Shown: positions 1-64,000 of the stretch, piece after piece
How positions within the stretch are numbered: the stretch's first letter is position 1
How the letters are laid out: every line of letters begins with the position of its first letter
Assembly (NCBI GenBank): GCA_963692865.2
Contig: OY843592.1
Coordinates: 3,392,001-3,456,000, forward strand
Direction of reading: 5' to 3'
Source: a bacterium
GTDB lineage: Bacteria > UBA8248
Length of the DNA stretch: 64,000 bases
Notes under the pieces: model-generated
What the model saw: the letters and a program-made list of their open reading frames with translations, nothing else
What the model was told of the DNA's origin: nothing
The model's database searches: none
Translations under genes and position numbers: made by a program

Positions 1-1362
1 TACATGGGATTCGGGAAGTTCAACCACATCTGGTACGGCCTGTTGAACATGTTCTGCAGGAACCTGGGACCCAGCGGCAAGCTGAGCTTCATCGACATCG
101 AGGCGACGATGGAAGCGGACCCCGAGGCCATCGAAACCCTGGGCGTCGAGAAAATCGAGGGATACACCTGGAAGAACCTGCTCGATCTGGACGCCTGCAC
201 GAACTGCGGCCGCTGCCAGGACGTCTGCCCCGCCTACATGAGCGGCGTGCCGCTCAGCCCCAAAAAGCTTATCCAGGACATGAAGACCCACCTGAGCGAG
301 GCGGGTCCGGCGGCGCTCGCGGAAAACGGAGAAGCCGCCGAGAGGCCGCCCCTGTTCGGCGAGCCCGGGGACGAACCCGCCGTGCTCGAGGAAGAACTCT
401 GGGGCTGCCGCACCTGCGGGGCCTGCCAGCAGGAGTGCCCCGTGTTCATCGAGCACATCCCCAAGATGGTGGACATGCGGCGCTACCTGGTGATGATGGA
501 ATCCAAAACGAGCGAGGACGCGCGCCAGTTCCTGAAGTCGATGGACGAACGGCTCCACCCCTGGGTGGGCGCGCAGCATAACCGCGAGGAGTGGTACGAG
601 GGTCTGGACGTGAAAGTCCTCGCAAGCGGCGAGAAGGCGGAATACCTCTATTGGGTGGGCTGTACGGGCTCGATGATCGACCGCAACATCGAGGTATCAA
701 AGGCGATGGTGAAGATTTTGAGCGCGGCGGGCGTGGACTTCGCCATCCTGGGCGCGGAGGAGGTCTGCACGGGCGACCCGGCCCGGCGCGTCGGGGGCGA
801 ATTCACCTTCCAGATGTGCGCAAAGCAGAACATCGAGACGCTGAACGGCTATGAGGTGCAGAAAATCATCACCACATGCCCGCATTGCTTCAACACGTAC
901 AAGAACGAATACCCCGACTTCGGGGGAAACTACGAGGTGGTGCACCACACGCAACTCATCGCGGAACTCATCAAATCAGGAAGGCTCAAGCTCAAGAAAT
1001 CGCTCGGCTCACTCACCTATCACGACCCCTGCTACCTGGGCCGCCACAACGGCGTATACGACGCGCCGCGCGAGGTTTTGCACCAGATATCGGACGGCGG
1101 CTTCACCGAACTCGCGCGCAACCGCTCGCGTTCTCTGTGCTGCGGCGCGGGAGGCGGCTACGCCTGGATGGACGACGAACCCCAAAAGCGCATCAACCAC
1201 GAGCGGCTCGAGGACGTGAAGGCCTGCGGGGCCAAAACCGCCGCCGTATCGTGTCCCTTCTGCATGCAGATGTTCGACGACGCACTCAAGGCGCTCGACC
1301 CGGAGAAGAACATCCGCGCCGCCGACATCGCCGAACTCGTCGCCGAGGCGATTGAGGAATAG
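1..1362 (+). CDS. Fe-S oxidoreductase, FadF/HdrD/GlpC-like (5' partial)
   Basis: Two CxxCxxCxxxCP ferredoxin motifs (CTNCGRCQDVCP, CRTCGACQQECP) and two CCG-type domains (TTCPHC, YHDPCYLGR, CCGAGGG, SCPFC); frame open to window edge. Confidence 0.9.
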   Translation, partial: YMGFGKFNHIWYGLLNMFCRNLGPSGKLSFIDIEATMEADPEAIETLGVEKIEGYTWKNLLDLDACTNCGRCQDVCPAYMSGVPLSPKKLIQDMKTHLSEAGPAALAENGEAAERPPLFGEPGDEPAVLEEELWGCRTCGACQQECPVFIEHIPKMVDMRRYLVMMESKTSEDARQFLKSMDERLHPWVGAQHNREEWYEGLDVKVLASGEKAEYLYWVGCTGSMIDRNIEVSKAMVKILSAAGVDFAILGAEEVCTGDPARRVGGEFTFQMCAKQNIETLNGYEVQKIITTCPHCFNTYKNEYPDFGGNYEVVHHTQLIAELIKSGRLKLKKSLGSLTYHDPCYLGRHNGVYDAPREVLHQISDGGFTELARNRSRSLCCGAGGGYAWMDDEPQKRINHERLEDVKACGAKTAAVSCPFCMQMFDDALKALDPEKNIRAADIAELVAEAIEE

Positions 1363-1612
1363 GAGCCGCCCGACTTCTTGTCCCGCCCGATGCGGCGTCG
1401 GCCCCGTATTTTCGTTTCGTTTCACATACTCGCCCGCCATTTTCGCGGCGGGAGTCCGCAATCCCGAGCCTTTCCGGCGTCTTTTTTTTTGAAAAACGAA
1501 ATAAATAAAGAGATAATCGACCGTATCGGAGCGACGCCGACGATATCAACCCGCTCGCGAGACCGATCCGAATCAGGGCGGATGCTCCCGTACCGACGTT
1601 GGGAGGAACCGG

Positions 1613-2452
1613 ATGAGAAACATGCTCCGGAGATTCAAAAAATTGTTCGGGGCTTCGCGCGAAGGCGAGGAACAGGCTCCGCCTTCTTTCCTGCCGGAAA
1701 GCGCGGAAATCCGCGAGGAGACGCTTGACGGACGGGAGCTCACGTCTGAGACCGAAAACGCCCGATTCCTCGGTGAAATCGTCAACCGCTCCATTCATCT
1801 GAGCCAACTCGCCGGCGAACAGGCGAAGGCGGGGGATATCGAGGGCGCCATCGAGACCGCCCGAGGCATCGGCAGCGCCCTTTTCTACGCCTCCGCCTTG
1901 CGGGAAATCGCCATCGCGCAGGCGAGGGCGGGACACATCAGCGAAGCCATCGAAACGATACGCCGAATCGACGACCCCGATGATCAGATGGAGGCGCTCA
2001 AGCACTTCTCCGCCGTTCAGAGTGGTCCCGCCGCTGCAATCGCCTCCCACACGTTGAACGCCGCACTGGAGGCTATCGAGGAGATCCGCGACGAAAAAAG
2101 CCTTTCCGAAGAAGCGTGGCGAAACGTCATGGACCTGACCGAGGCGGGAGATTTCACCGCCGCCGTTCAGAGCGCCCGCGAAATCGGCGATCCTTCCTGG
2201 CGCTCATGGGCGTTACAGGAAATCGCCACGGGCCAGGCGAATGCGGGAGACTTCCCCTCCGCTCTCAACTCCGCGGGCGGCATCAGCAAGATTCCCTACC
2301 GCTCCTGGGCCTATCGGGACATCGCCGTTGCGCAGGCCGAAGCCGGGCAAATCGACGCCGCCCTCGATACCGCGCAGCGCATTGAAGACCCCGAGGACAG
2401 CGAGCAGGCGCTGGCGGCCATCGAAGAACAAAAGGAGCAACGCGGCGACTAG
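1613..2452 (+). CDS. Helical-repeat (TPR-like) hypothetical protein, paralog 1
   Basis: Repeated ~38-aa unit AxxxARxIxDPxxRSWALxEIAxAQAxAG; GGAGG RBS upstream. Confidence 0.8.
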   Translation: MRNMLRRFKKLFGASREGEEQAPPSFLPESAEIREETLDGRELTSETENARFLGEIVNRSIHLSQLAGEQAKAGDIEGAIETARGIGSALFYASALREIAIAQARAGHISEAIETIRRIDDPDDQMEALKHFSAVQSGPAAAIASHTLNAALEAIEEIRDEKSLSEEAWRNVMDLTEAGDFTAAVQSAREIGDPSWRSWALQEIATGQANAGDFPSALNSAGGISKIPYRSWAYRDIAVAQAEAGQIDAALDTAQRIEDPEDSEQALAAIEEQKEQRGD

Positions 2453-2768
2453 CGCGTGAAACCGAGGTGTCGATTCCGGTGGACTCTTCGGCGAAGCAAG
2501 GAGGGAGTCAGGGAGCGCCCGGACCTTCGCCCCCTGTCTGGTTCGGGCTTCGGCCGCGGATTTCGACAAGTCTCCCGAAACTCTCCCGCCATTTTCGCAA
2601 CGACGGGCCGGAAACTTCGGTTATTTCTTGACAAGAATGAAGCGGCGTATTGAAATGCGAATGCGGCACAAGACTCAATCCGTTTGAACCGAATCGGTGG
2701 AGAAGCCTCGTTGACGCATCATGCCTCCGGGGGGTGATGTTCCCGCATGGGGCATTGAGGAACACCCG

Positions 2769-3605
2769 GTGCCAAAGATATTCAGAAACCTGATGAAACG
2801 TCTCGGCATTTCCCGCGAAGGAGAGAAGTCGGTTCCGGCTGCCTCCGGCGAATCGGAGCGCACGAAGGGAACAGATACAGCCGGCCAGACGCACGAATCG
2901 GCGGATGAAATCTCCCGATACTTCGAGGAGACCACCAATAACTCCATGTCCCTTCACCGGCTCGTCTCCGCTCAGGCGGAGGCGGAGGATATCGATGACG
3001 CCATCGAGACCGCAAAGGGCATCGGCAGTTCCCTGTTTTACGCCGCCGCCCTGATGAAAATCGGCATCGCGCAAGCGCAGGCGGGACATATCCAGGGCGC
3101 CATAGAGACGATACGCCGCATCGACGACCCCGAGGATTGCGCCGAGGTGCTGAAGCACTTCTCCTACATCAAGAACATGGCCAGTCCGGAAACCATCGAC
3201 GATTTAATCAGAGTCTCTATGGAAGGAATCAGAGAAATCCGCGACGACGAGGATTCCGCCCGGACATCCTGGGAAACCGCCACGAGTCTGGCCGGGAAGG
3301 GAGATTTCACCGCCGCCGTTCAGGCCGCGCGTGACATCGCCGACCCCTTCTGGCGCTCGTGGACCTTACAGGAAATCGCCACCGCGCAGGCGCTGGCGGG
3401 GCGTTTCGCCGCCGCTCTCAAATGCGCAGGCGGCATAGGCCAACCCATCTACCGCTCCTGGGCCTATAAAGATATCGCAACCGCGCAGGTAGAGGCGGGA
3501 CAAATCGACGCCGCTCTCGATACCGCGCGCCGCATCGAAGACCCCGAACACCGCGCCGAAGCGACGGCGGCCATCGAAAAACTCAAGGAACAACGCGGCG
3601 AGTAG
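2769..3605 (+). CDS. Helical-repeat (TPR-like) hypothetical protein, paralog 2
   Basis: Aligns along its length with 1613-2452 and shares the KEQRG(D/E) end; GTG start after GAGG. Confidence 0.8.
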   Translation: MPKIFRNLMKRLGISREGEKSVPAASGESERTKGTDTAGQTHESADEISRYFEETTNNSMSLHRLVSAQAEAEDIDDAIETAKGIGSSLFYAAALMKIGIAQAQAGHIQGAIETIRRIDDPEDCAEVLKHFSYIKNMASPETIDDLIRVSMEGIREIRDDEDSARTSWETATSLAGKGDFTAAVQAARDIADPFWRSWTLQEIATAQALAGRFAAALKCAGGIGQPIYRSWAYKDIATAQVEAGQIDAALDTARRIEDPEHRAEATAAIEKLKEQRGE

Positions 3606-3751
3606 CGAGCGGCACCCCATCCCGAGTACTTACCCTGAAATCAAACGTCCGCCGATAAAAACCGCAGCCGAAGCCGCGCGGCCTTCTGTGCGCTCCGGCG
3701 CATCATCGGGGTGTCCTCAAGCGGCGTGGGCGAAGCTGGGAAGTCCGTCCG

Positions 3752-4447
3752 TCAGCGGGATTCGTCTTCGCGACCGGCGGGGGCGACGCGGATGTCGCCG
3801 TACCAGCCCCGCGCCGAAAGCCCGCTGTTGTCCGAGTCGGTCATGATGGCGACGTGGGTGACCTCGGTGATGTCGCGGCCGAAGTAGCGCCTGAAATCCT
3901 CGCGCATGTTCCGGCGATGGGTGCGCCACCGCCCGGCGTGGCTCGCGCCCGAATCGACGGCGACCATGCGCGCTTTTTTCGTGAAGGGGTTCGGCCAGGA
4001 GGAGCCTTCGGGCCGGCGGCTGGCCCAGACGTAGACCACCGAATCCGGGAAAGAGAGCATCCCGGCGCCGGGGGCGATGAAATACACGCGGGCGGCGAAG
4101 TCGTCCCCCTCTTTCGATAGTTCATCCGGCGGGTCGACGGGGCGCTCGACCCGCCAGCGCCAGATGAGGATCGGCGTTTTCGTGAGGTCGATCTTCCGCT
4201 CCAGAACGAGGCCGGACGCGGCCCCCTCGCTCACCGCCTCGAGGACGATTTCGCCCCCCCGGTCCCTGACGAGGCGATAGCGGGTCTCTCCCTTGAAGCT
4301 CTTGGAGCGCCAGCCTGTGAGGTCGCCCGCCGAAAATCGTCCGAGCGCTACCTCCTGCGCGCGGGGGGCGCCGGGAGCGAGCGCGAGGAGCGCGACCAAC
4401 GAACCGAGGGCCACGGCGGGGAATTTACGAAAACGGTAAGGGCGCAC
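3752..4447 (-). CDS. DUF3047 family exported protein
   Basis: Signal peptide; motifs WRWRV, GDDFAARVY, YVWAS, AIMTDSDN. Confidence 0.85.
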   Translation of the reverse strand: MRPYRFRKFPAVALGSLVALLALAPGAPRAQEVALGRFSAGDLTGWRSKSFKGETRYRLVRDRGGEIVLEAVSEGAASGLVLERKIDLTKTPILIWRWRVERPVDPPDELSKEGDDFAARVYFIAPGAGMLSFPDSVVYVWASRRPEGSSWPNPFTKKARMVAVDSGASHAGRWRTHRRNMREDFRRYFGRDITEVTHVAIMTDSDNSGLSARGWYGDIRVAPAGREDESR

Positions 4448-4457
4448 CCGGAAAACC

Positions 4458-5126
4458 TCAGCGGCAAAACGGCCATATCTGATACCACGAATCGCAGCGG
4501 AACCTCGATTCGCAGCGCGCGAGCTGGGCCTGGTAGCGCCGGGCGGTCTCGGCCACCCGCTGCGCGGCGCGCCGCAGGGCGGGCTTCTTTTTCCAGGTGC
4601 CGCGCCGGTAGCCGCCCCTTCCGTCGTGGTAGGCGAGATAGAGCCTGCGCGCGTCGCGCAGGGAGATGCCCAGTTCGCGCCGGGTCTTGGCGTTGTACCA
4701 GCCGATGAAGTCGAGCGCGTCCTTCATGCTCGTCCGGCTGCTCAAGGCGCTGCCGCGCTCCGCCTTGTACTCACGCCAGGTCTGGTTCAGGGACTGCGCA
4801 TAGCCCAGGGCCGTAGAGGCGCGGCCGAGCGGGATGAACAGGAACCATCGCATCGGCGGCCTCGCGTGGCTCTGGAAGCTCGATTCCTTCCACACGAACG
4901 CCATGAGCACGTGCACCGGCGTGCCCCAGCGCTTCTCGGACGCGCGGGCGTAGTCGTACCAGTCGGGCTGCTGCTCGAAAACCGCGCAGATGTTCCCCTG
5001 CCGCCTCGGCGTGGGCGTCACGCAGCCGCTTACGAGGAAAGCGAGGGCGATGGCCAAGGCGACACGGCGGCGCAAGCGCGCGCGCCATTTCCAGAGTCCG
5101 TTCGAGCGAACGAGTGAGAAAGGCAT
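4458..5126 (-). CDS. Transglycosylase SLT-like lipoprotein
   Basis: Lipobox LVSGC; ESSF catalytic motif, ALGYAQ, DFIGWY, YLAYHDG; start uncertain. Confidence 0.8.
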   Translation of the reverse strand: MPFSLVRSNGLWKWRARLRRRVALAIALAFLVSGCVTPTPRRQGNICAVFEQQPDWYDYARASEKRWGTPVHVLMAFVWKESSFQSHARPPMRWFLFIPLGRASTALGYAQSLNQTWREYKAERGSALSSRTSMKDALDFIGWYNAKTRRELGISLRDARRLYLAYHDGRGGYRRGTWKKKPALRRAAQRVAETARRYQAQLARCESRFRCDSWYQIWPFCR

Positions 5127-5191
5127 CGGCTCATCATCTCCATGACCGGGCGGAGATGCGTTTGTTGTTAATAAATGCACGGCAAAAGGTT

Positions 5192-5398
5192 TTGTCAATC
5201 ATTTTCGCCCAAAAATGAGCGACAAACGGCTTTGTTGTTCATACGTGAGCGACAAGGCGTTTTTTTCGTCTCTATTCGGGCGGCGATGGTGCGTTTCTGC
5301 CAACGAGTGCGAAAAAACCGGCGTTTCCGATCACTTTCAGCCCAAAAGTGCTGCACAAACAAGTTTGTGTTGCATAGATGCGCCTCAAAACGGCTTTT
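5192..5398. repeat. 207-bp direct repeat, copy 1 (downstream of Fic gene)
   Basis: Near-identical to 6629-6835 by direct comparison. Confidence 0.95.
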
Positions 5399-6500
5399 TC
5401 CCCTCCGCAGTGTTGAGTAAATCAGGGAATGAAAGGATAGGCGATCGGCGACCTCCCCCACTTCTAACAACGCTCAGGACTTCATTTTGCCGAAGCACTC
5501 GAAGCACACGCCGCGCCGTCGGCTCAGGAATGCCCGCCGTGTTCACAAAATCAATGCTGCGGAAAATTGGACGCTCAAAGATCCAGTCCAGGGCGTGGAC
5601 GGCGTAGTGGGAGCGGGTCAATTCCGCCACACGTATTTTCATGTCCTCGTAGAGGTCGAGAATGGCCCTGGCTTTGGCCAGATTGTCCTCCGCCTGCACC
5701 TTCACCCCTTCGAGAAAGAATCTGGACCAGCCAGTCCAATCTTCGTCGCGCGAGACGGCGAGCAGCCCATCATAATACGCATCGCGATGCGCTTCGAAAT
5801 AGGCGCTGATGTAGAACATGGGACGGCTGATGAGACCACGCTGCCAAAGGAAAAGAGGCGCCAGCATCCGCCCCAGTCGGCCGTTGCCGTCCAGGAAAGG
5901 GTGCAGGGCTTCGAACTCGGCGTGCAGAACGGCCGCCTGCACCAGTAGAGCGGGCGTATCCTGGTGCATATATCGTTCCCAGGCGCTCATGGCCTCGTCG
6001 AGTTTCTCCGCCCCGATAGGCACGAACGTGGCGGTGTCGATGGAACATCCCGGCGGCCCGATCCAGTTGGGGATGCGCCTATACTCACCGGGGGACTTGT
6101 TCCTCCCACGCACCCCGGAAAGCAATAAGCGGTGTGTCTCGCGGATGACTCTCCCGGAAAGCGGCAACGTTTCCAACATCTTCTCTGCATTCCGCATCGC
6201 GGCGCGGTAGTTGCGTATTTCTTCGATGTCGTCACGACGTTCAGGGGAATCCACCTCCTGCCCCGCCTCGAACTCCAGCACTTCGCCCATGGTGGCCTGG
6301 GTGCCCTCGATGCGCGAGGAGAGCACCGCCTCCTGGGTAGTCAAAGGCGAAAGCAACACGCCGGGGTTGGGGATGGCGGCAAGCACGCCGTCGTAGCGCG
6401 CCAGGGCCGCGACCGCAGGGCCGAGCAGCGGCACGAGCGCTTCCCAATCGAGGCTATCCTCGGGAGGAAAACGCCCTTCATGGTAGTGAACCGGAGTCAT
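5385..6500 (-). CDS. Fic family protein with C-terminal HTH
   Basis: Fic motif HPFLDGNGRLGR; N-terminal inhibitory motif SSRIEG. Confidence 0.93.
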   Translation of the reverse strand: MTPVHYHEGRFPPEDSLDWEALVPLLGPAVAALARYDGVLAAIPNPGVLLSPLTTQEAVLSSRIEGTQATMGEVLEFEAGQEVDSPERRDDIEEIRNYRAAMRNAEKMLETLPLSGRVIRETHRLLLSGVRGRNKSPGEYRRIPNWIGPPGCSIDTATFVPIGAEKLDEAMSAWERYMHQDTPALLVQAAVLHAEFEALHPFLDGNGRLGRMLAPLFLWQRGLISRPMFYISAYFEAHRDAYYDGLLAVSRDEDWTGWSRFFLEGVKVQAEDNLAKARAILDLYEDMKIRVAELTRSHYAVHALDWIFERPIFRSIDFVNTAGIPEPTARRVLRVLRQNEVLSVVRSGGGRRSPILSFPDLLNTAEGKKPF

Positions 6501-6628
6501 CTATCCTATCCAAACCTCTTCATAAAACTGTTGATGATGATTTTCTCCATCGAAAAAAGCGCTCAGTCGCCCACAAACCAACTCTTGATGATACTACTTA
6601 TCTCTTGATAATGAAATTGATGCCGCCC

Positions 6629-6835
6629 TTGCCAATCATTTTCGCCCAAAAGTGAGCGGCAAGCGGTTTTGTCGTTCATACGTGAGCGACAAGGCGTTTT
6701 TTTCGTCTCTATTCGGGCGGCGATAGTGCGTTTCTGCCAACGAGTGCGAAAAAACCGGCGTTTCTGATCACTTTCAGCCCAAAAGTGATCCACAAACAAG
6801 TTTGTGTTGCATAGATGCGCCTCAAAACGGCTTTT
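6629..6835. repeat. 207-bp direct repeat, copy 2 (upstream of Fic gene)
   Basis: Near-identical to 5192-5398. Confidence 0.95.
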
Positions 6836-6879
6836 CTCTGCCGTGATACTGAAAATATGGGCGGTGGACGGATTTCGTA

Positions 6880-8022
6880 TCAGTTGAGCAGATGCTTGGC
6901 GATGACCTGGCGGAGTATCTCGTTCGTCCCCTCGTAGATCTGCGTCACCTTCGAAGCCCGGTAGAAGCGCTCCACGGGATACTCGCGCATGTAGCCGTTG
7001 CCCCCGTGGAGTTGAACGCCCTCCTCCGCGTTGCGCTGGGCGGCGTCGGTGGCGAACACCTTGGCGACGGCGGCTTCGGCCGAGTAGGGCGCGCCCGCCT
7101 CCTTGAGCCGCGCCGCCTTGAGCGTCAGCAGACGCGCGCCGTGGACGCGCACGGCCATGTCGGCGAGCTTCCAGCCCACCGGCTGGTGATCCTTTATCGG
7201 CGCGCCGAACGTCTCGCGCTCGCGCGCGTAGGCCACCGAGGCGTCGAGACACGCCCGCGCGAAGCCCAGCCCCTGGGCGGCGACGATGATGCGCCCCGAA
7301 TCCAGGATGCGCATCGCGAGCTCGAAGCCCTGCCCCTCATCCCCCATGCGGTTCGCCTCGGGCAGTTCCACGGCGTCGAAGCGAAGTTCCGATATCGAAC
7401 ACCCGTGCATCCCCATCTTGTCCTCGCTGCGCACGACCTCGAATCCCCGGGCGTCGCTCGGGACGAGAAAGGCGCTCAGCCCCTTGTGGCGCATGGCGCG
7501 ATCGGTCACCGCGAAGAGAAGGCACAGGCCCGCCTGCTTGCCGCTCGTGATGAAGCGCTTGACGCCGCTTACGCGGTAGACGTCCCCCTCGCGCACGGCG
7601 CTGGTGGTGAGCGAGGCGGCGTCAGAACCCGCGCCCGGCTCCGTCAGCGCGAAGGCGCCGATGCACTCGCCGCTCGCCAGGTCGTAGAGGAATTTTTCTT
7701 TTTGCCCCTCGCTCCCGTAGAGATACAAGGGATCGCAGACCAGCGAGTTGTGCGCCGCGAAAATCGCGCTCGTCGAAGGGCACGCGGCGGCGACTTCTTC
7801 CGTCGCCAGCGCCATCGAGACGGGGTCCGCGCCGCCTCCGCCGTAGGAATCCGGCACCGTGAGGCCCATCAGCCCGAGCTCGCCCATCCCCTTCACGACC
7901 TCCGCCGGGAAGCGGCCCTCGTCTATCTCCGCCGCCACCGGGGCGATCTCGCGCTCGCAGAAATCGCGCACCATATCGCGCACCATCTTCTGCTCGTCGC
8001 TCAGGAAACCATTGTTCTGCAT
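6880..8022 (-). CDS. Acyl-CoA dehydrogenase
   Basis: FALTEPGAGSD, GVKRFITSG, QLHGGNGY, IYEGTNEI motifs. Confidence 0.95.
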   Translation of the reverse strand: MQNNGFLSDEQKMVRDMVRDFCEREIAPVAAEIDEGRFPAEVVKGMGELGLMGLTVPDSYGGGGADPVSMALATEEVAAACPSTSAIFAAHNSLVCDPLYLYGSEGQKEKFLYDLASGECIGAFALTEPGAGSDAASLTTSAVREGDVYRVSGVKRFITSGKQAGLCLLFAVTDRAMRHKGLSAFLVPSDARGFEVVRSEDKMGMHGCSISELRFDAVELPEANRMGDEGQGFELAMRILDSGRIIVAAQGLGFARACLDASVAYARERETFGAPIKDHQPVGWKLADMAVRVHGARLLTLKAARLKEAGAPYSAEAAVAKVFATDAAQRNAEEGVQLHGGNGYMREYPVERFYRASKVTQIYEGTNEILRQVIAKHLLN

Positions 8023-8226
8023 CACCCAAGCCTCCACGGCGAATCGCTCCGCCGCCTCCGGTTCATTCCATAGACCCGACCTTTCAGGCCGACAATGTAG
8101 CAGGGCCTTGCCCGAAAATCACCTAAGCGGCATCATGGGGCGAAAATCGAAAGTTATGTCAGTTCACCCACCGGGATGATTCCCCGGAATCCCGAAGGCT
8201 GCGTACAGGCGCACAAGGAGAAGACC

Positions 8227-9207
8227 ATGACGGACAACATAGGCGTCCTCACGAGAGAGGACGTGCTCGATAGCCTCAATAACCTGCGCGCGGCGCAGGA
8301 GGTCGATTATTCGGCGTTTTATTCGAGCCACCTGGGCGGCGTGGTGACGGACCCCGCCCTGATGGTCATCCCCTTCGACGACCACATGGTCCACCGGGGC
8401 CACGGCATCTTCGACACGGCGGCCATCATCGAGGGGAAGATCTATGATCTCGAAAACCACCTGGACCGCTTTATCCGATCGGCGGAGGCGTCCAAGCTCG
8501 AACTGCCGAGCCGAGAGGAGATGCGCGAGATCGTCATCCGCACGAGCGCGCTCTCGGGCCGCCGCGAGGGATCCATCCGCTACTGGGCCTCCTCGGGAAC
8601 CGGAAATCTCGGGCTGATACCCGCCGGAGACGCCAAGCCCGCCTTTTTCGTGATGATCTTCGGCGGACTCGATTATCCCGAGCGCTACTACGCCGAGGGG
8701 ATGCGCGTGATGACGACCACCTACCCCATCAAGCCGCCGCTCTACGCGGTCACCAAGAGCACGAACTACCTGCCCAACACCCTCATGCAGATGGAGGCGA
8801 AAGAAGGCGGCCTCGACAACGGCATCTTCGTGGACGAGGCGGGCAACGTGGGCGAGGGCTCGAACATGAACTGCGCCTTCGTTACGGCGGGCGGCGTGCT
8901 GCGCCATCCCAGATTCGACAACATTCTCTCGGGCTGCACCGTGAAGCGCCTGCTCGAACTCGCGAGCCGTCTGGTGGAGCAGGGCGTCATCAATGACGTG
9001 GTGGTGGATGACATCCCCGCCGCCGAGGCCAAGGCGTCCGCCGAGATGATGCTCATCGGAAGCTCGATATACGTCGCCCCCGTCGTGCAGTGGGACGATC
9101 AGGTCATCGGGGACGGAAAACCCGGCCCCGTGACGAAGGCGATGCGCGAGTTGCTCGAAGAAGACATGCGCTCGGGCGAGGGAATGCTCATCGACGTGCC
9201 GTATTAG
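8227..9207 (+). CDS. Class IV aminotransferase (D-amino-acid aminotransferase/ADC lyase-like)
   Basis: DDHMVHRGHGIFDT, HLDRF, KSTNY (PLP lysine), EGSNMN, ILSGCT; AAGGAG RBS. Confidence 0.9.
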   Translation: MTDNIGVLTREDVLDSLNNLRAAQEVDYSAFYSSHLGGVVTDPALMVIPFDDHMVHRGHGIFDTAAIIEGKIYDLENHLDRFIRSAEASKLELPSREEMREIVIRTSALSGRREGSIRYWASSGTGNLGLIPAGDAKPAFFVMIFGGLDYPERYYAEGMRVMTTTYPIKPPLYAVTKSTNYLPNTLMQMEAKEGGLDNGIFVDEAGNVGEGSNMNCAFVTAGGVLRHPRFDNILSGCTVKRLLELASRLVEQGVINDVVVDDIPAAEAKASAEMMLIGSSIYVAPVVQWDDQVIGDGKPGPVTKAMRELLEEDMRSGEGMLIDVPY

Positions 9208-9246
9208 CCGGCCCGAGGTTCGCAAGGCTGTTGCGATAAGCCCTTT

Positions 9247-9514
9247 GGGGCTGTAGAGAAAGTCCTGAATTCGTGATTCGACGAATGGAGCCGACCGGGG
9301 AGGAGTATCCGTAGGGACAGGCCTCCGTGCCTGTCCGAGGTCGCGACCTGTAGATAGCCCCGAGGAAGGGTTGTGACTACAAGAGGCGGTGCGGTTTTGT
9401 TCGTCATTCCGGCAAAAGCCGCCGCACCGACCTCACCCTGAGTAGCCGCCGAAGGCGGCGTATCGAAGGGCGCTCCCTCGATACGGCGCGCGAGCGCGCC
9501 TACTCGGGATGAGG
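9247..9514. repeat. Composite palindromic repeat element (REP-like GTAG...CTAC pair, CGTCATTCCGGC motif, inverted CCTCACCCTGAG pair)
   Basis: 9247-9411 is a diverged reverse complement of 11540-11703; 9311-9380 GTAG/CTAC-ended hairpins; 9431-9514 inverted pair. Confidence 0.8.
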
Positions 9515-9549
9515 GAATTGTGTCATCGCGGGTCGGACCCAATTTATGA

Positions 9550-9803
9550 GGGGCTGTTGAAATACCTCTTTCGGATCGGACCGAACCTCTCCCCCCTAGG
9601 CCAGGATGTCAATATGCGTGTAGGGGTCGCATATATGCGACCCGCATTGTGAAGGCGAAAAGGCAGGGCCGCATGATATGTCAGACATATATGTCTGACC
9701 TACAATGCCATCGCGTTTTGCGTTGCAGGACAGGCACAGGGGCCTGTCCCTATAAACCTTCTACTTGCAGGCTCCCCATCCGGAAGACCTTTTCAACAAC
9801 CCT
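9550..9803. mobile_element. MITE-like element with GGGNTGTTGAAA terminal inverted repeats, carrying REP-like palindromes
   Basis: Left end ggggctgttgaaa, right end tttcaacaaccct; inner 9620-9703 is a diverged reverse complement of 16273-16359. Confidence 0.65.
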
Positions 9804-9809
9804 CTATGC

Positions 9810-11213
9810 CTACTTTTTCTTCGGCGGGGCGTGGATGGCCTCGCCGTGCACGTCCAATGCCGCCTCCATCACGGCTTCCGAGAGCGTGGGGTGGGAATGG
9901 ATGGTGCCGGCCAAGTCCGAGGCGGTGACGTTGTGCCGCATGGCGACGGCGGCCTCGTGCACGATGTCGGCGGCGTGCGCGCCCACGATGTGAACGCCCA
10001 GAATGGCGTCATCGCCCGCGTCGGCGATGACCTTCACCTCCCCTTCCAGCGCGCGTTCGGCCTGCGCCTTGCCCAGGGCGCGGACCGGGAATTTGCCCAC
10101 GCGCACCGCGCGCCCCGCCTTCGTAGCCTCGTGCTCGGCCATTCCGACGACGCCGATCTCGGGATGCGTGAAGATGCCCGCCGGAATCGCGCGGTAATCC
10201 ATCCGTATCTCTGCGCCCATGGCGTTCTCGGCCGCGGCGACGCCCTCCGCGGAGGCCACGTGCGCGAGCATGGGTTCGCCCACCACGTCGCCCGCCGCGT
10301 AGACGCCGGAGACGTTCGTCTCCATCATGTCGTTCACCTTGATTTCGCCGCGGGGCCCGAGCTCGACGCCGATTCGCTCAAGGCCCAGGCCGTCCGTGTT
10401 CATCGTCCGGCCCACGGATACGAGCACCAGATCCGCGCGCTCCTCCTCCTCCGAACCCTCGAAGCCGGCGGCCATCTCGCCCCCATCGCGCGAGACGGAG
10501 GTTATCTTCTCGTTCAGGCGCACCTTGATCTTCTGCTTTCTGAGTTCGCGCGCCATGAGTTTCGAGACGTCCTCGTCTCCCAACGGCAGGACGCGGTCGA
10601 GCAATTCCACCATCGTAACCTCCGCGCCCAGTTCTCTATAGAGACACGCGAACTCACAGCCGATGACGCCCGCGCCCACGATGAGCACTTTATCGGGGAG
10701 TGTTTTCAAGTGAACGGCCTGTTCGGATGAGATGATCCGCTCGCCGTCGATGGGAAAGGCGGGAATCTGCGCGGGCCGCGAACCCGTGGCGATGATGATC
10801 TTGTCGGCGGATATGATCTCGTGCGCCCCGTCTTTTCCGCGCACGGAAATCCTGCCCGTCTCCAGAATCTCGGCCTCGCCCGCCACGTGGCCCACCCCGT
10901 GGGCCTTGAACAGCCCGCCGATTCCGCGCACGAGGCCTGCGACTATCTTGTCCTTGCGCTCGACCATGGCGGCGAGGTCGGCGCGCACCTCGCCGGTGAC
11001 CTCGATGCCGTAGGCGTCCGCGTTCTTGATGTTCCGGTAGACTTCCGCCGCGGCGATCAGGCTCTTGCTCGGGATGCAGCCCCAGTTCAGGCAGGTGCCG
11101 CCCAGTTCGCCGCGTTCGACCACCACGCAGTTTCCCCCGCCCTGGGCGGCGCGCACGCCCGCCACATAGCCCGCCGGGCCGCCTCCGATCACCGCCACGT
11201 CATACGCCGCCAT
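9810..11213 (-). CDS. lpdA: Dihydrolipoyl dehydrogenase
   Basis: GGGPAG, GGTCLNWGCIPSK redox disulfide motif, GAGVIG, HPTLSE. Confidence 0.96.
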   Translation of the reverse strand: MAAYDVAVIGGGPAGYVAGVRAAQGGGNCVVVERGELGGTCLNWGCIPSKSLIAAAEVYRNIKNADAYGIEVTGEVRADLAAMVERKDKIVAGLVRGIGGLFKAHGVGHVAGEAEILETGRISVRGKDGAHEIISADKIIIATGSRPAQIPAFPIDGERIISSEQAVHLKTLPDKVLIVGAGVIGCEFACLYRELGAEVTMVELLDRVLPLGDEDVSKLMARELRKQKIKVRLNEKITSVSRDGGEMAAGFEGSEEEERADLVLVSVGRTMNTDGLGLERIGVELGPRGEIKVNDMMETNVSGVYAAGDVVGEPMLAHVASAEGVAAAENAMGAEIRMDYRAIPAGIFTHPEIGVVGMAEHEATKAGRAVRVGKFPVRALGKAQAERALEGEVKVIADAGDDAILGVHIVGAHAADIVHEAAVAMRHNVTASDLAGTIHSHPTLSEAVMEAALDVHGEAIHAPPKKK

Positions 11214-11317
11214 GCTCCCTCCCTCGGGTGTCGCTGTTCTCGGGCGAGAATTCCCGGCCCATTAGACCAAGGTTCCGCGCTGATGCCAAACGGGGCTGTT
11301 AAAGCCCCCCTGACAAG

Positions 11318-11703
11318 GGATTGTTGAAAAAGCGCCACCTCGCTCAGTCGATTCCTCCCTCATCGGTCGGTATCGAACACCGCCGTCATTCCGGCGAAAG
11401 CCGGAATCCATTCTCAAGCGGAATGACAATGCTTTGTCTTTTCATCTCCTAGTCGTTGGCGAGAAGCAATCAGAAGCCAAAAAACAAAGGCAAAGCAAAT
11501 GGATTCCGCAAACCCTCCCTCCCCGGTCGGGTCTGACATCGGAATGGCGAACAAAACCGCACCGCCTCCTGTAGTGACAGCCCCTCCTCGGGGCTGTCCC
11601 ACAAGTCGCAACCTCGGACAGGCGCAGGGCCTGTCCGCTACAGCCCCCTCCCCGGTCGGCCAACATGCGACGAATCGCGAAACCAGGGCTTTTTCAATAA
11701 CCC
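11318..11703. mobile_element. MITE-like element with ~16-bp terminal inverted repeats
   Basis: ggattgttgaaaaagc ... gctttttcaataaccc; contains cgtcattccggcgaaagccggaatcca and REP-like hairpins; no transposase. Confidence 0.7.
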
Positions 11704-11815
11704 ATTACGGGTGGGGCAGTCTCCAAGTATACAAACTTAACATCAGGCCCAATATGTGCCATGATTTTCAATTCCTTAGTGGCAGGCGTTCGCCTGCTTG
11801 CCGGAGGGCAGGAAG

Positions 11816-12058
11816 ATGAACTCACAGCATGACAAGAACCGGGCTGCATACAACGCCATGAAGGAAGAAATGGAGGCTGAACACTTCGGAAGGGCGGCAT
11901 TGCTCCATGACGGGGAAATTGTGGAAATTTATAACGATAGCGGTGACGCATATGCGATCGGTTGCGAGAAATTCGGTCTTGGCAATTTCTCAATCGAAAA
12001 CATCGGTGAACCGCCGATATCTCTCGGCGTTTTCACCATGTGCCTGCCCAAATCCTAA
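11816..12058 (+). CDS. Small DUF5678-like protein
   Basis: Pattern HFGRAALLHDGEIVEIY...DAY..G.EKFG..FSI; directly upstream of an aspartic protease gene. Confidence 0.65.
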   Translation: MNSQHDKNRAAYNAMKEEMEAEHFGRAALLHDGEIVEIYNDSGDAYAIGCEKFGLGNFSIENIGEPPISLGVFTMCLPKS

Positions 12059-12074
12059 GCCAACAAAACACTAG

Positions 12075-12512
12075 ATGCCTACGTTCCGGGGTCGGGTGGA
12101 AAACAGAGAAGTCTGCCTGTTTGTCGCCATTTCGATCGGGAGCCCGCCATCGGCGCGGACCGAGCCTAAATCTTATCCGGCAATACTGGATACGGGCGCG
12201 CAAGGCACCATGATATCCCAGAAGGTGGTCGATGAAGGAAAACTGTCCAGCATCGGTTTGACCGATATCATCCCCGTCAGCGGGAATCCAATCCAAACCG
12301 AAAAATACAGGGTGAGGGTCGACATCCCGATTGGAGAGCAATTGGAGACATCGGGAGGAGGAACCGGCCCATGGCTCAATCTACGAGGCAAGGAAATCGA
12401 AGTTTCCTTGCTTCCGTTCCAGCCCAATAATTTCGACGTATTGCTCGGCATGGATTTTCTGTCGGAAGTTCACTTTACCATGTACAAGGACGAATTCATC
12501 CTCAGTATTTGA
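12075..12512 (+). CDS. Retropepsin-like (clan AA) aspartic protease
   Basis: AILDTGA catalytic motif and VLLGMDFL. Confidence 0.85.
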   Translation: MPTFRGRVENREVCLFVAISIGSPPSARTEPKSYPAILDTGAQGTMISQKVVDEGKLSSIGLTDIIPVSGNPIQTEKYRVRVDIPIGEQLETSGGGTGPWLNLRGKEIEVSLLPFQPNNFDVLLGMDFLSEVHFTMYKDEFILSI

Positions 12513-12626
12513 TGATCCTTTTGACGAGCGCTTGCCATACGGCTTTGTCCGGTGTGGGGAGGTGACGGCGCTCTTCGATATGGCGATCACTGCTCCTCGC
12601 TTTGCTCCTGTCCAAGTCGCAGGATA

Positions 12627-12741
12627 CGCCTCCGATCACCGCCGCTTCATACGCCGCCATGTTTCCTCCTTTGAATAAGGCGATCCAAGAACCGAAACCC
12701 AAGCCCATTAGACCAAGGTTCCGCCCCGATGCCGAATGGGG
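12627..12741 (-). pseudogene. Duplicated lpdA promoter and first 11 codons
   Basis: Encodes MAAYEAAVIGG vs lpdA MAAYDVAVIGG; gcccattagaccaaggttccgc is shared with 11257-11278. Confidence 0.8.
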
Positions 12742-12795
12742 GGAGGGATTCAGACTAAATCCACTCGGAAGCAACCTTGACAAGGAAAACTGAAT

Positions 12796-12809
12796 AATGT
12801 AGCTACAAT
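12796..12809 (+). promoter_or_regulatory. Palindromic operator / -10 box of the antitoxin gene
   Basis: TGTAGCTACA palindrome overlapping TACAAT. Confidence 0.55.
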
Positions 12810-12836
12810 GAGGCTACACGCAAAGGGGGACGCTAT

Positions 12837-13094
12837 ATGCCGACGGATACAGTCGTACGCGCCCGAATCGACAGCGAGACCAAGGCCCGCGCCACCGAGG
12901 CGCTGAACGCCATGGGCCTTTCGGTTTCCGATGCGATTCGCCTGCTCATGATGCGCGTGGCGGAGGAGCGAAGGCTGCCCTTCGTCGTCCGCGCGCCGAA
13001 TCCCGCCACCCGCAAGGCGATGAAAGAACTCGACGAGGGCAAGGGGGAGCGCTTCGACAGCGCCGAGGAATTGTTCGAGGATCTGGGCACCTAG
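12837..13094 (+). CDS. dinJ: RelB/DinJ family antitoxin (no adjacent toxin)
   Basis: VVRARID...A..AL..MGLSVSDAIRL...LPF...PN..TRKAM..L. Confidence 0.9.
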   Translation: MPTDTVVRARIDSETKARATEALNAMGLSVSDAIRLLMMRVAEERRLPFVVRAPNPATRKAMKELDEGKGERFDSAEELFEDLGT

Positions 13095-13224
13095 TTTAAT
13101 ACTTGCTTCCACTCCCTTCCTTTGAAGAAATGTATCCCCAAAGAGACCGATTACGCTTTACGATAGATCGCAGAATGCGTCATTCTTCGGGTGGTCTGCT
13201 TGGGTCCAGTAAAGGAGAACCTGA

Positions 13225-14529
13225 ATGCCGTGCGCTGGGATTAAAGTAAATTCGGGCGATTCGTTTACCATTATCCCGTGTCAGTTTTCATCTAATTATC
13301 CAGAAAATGAGTTGATGGAAGTGGACGGCAAACAATTGTGCCACTTTCACGCACCGCTTGAAGATAACAGCGGCAATCTCACAGAAAAGGGAAAATGGAG
13401 GCAAGATAAAAATCAGAAATTTTATGCGGAAATCTCGGAATTGCGAGAAAAACTCCTAAATTCAGCAGACGATCAAGTATTAGATTTAAGTGGTATTGTT
13501 TTTCCCGGTTATGTGAATTTTCAAGGACAAAAATTTCCTGAAGTTGATTTTTCTAATGCCCGATTCAGTGGTGTTTATGCCAATTTCAAAGGCGCTATCT
13601 TCAAGGGATATGCCAAATTTCACCAGGCTATTTTCAGCGTTCATGCGGAATTTCGAAACGCCACATTCGAAAAGGACGCGGACTTTTTTTCTGCACAATT
13701 CAAAAAAAAAGCTGAATTCCGCTGCACCAAATTCATGGGTGGAGACGCTGATTTTCGAAAAACCGAATTCAACGAGCAGACAGACTTCAAAAATGCCTAT
13801 TTCAAAGAAAACGCTTATTTCACTTCTAAAGGAAATAGCAATCATGCAAATTCTTTTCAAGACGTGGTTGATTTTTCTGGTGCAAAATTTCTTTGTAAAG
13901 CTATTTTTGACAATCGAAAATTTCTACAAGAAACCATCTTCAAAAATTGCACCTTCCATAAAGCACCTCGTTTTCATAACTGTCAGCTTCACCAGGATAC
14001 AAATTTCACGGACGCGGATTTTCGGGACACGAAAAGCGACAAGGCGATTGGTGCATATCAAACGCTGAAACTGGACATGGAGGAAAAAAGGGCGCGGCAG
14101 GAGCAGTTGATGTTTTACGCCCTAGAGATGAAGAGCAGGCGGCATACGGAAAAAAAGAAGCTGGTCAAATTCCTTTCATGGCTATACGAGGTAACGTCCG
14201 ATTACGGACAAAGCATTTCTCGCCCATTGCTATGGCTGGGAGGTTCTTATTTAATTTTCGCGACTATTTACACAATCTTTTTCAACGAACTTCTCATAGA
14301 ACGCTTGGTAAATGCAGATAATTTGCATTTATTTTTTAGCTTTAGTCTGGAGCAGATTATTCGCCCATTCGGCGCGTTGGATTCTTCTTCATTGTCCGAG
14401 TTTCTCAAAAAAGTTTGCTCTCCAAATCTTTTGACCCTGCGCCTCATCGCAGGTCTTCAATCGCTCTTGAGTCTCTTGCTTCTGCTCCTGAGCGCTCTCG
14501 CTGCGCGCTGGCGCTTCAAGATCGGGTGA
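13225..14529 (+). CDS. Pentapeptide-repeat protein with C-terminal membrane domain
   Basis: Repeated F.xA.F units; TSDYGQSISRP followed by hydrophobic helices; markedly A+T-rich. Confidence 0.85.
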   Translation: MPCAGIKVNSGDSFTIIPCQFSSNYPENELMEVDGKQLCHFHAPLEDNSGNLTEKGKWRQDKNQKFYAEISELREKLLNSADDQVLDLSGIVFPGYVNFQGQKFPEVDFSNARFSGVYANFKGAIFKGYAKFHQAIFSVHAEFRNATFEKDADFFSAQFKKKAEFRCTKFMGGDADFRKTEFNEQTDFKNAYFKENAYFTSKGNSNHANSFQDVVDFSGAKFLCKAIFDNRKFLQETIFKNCTFHKAPRFHNCQLHQDTNFTDADFRDTKSDKAIGAYQTLKLDMEEKRARQEQLMFYALEMKSRRHTEKKKLVKFLSWLYEVTSDYGQSISRPLLWLGGSYLIFATIYTIFFNELLIERLVNADNLHLFFSFSLEQIIRPFGALDSSSLSEFLKKVCSPNLLTLRLIAGLQSLLSLLLLLLSALAARWRFKIG

Positions 14530-14560
14530 GGAAGCGGGACAGATGCGGAACAACTACCCC

Positions 14561-14599
14561 GCCGCCGGCATTGCGAAACACATTCTGGAGCACATGTAG
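14561..14599 (+). pseudogene. Probable 3' remnant of three-Cys-motif partner (TcmP) gene
   Basis: Reads ...IAKHILEHM* and ends 2 nt before the DUF5131 ATG, the usual partner position. Confidence 0.5.
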
Positions 14600-14601
14600 T
14601 T

Positions 14602-15342
14602 ATGTCCACGATTTCCAGCATCGAATGGACCGAGATGACATGGAACCCGGTGACCGGCTGCACGAAGATCAGCCCCGGATGCAAGCACTGCTACGCCGAG
14701 AGGATGTCGAAACGGCTACAGGCCATGGGAATGAATAAATACAAAAACGGATTTTCCATAGCCACCCACGATTCATCTCTCGATGAACCATTGAGGTGGA
14801 AGAAACCGCGCCTCGTCTTCGTCAACTCCATGTCCGATCTGTTTCACAAGTCAGTGCCGTCCGGTTTCATCGAGTCCGTTTTCGAGGTGATGAACCGCGC
14901 GCCTCGGCACACGTTTCAGGTACTCACCAAGCGGCCGAACCGCGCCGCTCTGCTCGGCAGGAGGCTGAACTGGACGCCCAACATCTGGCTCGGCGCGAGC
15001 ATCGAATCCGAAAAATGGCTCGGGCGTCTCGCGCCGCTCAGGGCAACCGGCGCGCGGACGAAGTTCCTCTCCCTCGAACCCCTGCTCGGCCCCTTGCCAA
15101 GCTTGAATTTGACGGGCATCGACTGGGTGATCGTCGGTGGGGAGTCCGGGCCGGGCGCGAGGCCGATGGAGCCGGACTGGGTGAGGGAGATTCGCGACAA
15201 CTGCGTACACAGCGGCACGCCCTTTTTCTTCAAGCAATGGGGCGGCGTATTCAAGAAAAAGACGGGCCGTGTGCTCGACGACAGAACGTGGGACGAAATG
15301 CCGGAGGCGGCGCGATTGCGCACGGACGAGACATGCGGATAA
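14602..15342 (+). CDS. DUF5131 (phage Gp37/Gp68) radical-SAM-like protein
   Basis: [61 protein letters not shown]. Confidence 0.93.
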
Positions 15343-15355
15343 TCCAACACCCGCC

Positions 15356-15859
15356 CTAACCCCCGAACACGTCCCTCAACTCCGATATCCTGAGCAACAG
15401 CATGAGCGGCTCGCGATCCGAGAACGCGCGGAAGCCGAAGCGCTCGTAAAAATTCCCGGCTCTCTCATCGAGCGCCTGGACGATGACGGCGCGCGCGCCG
15501 ATGAGGTCCACCGCCGCCAGGGCTCTCCGGCATGCGTCTCCGATCAGATCGCCGCCCAGACCCCTGCCCTGATAGTCCAAATCCACCGCGAGCTGTCCGA
15601 GAAGGATCACCGGAATCGGTTCGGGCATGTTTCTGCCGACGCGAGAGGAAACCCGCCGCCTCTCCACCGAGCCGGCAGCGAGGCTGTAAAAGGCGACCAC
15701 GCGCCCGCTCTCGCATACGACATACGTCCGCGCGCCGCCCTTCGACTCGTTCAGCCTGCTCTTGCTTTTCAGCCAGGCGTCGAGGCTCCGCGCGCCGGAG
15801 TCGAACCGCGATACGTCGTGGTGCGCGCCCAGCGGCTCGGGCCCCGTCAACTCTCCCAC
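15356..15859 (-). CDS. GNAT acetyltransferase toxin (TacT/AtaT-like)
   Basis: FDSG..SLDAWL, PEPIPVILLGQLAVD..YQGRGLG, FYERFGF. Confidence 0.9.
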   Translation of the reverse strand: MGELTGPEPLGAHHDVSRFDSGARSLDAWLKSKSRLNESKGGARTYVVCESGRVVAFYSLAAGSVERRRVSSRVGRNMPEPIPVILLGQLAVDLDYQGRGLGGDLIGDACRRALAAVDLIGARAVIVQALDERAGNFYERFGFRAFSDREPLMLLLRISELRDVFGG

Positions 15860-16104
15860 AGCGGCCTGCGCATGAGGCGCTCGCGCAACCGGTCGTTTGG
15901 TTCGGCGGGCGCTTCGAGGGCCGCCAGAAACGCATCGAAGGCTTCATCGTCGAGCGCGATGACGGGCCGCTCGTTCAGCGTCTCTATCGCCGCCGCCTCG
16001 CTCGCCCTGAGCACGAACTCGGTGCGCGTGACGCCCCGAATCTCCGCGGCCCTGTCAATAAGCGCCAGGCGTTCGTCTTTCACCCTGAGATTCATCTGGC
16101 CCAT
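15847..16104 (-). CDS. DUF1778 RHH antitoxin (TacA-like)
   Basis: NLRV...LIDRAA..G.TRTEFVL...F..F.AAL..P..PN.RL. Confidence 0.9.
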   Translation of the reverse strand: MGQMNLRVKDERLALIDRAAEIRGVTRTEFVLRASEAAAIETLNERPVIALDDEAFDAFLAALEAPAEPNDRLRERLMRRPLWES

Positions 16105-16150
16105 TCACCGCCTCTCCCGGTTGCTGGACATGGATTTGCGCAACCCTTGA

Positions 16151-16179
16151 TGTATAGCGTTTGCATATACGATTGTCAA
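16151..16179 (-). promoter_or_regulatory. Sigma70-type promoter of the GNAT TA operon with overlapping palindrome
   Basis: TTGACA-17 bp-TATACA on minus strand; GTATA..TATAC inverted repeat. Confidence 0.65.
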
Positions 16180-16225
16180 GACATATCGCCCCTCGCCTCT
16201 TGAATCGAAACCAACCCACTGGCAA

Positions 16226-16469
16226 GGGGTTGTTGAAAAAGCTATCCCTCTCGCATCAACCACGTTTTACCCGTAGGTCAGACATATATGTCTGACATAT
16301 CATGCGGCCCGGCTTTTTTCGCCTCTCCGGCGGCGGGCCGCATGATATGCGGCCCCTACAGTCAAACCCAATCGGCAAGGAAACATGGACAGGCACGGGG
16401 GCCTGTCCCTACGGCTAACGCGGCTTTGTCCGTCATTCCGGCTTGCGTCGGAATGACGGACAAAGCCGC
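16226..16469. repeat. MITE-like/REP composite element
   Basis: Starts ggggttgttgaaaaagc; GTAG...CTAC pair 16273-16359; REP-like 16387-16412; perfect 21-bp stem 16420-16469; right end unclear. Confidence 0.75.
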
Positions 16470-16619
16470 AAACGCTCCCCACTGGGCGACAATGCCTGTT
16501 AAGGAGGGAGTAATTGTAAACATGCGTAGCGTGACCTTGAAGAAATCCCCTCTCCACTCGACACCATCTCCATCAAAATATATATTATAGATATAATCTT
16601 TTGAGAGGAGGATAATTGC

Positions 16620-16859
16620 ATGGGTGCGAAATCGCACATCGCCAAATGGGGCGACAGCCTGGCCGTCCGCATCCCGAAGCCCATCGCCGAGCAATGGGGC
16701 GTCCGGGAAGGTTCGGCCATCGAGATGAGCGCGCGCGGCGACCGGGTGGTGATGCGCAAGAGAGGCTACCGGCTGGCCGACATGCTCGCCGAGATGAACG
16801 CGGACAACCTCCACGCCGAACAGGACGCCGGCACGGCGCAGGGCGCCGAGGCGTGGTAG
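16620..16859 (+). CDS. mazE: AbrB/MazE antitoxin
   Basis: IAKWGDSLAVRIPK; Y.LADML; G.E.W end. Confidence 0.9.
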   Translation: MGAKSHIAKWGDSLAVRIPKPIAEQWGVREGSAIEMSARGDRVVMRKRGYRLADMLAEMNADNLHAEQDAGTAQGAEAW

Positions 16860-17218
16860 CGAGACGGGAAGTTACCGGCGCGGACTACGTTCCGGGCAGA
16901 GGCGACGTCGTCTGGCTATCCTTCACCCCCCAGGCCGGACACGAGCAGGCGGGCCGCCGCCCCGCGCTGGTCGTCAGCCCGCGAAGCTATAACGAGAAGA
17001 GCAGTCTGGCGCTGTTCTGCCCCATCACTTCGAGAGCCAAGGGCTATCCCTTCGAGGCGGCGCTGCCCGCCGATGGCCCGGTCACGGGCGTGGTTCTCGC
17101 CGATCAGGTGAAGAGCCTCGACTGGCGGGCCAGAGGCGCGCGCCTGGCGTCCAAAGCTCCGCCGCGCGTGGTGGGCGAAGCGCTGGAAAAACTGGCCGTC
17201 CTCCTGGAGCAGGACTGA
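16853..17218 (+). CDS. mazF: MazF endoribonuclease toxin
   Basis: YVP.RGDVVWLSF.PQAGHEQAGRRPALVVSP..YN, CPITS, GYPFE, DQVKSLDW; GTG overlaps mazE. Confidence 0.93.
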   Translation: MVARREVTGADYVPGRGDVVWLSFTPQAGHEQAGRRPALVVSPRSYNEKSSLALFCPITSRAKGYPFEAALPADGPVTGVVLADQVKSLDWRARGARLASKAPPRVVGEALEKLAVLLEQD

Positions 17219-17257
17219 GGCGGGCGCATCTGCGATAATCCATCGACGAGCGGATTA

Positions 17258-17266
17258 TGCTATAAT
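17258..17266 (+). promoter_or_regulatory. Extended -10 promoter
   Basis: TGCTATAAT about 60 bp upstream of the ATG at 17329. Confidence 0.5.
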
Positions 17267-17328
17267 CGCGGGAAACGAAAACCGCGCGCCGCTCCGCCCT
17301 GTCGGCGCAGCCTCTTCGGGGATACGAC

Positions 17329-18255
17329 ATGAAAGAAGGCATGAGACCCGGCGACCGCCTGCCCTATTCGGCCATCATCGATCGCAAGCCGCTCAAACTT
17401 CCCGAAGGCGCGCGCCTGGCGCTCTGGCCCGTCCTGGCGCTGGAGGTGTGGGACATCGTGCGGCCCATGGCGCGCATGGTGATACCCCCGCCCCAGGGGA
17501 CGCCGATGCTCCCCGATCATCCCAACTGGAGCTGGCACGAATACGGGATGCGGGTCGGCGTGTGGCGCATCAAGCGCATGCTCGACGATCTGGGCGTGCG
17601 CCCGACGGTGACGCTGAACGCCCGCACCTGCCTGGAGTATCCGCGCGTCGCCGGTGCGTGCCTGGAAGCGGGCTGGGAGTTCAACGCCCACTCCTACGAG
17701 CAGGTGCCGATGCACAAGCTCGACGACGAGCGCGCGACCATCGACAAGTGCATGGGCATCATCACGGATTTCTGCGGCAAGAGGCCGCGCGGCTGGTTCG
17801 GACCGGGGTTGACCCAGACGTATAAGACGCTGGATCTGCTCGCCGAGGCCGGTATCGAATACATCGGCGACTGGGTGCTCGACGACCAGCCGGTGCACGT
17901 GAAGACGACGGCCGGCAAGTCGGTCGTGGCGCTGCCCTACAACTACGAGCTCCACGACATCGTGAGCATGGCGATCCAGTATCACGAGTCCCGGGTCTTC
18001 CGCGACCGCGCGATTGATTACTTCGAGACCGTTTACGCCGAAAGCCACGAATCCACCAAGGTAATGTCGGTCGCCATGCACCCCTACCTCTCGGGTTCGC
18101 CGCACCGGATCAAATACGTGCGCGAGACCTTCGAGCATATCCTCTCCAAGCCGGGGGTGGTTTGCTGGGACGGCGAGCAGATTCTCGACTGGTTCCTGAA
18201 AGAACGCCCGGCGCCGAAACCCCGCAGGAGCCGCGCCGGGAGGAAAAGTACCTAG
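17329..18255 (+). CDS. Polysaccharide deacetylase family protein (PuuE allantoinase-like)
   Basis: WHEYGMRVGVWR, RPRGWFGPG, DDQP, MHPYLSG.PHR. Confidence 0.88.
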   Translation: MKEGMRPGDRLPYSAIIDRKPLKLPEGARLALWPVLALEVWDIVRPMARMVIPPPQGTPMLPDHPNWSWHEYGMRVGVWRIKRMLDDLGVRPTVTLNARTCLEYPRVAGACLEAGWEFNAHSYEQVPMHKLDDERATIDKCMGIITDFCGKRPRGWFGPGLTQTYKTLDLLAEAGIEYIGDWVLDDQPVHVKTTAGKSVVALPYNYELHDIVSMAIQYHESRVFRDRAIDYFETVYAESHESTKVMSVAMHPYLSGSPHRIKYVRETFEHILSKPGVVCWDGEQILDWFLKERPAPKPRRSRAGRKST

Positions 18256-18916
18256 CCCGACGACGACGCGGTCCGGCGCCAGTCGCCCGCAGCGTCGCCG
18301 AACCGGCCTGCCGGGAGCGCCCGGAAACCGAAGCGCTCATGGAGGCTTCTCGTCCGTTTCTCCCTCGAAGAAGGTTTCTTTCCGGCGACGCCGCCGAAAG
18401 ATACGCCGAAAGACACGCCATTCACGGACACGGCGGATACGCGGGGGGAGGCGTCTTTGGGGCGAACGCCCGGCAATCTCCGCGCCGCCCCGGCCGCTCG
18501 AACCACGCATTTCCCCGCAGTTGCGGGTTCCGGGGCGGCGTATCATTCTCCCGCTCGACGCGACGCCGATCCGGGAACCGCCCCGCGAGAATCCCCCGTC
18601 GCGCCGTCCGGGCGCGCGGGAGAGGGCGTCACCGGGACGGGCGCCGGGCGGCGAAATCGAGACGAATCAATTCTGAAAAATAAGATAAAATTGGATAAAT
18701 TCACGACGTTTTTCGATAAATTTCCGGCGTTTTTCCCGGGGCGTCCGGGGCGTTCTCGGGGGCGTTCTCGCGCGATGCAGGCGCCCCGGCCGGCGGCTCC
18801 GCAATCCGGGTTCAGGCGCCCCGGCGCCGATCGGAGGGCGCGCCGCCGCTTCCGGATGCGAGGCGGCGGGAGACGGCGGGGCGGTTTTCGGCCGCCGTTT
18901 CCCCCTCTCGCGCCGG

Positions 18917-19031
18917 TTATCCACAGAAAAACACAACATTTGGTGATAACGTGTGGGTAACCTCATATATTTTGTGTATATTCGTTTTTGGGGTATTGAC
19001 AGACGGGGGCAAAGCATACTACATTTAGTGG
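18917..19031 (+). promoter_or_regulatory. nrdJ promoter: two DnaA boxes, three NrdR-like boxes, -35/-10
   Basis: TTATCCACA 18917-25; TGTGGGTAA 18952-60; ACACAACATTTGGTGA 18931-46; CTCATATATTTTGTGT 18962-77; ATACTACATTTAGTGG 19016-31; TTGACA 18996 with TACATT 19020. Confidence 0.75.
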
Positions 19032-19100
19032 CACGGCTTGATTTCGTCATACCAAATGTATCCCCACCACGGCGGGGCGCTCTTGCGGAGGAGGCTGGCA

Positions 19101-22100
19101 GTGGAGTTTGAGAGGCATTTCACCCGGGACGGAGATGAAGCATACCGCGGCATCCGCTTCGCGCCGCGCGCCTCGCGCATCACCAACCCGGACGGCTCGG
19201 TCGTCTTCGAGGCGAAGGACATCATGGCGCCGGAGAACTGGTCCCAGGTGGCCGTCGACATTCTGGCGCAAAAATACTTCCGAAAAGCCGGCGTCCCCGC
19301 CCATTCGAAAAAAATTCCCGAAGACGGCGTGCCCGAGTGGCTCCAGCGCTCGGAGCCGGACACGGAGAAACTCGAGTCCCTGCCCGAGGAAGAGCAATTC
19401 GGATGCGAGCGAGACGCCCGGGACGTTTTCCACCGCATGGCGGGGTGCTGGACGTATTGGGGCTGGAAACACGGCTATTTTCATACCGAAGAAGACGCCA
19501 AGGCGTTTTACGAGGAGCTTTTATACATCCTGGCAAGCCAGATGGCGGCTCCCAACTCGCCGCAGTGGTTCAATACGGGCCTCCACTGGGCCTACGGCAT
19601 TACGCGCCCCGCACAAGGCCATTTCTATTGCGACCCCGAAACCGGGGAAATACGCCGCTCCACCAACGCTTATGAGCGTCCCCAGCCCCATGCGTGCTTC
19701 ATACAATCGGTGAGAGACGATCTCGTCAACGAGGGCGGGATCATGGACCTATGGACGCGCGAGGCGCGCATCTTCAAATACGGCTCGGGAACCGGCACGA
19801 ATTTCTCGAGCCTGAGGGCGGAAGGCGAATCCCTCTCGGGAGGCGGAAAAAGCTCCGGCCTGATGAGTTTCCTCAAGATTGGGGACCGCGCCGCCGGCGC
19901 CATCAAGTCGGGCGGCACGACGCGCCGGGCGGCGAAGATGGTCACGCTCGACATCGACCATCCCGACATCGAGGAATTCATCAACTGGAAGGTGAATGAA
20001 GAACAGAAAGTAGCCGCCTTGGTATCAGGCAGCAAGATGTGCAACCGGCATATGAACGCCATTCTCGGAGCTTGTCTCGAGGGGAAGAACCTGGGCTTGA
20101 ACGGCACCTTCCACCAGCCGGACAAGAACCCATCACTCGCCAAGGCGGTACGCGCCGCCAGATTCGCCGGCGTTCCGGACAACTACATTCATCGCACCCT
20201 TCAACTCGCGCGACAAGGCGTCACCGAAATCGAGTTCGAGGAATTCGACACGAATTGGGAGGGCGAGGCCTACACTTCGGTATCCGGGCAAAACTCAAAC
20301 AATTCCATACGCGTATCAGACGGGTTCATGAAAGCCGTCGAGAAAAACACGGATTGGAGCCTGATTCGGCGCACCGATGGGGAAATCGCCGGCTCCGTCA
20401 GCTCCAAAGAGCTTTGGGATCAGATTGGATATGCGGCGTGGTGTTGCGCAGACCCCGGCCTCCAATTCGACACGACCATCAACGACTGGCACACGTGCGC
20501 CACCGATGGACGCATCAACGGCTCTAATCCCTGCTCCGAATACATGTTCCTCGATGACACCGCATGCAATCTTGCGTCGATGAACCTCATGAAATTCCTG
20601 GATACCGAAAAGAACCATTTCCAGATAAAAGACTACCGCCACGTTATTCGGTTATTAACGGTCGTCCTCGAGATTTCAGTGCTCATGGCGCAATTCCCCA
20701 GTGAAGAAATAGCCAAGCGCTCACATGAATACCGAACCCTGGGGCTTGGATACGCCAACCTCGGCACTGTTTTAATGGTTCTCGGTATTCCTTACGATTC
20801 GCCGGAAGCGGAAGCATGGTGCGGCGCTCTCACATCCATCATGACTGGCTGCTCGTACGCCACCAGCGCCGAGATGGCCGGAGAACTAGGCGCTTTCGCA
20901 AGGTACCAGGACAACCAAGAGCATATGTTGCGAGTTCTGAGAAACCACCGCCGAGCAGCTTATTCAGTGCCTGAAGCCGAATACGAAATGCTCTCGAAAA
21001 CACCAAAAGGAATCGTTGCCGAAATCTGTCCCCACTATCTTCTCCAAGCGGCACGAGAGGCATGGGATGACGCGTTGGCCATCGGCTACCGAAACGGTTA
21101 CCGGAATGCGCAAGCCACCGTCATCGCGCCGACGGGCACCATCGGCCTGGTGATGGATTGCGATACAACGGGAATCGAGCCGGATTTCGCTTTGGTGAAA
21201 TTCAAAAAACTGGCCGGAGGCGGTTATTTCAAGATCATCAACCAGTCTGTTCCTCTTGCCTTACGGCATCTGGGCTATGACGACGAAGAGATACGCGAAA
21301 TCGTCGCCTACTGCCGAGGGCGCGGCACCCTCACGAATGCGCCTCATATCAATCCAGAATCTCTGCACGCAAAAGGATTTACCAGCAAGACCCTCGAAAA
21401 GGTGGAAGCCGCGCTTGAAGGGGCGTTTGAAATTCAGTTCGCCTTCAACAAATACTCCCTAGGTGAAGACTTCTGCCGTGAGCAATTGGGGCTCGATGAA
21501 GCGCAAATCGCCGACTGGAATCTGAATCTGCTCGAAGCCATCGGTTTCACTCCGGAACAAATAACCGAAGCGAATGATTTCGTTTGCGGCAAAATGACGC
21601 TCGAGGGCGCACCCAATCTAAAAGAAGAGCATCTGGCTGTTTTCGATTGCGCGAGCAAATGCGGGCGCGAAGGCAAGCGCTTTATCAGCCCCTTGGCGCA
21701 TGTTCGGATGATGTCGGCGGCGCAGCCTTTCATATCGGGCGCCATCAGCAAAACCATCAACATGCCCGTTGAATCGACGATTCAAGACATATTGGATATC
21801 TATCATGAATCGTGGCAACGGATGACCAAAGCCATTGCGATTTACCGTGACGGCTCGAAACTAAGCCAACCGCTTTCCGCGCAAAGCGAGGCGGAACTCT
21901 TTTGTGATGTCGGCGAGGAAGAAACAACTTCCCAAAGCGCTCCGGTTCACGTAGCCCAACAGATCGTGCGCCGGATTATTTACCAATCCAGAAGACGCAA
22001 GTTGCCCACCCGCCGTGGTGGATACACGCAAAAAGCCGTCATCGGCGGGCACAAAGTGTATCTTAGAACCGGCGAGTACGAAGATGGTTCTATCGGCGAA

Positions 22101-22691
22101 ATTTTCATAGATATGCACAAAGAAGGCGCCGCTTTCAGAAGCCTCATGAACTGTTTCGCCATCGCAATTTCGCTGGGACTCCAGCACGGCGTTCCCCTGG
22201 ATGAATTTGTGGACGCCTTCGTCTTCACGCGCTTCGAACCCGGGGGCATGGTCTCGGGCAACCCGCACATCAAGATGAGCACATCCATCATCGATTACAT
22301 CTTCCGTGAGTTGGCGGTTTCATATCTCGGACGCCACGACCTTGCGCAAGTCGTTTTGGAGGATCTGAGAAGCGACACCATTGGGCGCCCACAGGAAGAG
22401 ATTCCCGAATTCGACGCCGAGGAAGAAGAAGCGATTCAAACCGTATTTCCAGGAGCGGATACGAGCGCACCACGCAGTGACCGGGTAAGTTTGAACTATG
22501 AAAAAGAATCCGCCCACGCTTCCCTGACGCCGGTAACAGAAACAGGTTCCGCTCTCGATTCACGTATCGAAGAAGCCCGCGCCAAAGGTTACGAGGGTGA
22601 GGCATGCAGCGATTGTGGTTTGTTCACCTTGGTAAGAAACGGCACCTGCCTGAAATGTATGACATGTGGCGCGACGAGTGGATGCTCTTGA
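19101..22691 (+). CDS. nrdJ: Vitamin B12-dependent (class II) ribonucleotide reductase with C-terminal TSCPD domain
   Basis: [34 protein letters not shown]-terminal CxxC..[11 protein letters not shown]; GTG after GGAGGAGG. Confidence 0.96.
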
Positions 22692-22700
22692 AATAACTTA

Positions 22701-22996
22701 CCCGTCGTGGGGGAAACGGGCGGACTCTGCGACGGGACGAGAGTCGGGGGAGAATCCTCGGTGGGTTGTCCCCCGACTCTCACCAAAAATGGAATTTTAG
22801 CGAATTCTCTTGCTGCGGGGGAAACGGGCGGACTCTGCGGCAGGACCGGGAGCCGAGGATAATACACCTCGGGGGTTGAGTCCTTGGCTCCCACTATTAA
22901 GTTGAATAAGGTTCCCTGCTGCGGGGGAAACGGGCGGACTCTGTGGCAGGTCGAGAGCCGGTGAAGTCTCCTGGGGGGAGTTCTTCATCGGCTCTC
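22701..22996 (+). ncRNA. Tandem array of three two-hairpin structured RNA-like units (~107-nt period)
   Basis: Invariant GGGGGAAACGGGCGGACTCTG at 22709, 22817 and 22923; stems differ between copies but keep pairing; G-U pairs favour the + strand. Confidence 0.65.
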
Positions 22997-23006
22997 CCTT
23001 TCCCGC

Positions 23007-23035
23007 TTGACACCCGGAGTTCCTTCGCCTACCTT
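23007..23035 (+). promoter_or_regulatory. Sigma70-type promoter of the tRNA gene
   Basis: TTGACA-17 bp-TACCTT, 13 nt before the tRNA. Confidence 0.7.
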
Positions 23036-23048
23036 CAAGTTCCTTTGT

Positions 23049-23124
23049 GGGGGTGTAGCTCAGATGGGAGAGCGCGTGGATCGCACCCACGAGGTCAGGG
23101 GTTCGAATCCCCTCACCTCCACCA
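23049..23124 (+). tRNA. tRNA-Ala(CGC)
   Basis: 76-nt cloverleaf; G3-U70 pair; anticodon arm CGTGG-AT CGC AC-CCACG; GTTCGAATC; encoded CCA. Confidence 0.97.
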
Positions 23125-23141
23125 GCGCAATTTCCTGAAAT

Positions 23142-23996
23142 TCAATCCCACACGTCAAGCATAGCGAGAGCCGCCTCTCGCGTCCTCATCCCTTCTCGTA
23201 CTCCACGCTTTTCCGCCATCTCGTTCATGCATGAAACGACGCCGTCTTCCCATGTGCTCATCACATCACCAATGCGCGCGCTCATGGCTCCGACCGCCGC
23301 CACCGCAATCCCCTCTCGCGCCAGATAGGGAAAAGAAGCGATACCGGAATCATCTTTTCCCCGTCCCGCGTCATTCGCAATCACACCTCTAAGATTGAGC
23401 TTAATGACATGGGGGACGAGAGTGAGCCCGCAATGTGACGCTTGAATAAAAACATCATCTGGCCTTGGTTCCTGCATAGAGCGCAAGACGGGAATTCCCC
23501 ATGAGGCACGTATATTACCATTCGGAAATTGCTCTAGTTCATATATTCTATCATCTAGGCTTTCTTCGACAATCACTTTCCGTCCTTCTTCGGCATCGAG
23601 CAAATAATCCGATGCCTCAGCAATGGACTGACCAATTTCAACACCAAGAGTTTGCGCTACTTGATTCGCATGGCCGACTACGCCTTCATAAACAGATTTT
23701 CCTACGGCGAGTCTGGCGGACATGGTCTCACACGCCACTGCAGGCACGTGATAATTCTGAGCCAAGTGAAGACCGCTGATCCCTGCATCGTCCTTTCCAA
23801 CTCCTGCAGCATGGGCAATAATTGCCCTCACCCCTAACCGCATTGCCCAGGCAATCGTCATTCGTGCAGCGTAAGAACCCGCAACGAGAACGTCCCTTCT
23901 CCCAACCTTCTCGCCAAAATACGTCATCGAATCCGCCGAAAGAATACGGCCGCGCACGTCTTCATCATGAATCGTCTGTTCATCCATCGTCATCAT
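23142..23996 (-). CDS. Hypothetical protein with an internally duplicated domain
   Basis: Two copies of (GS/AS)x...(A/D)AGxGKDDxGI...MSAR(L/I)...N.xA..xGV. Confidence 0.75.
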   Translation of the reverse strand: MMTMDEQTIHDEDVRGRILSADSMTYFGEKVGRRDVLVAGSYAARMTIAWAMRLGVRAIIAHAAGVGKDDAGISGLHLAQNYHVPAVACETMSARLAVGKSVYEGVVGHANQVAQTLGVEIGQSIAEASDYLLDAEEGRKVIVEESLDDRIYELEQFPNGNIRASWGIPVLRSMQEPRPDDVFIQASHCGLTLVPHVIKLNLRGVIANDAGRGKDDSGIASFPYLAREGIAVAAVGAMSARIGDVMSTWEDGVVSCMNEMAEKRGVREGMRTREAALAMLDVWD

Positions 23997-24108
23997 ATTT
24001 TCTTTCGCAAAGCGTGAAGCAAAATGGGTATATTGCAGATATGCCAGATGAAAAAATCGCCCGGCTGATATCTCAACCGGGCGTTGAATGATTTTCTCCT
24101 GCCAGAAG

Positions 24109-24276
24109 CTAGTAATCAGCAGGAGCAATTCCCCCTTCGCCGTCACTCAAAAAAGAGAAATCGACACTTTCATCGTCGTCAGACACATCATAATCCAAAT
24201 CCGTTGGCAATACGTCTCCAGACTCAGCAAAAAACTCATGGTCCAAGACAACATCACTTTCATTGAACTCGATCAT
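24109..24276 (-). CDS. Possible small acidic protein
   Basis: D/E-rich 55-aa frame after GAGGAAG; no recognised motif. Confidence 0.3.
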   Translation of the reverse strand: MIEFNESDVVLDHEFFAESGDVLPTDLDYDVSDDDESVDFSFLSDGEGGIAPADY

Positions 24277-24544
24277 TTCTTCCTCATCCCATGGGCGGTT
24301 CGATACGAATTTGCCTGGGTTTCGCCACAGGCGACACCACAAAGCGCGGGAGTATACAAAAATCATCAAAAAAAGCAACACTTTTTTATGTATAAGTTCT
24401 TATTTTTCAACTGATAAAAGAGGGAATGAGCTTCAGATAACCTTGGATAGAACTTGCATGGCCCCGCACGCGCATAAGCACAAAGAGCCTACACCAAATG
24501 AGAAAATGCTCGCTCGAAAAATGGTTAGACGAGAAGGTCTGTTT

Positions 24545-25210
24545 CTACGCCATGTCTTCCGCTTGAAATTCGATTCGACCCCCAGGTGGTTCCACCACCA
24601 AGTGAAGCGCCTCGGCCAGTCTTCCGGAAAGATGCCACATGCCACAAATAAAAGTGAGTTCCACTATCTGCCTATTTGAAAAGTATTTTTTCATCTCACT
24701 AAACGCGAAATCGTTATGCTTCGCCGTTAACTTCGAAACCTCATCCGCCCAGCGGATAACGGCTTTTTCCTTATCATCAAACAAATCGCTGTCTTTCCAA
24801 TTATCGCTTTCCAACAGATTGATTTGATCCTGCGTAAGACCCAGAGCTCGACCGAGCTCCACGTTGTGCCCGATTCAGTTGTTACACTCCGTCAATATCG
24901 CCGTTTTGACGATGACGAGCTCCATGAGTCGGATGTAATCGGACTCCGTCTTCAATCGATTCGTACGGAGCTTTTGGTCGAGCAACATCCATGCTTCCAT
25001 GGTAGGAGGAGCATTTGCCAAAAGCTGCAAAAAGCGCGGGACGGTACCCCACATCCGCTTCGACCAATCGTAAAGTGGAGCGAGTTCCTCCTTGAGCTCC
25101 TCAGGAACATTTTCAGGATCAACAAAAGGTAGTCTCGGCAATGGGCACGCCATCATCTCTTCGGTCACGCCCAGACTATCCGGTAAACTTGTTCCTTCGT
25201 CCACAGGCAT
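24545..25210 (-). CDS. AhpD/carboxymuconolactone decarboxylase family selenoprotein (UGA=Sec, CxxU)
   Basis: ORFs 24875-25210 and 24545-24862 are in frame across one TGA (24875-77), giving ELVIVKTAILTECNN-U-IGHNVELGRALG; SECIS-like hairpin follows. Confidence 0.85.
24843..24860 (-). promoter_or_regulatory. Bacterial SECIS-like hairpin
   Basis: GGAGCUC-GGUC-GAGCUCU with apical loop 22-25 nt after the UGA. Confidence 0.7.
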
Positions 25211-25232
25211 TGGATTCTCCTTGAAAAGTGAT

Positions 25233-27482
25233 TTATACGCTGTTCGCAGCCAGAGCTTCTCGAATATGGTGCGGGCCAACAGGCAATGAGAAAATGGGCG
25301 TTCCGACGGCATCTTGTATAGCATTCACTATCGCAGCCGCAGTCGCCACAATGGGTGGTTCACCTACACCTCGCATCCCGTAAGGCGTACCCTCGGCCGG
25401 GTTGTCATACAAAACGGTTTTCAGCTCGGGCATATCCATGCTGGTAGGTATCAGATATTCGTGGAAAGTATCGCCGTGCAAATTCCCATCCGGACGCCGG
25501 GGCTGCTCTTCCATGAGGGCTAATCCAAGTCCCTGGATCATGGCGCCTTCAATCTGACCTACCACGGACAATGGATTGATGGCGAATCCCACATCCTGCA
25601 CGCATGTAAGGCGCAAAACCCTGATTTCTCCGAGTTCGGGATTTACAGCTACATCCGCTATCTGTCCGGTATGTATCGGACATGGAGGCGGCTTTGCGCT
25701 TTCGCCTTGTCCAATCAAAAATCCCTGAATTTCAGGCGCCGCCTTGGCCACCTGCGCAAGTGTCAGGGCACGCTCGGGCGCCGAAGCCACTTTGACTTGA
25801 CCGTCTTCCAGAATCAGGTCGTCGGCAGCGGCTTCGAGTTTTATACTCGCCACATTCAATATTTTGTTTCGCAAATCGCGCGCGGCGCTCAATGTAGCCA
25901 TTCCCACCGCACGCGTCGCTTTACTGCCCGATGCCGCCGATGACTCAGGAACTGAATCCGTGTCACCGTTCGTGTAGCGCACTTCATCCAAACCTACGCC
26001 CAACTCCTCGGCGGCTAGTTGGCATATGGAAGTACTCATACCCGTGAGATTCACCGTTCCCGATATCACTTGCACGGTGCCGTCTTGATTCAGGCGAACC
26101 GTGCAACTGGACGCCTCTCCCGGTCCCGGCCAATATCCACAAGCAATGCCGCGGCCGAGTTGCCAGCCATCTCCCTCAAGCTCTCCGCTAACCTCAACCT
26201 TTTCCCCCCAATTCCCTTCTACGGCCGTTGAATCGAGCACACTACGCATGGATGGGTTTTGCTCCTTTCCAGCCAGTGTTTCATCCCCCGGCTGAAGCGA
26301 ATTGATTCGTCTAATCTCGAGTGGGTCAATCCCCAACTCACGCGCGATGATGTCCATCTGCACTTCGGTGGCAAAGTGGTATTGGGGACCGCTCGGCGCA
26401 CGCACGGGACCACACACAGGACCATTGGTATAGACCGTACATGCGCGAATCCTGACGTTGGGAATGCGATATGAGGATGAGCCCATCAGCATCTTGCTGC
26501 TGCATTGGAACGGCGCGCCTCGGCCGTATGCTCCATGATCCATTGTCACATCAAGCTCACGAGCTACAAACGTACCGTCATTCTTCACCGCTGTGCGTAT
26601 GGTGATGAAATGGGGGTGTCTCGGATTTACTCCGATATGATCTTCTTCACGGGTCATCTCCATGCGCACGGGCTGATCTGTCTTCAAAGCCAAAAGAGCG
26701 GCGATATGCTCATAAGTGCTCTTGAGCTTTGCGCCAAACCCACCGCCGATTTCAGTAGGAATGACACGAACTTGCGTCGCCGGAAACCCAAGCGCCTCGG
26801 CCACATCCGCACGAATGGCCCACGCATCCTGCGTGGTTGTCCAGATGGTGACTTTCCCGTCGGCGCCAGCCTCGGCAACGCATGCGTGAGGCTCGATATA
26901 GCCGGCATGGACGAACGGCGTGGAAAAAGTATGCTCAAAAATGCGATCCGCTTCTTCGTATCCGGCATCGACATCTCCAATTTCTTTTTCAAAGCGAGCA
27001 ATGATGTTTTTATCCGCATTCGGCCCAAGTCCCAATTCTCGCCAATCTTCATGAACGGCAAGACCCTTGCCGGCCCGGCTGTCCAAGCCGTTGACTATCG
27101 GTTCTAATACATCATATTCCACACGAATCGACTTGATGGCAGCTTGGGCGGCATCCATGTTCTCTGCGGCCACGGCAGCCACCGGTTCTCCGCCGTAGCG
27201 AACAAAACCGTCCTGTGCAAACCAACTCTGATCCTTGATGTTGGCGCCGAACCGAATGCGAGGAGCTTCATCTCGCGTCATGACTGCACGAACGCCAGGT
27301 AACTTCCGCGCCTCGGTCGCATCCACCCTTTTCACTTTCGCATAGGGATGCGGGCTGCCCAAGACCAGCCCGATAAGTGCGCGGCCCGATGGGACATCAG
27401 CCGCATATTTGGCGCTTCCAGCTACTTTATCCGGGGCATCGATTCGTGTGAGGCCTATACCCGCCACTTTATAGTCTGTCAT
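25233..27482 (-). CDS. Xanthine dehydrogenase family molybdopterin-binding large subunit
   Basis: RIDAPDKVAG, GYIEPH, IGGGFGAK, RAPSGPQ, GQIEG, GVGEPP. Confidence 0.93.
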   Translation of the reverse strand: MTDYKVAGIGLTRIDAPDKVAGSAKYAADVPSGRALIGLVLGSPHPYAKVKRVDATEARKLPGVRAVMTRDEAPRIRFGANIKDQSWFAQDGFVRYGGEPVAAVAAENMDAAQAAIKSIRVEYDVLEPIVNGLDSRAGKGLAVHEDWRELGLGPNADKNIIARFEKEIGDVDAGYEEADRIFEHTFSTPFVHAGYIEPHACVAEAGADGKVTIWTTTQDAWAIRADVAEALGFPATQVRVIPTEIGGGFGAKLKSTYEHIAALLALKTDQPVRMEMTREEDHIGVNPRHPHFITIRTAVKNDGTFVARELDVTMDHGAYGRGAPFQCSSKMLMGSSSYRIPNVRIRACTVYTNGPVCGPVRAPSGPQYHFATEVQMDIIARELGIDPLEIRRINSLQPGDETLAGKEQNPSMRSVLDSTAVEGNWGEKVEVSGELEGDGWQLGRGIACGYWPGPGEASSCTVRLNQDGTVQVISGTVNLTGMSTSICQLAAEELGVGLDEVRYTNGDTDSVPESSAASGSKATRAVGMATLSAARDLRNKILNVASIKLEAAADDLILEDGQVKVASAPERALTLAQVAKAAPEIQGFLIGQGESAKPPPCPIHTGQIADVAVNPELGEIRVLRLTCVQDVGFAINPLSVVGQIEGAMIQGLGLALMEEQPRRPDGNLHGDTFHEYLIPTSMDMPELKTVLYDNPAEGTPYGMRGVGEPPIVATAAAIVNAIQDAVGTPIFSLPVGPHHIREALAANSV

Positions 27483-27587
27483 TTCCACCTCAGAGAAAAT
27501 ATGGCTTAAACCATTGAATTTTATTTGTCATTCGACAATCTGTTATAGCTTTAACCAAGCAGTGTACAAATTTGATCGGCAATTTGC

Positions 27588-27989
27588 CTATTCTGGAACA
27601 TCTTGTGGCCTCACGCCATGAGTAGCCCTAATTTTTGTTTTGATATTTCCTCTCACGTTAAAATCGCCCTCAATCCACATCCACTTCGGCTCACAAACTT
27701 CAACCAGATCATCAAGAATGGTGCTGACCACTTGCTCATGAAATATTTCTCGATCCCGGTAATTATTGATGTAGAGTTTCAGGGATTTCAACTCCACTAT
27801 CTTATCTCCAGGAATGTATTTGATACGGATGGTGGCGAAGTCGGGAAAATTGCTGATCGGGCAAAGACACGTGAATTCGGGAATGGTGAAATCGACGATG
27901 TAATCCCGCTGTCCCGAGGGGTTGGGAACGGCTTCAAGCCTCGCCTCTGCGAGCATCTTCGCGCCGTACTTCATCTCGCCTTGAGACAT
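27588..27989 (-). CDS. queF: NADPH-dependent preQ0 reductase (type I)
   Basis: PEFTCLCP...PDFA, VELKSLKLY, FHE, FNVRG. Confidence 0.95.
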   Translation of the reverse strand: MSQGEMKYGAKMLAEARLEAVPNPSGQRDYIVDFTIPEFTCLCPISNFPDFATIRIKYIPGDKIVELKSLKLYINNYRDREIFHEQVVSTILDDLVEVCEPKWMWIEGDFNVRGNIKTKIRATHGVRPQDVPE

Positions 27990-27994
27990 TTTCG

Positions 27995-29095
27995 TTATTC
28001 TCCAGGGGTCAGATTCACAAGCAAGGCACCGTCCTTTCGTGCTACAAACGTATCATGCGCTTCTTGATATTCTTTTAGAGGGAATCGATGGGTAATGTAC
28101 GGATCCACATGCATTCTACCTGCGTGAATGAGCGCTAAAACCTCATCTCCACAATTGGGATTCGCTCGAACGCCGAAAATATCCATTTCCTCGAGCACGA
28201 CGCGTTTCCATGCCATATCAGGAATGTTTTCCGGTATGCCGGTAATGGCGACTCGCGCACCTTTGCCTCCACAATCGACACTCCACTTGAAGCTATCCGT
28301 GGTGCCAGCCGTCTCCAGCACTACGTCGGCTTTTTTCCCGCTCGTCATTTCATTTATACGTTCCGGCACGCCGCCGTCGCGGTAGCTGACAATTTCAGCT
28401 CCTTGTTCTCCCAAAATCTCGAGCCTTCTGCCACCGCCCACGACAATCACGCGTCCTGCGCCCAACGCCTTGGCGGATTCATACGCGAAAACGCCTATGG
28501 GGCCTGAACCCAATATCACGACCGTATCGCCCGGATTGATGCCTGCGCGCTTCGCCGTCCAGAGACCACAGCCAGCCGGGTCCACGGCCGACCCATGCTC
28601 AAACGACATTCCCTCGGGCATCTTGTGCAATGCGCGTATGTTGTTGACGACATACTCCGCATATGATCCTTGCGTAATATGTCCATATTGCCTGTGGCCC
28701 GTGACTGTATTCCCGTAATTATAGCAGAGGTTATAGCGGCCTATCAGACACATGCGACAGGCGCCGCATCCGGCATGGCTCGTCCCCGCAACGGCATCTC
28801 CCATCTTGAGACCGAACCCCATGGTCATCGGACCCATGGCCACGATTCTGCCGGACCATTCATGCCCCAAAATAGCCGGAAGCTGGGGCGGCCAGTTGGG
28901 GAGGTGACCGCCTTTGATGATCTCGATGTCCGTACCACAAATCGTGGTGCATTCCACTTTTACGAGCACTTCCCCGATGCCCGGTTCCGGAACGGGAACG
29001 GATTGTATTTCCAGATTTTCAGGCGCGGTCATCACGACCGCTTCCATCCTGTCTCCCACCTTTTCACCGTAGCGCACATCAAATTGTGAGGACAT
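27995..29095 (-). CDS. Zinc-binding (MDR) dehydrogenase
   Basis: ICGTD, LGHE, CGACRMC...C, GSGPIG. Confidence 0.92.
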   Translation of the reverse strand: MSSQFDVRYGEKVGDRMEAVVMTAPENLEIQSVPVPEPGIGEVLVKVECTTICGTDIEIIKGGHLPNWPPQLPAILGHEWSGRIVAMGPMTMGFGLKMGDAVAGTSHAGCGACRMCLIGRYNLCYNYGNTVTGHRQYGHITQGSYAEYVVNNIRALHKMPEGMSFEHGSAVDPAGCGLWTAKRAGINPGDTVVILGSGPIGVFAYESAKALGAGRVIVVGGGRRLEILGEQGAEIVSYRDGGVPERINEMTSGKKADVVLETAGTTDSFKWSVDCGGKGARVAITGIPENIPDMAWKRVVLEEMDIFGVRANPNCGDEVLALIHAGRMHVDPYITHRFPLKEYQEAHDTFVARKDGALLVNLTPGE

Positions 29096-29221
29096 AAAAT
29101 CTCGCTCTCCTTGGAGCATTGGTTTTCGTGATTAGAATCAATAATGAAAGCAACTATTTTCAAAATCGGATAACTACTTTCATGCAAGTAGTTCAAATCG
29201 ATAAAACTATGAAGCACAATA

Positions 29222-32200
29222 CTAGGCGTTCATTTCTCCTTTCTGTGGAGAATGCACATCCACCTCCTCTCTCGTAAGCCATTTGCCCGTCCATATACGC
29301 CACCAAAATCGCCCCACATCGTTTCCTATCAATGACATGACCGGAACCAGAACAAGTGTTATCACCGTGGCGAAAAGCAGTCCGAAGCATAAACTAATCG
29401 CCATGGGAATCAAGAATTGCGCCTGGAAGCTTTTCTCGAACAACATTGGCCCCAATCCCGCCGCAGTCGTTAATGTGGTCAGAACAATAGCTCTCCATCT
29501 GGCGACACCCGCCTGCTGTAGCGCATCTTCTATCGGCATTCCGTTTTTGATGCTCCGATTTGCGAAATCCAAAAGCACCAGAGAATCATTCACCACAACT
29601 CCGGTAAGAGCCAAGATACCCATCATGCTCAAGATGGAGATATCGAAACCCATGACAATATGCCCCCAAATTGCGCCTACAATTCCAAACGGAATGGCGC
29701 TCATGACGACGAAGGGCTGGAAATAGCTCCTGAACAGCGTGGCCAAAATCGTGAAAATGATGGCAATCGCGAGCGAAAAAGCGCGGAACAGGCTGTCGAA
29801 TGACTCCTGCGTCTCTTTAGCCTGACCCTCAAATCTAACCCCTACCCCGTTATAGCGGTTCAGGAACTTTGGGAAGAAATTCGCATTCAAGTCATTTAGA
29901 ACCTCGGTGGGATTGGCGCGGTCCTGGTCGATTTCGGCCGTTACATTAATCGCCCTTGATCTGGCTACTCGTCTTATGGCATCAAGCCCTTGAATCATAT
30001 CGACTTCCGCCACCTCATGGAAAGGGATTTCCGCCCCCGATGACGTCCTGACCCTCATTTTTCTAATATCTTCCAGAGAACGCCTCTCCTCGGACGGATA
30101 GCGAAGCTTGACCTTCACGTCATCCCGGCCACGTTGCAGACGCAGGACTTGCAGCCCGAAAAAGCGCGCGCGTAACTGACGCCCCAAGTCATCCAGATTC
30201 ACTCCCAGAACGCGGGCCTGTGGCTTCAATGATGTTCGGAACTCAAGCTTTCCAGGCCGGAAATCATCTTGAACATCATATAGGCCGGGATATTTAGTTA
30301 ACTCCCGCTTGAACTCCTGAGTTGCTCTTCTCAAAGTCCCGATGTCATCACCATAAAACTGCACATCTATAGGTTTACCACCGGGCGGTCCTGCTCCTCC
30401 TCCACTGAAAGTAAGGCTCATCACATCGGGAATTTCTCCTGTATTTTCACGCCATCGGTTGATGATTTCCTCCGAGCTGATTCCTCTGGCTTCTGAGGGC
30501 AGCATCTCGATAATCACCTGCGCCATATGACTCCCTCCCACGACGCGCCCGCCGCCTGGGTCAAGATTCTCACCCAGTATTGTAAATACATGTTTGACGA
30601 CTGGTTCACCCGTTTTCGAGCGGACAACTTCGTCAAGAGCAACGGCTGCCTGCTCTATCTTTTGCGCGGCGTTTTGCGTTTGCCGAATCGGGGTTCCCAG
30701 CGGGAACAGAATTTTGGCGTGCACCCAATCGGAATCGATTTTTGGAAAAAACAAAAATCTTACATGCCCGCCAACGGCTAAACCTACCGTCACCATAAAA
30801 ACCACCAAAGCCAGGGAGATGACCAGATACCTGGCGTTGAGGCAAAATTTCAGAATCGGCGCATAAAATCGATGGATGAGCCAGTTTATGGCTCTATCGA
30901 TGGCGTTTCTCATGCGAGATGAGAGCCCACCCGCCCTGGGAGGCCGCACCCAATGCCCCAGATGAGCCGGCAGAATGAATAACGACTCGATGAGAGAAGC
31001 GATTAAGGCGGCGATGATGGCCGCCGGGAGCACCGCCATGAATTTCCCGACCGTTCCTTCCACCATCAGCAAGGGAGCGAAAGCCACAATGGATGTCACG
31101 ACAGTCGCGGTGACCGGCAGGACGACTTCGTAACAGCCGTCAATAGCCGCCTGAACGCGATTTTTCCCTCTTTCCATATGCGAATAGATATTTTCAGCCA
31201 CTACAATGGCGTCGTCCACCAGTATCCCTAAAACCATGATGAAGGCGAACATCGAGAGCATGTTGAGCGTGCCGCCGGAGAAATTCAAGAATCCCAACGC
31301 CGTCAAAAGGGAGACGGGAATTCCCATCGCTACCCAAAAAGAAAGGCGAATGTTCAAAAACAGCCACATGGAGATGAAAACCAAAACGAGTCCGACGCGA
31401 CCGTTTCTCAACAAAAGATCGAGCCGGTCCTGTATCAAACGCGAGGTATCCGCCCAATGGGCCAAATCCAAACCTTCGGGTAGTTCTTTCCGCTTTTTCT
31501 TGACGTATTCAACTACCGTTTTAGAAATCGAAAGCGCATCTTCCTCATCGGTTCGATACACCAGGATGAGCGCAGCCGGTTTACCGTTGAATCGACCCGA
31601 TTTATCGCTGTCTTCAAAAGCGTCGACCACACGGGCAATATCACCGAGTCTCAAAATTGCGCCGTCTTTTTGGGTAAGTAATTCAAGCCGCTCGAACTCA
31701 GGGCCCGTGTAACGCTTTCCCAACGTCCTGATCCTGATTCTCCGCTCCGCAGAACGGATATCTCCGCCTGAGAGTTCCAGCACATTCTTGCGAATGATAT
31801 TCGCGACCCGCTCAAACGTCAGACCATAGCGGCGCAACATCTCCTCAGAGACTTCGATTGAAATTTCCCAATCTCTCAAGCCGCTCAGAACCACCTTTGA
31901 AATGTTGGGCAAATCCAGCAATTCATCTTTGATCTCCGTGGTTTTTCGTTTCAGGACTTCTTCGGACACATTGCCGAACAAGGAAAGACGAACCACTTGA
32001 TTTATCCGCTTCACCTCCGAAATGATGGGCCTTTCTATGTTCTCGGGCAACGTCTTGATACGATCGATTTCGCTCCGGATATCTTCCATCAAATCCCGGG
32101 AATTCTTGATCCAGGCATGTAGTTCCACGGCAATTTCACAGCGACCCTCATAAGCAATCGAAGTGATCTTTTTTACCCCCTCGACACCGGTCAGGGCCTC

Positions 32201-32407
32201 TTCAATCTTGATGCAAATGCCCTCTTCCACCTCCGCAGGACTCGCGCCCTCCCACGTGACTTTGACGCTGATTCGATCAAGAGCGAATTGAGGGAGCAAC
32301 TCGCTGCGGATTTGAAAAACGGCGACAACACCGATGATCAGCATTATCCCCATCAGAAGGTTGGCGAAAACAGTATGATGCGCGGACCAATCCAGAATTT
32401 GCTTCAT
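29222..32407 (-). CDS. RND efflux permease (AcrB family)
   Basis: GASPAEVEE, GILVDDAIVVAEN, GVVVNDS, R.RAIVLTTLTT. Confidence 0.95.
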   Translation of the reverse strand: MKQILDWSAHHTVFANLLMGIMLIIGVVAVFQIRSELLPQFALDRISVKVTWEGASPAEVEEGICIKIEEALTGVEGVKKITSIAYEGRCEIAVELHAWIKNSRDLMEDIRSEIDRIKTLPENIERPIISEVKRINQVVRLSLFGNVSEEVLKRKTTEIKDELLDLPNISKVVLSGLRDWEISIEVSEEMLRRYGLTFERVANIIRKNVLELSGGDIRSAERRIRIRTLGKRYTGPEFERLELLTQKDGAILRLGDIARVVDAFEDSDKSGRFNGKPAALILVYRTDEEDALSISKTVVEYVKKKRKELPEGLDLAHWADTSRLIQDRLDLLLRNGRVGLVLVFISMWLFLNIRLSFWVAMGIPVSLLTALGFLNFSGGTLNMLSMFAFIMVLGILVDDAIVVAENIYSHMERGKNRVQAAIDGCYEVVLPVTATVVTSIVAFAPLLMVEGTVGKFMAVLPAAIIAALIASLIESLFILPAHLGHWVRPPRAGGLSSRMRNAIDRAINWLIHRFYAPILKFCLNARYLVISLALVVFMVTVGLAVGGHVRFLFFPKIDSDWVHAKILFPLGTPIRQTQNAAQKIEQAAVALDEVVRSKTGEPVVKHVFTILGENLDPGGGRVVGGSHMAQVIIEMLPSEARGISSEEIINRWRENTGEIPDVMSLTFSGGGAGPPGGKPIDVQFYGDDIGTLRRATQEFKRELTKYPGLYDVQDDFRPGKLEFRTSLKPQARVLGVNLDDLGRQLRARFFGLQVLRLQRGRDDVKVKLRYPSEERRSLEDIRKMRVRTSSGAEIPFHEVAEVDMIQGLDAIRRVARSRAINVTAEIDQDRANPTEVLNDLNANFFPKFLNRYNGVGVRFEGQAKETQESFDSLFRAFSLAIAIIFTILATLFRSYFQPFVVMSAIPFGIVGAIWGHIVMGFDISILSMMGILALTGVVVNDSLVLLDFANRSIKNGMPIEDALQQAGVARWRAIVLTTLTTAAGLGPMLFEKSFQAQFLIPMAISLCFGLLFATVITLVLVPVMSLIGNDVGRFWWRIWTGKWLTREEVDVHSPQKGEMNA

Positions 32408-33729
32408 TGCGCGGAAGCCCCTCCGACAATCCCGTTTTGATCATTGAGTCTCATGCCGGAAACGGGGTCGGGGACCGCGGAAAGAATGATGCGGGCGTTT
32501 TCGCTCAATCCATTTTTGATTATGACGCCATCCTGATCTTTCCGAATGACTTCCACTTTCTGGATTCTGAGTTTCCCCTCGTCCAACAAATAAACATGAT
32601 CCCGTGCCCGCAATGAGGCGCGCGGAATGACGAACACGTCAGGCATCGTGATTCCTTTTATTTTCACTTCCACGAACATTCCCACGAAAAGGGGAGGATG
32701 TTCTCCGGGCACCCAGTTCTTCATGGGTTCAGGAATTTCGACCACGAGCGTAAGCGCGCGCGTGGATTCATCAAGCCCGGAATCCACGAGGGACACCCTT
32801 CCACTCCATTCAAACTTCTTTCCGAACTGACTCCAGGATACTCTGGCGGCGGGGAAGAAAGGCTTTACCTCTTCTTGACTACGGGGAAACGATACTTCCC
32901 GGATACGGCGAAACGCCCAGCGCGCATCCTCAACCGGCAGTGAAACCGGGACTTCAAGCGCTGAAACATCATAAATTTTTCCCACGGATTTACCCGCACT
33001 GGCGAAATCTCCTATTTCCAAACTCGTCTCTCGCACGCGAGCGTCAAAAGGAGCCACGATTTTGGTGCGGGACAACTGCAGAATCGCTCTTTTGAGTTCC
33101 GATCGGTTCGCACTCAAAGCCGCGCGTTTCTGCCTCGACTGAACGGGCAGTAGCGACAACACGTTCTTGATGGACTGAACCGTTCTTTCTTGTCGAAGAA
33201 AATTCTGTTGAGACTGATCATATTGACCAGAAGAGATTACGCCTTGTCTCCGCAATCTTTCGTTGCGCTCCATTTCTTGCGCAACCAGCTCCATTTGACG
33301 CTCTGCGATGTCCAGATCGGCCTGGTGGTTCTCCTCCTCCTGCCTCAAGCGGGCGATGTCGGCTCTGAGTTGCGCGATTTCCGCCTTGCGCCGCTCGATG
33401 GCGAGTTTGTAATCCGCAGGGTCGATTTGGAAAAGCACATCTCCTTTTTTGATGAAGCCGCCGGTCCTGAATCCAGACGAACGGCCAACCACTTTCCCGG
33501 ACACTTCGGGCACGATGGAAAGCTCCGTCTTGGGCCGGACTGTTCCGAATCCCTTGACCCAGAAGGTTTTGTCCTGTTTTTTCAAGAGCATGGTTCTGAC
33601 GAATCTGCGCGGCTCAGGGGCAATCACAACCTCGGGTTTTGGCCGATTCAGAATCAGGAGTCTTGTAATCGCCGCCCCTGCCGCCAGAACCACGACGGCC
33701 AGAATGATGAAGACTTTTTGACGAGACAT
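32404..33729 (-). CDS. RND periplasmic adaptor (MFP)
   Basis: N-terminal TM; EVSGKV, GDVLFQID, coiled coil, TKIVAPFD, GMFV; overlaps permease start. Confidence 0.92.
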   Translation of the reverse strand: MSRQKVFIILAVVVLAAGAAITRLLILNRPKPEVVIAPEPRRFVRTMLLKKQDKTFWVKGFGTVRPKTELSIVPEVSGKVVGRSSGFRTGGFIKKGDVLFQIDPADYKLAIERRKAEIAQLRADIARLRQEEENHQADLDIAERQMELVAQEMERNERLRRQGVISSGQYDQSQQNFLRQERTVQSIKNVLSLLPVQSRQKRAALSANRSELKRAILQLSRTKIVAPFDARVRETSLEIGDFASAGKSVGKIYDVSALEVPVSLPVEDARWAFRRIREVSFPRSQEEVKPFFPAARVSWSQFGKKFEWSGRVSLVDSGLDESTRALTLVVEIPEPMKNWVPGEHPPLFVGMFVEVKIKGITMPDVFVIPRASLRARDHVYLLDEGKLRIQKVEVIRKDQDGVIIKNGLSENARIILSAVPDPVSGMRLNDQNGIVGGASAQ

Positions 33730-33938
33730 TATATTTCCGGCATCTCCTCTCCAGGCGGCGACTTCAAGAACTCGGAGTTTCGCCGCCGAAACGGCCATGC
33801 CGATGACTTGAATTTCTCGAAAACTTCGAGAAAGACCGTGTATTGCACGCCTTCTTACCCCTATCAGCAGTGGCCTTTTGTGTCAAAAACCCGGTATCCT
33901 CAAATGAAATTATGCAACACATCAAAAAGGAAACGGAA

Positions 33939-34829
33939 ATGCGCGAAGACGTATTCTATTTCAGCGACGGCCTCAAAATCGCCGCGCATCTGTACCGCCC
34001 CGCCGACTGGCGGCCCGGCAACCCGCCCCGGCCGGGGGTCGTCTGCGTAACAGGATACAGCGGACGAAAGAATCTGGCCACAATCGACATGCCCATCCAC
34101 TTGAGCAAGGCGGGTTTTTTCACCCTCGCCCCCGATTACCGAGGCTACGGCGTAAGCGAGGGCGCGCGCGGACGCCACCGCCCACTGGAGCAGGCCCAGG
34201 ACACCTACGACGGAATCACCTACCTCCAAGCCGTAGAAGGCGTGGACAGCGAGCGAATCGGCCTGTACGGCACGAGTTTCGGCGGCGCGCACGCCATCTG
34301 GGTGGCGGCGTTCGACGAGCGGGTGAAGGCGACCGTCTCCGCCGTGGGAGTGCACGACGGCGAACGCTGGCTGCGAACGTTGAGGCGGCCTTACGAGTGG
34401 CTCGCCTTCCAGTCCCGGGTACGGGAAGCCGCCCGCAAGCGCGTCGCCGCGAACGAGCGGGAAACCATCATCCGCCACGACATCTACAGCGACGACCCGG
34501 ACAACCCCAAACCCCCGATGACGCTCGAAGAACACGGCTCCGAGGAAGTGCTCGAACTCGACCTCGAAAGCGTGGAGGCGTGTTTTCGCTATCGCCCCGA
34601 ATGGGTGGCCGGAAGAATCTCGCCCCGTCCCGTCCTGTTCATCTACGGGGAAGAAGACGTCATGGTCCCCCCCTCCGAGGCGCGCGCCTGCTACGAGGCC
34701 TGCGGCGAACCCAAGAAAATCGTCATGCTTCCCAGGGGACGCCACAACGACGTCTATCAGGTGAACAACCCGGAAATGTTCGAGACGGCCCTCGCGGAAA
34801 CGACGGCCTGGTTCGGCGAGCATTTATAG
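33939..34829 (+). CDS. Alpha/beta hydrolase
   Basis: DYRGYGVSEG, GTSFGG nucleophile elbow, GEED, GRH. Confidence 0.9.
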   Translation: MREDVFYFSDGLKIAAHLYRPADWRPGNPPRPGVVCVTGYSGRKNLATIDMPIHLSKAGFFTLAPDYRGYGVSEGARGRHRPLEQAQDTYDGITYLQAVEGVDSERIGLYGTSFGGAHAIWVAAFDERVKATVSAVGVHDGERWLRTLRRPYEWLAFQSRVREAARKRVAANERETIIRHDIYSDDPDNPKPPMTLEEHGSEEVLELDLESVEACFRYRPEWVAGRISPRPVLFIYGEEDVMVPPSEARACYEACGEPKKIVMLPRGRHNDVYQVNNPEMFETALAETTAWFGEHL

Positions 34830-34871
34830 ATTTTCTCCGATAAATCAAGCGCATAGGAGGCATTGCGAAAC

Positions 34872-35579
34872 ATGGGCGCCACGCTGATATTTCATGGACA
34901 ATCGACGTTTCTGGTGAAAACCGACGGCGGCAAGACCATCTACATCGACCCCTGGCTCGAGAAGAACCCCGTCTGTCCGCCTGAACTCAAGACGCCGCAG
35001 AAAGCGGACCTCATCTGCCTCACGCACGGCCATTTCGACCATACGGGCGACGTGATCCCCGTTTTCGAGGCGAATCCATGCCCCGTGGCGGGCCACATGG
35101 ACTTGATCCGCGCCATCGGCGCCGAATACGACTTAGGATCCCACGCCGCCCCCATGGGAAAGGACGGCACGGTCGATTTCGGCGGCGTCCGGCTCACCCT
35201 CACCCACGCCTTTCACGGGGGCGCCTACGGGCCGGAACTCAAGTACGCGGGCGAGCCCTGCGGCCTCGTTCTCACCTTCGAGGACGGCAAACGCCTCTAC
35301 CACGCGGGAGACACCGCCGTCTTCGGCGACATGCGCATCATCGCCGAGCTATACGCGCCCGACCTGTGCTGCCTGCCCATCGGAGACAGGGCCACCATGG
35401 GCGCGCGGCAGGCGGCGCTGGCCTGCGAGCTGCTGGGAGCGAAGCGCGTCGTGCCCATCCACCATTCGAGCCTGCCCCACTTGACGGGCACGCCCGAGGC
35501 GTTCATCGAGGAGGTGCGAAAGCGCGGCCTCGATACGGAAGTCATCGTCCTGGCGCCGGGGGAGAGCGTAACGCTCTGA
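34872..35579 (+). CDS. Metal-dependent hydrolase, MBL fold (UPF0173-like)
   Basis: IDPW, THGHFDHTGD, YHAGDT, LPIGD, VPIH. Confidence 0.92.
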   Translation: MGATLIFHGQSTFLVKTDGGKTIYIDPWLEKNPVCPPELKTPQKADLICLTHGHFDHTGDVIPVFEANPCPVAGHMDLIRAIGAEYDLGSHAAPMGKDGTVDFGGVRLTLTHAFHGGAYGPELKYAGEPCGLVLTFEDGKRLYHAGDTAVFGDMRIIAELYAPDLCCLPIGDRATMGARQAALACELLGAKRVVPIHHSSLPHLTGTPEAFIEEVRKRGLDTEVIVLAPGESVTL

Positions 35580-35590
35580 TTTCGCTTCTC

Positions 35591-36034
35591 TTAAGCACCC
35601 GGCCTCTCGATGAGTTCGAGCGTGTTGCCGTCGGGGTCTTCGATGTAGACGACGAAGCCGCCCGTGTTGGGCCCTTGCGTGACGGGCACGGGCGGCGAGA
35701 CGAACTTCACCCCCTTGGGCGCGAGCGTCTCGTACATCCCTTTGAGATCGTTGACGTTATAGGCGATGTGCGCGCTGCCCACGTTGTTCGTGGCCGTGTC
35801 TATCTTCACGCCCGGCGCGCCGACGTATTCGACGAGTTCGATGTTGTACTCCCCGCCCCGGATGTAGACGATGCGAAGGTCCGCTCCTGCGATGCCCGTC
35901 ACCTTCTCGCTGTAGTCCCGGGGCCGCGTCTCGTCCGAAAGTATCGTAAAATCAAGGGTTTCGCAGTACCACTCGGCGATCGCCAAAGCGTCGGACACCG
36001 TGAAACTCGTATGGTTGATGCTCACCAGACCCAT
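35591..36034 (-). CDS. VOC/glyoxalase family protein
   Basis: NHTSFTVSD, IELVEY, HIAY.V.D, DPDGNTLELIE. Confidence 0.9.
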   Translation of the reverse strand: MGLVSINHTSFTVSDALAIAEWYCETLDFTILSDETRPRDYSEKVTGIAGADLRIVYIRGGEYNIELVEYVGAPGVKIDTATNNVGSAHIAYNVNDLKGMYETLAPKGVKFVSPPVPVTQGPNTGGFVVYIEDPDGNTLELIERPGA

Positions 36035-36375
36035 CTCGCGCCTCCTCTTGCGCCATCGGTTCGGGGGCTTAAGCCTCCCGCTTTTCCGCCGTTTCTCCGG
36101 GCGCAATTATGGCATATCGCCGTTTTTAATTTTCGGAAATTTATCGAAAGACACGTTCAATATTTCGTCCCATGGACAATCGCACCCCCTGATACCCTGA
36201 AGTACGATAAATCGCTGTATTATAAGCGATAAATCTTGAATTTTCTTTTTCGCCTTCGCTTGCATTTACGACATACTTACGCTTTAATAGCCTCACATTT
36301 GATGCTGGACGTATGCGATTTGATTACGTATCGTCCATATCCTCCGGCCCGAAGTACGATTTCCGGGGAGTTTCC

Positions 36376-37551
36376 ATGCCCAGAAGAAGCGACATCAAGC
36401 TTACCAAGCGCGTCGTCGACGCGCTATCCGTCGAGACGAACGACGCCGTCTTCTGGGACCGGGACCTGGCCGGCTTCGGGGTGCGGGTCTACGCCACGGG
36501 CCGGAAGGTCTACGTGGTGCAGTCGAGAGGGCCGTGGGGCCCCAGGCGCGTGACGCTGGGCAGGCACGGCGAGATGTCGTGTGACGAGGCGAGGAAACAG
36601 GCCGCTCTCGTCATCGATCGCATCAAGCGGGGTGAGGAGCCCGGGCCCAAGGCGCCCGAGGCGGCGCCCACCGTGGCGGTTCTTGCCGAGCGCTTCATGC
36701 GCGACCACGTCGGGACGCGCTGCAGTCCCGACACCGCCGCGACCTACCGCTCCTTGCTCAAGAATCACATCCTGCCCGCGATGGGCGGGATGACGCTTGC
36801 AGATGTCGACCGGGCGCGAGTCTCGGTGCTTCACCACAGCCTCCGGGAGACGCCCACCCTTGCCAACAGGGCCGTGGTCGTTCTCTCCAAGATGTTCTCT
36901 CTGGCCGAGGCGTGGGGCCTGCTTCCTGGCGGGAGCAACCCGTGCCGGGGGCTTCGCCGCTACCGGACGCGGAAGCGGGAGCGGTTCCTGACGCAAGAGG
37001 AGTTCCGCCGCCTGGGCCGCGCGCTGCGTGACCTGGAGGCGGAGGGGAGGACGTGGCCGGTAGCGGCCGCAGCAATCAGGCTCCTGGCCCTCACCGGGTG
37101 CAGGCGGAGCGAGATACTGGACTTGCACTGGGACGACGTGGACCGCACGACGGGGGAGTTGCGCTTGAGGGACGCCAAGGCGGGACCGCGCATGGTTCCG
37201 CTCACGGCGCCTGCCCGGAAGGTGCTGGAAGGGGTCCCCCGGTCGCCGGACAACCCCTGGGTGTTCCCCGCAGGGAACGGGAAGGGCCGCCTGGGGAGCC
37301 TCTCCTACTACTGGGAGGCCGTGAGGGAGCGGGCGGGGTTTCATGATGTCCGCATTCATGACCTCCGGCATTCGTATGCCAGCCGGGCGCTGGCGCTGGG
37401 CGAGAGTCTCTCCGCGATCGGCAGGCTGCTCGGCCACCGCCACGTGGTGAGCACGGCGCGCTACGCGCACCTGATGCGCGATGCCGAGAAGGCGGCGGCC
37501 GCCCGGGTGGGCGAGAGCATCGGCGTCCACGTCAAGAGCCGGGAGAAGTAG
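36376..37551 (+). CDS. Tyrosine integrase with arm-binding domain
   Basis: WDRDLAGFGVRV; TGCRRSE, HDLRHSYAS, LLGH, TARYAH. Confidence 0.95.
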   Translation: MPRRSDIKLTKRVVDALSVETNDAVFWDRDLAGFGVRVYATGRKVYVVQSRGPWGPRRVTLGRHGEMSCDEARKQAALVIDRIKRGEEPGPKAPEAAPTVAVLAERFMRDHVGTRCSPDTAATYRSLLKNHILPAMGGMTLADVDRARVSVLHHSLRETPTLANRAVVVLSKMFSLAEAWGLLPGGSNPCRGLRRYRTRKRERFLTQEEFRRLGRALRDLEAEGRTWPVAAAAIRLLALTGCRRSEILDLHWDDVDRTTGELRLRDAKAGPRMVPLTAPARKVLEGVPRSPDNPWVFPAGNGKGRLGSLSYYWEAVRERAGFHDVRIHDLRHSYASRALALGESLSAIGRLLGHRHVVSTARYAHLMRDAEKAAAARVGESIGVHVKSREK

Positions 37552-37561
37552 AGGGGAAACG

Positions 37562-38727
37562 ATGCAGCCCAAAATCAAAACGCTCTCGAACCGCGCGGTC
37601 GCGAAGCTCGTGGTCGGGAAGGACACGGTGTTCTGGGACCGCGACCTCACCGGCTTCGGGGTGCGGGTCTACCCCACGGGGAGCAAGGTCTAGTCGCCCA
37701 GGCGCGGGGGCCTGAGGGCCCCAAACGGGTGGCGGTGGGCCGCCACGGCGTGATTCACGCGGAGGAGGCCAGGAAGCGCGCGGCGCTCGTCATCGCAAGG
37801 GTCAAGGCGGGCGAGGAGGCCGTGCCTGAGCCGATGAAGCCCGCAGGCGGTCCCACCGTGGCCGAACTCGCCGAGCGCTACCTCGCCGAATACGTCTCCG
37901 TGCGCTGCAAGCCGCGCACCGTGAAGACGGTCCGCTCCGTGGTCCGCAGACACATAGTACCTATCCTTGGGAAGCTGCCCCTTGCCGCGGTCGAGCGCGC
38001 CCACGTCGCGGAACTGCACGGTCGGTTGAGCGCCACGCCCGCGGCCGCGAACCAGGCCGTCCGGGCGCTGTCCGCGATGTACAAACTGGCCGAGAGCTGG
38101 GAGCTGGCGCCTGACGGATTATCGAACCCCTGCCGCGCGATCGCCGAATACCCCGGCCGCCGGCGGGAGCGGTTCCTCACGGAGGCGGAATTCACCCGCC
38201 TGGGAGAGGCACTCGATCAGGTCGAGACAGAGCGTGGCGTATCGGCGAGCGCGGTGGCGGCCATCAGGCTGTTGCTCCTGACCGGGTGCCGGAAGTCGGA
38301 GATCCTCACGCTGCGCTGGGAGGAGGTGGCGCTGGAGGCGGCGGAACTGCGGCTCTCAGACTCCAAGACGGGCGCGCGGGTCGTTTCGCTCTCGGAACCC
38401 GCGGTGAAGCTCCTCGCGGACCTGCCGCGTCTCCCCGGAGTCCCCTGGGTGATCCCCGGCAGGAAGCCGGGCACGCACCTCAAGAAGCTCGACGACGCCT
38501 GGCAGTCCGTCCGCTCGCGCGCGGGGCTCGACGACGTGCGCCTCCATGATCTCCGTCATTCGTTCGCATCGAGAGCTCTCGCGCTCGGCGAGGGGCTTTC
38601 CATGATCGGGAAGCTCCTGGGCCACGCGCGCATCGAGACCACGGCGCGCTACGCGCACCTCGCGCGCGATTCGGTGCGGGAGTCCGCCGAGCGGGTGGCC
38701 GCGAGCATCGCGGCGGACCTGCTGTAG
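37562..38727 (+). pseudogene. Second tyrosine integrase, 1-bp deletion near 37692
   Basis: GSKV followed by TA(c)GTC gives TAG; span 1166 bp = 3n-1; catalytic R-H-R-H-Y residues intact downstream. Confidence 0.85.
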
Positions 38728-38729
38728 GG
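38679..38729 (+). repeat. Integrase 3'-end direct repeat, copy 1
   Basis: ggagtccgccgagcgggtggccgcgagcatcgcggcggacctgctgtaggg. Confidence 0.9.
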
Positions 38730-38858
38730 TCACAGCAGGCGCGCGCCGGCAAGGTGGTTGCCCGTGCCCGGGGCCGGTGGTAAATTTCATTCCATTCAAC
38801 AGGTTATACGAATCGTTCATCCCGGATACTTCACCCGGACGAGGGCGGAAGGAGTCCT

Positions 38859-39152
38859 TTGCGGAAGACCGACATCATCAGCCTCGTGTCCGAGGATACG
38901 GGCCTGAGTAAGGTCAAGGCCGAAGAAGCCGTCGATGCCATCATCGACGCCGTCAGGGAAACCCTCGTGGAGGGCGAGTCCGTCACCCTGAGGCGCTTCG
39001 GCTCCTTCAGCGTGAGGGAGAAGAACGCCCGCGTGGGGCGCAACCCGAGGACGGGCCTCGAAGCGCCCATCACCGCCCGCAGGGTCGTGAGTTTCAAGGC
39101 GGGACGAAACTTCAGGGATGCGGTGAACGGCGCCGGGGTAAAATTCCCTTGA
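38859..39152 (+). CDS. HU/IHF family DNA-bending protein
   Basis: FGSFSVREKNARVGRNPRTG...RRVVSFKAG; AAGGAG RBS with TTG start. Confidence 0.93.
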   Translation: MRKTDIISLVSEDTGLSKVKAEEAVDAIIDAVRETLVEGESVTLRRFGSFSVREKNARVGRNPRTGLEAPITARRVVSFKAGRNFRDAVNGAGVKFP

Positions 39153-39220
39153 TTCGCCGGTTTCCGGCCGGCTTGTCGATATGGGAGCGCGTCGGTTGGC
39201 GTTGTCCATGACCGGCTGCC

Positions 39221-39271
39221 GGAGTCTGCCGAGCGGGTCGCCGCGAGCATCGCCGAAGACCTGCTGTAGGG
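39221..39271 (+). repeat. Integrase 3'-end direct repeat, copy 2 (att-like)
   Basis: ggagtctgccgagcgggtcgccgcgagcatcgccgaagacctgctgtaggg. Confidence 0.9.
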
Positions 39272-39299
39272 CGCCGGGCGCAACTCCCGTGCGGTTTTC

Positions 39300-42107
39300 C
39301 TATATTTCGATCAGGCGATCGAAACGCGTCCTCTCCCTCACCGGCGCCCGCCGCTCCATCGCCTGGGTCTTCTCGTTCGTCCTCTCCGCGTCCCGCGGCC
39401 TCTCGCCGAACGCCTCGAGCGCCGCGATGCGCTCCCCCGTCGCGGCTTCGAGCCGCTCGCGCAGCGCTCTCGCGTCGTCGGTCACGAGTTCCGCCCGGTC
39501 CCGGGCGCGGCTGATCTCCACGTAGAGCGTCTTCTGGTTGGTGAGATCGGGGTGGTTGGCCTCCATCGCGGCGATGACGGTATCGACCGTCCGGCCCTGG
39601 AAGGCGTGGACGGTCGAGGCCCAGGCGCGGTCGACGTGGCGAAGCTGGGGATCGGCGCTCGTCATGTCGAGGATCCTCCCGTCTTCGATGCGGAAGGTGA
39701 CGCGCTTGTCCCTGACGCCGGTCACCTCGGCGGCTTGGCTGTTCATGAGGCCGAGGTCCGGGTCGTTCCGGGTCCAGCGGACCTTGTCGCCCTGGCGCAG
39801 CTCCATATGCTCGACCTTGTATACCTCGACACCGCCGGTACGCGCCGCCAGACGGCCGGGCTCCCAGCGGATATCCCCTCCCTGCCTGCCTTCCAGGATG
39901 ACGGCGCCGTCTTCGTGATCGACGCCCGCCACGCGCAGCTCATCCCCTTTCTCGACGCCGATGCGCTTGTAGGGACGGTGGAAGGCCACCACGTCGCCGG
40001 GCGAATAGTTCGCGGCGAGCGATTTCTGGGGGTTCGTGTAGCCGCGCGAGACGAGGCGCTCCGTGAGGAAGGCCGGGCCGCGTACGACGCCGTCCCTGAC
40101 CAGGCGCTCGCGGACGATGGCGTTGATCTTCTCGCGGATCTTATGGCTCGGCGCCATGAGCCCGGCGTTTGCGCGCGCCTCGGGCGGGAGCGCCAGCCAG
40201 CGCGCGGCGGCGGCGCCCGCGAGGTTGTCGGGCTTCACTTCGGCCACGTTGGAACCCAGTTTCTCGAAGGCGCGCCTGACGTCGCCCGCGAGGGTGGCCT
40301 CGACGGCGGCTTTCAGGTCCTGGTCGCGCTGGCGCATGATCTCCTCCATCACCGCCGTCTTCATGCCAGCGGCCTGGAGCTGCGCGAAGGGTTTGCCGGC
40401 GTCTACTGCGTCGAGCTGTTTCGCATCGCCGACGAGAACGACCCGGGGCAGGCGCAGGACCTCCGAGATGCGGAGCAGTTCGCGCATCTCGCGCGTGGAG
40501 GCCAGAGAGCCCTCGTCCACCACGAGGGCGGTCTTCCCGTAGGCGGCGCGCATTTTTTTCTCGCCCCCTCTCGTGAGGCGGCCTTCGGCGACCCCTGCGT
40601 TTCGCGCGAGGAAGCGCTGGAGCGTCTGGCTCTCGATGCCCGCTTCCGCTTCGAGAGTCCGCGCGGCGGAGGCCGAGGGCGCCAGGCCCTTCACCTCGTA
40701 GCCGTGTTTCTCGAGGAGCGCGCGGGCGCGCTTGAGCATCTTCGTCTTGCCGGTGCCCGCGTATCCCTGCACGCCGACGACGCGGTCGGGGTCCGTGAGG
40801 ATGAGCTTGACGGCCTCGCGCTGGCCATGGGTCAGCGGGCCGTTTCTGAGCGCCTTGTCCACGGCGTGGCCGCGCATGGCGGGGGCGCCCCGTCCCCTGC
40901 CGGTCTCCACCAGGGCGATCGTCTCGCGCTCCTCGGCGACGGCCTTCTCCGTCGTGAACATGTCCCTGTTTCCTGGCAAATCCGCCGCGTGCAGGGCGCC
41001 CGTTTTTTCGAGTCTCGCCACCTCGCGCTCCGCACCCGCCATCGACACGGCGCCGGGCCGCCAGGCGAGCGCGCCCGCGAGCAGGGCCGCGCGGTCGAAG
41101 ACCGCTTCTCGCTCCGCGAGGTGCGCCACGGCCCATTCCACGGCCTCGCGAGCGGGTTCGGCTTCTCTGGCCGGAGCGCTTCTCGTTTTCGCTTCCGTCT
41201 TGAGGGCGGCGGCGTCGAAGCCCAGCTCCTTCGCCTGCTTCTCCCACACGGCCATGACCGCCGACTTGTCGGCCTCTCGCTTGGGGTCCCTCGTCATGAG
41301 CGTGACCCGCTGGGCGGCGCGCTGGTTCCCCGCCGTCGCGCCCAGGCCCCGTTCTTCCATCGCCTTCTCGATCTCCGCTCGCCGGGTCGAGAACGCCTCG
41401 ATCACCTCGCGTGAAACGCCCTCGATCTCGAAGCGCCCGTCCGCGTGGGTCTTCTCCACCCGGTAGCCGAACCCTTCGAGGCCCCGGGCGAGTTCGGTCC
41501 GGTATATCGCGCCGATCAGCATCTTGTTCGCGTAGAGCTTCTCGTTCGACATGGTCCTCCACTTGCCGTCGGCGCCACGCACCATGTTGGCAATGACGGC
41601 GTGCGTGTGGAGCAGGGGGTCCATGTTGCGCGAGGTGTCGTGCCTGAAGGTCGCGATGACGCTCTTCTGGTCCCCCACGCGGACTATCCGCCCGGTCCCG
41701 GGCTCGCTCATCCTGGTCTCGGCGGCGTTGCGCTCCACCCAGTCGAGGGTGCGCTTCACGGCCACCTCGTGGGCCCACATCGCGCGCGCATCGCCGCCGA
41801 GATAGGCCAGCAGCGAGACGGATTTCGGGGCCGAGAGGGTGAGGTCGCGGCCGGGACGGTGGTGGAACGTCCCGTCCTTGCCCGGGCGCCCGAGCCGGCG
41901 CCCCGAACCGTCGGGGACCACGCCCTCGAGCACGGAGCGGAGGGTATCGGGGTCGACCGGACCCGTGAGTCCCAGGTCCTCAGCGCCCCTGCCGCGCCAG
42001 ATGCTCGACTCCCGGTGGTTCCGGTCGTCCTTCGCGTAGTAGTCGTCGCGCTCGAAGTAGGCGACGCACTGCGCGGGCGCGACGAGGGCGCCGATGGATG
42101 CGACCAT
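39300..42107 (-). CDS. traI: MOBF (TrwC/TraI) relaxase-helicase
   Basis: YF..DDYY, DLTLSAPKSVS, HDTSR..DP.LHTH, GYAGTGKT, VDEGS. Confidence 0.95.
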   Translation of the reverse strand: MVASIGALVAPAQCVAYFERDDYYAKDDRNHRESSIWRGRGAEDLGLTGPVDPDTLRSVLEGVVPDGSGRRLGRPGKDGTFHHRPGRDLTLSAPKSVSLLAYLGGDARAMWAHEVAVKRTLDWVERNAAETRMSEPGTGRIVRVGDQKSVIATFRHDTSRNMDPLLHTHAVIANMVRGADGKWRTMSNEKLYANKMLIGAIYRTELARGLEGFGYRVEKTHADGRFEIEGVSREVIEAFSTRRAEIEKAMEERGLGATAGNQRAAQRVTLMTRDPKREADKSAVMAVWEKQAKELGFDAAALKTEAKTRSAPAREAEPAREAVEWAVAHLAEREAVFDRAALLAGALAWRPGAVSMAGAEREVARLEKTGALHAADLPGNRDMFTTEKAVAEERETIALVETGRGRGAPAMRGHAVDKALRNGPLTHGQREAVKLILTDPDRVVGVQGYAGTGKTKMLKRARALLEKHGYEVKGLAPSASAARTLEAEAGIESQTLQRFLARNAGVAEGRLTRGGEKKMRAAYGKTALVVDEGSLASTREMRELLRISEVLRLPRVVLVGDAKQLDAVDAGKPFAQLQAAGMKTAVMEEIMRQRDQDLKAAVEATLAGDVRRAFEKLGSNVAEVKPDNLAGAAAARWLALPPEARANAGLMAPSHKIREKINAIVRERLVRDGVVRGPAFLTERLVSRGYTNPQKSLAANYSPGDVVAFHRPYKRIGVEKGDELRVAGVDHEDGAVILEGRQGGDIRWEPGRLAARTGGVEVYKVEHMELRQGDKVRWTRNDPDLGLMNSQAAEVTGVRDKRVTFRIEDGRILDMTSADPQLRHVDRAWASTVHAFQGRTVDTVIAAMEANHPDLTNQKTLYVEISRARDRAELVTDDARALRERLEAATGERIAALEAFGERPRDAERTNEKTQAMERRAPVRERTRFDRLIEI

Positions 42108-42108
42108 A

Positions 42109-44010
42109 TCAGTAGCTCCTCAGGTTTTCCGGCTGCGGTTCCCTGGGTACAGCGACATCGCTCTCGCCGGGCACATGATCGACGGACGCGCGAGCCTCAT
42201 CACCCGGAGAACCGACCAAGGGTTCTTGCGGCCCGACCTCGGCGTCTTCCGCCTCATCGGCGAGCGTCGCGCCCTCTCTCGGGACGAAGCTCTCCGCGGT
42301 CTTCGGTCTTTCGACGTAGTCGAGCCGGATCCGGGCCACGGGCCAGGGACCGGGGAACTTGAGGTAACCGTTGAGGTTTTCCAGGCGCATGATCTCGGAG
42401 GGCAGCGCCAGGGGGCGCATCTCGCGGCGCTGTGTGAGCGATACGCCGTCGCGCATCGCGCTCGCGCCGTAGCTTAAGCCCTCCGCGTATTCGGTGACCT
42501 CGCCGCGTCCCAGGCTCTCGGCCGACCAGCGCGCCGTCTCCTGGTCGGGCGCGGCCAGCACCACCCGGGTGCCGCACAGGCCCGATACGGTTTCCGCGCC
42601 GTTTCGCCCATACAAATCGCGCAGGGCGGAGAACACCTGGATCCCCAGCACGAAACACCCACCGAACTGGCGGGACTCGGCGAGCCCGGGTTGTAAGCTC
42701 GGAACCTGGTGGAGGGTGGGAAGCTCGTCGAGCACCACCCAGACACGGCGCTCATCGTCCCGGGCGAGGGATAAGAGCGCGTTCACCGCAATCTCGAGCC
42801 AGGTCGAGATGAGGCCCCTGAGACTCGCGTGCTGGTCCCCGCGCGAGGTCAGGAACAGGAAGCCGGTCTCGCCCTCGCGCTCGACCCATTCCCGGATCGA
42901 AAACGGCTTCCCTGAGTCGGGCAGGCATTCGAGCGCGCCCAGGTAAGCGGTCAGCATGGCCCGCACCGAGAGCGCGGTCTTGGGGTTCTCGGGGTCCACG
43001 ATGGACTGCGCCACCGTGCCCTCCATGGCTTCGGCCAGGGAGGTGAGTTCGGTCTTGAGCAGGTGTTCGACGAGAACGCTGTTTTTGGTGACGCCGCGCT
43101 TCCAGAGGACGCCCGCGCCGTTCGCGAAAAGCTGCCGGGCGGCCGTGACCCAGAAGGGGTCCACCGTGTCCTTCTGCTGGGGGATGAGGGCGGCGGCCAT
43201 CGTGTCGAAGTCCCTGGGCGTCCTGGCTTCCAGGAAGGGGGACCAGCGCGGCGCCCGGGCGTCGAGGGGATTCATCAGGACGTCGCGGGCGGGGTCGAAG
43301 AACGCCCGCGTGTAGCTCCCCATCTTGTCGTAGAGGATGCAGCGCTCGCCCCGCTCCCTTATCTGCGCGACAAGGTCCGAGATCAGGACGGTCTTGCCCG
43401 AACCCGTGGTGCCCGAGACGATGGTGTGCTGCGTCTCGGCCCCGTGCGGCCAGGGGACGCCCGCGATACGGGGTTTGGACTTGCGAGCGGCCGGGAAGAA
43501 TCCTCCCGTCAGGCGGGAGAAGAGAGGCGCAACGCGTCTTGCGAGTACCTGAGCCGAGGTCATCTCGGCGCCCCGCACCCTGTGCGCGCGGGCCATGCGC
43601 CGGCCCAGGAACCAGAAGATGAGCGCGAACAGGGCCACGCCGCCCAGACCGATCCAGAGGCCCAGCCAGGCCTTTTTATGGACGGTATCGAGCATGCGTC
43701 TCCTGATCCGCTCGATCCTGGGATCGCTTGCGATGAGAGAGATCCGCTCCAGCGTCCGCTCGCCCGCGCGCCACTCGTATGTCTGGAGCGAATCAGGGTC
43801 GTATTTCAGGGCGAGCTTGAACTCGGCGAGGGTCTCCAGGCCAATGACGCGCCATTCATGGGCGCTCGTCGTCGTGAAGAGGCTCACCGCAGGGGTCAGG
43901 ACGATGCTCAGTACGAGTCCCAGAATCCCCCAGCGCGCGAGCTGGCCCCACATGCGGGCGTCGTGAAGCAGGGTCTGGCCGCCCCGCAGGGTGGCGTTTC
44001 CAATGGTCAT
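42109..44010 (-). CDS. traD: Type IV coupling protein
   Basis: Two TM segments; GTTGSGKT, NPLDAR, DPFW, LDELPTL, RQFGG. Confidence 0.93.
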   Translation of the reverse strand: MTIGNATLRGGQTLLHDARMWGQLARWGILGLVLSIVLTPAVSLFTTTSAHEWRVIGLETLAEFKLALKYDPDSLQTYEWRAGERTLERISLIASDPRIERIRRRMLDTVHKKAWLGLWIGLGGVALFALIFWFLGRRMARAHRVRGAEMTSAQVLARRVAPLFSRLTGGFFPAARKSKPRIAGVPWPHGAETQHTIVSGTTGSGKTVLISDLVAQIRERGERCILYDKMGSYTRAFFDPARDVLMNPLDARAPRWSPFLEARTPRDFDTMAAALIPQQKDTVDPFWVTAARQLFANGAGVLWKRGVTKNSVLVEHLLKTELTSLAEAMEGTVAQSIVDPENPKTALSVRAMLTAYLGALECLPDSGKPFSIREWVEREGETGFLFLTSRGDQHASLRGLISTWLEIAVNALLSLARDDERRVWVVLDELPTLHQVPSLQPGLAESRQFGGCFVLGIQVFSALRDLYGRNGAETVSGLCGTRVVLAAPDQETARWSAESLGRGEVTEYAEGLSYGASAMRDGVSLTQRREMRPLALPSEIMRLENLNGYLKFPGPWPVARIRLDYVERPKTAESFVPREGATLADEAEDAEVGPQEPLVGSPGDEARASVDHVPGESDVAVPREPQPENLRSY

Positions 44011-44174
44011 GCGATTCTCCCTTCATGGTTTGATGAATGGCGGCGCTCCCGGCGTCTCCGCCCTGCGAAGCGTCACGTTGAGGCCGAGGAGGGGAGAGCG
44101 TAGAGCGCGGGAGCGGAACGGAGAGGGAGTACGCGCCCGTTGCCCATTGACGCCCGATCCGGGAGGAACGACCC

Positions 44175-44522
44175 ATGACGAAACGAAAACCATCCAAGGC
44201 GGCGCGGGCAATCGTCCTCGGCGGACCCGCCCTGGCGCTTCTCTTCACCCTGTACGTCCTTGTGAGTGGGAGCGGCGCCCGCCTTTTGTTCGCCGTCTGG
44301 TTCTGTGCCGTCTCCTGGACCTTTCTCGCGGCGCTCGCGGGCGCCCTGTGGCGGGCATTCCTGGGGGATCGTTCCGCCTTCACCGGCTACGAGCTCCCCG
44401 AGGGGGACGGCGACCGCTTCGACTGGGCCACCCGCACGGGCCGCTACGCCTGGCGCCGGGAATACGAGGAAGGTGAACTCCACGTCCATGACGACTATCC
44501 CGGTCACGGACCCATCACCTGA
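44175..44522 (+). CDS. Small inner-membrane protein, candidate entry exclusion factor
   Basis: Two hydrophobic helices; GGAGG RBS; convergent with and overlapping the traG 3' end. Confidence 0.6.
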   Translation: MTKRKPSKAARAIVLGGPALALLFTLYVLVSGSGARLLFAVWFCAVSWTFLAALAGALWRAFLGDRSAFTGYELPEGDGDRFDWATRTGRYAWRREYEEGELHVHDDYPGHGPIT

Positions 44523-47413
44523 TCGCCTGAAAACCCGCTTCCGCCTCCGCCTTGATTCTCTTTCTTCTTCTCATCCCCTCCGGGCGTCGCGTTCCGCGCG
44601 GTGCCGTAAAGTTTCCCGCCCAGCCATTCGCCGACGAGCGGGACCTCTCCCGCAACATGTTCCCCGAAGGGTTTGTCGGTCTCCGCCGCGATTTGAGGAC
44701 GCCCCTCCCCGATTCGCTGCCCCGTCACTCCCCTGCGGGCCGCCCGTCCGGCCTCGCGGATGTCGAGTTCTGTCTCGATCTCCGCACGCCCGCGCGCAGC
44801 CCGTTCACCGACGTCCCCCGGCGTCCCGGCGCCGCGCGCGCGTTCGCGCACCGATCCCGACCAGTCCGACCAGGCGGTCGTCGCAGCTCCGGCGCCCGTT
44901 TCGTGCAGCCTCTCTTTTGCCTGTTCGTATTCGGAACGTCCGGGCGCAGGTTCTGGCCCTCCGCTTACCGGAAAACGCTCGGCGATGAAGGCGGCGGCGT
45001 GGGCGCGCAAAACTTCCGCGTCTTCGGCCGACCGGGGCGAGGCCAGGCGCATCGCGCCGGCAGCGCCGATCTCGCGCCCGTCGGCGCCCGTTCTTGCACT
45101 GAGCCATTCGAAGAAGGGCTGGCCGAGTTCGCTCTCGACGGCACGGGAGTTGCCGCGCACCTCCGCCGCCTGGCTCGACCAGCTCTCGGCTTCGCGCCTG
45201 CTCGCCGCTTCCTGCTCGGAGAAGCGGCGCATGCGCGTCAGGTTCGCTCCGAAACTCTCATCCAGGCTCTTCATTTCACTCTCGCCCGAAGCGGTGGCGT
45301 AGCGCCTCGACGCGTCCGACACACGCGACCAGAGGTCGAGCAGTCCGTGCTGGCCCGCGTAGTCGGTCATCCGGTTCCATGCCTCGCGACCGATGGTCTG
45401 TCCCCGCCAGCTCGCCGAGCCGTCCGCTCCGAACCTGACGATGAAGTCGAATCCCCCGCCCATCCTGGCCTCGCCCGTGAGGACGGCGGCCTGCTCCTTC
45501 GTGATGCCGCCGGCCTGGGAGAGTTTTTCGAGGTGGGATTCGAGGCTCTGCGCGCCCCGGTTCTCGCTCTCCGTCACCCCCCGCGCGTGCGTGAGGCCGC
45601 TCCGGACATCCTGTGAGAAACGCTCGACCATGGCCGCCGAATCGGTCGCGGCGGCGGTTCTGGCCGCGGCGGCCTCGGCCGACCATTGATGCGCCTGCTC
45701 GACGGCCGCGCCCGCCCGGACCTCGTGGCTCTCCGCCAGGGACTCGGAGAGCCGGACGCCCGCCGCCGGAATCCGGCTCGTGGCGGAACCTGCGTCCATC
45801 ACGGCGGCGCCCTCTCCGGTCACGGTGTAGGCGGCGCCCCCCGGTGCGAAGCCCGTGTAGCGGCCCGTATCGACGTGCGGCGAGGTCTGGAGCCTGTATC
45901 CCTCGACCGACGCGAAGCGGTGCGTGTCCACGCCGGTGTTTCCGAGCGAGATGTTGCCCGTCGCGCCCTCCTGCGCAGCCGAGGAGGCGGCGTCCTGTCC
46001 GACCGAGAGGACCGAAGTGGCGAGCGAGGTCGCCCGGCCCACCCCGTAGGCGAGGGCGGCGGCGAGGAATGGCACCGACATCGAGAGGTAGCCCGACATC
46101 ACCGCCACGTCGGCGGCCACGGCCCTTATCCCCGCCTGGGCGATGAGCGATACCCCAACGTCGCCTCCCGGCATGAGCGCGCCCGCGCTCATGCGCGCCG
46201 CCGCCTCGCCCATGGCGACCCGGTGGAGGATCGCGTAGAGCGGGCCCCAGCTCTGCAGCCAGACGAGGCCCGAGAAGTAGGAGCGGAATATCGCCCCGCC
46301 CGCAGGCGTCAGCATCAACAGGACCGCCATCGGGAACGCTCCCACGTAGAGGCACTCGAAAACGACCCGAAGCATCGGCACCCAGGTCTCCGCCTGCCTG
46401 CCGATCGCCCGGTAGGCCGAGACGGTCTGGGCCTCGGCCCTGGCCTCGGTGTATGCCCTGAGCGCGGCGGCGTTTCCGGCTTCCGCGCTCCACTGCTCGC
46501 CCGCGTCGTGCATGGCGTTCAGTACCATCTGCTGGCGCAGGACGTCGGCAGCACTTCTAGAGGCCCCGATCAGGTAGTCGTGCGCGGCCGGGAGCGCGGC
46601 CATGAGTTCGGCCCGCGCGAGCGCCTCGCTCGCGGCCCCCGGGAAGAGCCGCATCCCGAAGACGCCCGAGGCGCGCGTGATCTCGGCCCCCCAGAGGGCG
46701 TCCAGGCTCGATGCGGCCGTGGCGCAGGTCACGATCTCCCGGTCCAGCGTCGTGGCGCCCGTGCCCGAGGTTGCGCCCCGGGTCACGTATTCGACCATTC
46801 GCGCCGGCGATGCGCCCGCCGAGGGCGAACCCGAAGCGGTGACGAGCGCCCAGAGGTCCGTGCTCTCCCTCAGGTCATCCGCCGATATGTGGCCCAGGAG
46901 CAGGGCGTGGAACACGCACTGGCGCGCGTAGGCCCGGAGGTTCCTTCCAAAGACGGCGTCGGTCACCTCCATCCTCGTCACGGCGGCCGCGAGCCTGGAA
47001 CCGAAAATGAGCCCGTGCCTGCGGTAGGCGAGGTCGGCCGGGAGGGCGAAGGCCTGTTCGGTCAGGCGCGTGAGCCCGTCCCCCACCCGGCTCGTGAGCG
47101 AGGCGAAGAGCGCCAGGCCCAGCGGCACGTTCGCAACGACCGCCGGCGCCAGGGCGGGGTCGAGCCGGTCCACCACCCGCACCGTCCCTTTCGGGACCAC
47201 CAGCGCGCCCCAGACGCAGACGAACAGCAGCAGCCACTTCGCGTTGTCCTTCCACGACCCCCCGAATGCGGTGCGGAACAGCGCCCATGCGAGTCCCGCG
47301 GCGCCCGCGATCTGGGCGAGCGTCACGAAGGCGCCGCCTCCCGTGATGGCGGCGACGGCGTTCAGGAGGTCGACCAGGTAGGTCCCGCCGCCCAGGGTGA
47401 ATATCTCGTACAT
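44504..47413 (-). CDS. traG: Mating-pair stabilisation protein TraG
   Basis: YEIFTLGGG..L..LLNAVA, V.NVPLGLA..AS, WLQSWGPLYAIL. Confidence 0.92.
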   Translation of the reverse strand: MYEIFTLGGGTYLVDLLNAVAAITGGGAFVTLAQIAGAAGLAWALFRTAFGGSWKDNAKWLLLFVCVWGALVVPKGTVRVVDRLDPALAPAVVANVPLGLALFASLTSRVGDGLTRLTEQAFALPADLAYRRHGLIFGSRLAAAVTRMEVTDAVFGRNLRAYARQCVFHALLLGHISADDLRESTDLWALVTASGSPSAGASPARMVEYVTRGATSGTGATTLDREIVTCATAASSLDALWGAEITRASGVFGMRLFPGAASEALARAELMAALPAAHDYLIGASRSAADVLRQQMVLNAMHDAGEQWSAEAGNAAALRAYTEARAEAQTVSAYRAIGRQAETWVPMLRVVFECLYVGAFPMAVLLMLTPAGGAIFRSYFSGLVWLQSWGPLYAILHRVAMGEAAARMSAGALMPGGDVGVSLIAQAGIRAVAADVAVMSGYLSMSVPFLAAALAYGVGRATSLATSVLSVGQDAASSAAQEGATGNISLGNTGVDTHRFASVEGYRLQTSPHVDTGRYTGFAPGGAAYTVTGEGAAVMDAGSATSRIPAAGVRLSESLAESHEVRAGAAVEQAHQWSAEAAAARTAAATDSAAMVERFSQDVRSGLTHARGVTESENRGAQSLESHLEKLSQAGGITKEQAAVLTGEARMGGGFDFIVRFGADGSASWRGQTIGREAWNRMTDYAGQHGLLDLWSRVSDASRRYATASGESEMKSLDESFGANLTRMRRFSEQEAASRREAESWSSQAAEVRGNSRAVESELGQPFFEWLSARTGADGREIGAAGAMRLASPRSAEDAEVLRAHAAAFIAERFPVSGGPEPAPGRSEYEQAKERLHETGAGAATTAWSDWSGSVRERARGAGTPGDVGERAARGRAEIETELDIREAGRAARRGVTGQRIGEGRPQIAAETDKPFGEHVAGEVPLVGEWLGGKLYGTARNATPGGDEKKKENQGGGGSGFSGDQVMGP

Positions 47414-47424
47414 GGATGTTTTTC

Positions 47425-48837
47425 CTAGCGCGAGCCCGCTGCGCCGCGCGAGAAGGCGAGCGCCGCGCGCAGGTCGGCGGAGAGCGCACCGCTGAGTTCG
47501 GTCTCGATGAGACGGAGTTTCTCGACCACCGCCAGGGCGGTGTTGAACCGTTCGAGGCCCTCGCCGCGGTGACGCGCGAGGGCGGCCCGGTTCCTGCGCA
47601 GCCCCTCGCGCCAGCGCGTGAGCCGCTCGCCGTCCGCGACGTCCATGGATCCGGCGCGCTCCTCGACCGTGCGGTGAAGGTCCGATATCCAGACCTGGAG
47701 CACGTCGAGCGCCACGGCCTCGGCCAGCGCGTCCACCTCCTGCTCCACCACGGCGCCGCGGTAGGCGGCGGCCGCGTTCACGAGCCGGTAGACCGGAAGC
47801 GTCGTGAGGTTCACGAGTCCCAGGGCGTCGGGCGGAGGCGCCGTGTCCGTCCGCACCGCGTCGACGAGTCGGCGGAGCAGTTCCGCGACCCGGTTCCGGA
47901 ATCCCCGCGCCGCCGGCACCGTGAGGCGTCCGAGCGTGGGGTTGAGACACTCGACGGGAGTGTCGCAGCGGTAGACGGGCAGGTCTCCGCCCCCTTCCAT
48001 GAGGACCTCGGTCACGCGGCGGTCGAGCGCCAGGGGTTCGAGCACGCGCACGCGGGGACCTGCGGAGTCCGCGTCCGATACCGGGGCCGTCACGATGACG
48101 GAGCCGGATACGGACATGGCGAATTCGCCGAGGTCCCGGTCAGACGCCAGGAAACCCGAGGCTCTGACCGCGCGCCAGGCGTAGTTCACGTTGACCGGCG
48201 CCTGTTCCTTGAGCGGCCCCGTAGCGGCCGCCAGCGTCGAATTGCGTTTCCCGTCCGCGCCGCAGCCATGTCGCGCGGCCGCGTAGTCCGAAAAAATGCC
48301 CTGCCGCGTCCCGATCGCGGCGCAGATGGCGGCGCTCGCCCGGTCGTTCTTCGACCAGACGGCGCCGACGAGCGCCTGGGCGGTCTCGCAGGAGTTCAGG
48401 TTCTGGTTGTTCACCCACTGGGCGAGCGCCCGCAGCTTGGACATCGTCTCTGCGATCACGGGCGAGATGGTCTCGAGCGCGAGTTCGAAGGCGAAGCCCG
48501 CCGCGTTCTGCGCCACGGCGCGGGCGAAGGCGATCATCTGGTCGGAATCGATGAAGGAAAACGCGCCGGCGAACGCGTCGATGCCGCCGCAGCCGGCCCG
48601 CCAGGAGGGCAGGCTCATCGTGGCGATCGATTCGGACCGCACGGGCGCGCGCAGGTACAAATTACCGAGCGTCCAGTGGCCCGACGCCTGGCCCTGGAAG
48701 GCCGTGGGCCCGGTGGTGTTCACCGCCGCGCCCCGCCAGAAGTTCTCCATCTCGGAGAGGATGTCCGCGCGCGCGGGGGCGGCGATGAGGAGGGCGAGGA
48801 CCAGGGCGAGCCTCGGGATTTTTCGGATGATTGTCAT
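47425..48837 (-). CDS. traH: TraH
   Basis: NTTGPTAFQGQ.SG, PS.RAGCGGIDAF.G.FSFI, NSCETAQALV. Confidence 0.93.
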   Translation of the reverse strand: MTIIRKIPRLALVLALLIAAPARADILSEMENFWRGAAVNTTGPTAFQGQASGHWTLGNLYLRAPVRSESIATMSLPSWRAGCGGIDAFAGAFSFIDSDQMIAFARAVAQNAAGFAFELALETISPVIAETMSKLRALAQWVNNQNLNSCETAQALVGAVWSKNDRASAAICAAIGTRQGIFSDYAAARHGCGADGKRNSTLAAATGPLKEQAPVNVNYAWRAVRASGFLASDRDLGEFAMSVSGSVIVTAPVSDADSAGPRVRVLEPLALDRRVTEVLMEGGGDLPVYRCDTPVECLNPTLGRLTVPAARGFRNRVAELLRRLVDAVRTDTAPPPDALGLVNLTTLPVYRLVNAAAAYRGAVVEQEVDALAEAVALDVLQVWISDLHRTVEERAGSMDVADGERLTRWREGLRRNRAALARHRGEGLERFNTALAVVEKLRLIETELSGALSADLRAALAFSRGAAGSR

Positions 48838-48841
48838 TCGT

Positions 48842-49639
48842 CTAGTAGTCACTACCGACCTCCCTGGCGGTGAGCGCGAAGATGCGCTCGGCCAGCTGGT
48901 CCTCGGCGACGACGCCGTACGAGACCGGAATTGCCCGGCGGGTCCGCGTGTCGTAGAGGACGACGGCCGGCAGGACACGGGCCTTTATGCCCAGCCTCGC
49001 GGCGTGTCCCTGATCGGGGACCGCTTCGGGCCAGCCTTCGAGCGGCCCGCCGGTCATCGAGACCGCGAGCACTTCGATCCCGTGACGGAGCGCGAAGGCG
49101 CGAAGGAGGGGCCCGAAGACGCGGCAGCCGGGACACTGCTCCGAGCCCAGGTAGATCAGGCCGTAGCGCTCGCCGAGTCCTTGCAGGACGCCCTCGCGCT
49201 CCGCCCGGCGTTCTTCGGTCCATAGCCTCTTGGCGAGCGCGCCCACCGGGCGTTTCAGGGTGTAGTCGAGAGCCGGGTTCGCCCAGACGGCGCGCCGGAA
49301 GGCGTCCGAGAAGTTCGCCGCGCTCTGCAGCGCCTCCTGCTGGAGGCGAAGGTAGGCCGAGACGTTCTCGGTAGTCGGATCGAGGACAGCCCGCGCGCGG
49401 GCGTCTTCGAGCGCCTTGCGCATCGTCTCGATGCGCTCGGTGGCGCTTGGGAGCTGCGGCGCCTTCGTCGCCTTCGCTTCGTCTCCAGTTTCCTCCTCGA
49501 TGCGGTCGCAATAGAAGTGCCAGCCGAGGGGGGAGGACGCCTCAGCACCACACCAGGAGCGCCATTCCCGCGCTTCGGCGGAGGCAACGGAGAAGACGTA
49601 AATCAGGCAGGCGAGTATGAGTGCATATGAGTTGATCAT
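48842..49639 (-). CDS. traF: TraF (thioredoxin-like)
   Basis: GWHFY, A.LDPT.ENV..Y, P.LDY, CPGC, VS..G. Confidence 0.9.
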   Translation of the reverse strand: MINSYALILACLIYVFSVASAEAREWRSWCGAEASSPLGWHFYCDRIEEETGDEAKATKAPQLPSATERIETMRKALEDARARAVLDPTTENVSAYLRLQQEALQSAANFSDAFRRAVWANPALDYTLKRPVGALAKRLWTEERRAEREGVLQGLGERYGLIYLGSEQCPGCRVFGPLLRAFALRHGIEVLAVSMTGGPLEGWPEAVPDQGHAARLGIKARVLPAVVLYDTRTRRAIPVSYGVVAEDQLAERIFALTAREVGSDY

Positions 49640-49649
49640 GGCCTCCCCC

Positions 49650-50720
49650 TCACTCGTTTCTCGTATAGAAATCGCGGATCCGCTCTCTCATCACGGTGCC
49701 GGTATCCCCGGAGTCGGGGAGCGCGATGGATGGTTCGTGCGAGCCGTCCATGAGGTTTTCGGTGAACTCCGACAAATCCACGGCCTCGAAGTCGATCCGT
49801 TCCATCTCCGAGACGGTGAAGCCGCGGCAGCTGCCCCAGCCGATGCCGAGCTGCGACCGCGCCGCCTCCTGAAGGATGCGGCCGAGCTTGGAGCCGAAGA
49901 CGCACCAGACCCGCTCCCTGCGGACGCAGACGCCGAATATGCGCTTCGCGCAACGCGTGCCCAGGTAGTGCGTTTTCCCGGCGTGGCGCTCCTGCGCCAG
50001 GAGGCGCTCGGACTCCGTGCAATTGCCGAGACCGATGAGGAGGCCCGAGTTCTTGCAGCAGTTCGCCAGTCCGCCCCACCTGATCCGGCACGATCTGCGC
50101 TCGCCCCGGAAGAACAGCAGGTTTCCGCGGTCGAATTCCTCGCCGCCGAGTTCGAGCACCATGTTGAGCCTGGCCGCCGCGCCCACGAAGCCGGTGTTCG
50201 CCTGTGAGGATCTGGTTTCGCAGTCCGCGCCCACGCACCAGGCGACAGAGCCGCAGGAACCGCCCGATTCGGCTTGGTCGAGTCCCGCGCCGCAATCCGT
50301 CACGGACCCCGACGCCAGGCCCGAGGCGCCGAAGCGGGAAGCGCCGGGGTCGCCCTGTATCTCCTCGCCGCGCACAGGTACCGGATCGTTCGTCCCGACC
50401 GACGCTTCAGGACGCGCGGTCGTCCCATCGATCACGGCGCGCCCGGCGCGTCCACCGGGATCTCCGGGATCGGCGAGCGCACGGGCAGCGGCGTTTTCCA
50501 GATCGGCCGCGCCCAGGTTCCGCTCGGGCCGGTTCGTTCCCGCGTAGCCCGGCACCCCGGATGCCGAAGCGGGGTCCCTCGCAACGGCGGCGGCCGCCGA
50601 CCGGCCCGCGCTGCCCATCGCGCGTGCGGCCGCCTTGGGGTCTTCGGCCAAGGCGTCGGTGATACTCAAGTGAGCGAAGAGAAAAAGGATGACCGTTCTC
50701 AGCCATAAATTCCGATTCAT
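49650..50720 (-). CDS. traN: TraN (short form)
   Basis: NCC, C..SE..L, GTRC, CVFGSKLGRILQE..R.QL, CRGFT..E..RIDF..VDLSEF. Confidence 0.88.
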   Translation of the reverse strand: MNRNLWLRTVILFLFAHLSITDALAEDPKAAARAMGSAGRSAAAAVARDPASASGVPGYAGTNRPERNLGAADLENAAARALADPGDPGGRAGRAVIDGTTARPEASVGTNDPVPVRGEEIQGDPGASRFGASGLASGSVTDCGAGLDQAESGGSCGSVAWCVGADCETRSSQANTGFVGAAARLNMVLELGGEEFDRGNLLFFRGERRSCRIRWGGLANCCKNSGLLIGLGNCTESERLLAQERHAGKTHYLGTRCAKRIFGVCVRRERVWCVFGSKLGRILQEAARSQLGIGWGSCRGFTVSEMERIDFEAVDLSEFTENLMDGSHEPSIALPDSGDTGTVMRERIRDFYTRNE

Positions 50721-51442
50721 GGGTGTTCCCCTTTGAGTTTCCCGAGATGACGCCGCGCCGTCCCACGGCCCGGTCCGCCTTCCCCGGCGACGATCCGGAG
50801 CGCGGCTTCGAGACCGATGTTTCCCCGGACAAGATCGTGGGCCGGCGCGGGGTCCGCCGAACAACCCCGGCTCTCACAAGGCGGGACACCTCCCGGGACG
50901 ACGGCGACGGCCGGGACCGCCTTGACCTCGAAGAGCCGGAAAAGGCGCGGGTCGATCGCCGCGCCCGCGCCTTCGGCGAGATGCGCCCCGATATGCTTCA
51001 CCGTGGCCTTGAGTCCGCCCCGTGCGACGCCGCGCAGCACCAGCGGCGCGCCGATCCGCGCCGCCTCCCGGCTCCACTGCCGCAGGCTCGCGCCAGGGAC
51101 GGACAAGCTCATGAAGACGATGATCTCGGGACCTCGTGGAGGTTCGGAGAGCCTGCCCGCCAGGCGGCCGGCCTGATCCTCAGTCGGGAGGGGAGTGGAT
51201 GTTTCGGGGGCGTTTTTCCGCGCGCGACCGAGCGCGCGCTCCAGTACCGAGCGCGACCAGGAGCCGAGGTCCCCTGGTGGGGATTTCTCTTCATTCCCGA
51301 GGACGTGCTCCACGATCTCTTTCGCAGCCTCCAAGGGCTTCTCCTGGGAGTCGGCCGGAGCGGCCCACCCCAAATAAAAGAGGGCGCAGGAAAGCAAGGC
51401 CAGGGCTACGGTTATGGTTTGATGAATCGAATGTTTGCCCAT
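50717..51442 (-). CDS. trbC: F-type pilus assembly protein TrbC
   Basis: VFMSLSVP..SL, LVLRG, IDPRLF..F.V.AVPA. Confidence 0.9.
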   Translation of the reverse strand: MGKHSIHQTITVALALLSCALFYLGWAAPADSQEKPLEAAKEIVEHVLGNEEKSPPGDLGSWSRSVLERALGRARKNAPETSTPLPTEDQAGRLAGRLSEPPRGPEIIVFMSLSVPGASLRQWSREAARIGAPLVLRGVARGGLKATVKHIGAHLAEGAGAAIDPRLFRLFEVKAVPAVAVVPGGVPPCESRGCSADPAPAHDLVRGNIGLEAALRIVAGEGGPGRGTARRHLGKLKGEHP

Positions 51443-51452
51443 ATTACGTTCC

Positions 51453-52454
51453 TTAGAGGAGGCAGCAGTTGCGCTTGCGCCAGAGCAGGTACCCGAAATT
51501 CTCCCCCGCGACGGGAAGCTCGCGGAGCGTCTCCCAAAGCACGGTGGAGCGGCCCGTGGGGTTGCACCCGGTGAGCGCCGATGTGGCGGGAACCGGCTGC
51601 GTCATCTGCCAGCGGTACTGAGATTTCTTCATGATCGGCATGGGATAGCGGCCGCACAGGGCGGCGGAACCCGACGTGCCCCACGCGAGCAGGGTCCGGT
51701 GCAGGCGGAAGACCAGACGTTGCGCGGCGAGCAGCGATGCCTGCACCCCTCCCACGTGCGCGCCCACGTTCCCCGTCAGGGGATACATCGAGCCCTGACA
51801 GCCCGCGCACCAGTACAAGGGATCGAGCGGGAGTCCCGCGGACGCCGCCGCGCAGTCCGCGGCGCACGCCGCCTGGGCGGGGAGATCCGCGAAGAGCGCG
51901 GCTTCGGGGTTCAGCAGGAAAGACAGCTCGTCGTCGCGCCAGGTCGGATCGAGTTCCGATATCCAGGCGATGTCGAGTCCGCCCCCTTCAAGGCAGCCCA
52001 GGTCCAGCAGCGCTCCTATCCACGAGAGCAGCGGATACACGTAGTAGTGGACGTGCCAGGTGGAGCCCTGAGCGCCGTCACCGCCGGATGCGCCCGTGCG
52101 CCCGCGTCCGGCGGGAAGCCCCCCGTCGATGGTGAGACCGCCCAGGTTCGGGAAACACCAGGGCGCCCGGCTCGCGTCGATCAGGCGCGCGGGTTCCCAG
52201 ACGCCGAGCGAGAGGCCGATCCGGGGGATCGGACTCCCGCAGAAACAGATAGGGGACCCCGGGTTGGGCGTGTCCGGCGCGCCCGCCGCGCTCCCGATAC
52301 GGATCGGCCCTATCGATATCGGAAACAAACACTCCCAGCACACGTCCGTCACGGGGTTCACGAAACGACCGGTGCACGATTGCGCGGAGACGCTCTTTGT
52401 CGTGAGGACGCAGAAGAGAAGGATGATTGAAATGGCAAGAATCAAGCACCTCAT
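51453..52454 (-). CDS. traU: TraU
   Basis: C.GRFVNPVTDVCWECLFP, WEPAR, WCAGCQG, WRKRNCC. Confidence 0.95.
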   Translation of the reverse strand: MRCLILAISIILLFCVLTTKSVSAQSCTGRFVNPVTDVCWECLFPISIGPIRIGSAAGAPDTPNPGSPICFCGSPIPRIGLSLGVWEPARLIDASRAPWCFPNLGGLTIDGGLPAGRGRTGASGGDGAQGSTWHVHYYVYPLLSWIGALLDLGCLEGGGLDIAWISELDPTWRDDELSFLLNPEAALFADLPAQAACAADCAAASAGLPLDPLYWCAGCQGSMYPLTGNVGAHVGGVQASLLAAQRLVFRLHRTLLAWGTSGSAALCGRYPMPIMKKSQYRWQMTQPVPATSALTGCNPTGRSTVLWETLRELPVAGENFGYLLWRKRNCCLL

Positions 52455-53113
52455 GGGCGATCTCCTTCGCTCTCGGGTCCGTCTTCGAGGGGCACCTCCG
52501 TGATCCGCAAAAACGATCCCTCGGTTTCGAGCAGAGAAGGCGTGGCGGCCAGGCCGAAACGCCTCGCGAGCCGCCCGCCCTGGTCGAAGAAAAACGCCCG
52601 CCCGTGCGTCCGCGTAAGAGCCAGCGGACGGCCTGCGAGCAAAATGATCACGGAGGGTTTTTCACGGGCAATCGCCCAGGCGACTTCGACCTGTCGCGTC
52701 CCGTCGATGAACAGGAGATCGCGCGTCAGGGGATGTTTTTCGAGAGGATTGATCCGCGTTCCCCGGGCCGCAATCAGCTTTCCGTCATGTGCAAAAATGT
52801 CCCGCTCGATGGCGACCGAAGGGTCGAACCGGCGGATCCTGAGAAAGCGCGCGGGGCGGATGCCCGCTACGCGGGGAGGCGCCTCGATCCGCTTCCTGGC
52901 CCTCGTGAGCGACTCGCTTCTCATGCGTGCGAGTTCACCCGAAGTTTTCATCGCTTCGAGTCTCGCTTCTATCTCGGCGAGCAGGTCGGGCTCCTCGATG
53001 CGCCAGACCGCCCCGCGAACGCCCAGATCCTTCGCCACGGCTGTTCCCGCCGCGAGAGCGAGGGCGCAGGCGAGCGCCGCCGCGAAGAACCTCCGGGGCG
53101 GAAGCCGCTTCAT
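52451..53113 (-). CDS. traW: TraW
   Basis: DLGVRG..W.I.EPDLL, FDPS, INPL, FIDG, FFDQGG.L. Confidence 0.93.
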   Translation of the reverse strand: MKRLPPRRFFAAALACALALAAGTAVAKDLGVRGAVWRIEEPDLLAEIEARLEAMKTSGELARMRSESLTRARKRIEAPPRVAGIRPARFLRIRRFDPSVAIERDIFAHDGKLIAARGTRINPLEKHPLTRDLLFIDGTRQVEVAWAIAREKPSVIILLAGRPLALTRTHGRAFFFDQGGRLARRFGLAATPSLLETEGSFLRITEVPLEDGPESEGDRP

Positions 53114-53664
53114 GGCCGCGCCTCCCCGGGTTTCGCGAGGGGGCCTTCGAGCCCCAGCCAGGGGATGTCGGGAAGCGGAAGGGCGCGGCCCCGGATGCGC
53201 TCGCGCGGCACCAGGCCGATCTCCTCGTAGCGGCTGTCGTGGCTGTCCTTGTGATCGGCGTGGACGTAGTAGTGGCCGGGCGGGATGACGCCGGGTCCTA
53301 TCGCTTCCAGGGCGCGGCCGTTCAGCGCGCGCCGCTTGGCGATCCCGATGAATTCTCCCCGCACGAAGACGCGGCGATCGGGGTCCACCGCCACACTGTC
53401 TCCCGGCAGGCCGATGACGCGCTTCATGTAGGGAATCGAAGAACCCGCGGCTTCGGGCGGTTCGAAGAGGACAAGGGCACCTCGTTTGGGTGCTGCCATC
53501 ATCGGCAACACGAAATACCCCCATGCGCCGTCTGACCAGCTCGCGTTCACGTGAACGCGCGAGGCCGCGGCGAGCCACAGGCCCGAGAGCACGGCCATAC
53601 AGACCAGCGACCTGAAGCCCCGGGGGTTCGAGCGGATGCGTTCATCGGCGTCGGTTATCATCAT
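53110..53664 (-). CDS. S26 conjugative signal peptidase (TrhF-like)
   Basis: VNASWS, MKRVIGLPGD, SHDSRY..IG. Confidence 0.88.
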   Translation of the reverse strand: MMITDADERIRSNPRGFRSLVCMAVLSGLWLAAASRVHVNASWSDGAWGYFVLPMMAAPKRGALVLFEPPEAAGSSIPYMKRVIGLPGDSVAVDPDRRVFVRGEFIGIAKRRALNGRALEAIGPGVIPPGHYYVHADHKDSHDSRYEEIGLVPRERIRGRALPLPDIPWLGLEGPLAKPGEARP

Positions 53665-54025
53665 TTTTCTTCTCCTTGTTCAGAGGTGTGTTCGCCGCCA
53701 TCGCCGCCTCCACTTCCGCCGTCAGGTCCTCTGCGCCCGCGGCGACGGCGCCCGCCGTCAGCAGAACCACGCGCCGGCGCGCGGCGGTTCGCGCGAGCGC
53801 ATCTTCGAGCCGCACGGCCCAGGCGCGGGTGGCGGCCAGGGCCTTTTTCGAATCCCCGCCATCGCGCAGCGCCCTCGTCACGTAGTCCGCCGTGAGGTCG
53901 GCAAGACGTACGACCGCGATCCGGGGCGCTTTTTCGGGGGAGACCCGCACCGTCACGGCCGAGACGGCCGCCGCCACGCCTGCGGCGAGTAACAGGGCTG
54001 CCGCGAACGCCGGAACCCCTCTCAT
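53642..54025 (-). CDS. trbI: TrbI (F-type)
   Basis: N-terminal TM; VVLL...AV.AGA.DLT; position between traC and traW. Confidence 0.75.
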   Translation of the reverse strand: MRGVPAFAAALLLAAGVAAAVSAVTVRVSPEKAPRIAVVRLADLTADYVTRALRDGGDSKKALAATRAWAVRLEDALARTAARRRVVLLTAGAVAAGAEDLTAEVEAAMAANTPLNKEKKNDDNRRR

Positions 54026-54351
54026 GAGATCTCTCCTGCCGCATGACGCTTCGCGCTCATCGGGACCCGGGCTCCCGTGTCCCGGCACCGGAACCAGGCC
54101 GTCCCCTCCTCGTCATGGAACATGTATGTGTAGCTGCCTGCGAAGAGGCGATTCAAAGGATCGGCAGAGAGCACGCCCGCCGAGATCGCCGCGCGGAACA
54201 CGCCTTCGGTGTCCTCGTATACCCGGATGAACCGCTTCCGCTTGGGCCGCCGCCCCCGTTCAGGCCGTCTCTTGTGTTCAGGCCGCATCGCACGATCCTT
54301 GTGATACCGACGAACACGGCGCCTCCTGCGCCGTCTGCATGTGCGCGTCAT
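54022..54351 (-). CDS. Hypothetical protein with Arg-rich N-terminus
   Basis: AAGGAG RBS; stop overlaps trbI ATG. Confidence 0.55.
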   Translation of the reverse strand: MTRTCRRRRRRRVRRYHKDRAMRPEHKRRPERGRRPKRKRFIRVYEDTEGVFRAAISAGVLSADPLNRLFAGSYTYMFHDEEGTAWFRCRDTGARVPMSAKRHAAGEIS

Positions 54352-54385
54352 CTCCTTGCTCCTCTGGTGTCGGGTGGTTCTTCGT

Positions 54386-55033
54386 CTATGATTTCTCCGG
54401 GGCGGAAGCCGCAACGCTCCCCCCGGCGCCCGGGTTTTTCCTGAGATCGTTGAAGCGATCGAGCCAGAGCCTCGCCGCGCGGGCGGGGTCGATCGGCCTG
54501 ATGCGCCGGTCGAGCGGCGGGAAGGCGACGGCAGGCGCCGCGTTCCCGCTTGCTCCCGGCACGTCGCGCACCTCTGCGGACTCCGCCATCCGCGCCACGA
54601 AGCGCACGAGTTCCGCATGCGCAGAAGTCGGTTTCGCGCCGAGTCCGGCCGCCTCGCGCACGGCCCTGTCTATTTTTCCACCGAGACGTCGCAGCTGCGG
54701 CGTCGACCGCCGCGAGGGGGCGGCGTCGGGACCGAGCCACGCGACGCTCGCCTCGAACAGCAGGGCATGGAGCGCCGCCCCCCGGACGTCCTCGCCCCCG
54801 GAGCCGCTCAGGTCTTCTATCGCCTCGCTCATCGTCACCGCGTGGGCCGCCAGGGAGTGGAAGCGCCTGAGACGCCCGTCCCGCCGGCAGGTGTTGGCGA
54901 GCACGTGGGCCAGGGCCTCGAAGTCGACGGCTTCGGCCGTCAGCGAATCGGGGTCCCCCGGCCAGGCGATCGGCCTTTCCTCCACACCCCCTGGGTGCGC
55001 TCTTCTTCTCGCGTTCATGTGGTTTCTCTCCAT
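54386..55033 (-). CDS. Degenerate HD-domain phosphohydrolase-like protein
   Basis: AHVLANTCR.DG....HSLAAH...ALLFEAS.AWLG matches the YfbR-like pattern with HD changed to FE. Confidence 0.7.
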   Translation of the reverse strand: MERNHMNARRRAHPGGVEERPIAWPGDPDSLTAEAVDFEALAHVLANTCRRDGRLRRFHSLAAHAVTMSEAIEDLSGSGGEDVRGAALHALLFEASVAWLGPDAAPSRRSTPQLRRLGGKIDRAVREAAGLGAKPTSAHAELVRFVARMAESAEVRDVPGASGNAAPAVAFPPLDRRIRPIDPARAARLWLDRFNDLRKNPGAGGSVAASAPEKS

Positions 55034-55075
55034 TCGGGTTGATGTTCGTTTTCAGGTGTCAGGGGTGATGAAACG

Positions 55076-57577
55076 TCACGGCGCGCCTTCTTCGGCGACC
55101 CGCGCGACGGCTTCCTCGGTGGTGAGACCCTCTTCCTTCATTTTCTCGATGGCCGCGAAGGCGGGTCCGCGCGAGGAATAGAGCGCCTGCGACCAGCGGT
55201 CCAGCGCCAACCGCGCCACCCGCCAGCCGTCCGGGCCGTGCAGCACGATTTCCGCGTGGCGCCCGTCCACGGTGGCGAGGCTCTTGAGCGCGCGCTCCAT
55301 CCCGGGGTCGCAGTGGATGCGTTTTTCCTGCTTGAGGAGTTCTACGGACTCGTCCTTTTGCGCGAGAAAAATCACCCAGTCGGAGTTGTCCCAGGCCGCG
55401 CGGGCGGCCGGGTTCGCGTAGTAGTCGTTCACGCTCTGGGTGCCGGTGACGAGCGCGCCGCGGTACTTGCGCGCGCGGCGGGCGGCGCCTTCCAGGAACG
55501 CCTTGCTGTCCTCGCCCGAGAGCAGGTCCCATGCCTCATCGATCACGATCGCCTTGGGACGCGTCCTGGGGCCGTGGTACATGCGCTGGGTGGCGAGAAA
55601 CACCACCAGCATGAGCACGACGCCCTGCAGGTCACCGCGTCCCTTGAGTTCCGCGAGTTCGAACACGGTGAGCGCGGCGTCGAGCGCGGGCGTCCCGCCC
55701 CCCTCGAAGAGCCTCCCCATCGCGCCGCCCGGGCGCCAGGGACCCAGCGCGAGCGCCATATCGGATGCGCGCTTATCCCCTGCGGCTTCCAGCCCTTTCT
55801 GCACGAGGCCCAGATCCGCCTCGTTTCCCGCCTCCTCCCAGGCGCGCGCAATGGCCTCGTCGATGAGGGCCGCCTCGATGTCGTCGATCCGCCCGCGCCG
55901 CCTGCACATGCGGCCGACCACCGAGGCCAGCATGGCGAAGGACTCCTCGCGGTAGTCGCCGTCTCTCGCCGCCGTCCCGGCGTCGATCATGGCGAAGGGG
56001 TTCAGGCGCGCGGGGTCCTTGCCGAAGGCGATGAAGGCGCCGCCCAGGGCTTCCGCCGTGTGCTGGAAGGATCGCCCGTCGTCGATGACGACCGCCTCTC
56101 CGTCCGCGCCGGCGATCCCGGCGACGAGTTCCTGCATCAGGACGGACTTGCCCGAACCGGATTTTCCCGTCACGGCCACGTTGTAGTTCCCCGCCTCGTT
56201 CGCGAAGGGGGACCAGGGGGCGGGCTGCCCGCGTCTTCCCAGCAGCAACAATGCGGGCGGCGCGTCCGTCCGCGCCCGCTGGCCGCGCCACTCACCGTGC
56301 ACGGGAGCGAGGTTGACGGCGGATGAGGTCAGCAGCGTCTTCATCCGGCCCATCCGGGCGAGGTCGGCGTCGAGTCCGCCCGCGGGCGCCATCGGCAGGC
56401 AGGCGAGCCAGCCGGGCAGGTGGGCGTAGCGCTCCGCCCCCAGCCGCCAGCCCTGGCCGTGGTAGATGGCGCGCACCGCCTGCTCGGCCTCGTCTATCGC
56501 GTCGAGCGGCGCGTAGATCGCCGCCATGTAACAGGCCCGGACCAGGCGCTCGCCTTCCTTGAGCCGCTCGGTCACGAAGCGCCAGTCCCGGGCCTTCTCC
56601 GGAAGGCCCGGCAGGTAGCGCGCGATGCCCGTGCCTGCCTGCTGCGTCGCGCGGGCGGATTTGAGGAACGCGCGCTCCCCGTCGGCCGCCTCGCCCATCA
56701 TCACGGTGAGCGCGGTCAGGACCGGCGCGCCCGGCTGCAGGAAGTCCCTGTAGAAGTCTCCTATCAGCGCGTTGCCCCGCCAGCCGGGCCACACCTCCGG
56801 GTATGCGCGCGCGGAGAGCACGCGGAGGCCCAAGTCCGTGCCGTCCGGGTGGTGGAAGACCAGTCCCGCCGGCGCCACGCTCATCGCGCGTCCCGGCGCC
56901 GCGCATTGCAGGTGGATCGGGTCGCGGGGCGACCAGCGCCTCTCGGGGCGTTCGAGTCCGCCGTCGTGCTCTCCCTCCAGGTCGGGCGCCGTGAGTTCCG
57001 CAGCGAGCGATAGCAGATCGTCGGGCTCCATCCGCCGCGCCCAAGTCCCGATCGAGGCGAGCGCGCCCTCGATCGCGCGGCGGAAGCCGCCGAGCGCGGT
57101 CTCAGAAGCCGGTCCCGGCCGTCCCGGCAGGCAGGCCGCGAGGAACACCCGGCAGTCGTTCAGGGTGTACGGCGGCCCGCCCTCATGGAGCGGACGCCAG
57201 CCGGCGCCCCTGAAGAGCGCTTCGCGCCGCGCCGCCATCACCGCCTGCAGACCGCCCGCGGCCTCCCTCGGCGCGGCCCAGTCCCCGATCGCCTGCCCGT
57301 AGCGCGGGCTCGTCCAGTGGATCACCTGCACCACGGAGCGATCCGGCGCCGAGTCGGCGAGCGTTCCCGCCAGCGCGTCCAGCGTCCCCTCGTCCACGCC
57401 CGCGAAGGGCGGCAATTCCAGGACGAAACCCAGGCTCCCCGCGTTCACGTAGAACTCGCCCGACTCGTCCCAGGCGCGCCAGGGCAGGAGATCGACGAGC
57501 GGGGCCGGGATGGCCGGGAGCGTCCAGGGCACCAGCGCGTCGGCGCCCCCGAAGATGTCCTTCAATCGATCGATCAC
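55076..57577 (-). CDS. traC: VirB4-like ATPase TraC
   Basis: NYNVAVTGKSGSGKS, IDDGRSF, LNPF, IDEAW, RRARKY. Confidence 0.95.
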   Translation of the reverse strand: MIDRLKDIFGGADALVPWTLPAIPAPLVDLLPWRAWDESGEFYVNAGSLGFVLELPPFAGVDEGTLDALAGTLADSAPDRSVVQVIHWTSPRYGQAIGDWAAPREAAGGLQAVMAARREALFRGAGWRPLHEGGPPYTLNDCRVFLAACLPGRPGPASETALGGFRRAIEGALASIGTWARRMEPDDLLSLAAELTAPDLEGEHDGGLERPERRWSPRDPIHLQCAAPGRAMSVAPAGLVFHHPDGTDLGLRVLSARAYPEVWPGWRGNALIGDFYRDFLQPGAPVLTALTVMMGEAADGERAFLKSARATQQAGTGIARYLPGLPEKARDWRFVTERLKEGERLVRACYMAAIYAPLDAIDEAEQAVRAIYHGQGWRLGAERYAHLPGWLACLPMAPAGGLDADLARMGRMKTLLTSSAVNLAPVHGEWRGQRARTDAPPALLLLGRRGQPAPWSPFANEAGNYNVAVTGKSGSGKSVLMQELVAGIAGADGEAVVIDDGRSFQHTAEALGGAFIAFGKDPARLNPFAMIDAGTAARDGDYREESFAMLASVVGRMCRRRGRIDDIEAALIDEAIARAWEEAGNEADLGLVQKGLEAAGDKRASDMALALGPWRPGGAMGRLFEGGGTPALDAALTVFELAELKGRGDLQGVVLMLVVFLATQRMYHGPRTRPKAIVIDEAWDLLSGEDSKAFLEGAARRARKYRGALVTGTQSVNDYYANPAARAAWDNSDWVIFLAQKDESVELLKQEKRIHCDPGMERALKSLATVDGRHAEIVLHGPDGWRVARLALDRWSQALYSSRGPAFAAIEKMKEEGLTTEEAVARVAEEGAP

Positions 57578-58074
57578 GGAAGCCTCCAGCGCGCGGGCGC
57601 TATTACCGCGCGCACCCAGCCCGCCTCGCGGTAGACGCCCTCCTCGTCCACGTAGGGCGCGATCCATATCCGGGCGACGCGTTCTTTCGTGCGCAGCGTT
57701 TCATCGGCCGGATCGGGGGGTTCCGCTCCGGGCATGGCGAACAGCGGCTCGGCCGTGGCCACCTCCCCGTCGTCTTCCTCATCGAGGCGGAAAAGTTCCG
57801 CGAACCAGGCGATGATGCCGCTCAGGAACGCTGTCCCGGTGGTTTCCGCGGGGCGGAGGGCAGCGGGGGGAGTCGTTTCCCGTGCTTCCGCCGTTGTCGT
57901 GGCGGCGGGGTCCGCCTCGGAAACGTTCTGGCAGGCGACGCCCTGCGCGATGGGGCATTGCCAGGATTCACCCACGTGATTGCTCCCCGCGCAGCCCGTG
58001 AGGAACAGGGCGGCCAAAAGCGCCGTCAGCAAATGAAATCTTCCTGTCGATAATGGATGGGTATTCGTTCTCAT
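57574..58074 (-). CDS. traV: TraV lipoprotein
   Basis: LTGC lipobox; C.....C; RIWIAPYVD..G. Confidence 0.9.
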   Translation of the reverse strand: MRTNTHPLSTGRFHLLTALLAALFLTGCAGSNHVGESWQCPIAQGVACQNVSEADPAATTTAEARETTPPAALRPAETTGTAFLSGIIAWFAELFRLDEEDDGEVATAEPLFAMPGAEPPDPADETLRTKERVARIWIAPYVDEEGVYREAGWVRAVIAPARWRLP

Positions 58075-59300
58075 CTTCTGCTCCCGTGGTTGTTGTTGCT
58101 CTTCCTGTCTTCTCTCCCGTCGAGCCGGGTGCCCTCGATGAACACGACGGTGACGCGCGTGCCCGTCTGGAGCTGGATCACCGGCTGGTACTGCTCGGCC
58201 CGGCGGATCAGGTAGTCCGCCACCCGGCGGCCGGCCGACCCGGCGCCCGCGCCCAGACCCGCGCGCCCCAGGTCGCTCAGGCTCGCCGCGTTCTCCGCCC
58301 CCGTCGTCCCGGCAGGCGCCTGGAGCACGTTGGCGGCGGTCTCGCCCGCCCCCGATACCAGGCCCGCGAGGAAGGCCTTCTCCACGAGCGCCCCCTCGCG
58401 GCTCACCACCGGACCCCGTACGCCGGCCTTGCCGCCGCCCGCCACGAAGCCCGAGACTTCCGTCTCGATCACCGTCCCGGGCTCGGGACCAGCGCAGGTC
58501 ATGGTCCGAAGCCGCACGTAGACCTTCTCCGACGAAAGGTCCCCGTAGGCGGCGCCCGTCAGCGTGCAGCCTGCGACGTCGGCTTCCATCGCTTTGCCTT
58601 CCGCCGCTGCGCTCCGCGCCCTGCCCGTGAGGCGAAGCAGGACCGGCCGCGGGTCGCCCTGGGAGGCGACGCCCGCCGAGGCGTCCACCCCCGCCAGCAC
58701 CACCGCCTCCGCGTAGGCGCCCGCGGGCAGCCAGGAGGAAACGGGGCGCGGTCCCGGACCTGGAGCATTCCCGCCCGCGGGATTCGGGGTTTTCTCGAAT
58801 TCCCGGATCATGGGCGCATTCGCCGACGAGGCTCTCGCGCCGGGTGGGGCGCGGTACCCCTTCGCGCCCGGCGCAGGCCGCTTCGCCCGGACGGGCGCGG
58901 CGGGGCGGGTCTCCAGTTTTTTGCGCAGTTCGTCGATCGCCGCCGCCTGGCGGTCGATCACCATCCGCCCGTCCGCCGCGCCCTTGGCGAGGCGCGCCCT
59001 CAGCCGCGCGTTCTCCTCCTCCGAGCGCCGGCTCTTCGTCTCCATCTCGCGGAGCCGGGCCTCCATCTGTCCGATCCGGGCCTCCGATCGCCTCACCCAG
59101 ACGGCTTCCGCGGACCCTGCGCCCGCGAGTTCCGCCCGGACCCCGCCCCGGGTCGGCGGCGCCTCGCCGCCTCCCGCCGAGAACCAGGCCGCGAAGGCGA
59201 CGAGCACAGCCGCCGCCAGGCCCGAGAACAGGAGCAACTGCCGGTTCCGGATCTTCCGGCTCTCGGGGTCCATCGTCGTTTTGTCCGCACTGCTCATCAC
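58071..59300 (-). CDS. traB: TraB (VirB10-like)
   Basis: LAGVDA, GDLSSEKVYVR, GKAGVRG.VVSREG, RAEQYQPVI. Confidence 0.93.
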   Translation of the reverse strand: MMSSADKTTMDPESRKIRNRQLLLFSGLAAAVLVAFAAWFSAGGGEAPPTRGGVRAELAGAGSAEAVWVRRSEARIGQMEARLREMETKSRRSEEENARLRARLAKGAADGRMVIDRQAAAIDELRKKLETRPAAPVRAKRPAPGAKGYRAPPGARASSANAPMIREFEKTPNPAGGNAPGPGPRPVSSWLPAGAYAEAVVLAGVDASAGVASQGDPRPVLLRLTGRARSAAAEGKAMEADVAGCTLTGAAYGDLSSEKVYVRLRTMTCAGPEPGTVIETEVSGFVAGGGKAGVRGPVVSREGALVEKAFLAGLVSGAGETAANVLQAPAGTTGAENAASLSDLGRAGLGAGAGSAGRRVADYLIRRAEQYQPVIQLQTGTRVTVVFIEGTRLDGREDRKSNNNHGSRR

Positions 59301-60028
59301 GGCCTCCCTCCGCGTCCGACCTCACTCACAGTCACGACGAGCCGTCCGTCCGAGGGACCGCTCGCAGGCTTTCCCGCCCAGAGCGCGGCGGCGCCCGGCG
59401 CCATGCCTCGCATGAGGGCCCGGGGGTCGTCGCCCAGGGCCGAATCCACCTCGTAGACGCGCGCGATGAAGCGCCGCCCGCGCCAGGTTTCCAGGAGCGC
59501 GAGGCCCTCTGGACGTGACGTTTCGGATGTCGTGTGAATCACGTAGCCGGGGAGAACCTCGCGCAGTGCGACCGCGCGCACCAGCGCCACGATCGCGCCC
59601 ACGCGGCCCTCGCGGGGAGCGGGGCTTTCCTCCCGAGGCGCCGCGTCGGCGTTCCGGATCATGATCTGCGCGGAATCCCGCGCGGCGGTCCTTAACGTCA
59701 ACCGGTAGGTGAAGCCCTTCGCCGTCCCGATGAACAGCGTCAACGGCGCCCGCGCAGGGGCGGTGGTTTCCAGGGGCCGCAGGTAGAGGTCCCCGTGCGA
59801 CTTGTCGTGTTCGAGCGTAAAACCGTCCGGCCCCCGGACCACGCGCGCGACACGATCGTTTGCAAGCGTTATCCGGCTCACCGCACGGTCGGATATCTCG
59901 GCTTCGAGTTCCGCGTGGTCGGCACCGTCCAGGATCTGCATTCCAAAAACAGGAGCCGTCCACGGCGGGAGCGCCGCAACCAGAATCAAAGTGGTCAGAA
60001 TCATCGGAATTCTTCTCGTTCGCATCAT
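59297..60028 (-). CDS. traK: TraK
   Basis: Signal peptide; IS....RI....DR, GDLYL.P, LFI.T.KG.TY.L.L. Confidence 0.85.
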   Translation of the reverse strand: MMRTRRIPMILTTLILVAALPPWTAPVFGMQILDGADHAELEAEISDRAVSRITLANDRVARVVRGPDGFTLEHDKSHGDLYLRPLETTAPARAPLTLFIGTAKGFTYRLTLRTAARDSAQIMIRNADAAPREESPAPREGRVGAIVALVRAVALREVLPGYVIHTTSETSRPEGLALLETWRGRRFIARVYEVDSALGDDPRALMRGMAPGAAALWAGKPASGPSDGRLVVTVSEVGRGGRP

Positions 60029-60029
60029 C

Positions 60030-60587
60030 CTATTTGCGAGCCTCCAGTTCCTCGAAACGAAGCAGGCCGATCCGGCCCGCGTCCACGCGGAAGGACAACC
60101 GGTAGCGCTTCCGCTCGCGCGAGACCGGCTCGCGCCCCACCCAGGTTGCCAGCTCCCCGCCCACGACGACCGTCAGTCTCTCGGGGTCCGCCTCGATCCG
60201 CCCGGGGTAGAAGGCGGTCGTGAGGTCGCGCCGCGCCATGCGCCCGGCCTCGGCCGCGACCCAGGCGCCGATCGCGCCCCGCGCGGAGGCGTGGGCGAGC
60301 CGCGCCGCCGCCTCGCGGGCGTGCTCCGCGTTCTCGGGCGTGAGCGTAAGCAGCGTCACCGCCACGGTCCGCCCCATGTCCTCGAGGTAGCGGAGCCCCG
60401 TCCGCCCGCCGCCGACCTCCCACGCCGGCCCCGCCACGGCGGGCACCAGCACCGTCATGCGCTCCACCGAGGCGAGGCCGACGCTCAGTCCCAGGTTGGC
60501 CAGCAGCGATAGTGCGAGCAGCGTGGCCAGCGCCATGCGCCCGTCCCGAACGCGCCGCCGCTCGGTTTCCATCAGTTCGCGTTTCAT
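60030..60587 (-). CDS. traE: TraE
   Basis: TM, VLVP, YL.DM, TPEN, TAFYP; synteny. Confidence 0.85.
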   Translation of the reverse strand: MKRELMETERRRVRDGRMALATLLALSLLANLGLSVGLASVERMTVLVPAVAGPAWEVGGGRTGLRYLEDMGRTVAVTLLTLTPENAEHAREAAARLAHASARGAIGAWVAAEAGRMARRDLTTAFYPGRIEADPERLTVVVGGELATWVGREPVSRERKRYRLSFRVDAGRIGLLRFEELEARK

Positions 60588-60601
60588 CCCCTACAACCTC
60601 C

Positions 60602-60895
60602 TCATCCGATGAAGCGGCGCAGGTGGCTCGGCGGCGCGCCCTTGAGCCCCAGCGCGAAGCCGGGCAGGAACCAGTAGAGCGCGCAGATCGCGACGTCCGC
60701 CCCGCCGCCCCGCTTCGCGCGGCGCAGGAGCGCCCAGCCCGCGAGACCGGCCAGGAGACCCGTCAGGAAGGCGTTCGCCGCCAGACCCAGGAGCGCCGGC
60801 CCAAGCAGGGCCGCCGCCTCGTCCAGGGTCCAGAACAGCCAGCGCTCCGGGTCGTCGAGGCGAGAGGGGATGGCGTGTTTCGCCTGATCGTTCAT
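60602..60895 (-). CDS. traL: TraL
   Basis: IP.RLDDP.R.LFWTLDE, YWFLP, PPS..R.FIG. Confidence 0.92.
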   Translation of the reverse strand: MNDQAKHAIPSRLDDPERWLFWTLDEAAALLGPALLGLAANAFLTGLLAGLAGWALLRRAKRGGGADVAICALYWFLPGFALGLKGAPPSHLRRFIG

Positions 60896-60904
60896 CCGTC
60901 CCCC

Positions 60905-61204
60905 TCATATGATCGCCGTTCCGACGAGGCCCGTGACGATGCCGGTGCCCGCGCCCGCCGCGATGCCCACTCCCACCGCGCCCGCGAGTTGGGCTGCGTT
61001 GAAGCGAAGCACCGAACCCACCAAGGCGGCGCCCACGGCGAGCGCGGCCGCCAGCTGCCCGCCCGTGCCCGAGACGATCCCGGTCACCGTGTCGAGCGGA
61101 GCCGAGAACGTCGTGTCCGTCGTCGCCCAGGCTTGGTCGAATCCCCACAGCGCCCACAGGAGCGCGGCGAGCAGGCATCTGCTCAGGAAAGAAACTCTGT
61201 TCAT
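60905..61204 (-). CDS. traA: Conjugative pilin
   Basis: Leader plus two Gly/Ala-rich hydrophobic helices, immediately upstream of traL. Confidence 0.7.
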   Translation of the reverse strand: MNRVSFLSRCLLAALLWALWGFDQAWATTDTTFSAPLDTVTGIVSGTGGQLAAALAVGAALVGSVLRFNAAQLAGAVGVGIAAGAGTGIVTGLVGTAII

Positions 61205-61941
61205 CACGCAACCCTCCTTCCGTCGTCCGAGGTGGAGGTCCGCCTCCGCGCGGCGGCCCAGGCCTCGAGGTCCGCGAGCAGGTAGCGCACCCGCGAACCG
61301 AAACGATGAAACGCAGGCCCCGCCCCGCTCACGTGGTAGCGGTCCAGCGTCCTCCTCGAGAGGCCCAGCCACTCCGCCGCCTCCCGCGTACTCAGGTAAT
61401 GCTTGCCGTTCCCTTTCATGCACATCTCCCCTTCTGTCTCGGTCCCGCCAGTCGGGACCCCTGTAGTCTGCGGGCAGGACGCCGCCCGCGGGAAAGGTTT
61501 CACACCGGCCGTATCCGCCACCCGGGCGCGGATAACCCGCAGATCCTCTTCGCTCGCGTGCGAAGCCATCCAGGCGCGAACCCGCTCAATCGTCGCAAGC
61601 CGCGGCGAATACCCGCGGCGCAGTTTCCACACGAAGGAAGGACTGCCCGTGGCCTCCTCGCCAAGCACCCGCGGCTTCGTCCCCGTCAAGGCCATGAACG
61701 CCTCGACCTCGCTCCTGAAGGCCGGTCCCAGCGGCGGAGCCCCCATGAAGGCGAGCACCCGGTCCGCCGTCTTCATCCCCACGGAGCGTCCCCGGCGCAG
61801 TTCGTCCACGAAATCCGGATCTCCGAGCGCGGCTCTCCCGAGATATCTCGCGCTCACGCCGTGGCGCGCGCACCACGCGGCAACGCAGCGTTTCAAATTG
61901 TCGTCCAGGGGCATCTCTGTGTGATGAGCGAGCGTCTTCAT
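61204..61941 (-). CDS. Tandem Cro-like HTH domains fused to an AlpA/HTH_17 excisionase domain
   Basis: Two copies of LG..A.G.P.FV..LRRG.S....T..RV.A(F/W)M, then YLSTREAAEWLGLS.RTL.......GP.F.RFG.RVRY...DL.AW; start uncertain. Confidence 0.75.
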   Translation of the reverse strand: MKTLAHHTEMPLDDNLKRCVAAWCARHGVSARYLGRAALGDPDFVDELRRGRSVGMKTADRVLAFMGAPPLGPAFRSEVEAFMALTGTKPRVLGEEATGSPSFVWKLRRGYSPRLATIERVRAWMASHASEEDLRVIRARVADTAGVKPFPRAASCPQTTGVPTGGTETEGEMCMKGNGKHYLSTREAAEWLGLSRRTLDRYHVSGAGPAFHRFGSRVRYLLADLEAWAAARRRTSTSDDGRRVA

Positions 61942-62589
61942 GGGATAAATATATATGAATATATATGTTTTTATCAATAACTAAATATATCTAGTTTCCT
62001 GCGATTTTTTGCCACCCCCGCTCTCACTTGCGAACGGCTGCGCAGGGATATGGCAAAAAAGGTGATTTTCTTTCACAGCGACGGCGTGCAGGGGAGCGAG
62101 GCGGGGCCCCGAGACTCCGCACGGGAGAGAAACTGTCGCTTGAACCCGGAAAAACAGGCATTCCGACAGACGAATATAAAACGAAAACAAGCGAACCGCA
62201 ACACAGCTCCATGCCGGGAAACCTGATTGCCTGAAATTCACGGGCGCGCCACGCGGCATCACGGGAAAAACGGGTTCCGCCGATGACGGCCAGGAGAATG
62301 CAATCGGGGTGAATACTTGACACGGGGGCCACCGGTCATCGAAAGCTGCGCACCCTCCGGTCGGGATTCCACCAACCCGCACCCTCTCCGAAGCACCTGT
62401 AAAACCGGCCCGTAGCTTCCGTTGCGTGGTTCAATCGACGCTGAACGCAGGCGCCACAGGAATCGCTCATATCTCCTGCAACTCGCCTCTCACCGCCGGG
62501 AGGCCGAGCCGGGCGGGGCGAGGGCGAAGGCGGGAAGGTCCGAGAGGATTCCCGCTACGTTCCCATTCCATCCTCAGGAGGAGATTCAT

Positions 62590-64000
62590 ATGGCTCAGGC
62601 TGAACCGCTTATCCATTCCATTCCGCTCAGCCGGCTGGAACTCGCGCCGGAGAACGTCAGAAAGACCCCGGGCGACCCCGCCGCCTTCGCGGAGCTCAAG
62701 GCCTCCATCGTTGCCCACGGCCTGCTGGAGAACCTGATCGTCAGGGCGGAGGATCCCGGCGAAAGCGGTATCGAGCGCTGCGCCGTGGTCGCCGGCGGAC
62801 GCCGCCTCGCCGCCATGAAGGCCCTGGCGAAAGAGGGCGCTCTCGACGCGGATCACCCCGTACCCTGCCGTGTGATCGAGGCTGCGGAGAACGCAGAAGA
62901 ATTCTCGCTCGCCGAGAACGTGGTGCGCGTCGCCATGCACCCCGCCGACCAGGTCGTCGCGTTCGCGAAGCTTAGCCGTTCGGGGGTATCCGTATCCGCC
63001 ATCGCGGCGCGCTTCGGCGTGACGGAGCGCCTGGTCGAGCAGCGCCTGAGTCTCGGCAACGCCGCGCCCGAACTGCTCGACGCCTACCGGGCCGAAGAGA
63101 TGGACCTGGACACCCTGAAAGCCTTCACGGTCACGACCGACCACGCCCGGCAGATGGCGGTCTGGGAGCAGGTGAAGGAATACGGCTACGGGCCGAGCGG
63201 CTGGCAGGTGAGGCGCATGCTGACGGAGGAGAGGGTGTCCGCCGTCTCGGCCGTGGCGCGCTTCGTGGGAGAAGAAGCGTACGAGGCGGCGGGGGGTACG
63301 CTCACGCGCGACCTGTTCGCGGAAGAGGACGCCCGGGGAATATGGTTCGACGACCCCGCGCTCCTGAACGAACTCGCGGCGGAGAAACTCCGTGCGGCGG
63401 CGGACGAACTGAAGAAGCGCTGGAAGTGGGCCGAGGCGGTGGTCGAGGCCGACTGGAGCGCCATCGCGGGTTTTGGGCGGATAAGCCCCGAGCCGGGCGC
63501 TCCCACCGAGGAGGAGAAAGCCGAGCGGGAGAGGCTGTGGGCCCGCCATGACGAACTCGTCAACATGGACGAGGACGACTGGACCGACGAACTCGCCGAG
63601 GAGGCCGAAGCGCTCGAAGCGCGCCTGCGCGCGATCGACGAGGCCGTGAGCGCGCGGGCCGCGTTCCGGCCGGGCGACTATGAACTGGCGGGCTGCATCG
63701 CGACGGTTGGCCACGACGGCGCGCTCAAGGTCGTCGAGGGCCTCGTGAGGCCCGAGGACATGCCCGAGCGCACGGACGCGGACGAAGCAAACGGCGCCGA
63801 TCCGGGCCGCGTGGACGCGCCGCTCGCGACGCCGGCCGATCCGCGCGCGAAGGTCCGCAAGGAGACGGGGATCGGGATCGGACTCGCCGACGACCAGCGC
63901 GCCGTCCGGACGACGATCGTCAAGGCGTATTTGTCGGGAGACTTCGAGGCGGCCTTCGACCTGACGCTCTTCCAGTTCGTCCAGGCTGCGTTCGCCGATA
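62590..64000 (+). CDS. ParB N-terminal-domain protein of mobile elements (3' partial)
   Basis: Read by hand: ENVRKT, LKASI..HGLLENL, VVAGGRRL, SLAEN..R..MHPADQ; AGGAGGAG RBS; no stop before window end. Confidence 0.9.
   Translation, partial: MAQAEPLIHSIPLSRLELAPENVRKTPGDPAAFAELKASIVAHGLLENLIVRAEDPGESGIERCAVVAGGRRLAAMKALAKEGALDADHPVPCRVIEAAENAEEFSLAENVVRVAMHPADQVVAFAKLSRSGVSVSAIAARFGVTERLVEQRLSLGNAAPELLDAYRAEEMDLDTLKAFTVTTDHARQMAVWEQVKEYGYGPSGWQVRRMLTEERVSAVSAVARFVGEEAYEAAGGTLTRDLFAEEDARGIWFDDPALLNELAAEKLRAAADELKKRWKWAEAVVEADWSAIAGFGRISPEPGAPTEEEKAERERLWARHDELVNMDEDDWTDELAEEAEALEARLRAIDEAVSARAAFRPGDYELAGCIATVGHDGALKVVEGLVRPEDMPERTDADEANGADPGRVDAPLATPADPRAKVRKETGIGIGLADDQRAVRTTIVKAYLSGDFEAAFDLTLFQFVQAAFAD

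Follow-up and report, generated by a model that had tools for sequence, protein, structure and literature searches.

We analyzed a stretch of 64,000 nucleotides of bacterial DNA (hereafter, the window) in which nrdJ, encoding a class II (B12-dependent) ribonucleotide reductase, occupies 19038..22691 on the + strand. The gene was recognized as an open reading frame (ORF) whose product matches the Pfam families Ribonuc_red_lgC (4.5e-125) and Ribonuc_red_2_N (1.7e-43). The GTG at 19101 is probably the true start of nrdJ, since tblastn matches to the nrdJ product start at residue 22 in 5 loci and since GGAGGAGG precedes this codon. Upstream of nrdJ lie palindromes that we take to be NrdR-box-like. 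The downstream neighbor is a tRNA-Ala(CGC) gene at 23049..23124 (+ strand), and the next ORF past it is convergent, on the - strand. Between nrdJ and the tRNA gene, we found a tandem array of three units, each made of two hairpins (HP1 and HP2).

The units extend over 22701-22781, 22809-22892 and 22915-22996, all on the + strand, and HP1 of unit 1 begins 9 nt past the nrdJ stop codon. In each unit, HP1 (22701..22736, 22809..22844 and 22915..22950, respectively) is a 12-bp stem with a 12-nt loop, GAAACGGGCGGA; as annotated for unit 1, its lower stem covaries, and its upper stem (GGGG/CUCU) is conserved together with the loop. A junction of 2-3 nt leads to HP2 (22739..22781, 22848..22892 and 22953..22996), which consists of an outer stem of 13-14 bp plus a short apical stem. 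HP2 of unit 1 is an inverted repeat whose outer stem has 13 bp and whose apex forms a CCU-NGG-NGG mini-hairpin, with ACCA following, and HP2 of unit 3 is an inverted repeat with a 14-bp outer stem and a 5-bp apical stem; HP2 of unit 2 is of a middle-unit type found only in the closest clade. The units are separated by linker 1 (22782..22808, 27 nt, 70% A+T), a candidate single-stranded endonuclease site, and by linker 2 (22893..22914, 22 nt, 73% A+T). The last HP2 is followed by a tail at 22997..23006, which reads CCTTTCCCGC in the window, and by a promoter-like site for the tRNA at 23007..23035 (TTGACA, 17 nt, TACCTT).

A repeat search of the window returned a single direct-repeat family, with 3 copies spaced by 108 and 106 nt. 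The 21-nt core GGGGGAAACGGGCGGACTCTG occurs three times in the 64 kb (at 22709, 22817 and 22923), always on the + strand, and zero occurrences are expected by chance (100 shuffles); allowing up to 3 mismatches, we found no occurrence elsewhere in the window. Both the repeat search and folding thus agree with the preliminary description of this DNA, which had placed three units of two hairpins each at these positions. Among the 54 ORFs scanned, no RNA-binding protein gene was evident beside the array.

Homologous arrays were sought by scanning a genome collection with the exact 18-mer GGGGAAACGGGCGGACYC, which matched 57 loci. Seventeen of these are true homologs, from species-level genomes besides the window genome (L004, L013, L015, L019, L020, L021, L023, L024, L025, L028, L030, L034, L038, L039, L043, L045 and L051). 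Four of them (L015, L023, L025 and L038) are labelled Nitrospinota or Nitrospinaceae, and the other 13 are MAG records. The remaining 40 loci are single 18-mer matches in unrelated taxa, without hairpin context, and score at most 26.7 bits with the covariance model described below. With the window included, all 18 loci have the same order on one strand: nrdJ, one to three units, promoter and tRNA-Ala(CGC). NrdJ of the 17 homologs is 73.3-93.6% identical to the window protein at the amino-acid level, and many of the 18 genomes are closely related (NrdJ >92% identical in 11).

The 18 loci hold 46 units, 37 of them distinct. Three units are present in 11 loci (window included) and two in 6 loci, and L019 has one unit, which joins an HP1 of the first-unit type to an HP2 of the last-unit type. 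L013 and L024 have a middle unit that lacks HP1 and retains HP2. What is always retained in the 18 loci is at least one HP1, then a terminal HP2. Units have been gained and lost in a modular way among these genomes.

We built a covariance model (R1) from the alignment of the 46 units (A1) and used it to search the window and the 57 loci, 478 kb in all. The 46 units scored 73-103 bits, and the next-best matches, at most 35.8 bits, were antisense on the same arrays; no further array copies were found in the 478 kb. Eight loci come from chromosome-level records (2.9-4.5 Mb), and the exact 18-mer scan gave exactly one locus in each, on which grounds we rejected a dispersed REP, BIME or MITE family. 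A dispersed REP or MITE family had been raised as a counter-explanation in the preliminary description, and with one locus per genome and none further in 478 kb, no such family was found.

On the + strand, the region 22690-23010 folds with -166.7 kcal/mol (z = -7.07), and 0/100 shuffles fold as well; the - strand gives -124.9 kcal/mol (z = -4.86). Each of the 46 units, folded alone, yields the two-hairpin fold. RNAalifold, applied to A1 (a MAFFT alignment of the 46 units with 37 distinct rows), predicts 26 pairs, and 15/26 show double changes with pairing kept. Among the distinct rows, 96.0% of 961 stem cells are paired compared with 86.7% after shuffling, a figure that includes a few 'unpaired' helix 1 cells produced by the row for the first unit of L015, which is one base short at its 5' end in A1 (this was corrected in the alignment of first units). 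Likewise among distinct rows, 14/26 pairs are changed on both sides compared with 9.0 after shuffling; neither value was reached in any of 500 shuffles. Cells changed on both sides number 112 compared with 36.7 after shuffling (reached in 0/500), and, with so many close relatives among the 18 genomes, independent events fall well short of the number of cells counted. The covariation score is 0.439 compared with 0.248 after shuffling (reached in 0/500). In a control in which the 3' partners were slid by 1-3 columns, pairing was 45-57% and the covariation score was 0.09-0.12.

Since mixing paralogous units could inflate these counts, orthologous units were also folded alone. The 18 last units show double changes in 9/31 pairs, and the 17 first units show them in 8/30 pairs.

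We found that the modelled stem cells of the 37 distinct units comprise 736 Watson-Crick pairs, 187 G-U pairs, 8 A-C pairs and 30 others. The + strand is the more stable one in 37/37 distinct units (mean minimum free energy -53.4 vs -38.4 kcal/mol), and with DNA parameters it is still more stable in 36/37. The preliminary description had proposed a covarying two-hairpin RNA under selection on the + strand, with non-Watson-Crick stem positions that are mostly G-U on that strand, and had suggested a covariance model as a check; the 187 G-U against 8 A-C cells and the double changes uphold both proposals, and the covariance analysis, once run, revealed covariation among homologs that 0/500 shuffles match. 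We hold with high confidence that the array is a selected + strand RNA structure.

Sequence identity was compared among 10 close three-unit loci; L015 was excluded because its divergence prevented alignment over the linkers. Mean pairwise identity is 0.96-0.99 in HP1 and 0.89-0.96 in HP2, compared with 0.74 at the third codon positions of nrdJ, 0.53 and 0.61 in linkers 1 and 2, respectively, and 0.49 in the spacer between the nrdJ stop codon and HP1. The hairpins are under purifying selection.

Within HP1, AACGGGCGGACTCTG plus three preloop G are identical and AACGGGCGGACUCUG is unchanged in 46/46 units, counts biased in a minimum of one unit per locus: recovery of the homologs relied on an exact 18-mer, which selects the invariant core and which one or more units of each locus had to carry. 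The informative invariance is that of the remaining units of each locus, including the three quite different units of L015. Variation in the HP1 loop is confined to its first two positions. The upper helix of HP1 reads G-C, G-U, G-C, G-U, and its two wobble pairs are kept in 46/46 and 45/46 units, though A-U would also be possible at these positions; the lower eight pairs covary freely. An invariant upper helix and loop over a covarying lower stem resembles the usual pattern of protein-binding hairpins and, by this analogy, suggests that HP1 may be one. HP2 has a conserved apex, CCU-NGG-NGG, and a purine-rich base (GAGAG, GAGGG or GGGAG) paired with CUCUC-like 3' arms.

To place the array within a transcript, we examined its flanks for promoters and terminators. 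A search for a + strand promoter-like site in 22000-23600 of the window found none, and TTGAA-like words 5' of units 1 and 3 were rejected as promoters, as they are not conserved and the first overlaps the stop codon. Between the array and the tRNA gene, the pattern TTGACA-N17/18-TAnnTT is present in 18/18 loci and ends 13-15 nt before the tRNA start. Hence, with this pattern in 18/18 loci, the tRNA-Ala is predicted to have its own promoter, and the array lies 5' of that promoter, in the 3' region of nrdJ; the nrdJ transcription unit would then reach downstream no further than the promoter-like site.

Within the 10 nt after HP2, 17/18 last units have a run of three or more T, vs 7/28 internal units, and HP1 never carries one. 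Past the last HP2, the T-run is 5-6 long in 10/17 homologs and only 3 long in the window. A consensus terminator scan called short sub-hairpins inside the array only and no full-length HP2. The last HP2 is likely the intrinsic terminator of nrdJ. Since no + strand promoter was found, and given the 9-nt spacing from the stop codon, the T-run and the tRNA promoter downstream, the array appears to be part of the nrdJ transcript, co-transcribed as its 3'UTR. This lends indirect support to the co-transcription with nrdJ proposed in the preliminary description; processing into ~80-105-nt RNAs and a sponge role, also suggested there, would be putative further steps.

We compared the array with known RNA families. 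At gathering thresholds, the tRNA was the sole Rfam 15 match in the whole window, and at E up to 10 the matches to the array within 22500-23200 were hairpin-shaped chance matches (11-20 bits against thresholds of 45-150), so the family that the preliminary description had failed to recognize has no match in Rfam 15 either. Neither a plasmid collection (72,556 records) nor a phage collection (50,697 records) contained a match to the array. In type III toxin-antitoxin loci of the ToxI kind, tandem RNA repeats and a terminator precede a toxin gene in the same orientation; we rejected this class, as the only + strand gene downstream is that for tRNA-Ala and the ORF after it is convergent. A CRISPR array was rejected because the segments between the cores are conserved hairpins common to the genomes and no Cas family was found among the 54 ORFs. 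Guanidine-II (mini-ykkC) riboswitches lie in 5' leaders and consist of two short hairpins that are both capped by an ACGR tetraloop; the array has a 12-nt loop, a 3'UTR position and, even with E values up to 10, no match in Rfam, and this class was rejected as well. A coding repeat was dismissed, since the spacing is a non-multiple of 3 in 14/28 cases and the longest open stretch shifts strand and frame between loci.

Smaller resemblances were also set aside. The ACGAGAG of the HP1-HP2 junction recalls the sarcin-ricin loop and CCUAGG recalls a tetraloop receptor; both are short, stand in another structural context and were treated as chance. In unit 1, an antiterminator-like pairing could be made out by eye between the HP1 CUCU and the GAGAG at the foot of HP2; L015 does not keep it. 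Our literature search found no published sRNA work on Nitrospinota and no published mention of the loop or core string, with most subscription journals and supplements outside its coverage. One article names nrdJ simply as a positional marker close to cyanobacterial yfr6 (PMC1242208). We regard the array as a new RNA family whose architecture is of a type already known.

The closest layout is that of the CcsR/cuckoo RNAs of Alphaproteobacteria, which, in the text available from two articles, consist of 2-4 neighboring hairpins that differ in their stems and repeat one conserved loop motif (PMC4615179, PMC8034643). There, CcsR1-4 are equated with RSs0680a-d (PMC4615179, PMC8034643), each hairpin loop carries CCUCCUCCC (PMC4615179), and the CIN1 context of CcsR includes co-transcription with a DUF1127 gene (PMC8034643). 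The likeness to CcsR/cuckoo arrays noted in the preliminary description therefore holds as far as these descriptions go (PMC4615179, PMC8034643): adjacent two-hairpin modules, variable stems and a repeated conserved loop motif are common to both, as are a terminator-like hairpin that closes the cluster and a module number that varies between genomes. The loops differ, in that the 46 units expose the G-rich GAAACGGGCGGA in HP1 and CCU-NGG-NGG at the HP2 apex rather than the anti-Shine-Dalgarno CCUCCUCCC given for CcsR/cuckoo in these texts, and CCTCCTCCC is absent from the array. Unlike CcsR/cuckoo as there described, the array bears its loop motif on HP1 only, has another conserved apex on HP2 and keeps part of a helix invariant; its upstream gene is nrdJ in Nitrospinota, rather than a gene for a DUF1127 protein in Alphaproteobacteria. 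Hence, on loop motif (CCUCCUCCC), partner gene (DUF1127 protein) and taxon, as far as the available text defines them, we rejected membership in CcsR/cuckoo.

The array also resembles CsrB, RsmY and RsmZ in having repeated hairpins that expose the same short motif, and only an exposed GGA is common to them. GGA forms the 3' end of the HP1 loop in 46/46 units, the apex of HP2 in first units is CGGAG, and GGA in the HP2 apex is found mainly in first units. CsrB, RsmY and RsmZ are protein-titrating RNAs with repeated loop motifs, and CsrA sites have the consensus A(N)GGA, which the flanks of GGA in the array do not resemble. In contrast to these RNAs, the array has at least 10 invariant loop nucleotides, far beyond the need of a GGA site, has 1-3 modules rather than many and sits in an mRNA 3'UTR.

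Tandem protein-binding hairpins in 3'UTRs can gate endonucleolytic decay, as with the iron-responsive elements of the transferrin receptor and with apo-aconitase on bacterial acn 3'UTRs. The array shares with iron-responsive elements several hairpins with an invariant loop and upper stem, A/U-rich spacing and a position in the 3'UTR of a tightly regulated metabolic gene. It differs from them in sequence and structure and in its bacterial intrinsic-terminator context, so the likeness is a functional analogy and not a relationship. Like REP/BIME elements and stabilizing 3' stem-loops, the array has stable G+C-rich hairpins past a stop codon that could block 3' exonucleases; unlike REP/BIME elements, it is not dispersed, its units point in the same direction, its loop sequence is conserved and it occupies a single locus per genome.

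We infer that the array is a lineage-specific structured RNA element of the nrdJ 3'UTR with 1-3 tandem modules. The mechanism that we favor, with somewhat less than even confidence, is binding of a factor at HP1. The array would be made whenever nrdJ is transcribed, and HP1 would present an invariant recognition surface, namely the loop AACGGGCGGA on a fixed upper helix of G-C, G-U, G-C and G-U pairs; in the lower stem of HP1, pairing alone would matter. HP1 is read as the recognition site because of this invariant loop and upper helix, the fixed wobble pairs and the pairing-only lower stem, and it would bind a trans-acting factor, most likely a protein. HP2 would shield each module against 3' exonucleases, and the last HP2 would also end nrdJ transcription. 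Binding of the factor would set the lifetime of the nrdJ message, for example via control of cleavage in the A/U-rich linkers; as an alternative outcome, the array might titrate the factor. That the array acts as a post-transcriptional switch for nrdJ, in which a sensor on HP1 gates linker cleavage and so sets mRNA lifetime, seems to us rather unlikely; for a protein sensor, NrdJ itself is conceivable, as is a factor that responds to nucleotides or B12, or HP1 could bind a small ligand directly. The invariant 15-mer of HP1, which is partly single-stranded, would suit a base-pairing seed equally.

It is possible, if doubtful, that the array is a source of 3'UTR-derived, base-pairing sRNAs of the CcsR kind. 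CcsR/cuckoo RNAs mature into single sRNAs through RNase E, and of features relevant to such maturation the array shows A/U-rich linkers only. Cuts in the linkers, e.g. by RNase E, would release about three RNAs of 85-105 nt, HP2 would protect the end of each and the HP1 loop with its weak G-U stem would be the seed for C/U-rich mRNAs. The linkers, with 70-73% A+T and no constraint, fit this reading, as do an upper stem rich in G-U, which would open easily, and an invariant stretch of 15 nt. However, the window yielded no target site: a search with the 12-nt loop in reverse complement, tolerating at most 2 mismatches, gave 9 sites outside the array vs 13.9 expected, none of them in nrdJ or its leader. 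An 11-nt antisense match upstream of nrdJ at 18893-18903, which also gave a weak hit with the covariance model (18847-18906, 18.9 bits, E = 0.54), was rejected because it is absent from 17/17 homologs. In addition, the G opposite each upper-stem U is fixed although A would pair, which a seed in the 3' arm leaves unexplained. Small-molecule binding was also weighed, with the units as tandem aptamers in which HP1, perhaps docked on HP2, recognizes a metabolite linked to deoxynucleotides or B12 and alters the 3' end or decay of the nrdJ mRNA. Although the fixed G-U pairs and unvarying loop hint at a pocket for a ligand or a tertiary contact, the joint of 2-3 nt between HP1 and HP2 could let their distal parts touch and some riboswitch classes occur in tandem, we consider aptamers very unlikely: no riboswitch family matched even at E up to 10, a 36-nt hairpin without a covarying tertiary contact is a thin basis, we know of little precedent for bacterial riboswitches in a 3'UTR and terminator tails are mostly missing from internal HP2.

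Structure without any specific partner could serve the 3' end passively, as fail-safe tandem terminators and exonuclease barriers that lend stability to the nrdJ mRNA and insulate the tRNA gene. The mean of -53.4 kcal/mol per unit, the T-run past the last HP2 in 17/18 loci and a copy number of 1-3, with a single unit enough in L019, are all in line with this, but pairing alone leaves the invariant 12-nt loop and upper helix (46/46) and the CCU-NGG-NGG apex of HP2 unexplained, HP1 is without a T-run and internal HP2 has one in just 7/28 units; we judge a purely passive role unlikely. Far less probable still is a DNA-level or mobile repeat, whether a REP/BIME, MITE or attC-like element, a coding repeat or a hairpin site in single-stranded DNA. 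Tandem repeats whose copy number differs between genomes would be expected of such elements, and single-stranded DNA also tolerates G-T pairs. Yet each genome has just one locus, placed without exception between nrdJ and tRNA-Ala, with no adjacent transposase or integron integrase and no plasmid or phage match, and the covariation points to a single strand that folds.

Few enzymes of any cell are controlled as tightly as ribonucleotide reductase, whose known control in bacteria acts on transcription, through NrdR, and by allostery. To our knowledge, control via a 3'UTR is hardly documented in bacteria. Nitrospinota is the main marine nitrite-oxidizing phylum, and little is known to us of its RNA biology. 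Here, a well-supported structured RNA whose recognition loop does not vary accompanies nrdJ in each carrier genome found, and the R1 covariance model can seed a description of the family. If the array is merely a stabilizer, it still reveals which sequence features such elements conserve. If it acts as a switch, Nitrospinota would possess a bacterial counterpart to the arrays of iron-responsive elements in eukaryotic 3'UTRs. Should factor binding or the production of small RNAs be borne out, the array would extend the known RNA families by one and bring a new level of regulation to the supply of DNA precursors.

Directly 3' of the longer hairpin (HP2) of the first unit in the RNA array between nrdJ and tRNA-Ala(CGC), we found an NCCA motif, mostly ACCAAA, in 16 of the 18 loci compared (the window, where it lies at 22782-22785, and 17 homologous nrdJ-array-tRNA loci from other genomes). 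Beyond this motif, linker 1 is poorly conserved, in contrast to the NCCA itself. Minihelix substrates of RNase P or of the CCA enzyme take this form, a helix with NCCA on its 3' side.

On the tRNA side, a promoter-like site, TTGACA-17-TACCTT (23007-23035), lies 13 nt upstream of tRNA-Ala(CGC) and is conserved in all 18 loci; it escaped the consensus promoter scan, as only 3 of the 6 positions in its second hexamer fit the consensus. Downstream of the tRNA gene, a convergent 334-aa ORF (23142-24146, - strand) is conserved in 12/17 homologous loci, and its sole Pfam match is a weak and partial one to IMS (impB/mucB/samB) at residues 296-326.

On the other flank, inspection of the sequence upstream of nrdJ, the class II ribonucleotide reductase gene, revealed three palindromes (within 18930-19101) that overlap a TTGACA promoter and are kept in the homologous loci; we take them to resemble NrdR boxes. 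The GTG at 19101, 3' of GGAGGAGG, is the probable true start of nrdJ, and by tblastn residue 22 of the called ORF is the first matched residue in 5 loci. Farther upstream, a long, very G+C-rich stretch (18250-18910) carries short direct repeats, GGGGCGTTCTCG-like, and holds no ORF with a family match. Within it, 18893-18903 is an 11-nt reverse-complement match to the core of the first hairpin of the array unit (HP1); this antisense match is not present in the homologous loci.

Elsewhere in the window, a Fic/DOC-domain protein is encoded at 5385-6500 (- strand), and the ORF at 16616-17218 (+ strand) has a PemK/MazF-like toxin domain. Since this domain covers only residues 95-196 of 200, the ORF probably has a mis-set start or has been merged with an upstream antitoxin frame. 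The stretch at 36313-62000 looks like an integrative conjugative element, with two tyrosine integrases on the + strand (36313-37551 and 37729-38727) and, on the - strand, a TrwC relaxase (39300-42107), a TrwB/TraD coupling protein (42109-44010) and the F-type transfer genes TraG, TraH, TraF, TraN, TrbC, TraU, TraC, TraV and TraK (44504-60028). The G+C content of this stretch is 0.64-0.72, versus ~0.52 at 20-34 kb.

Judged from the intergenic sequences compared, turnover of the array units is visible across three homologous loci, L013, L024 and L019. In L013 and L024, the middle unit has retained HP2 and its HP1 is gone, and the sole unit of L019 consists of the first-unit HP1 fused to the last-unit HP2. 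Such a hybrid would be the outcome expected if the invariant cores had recombined.
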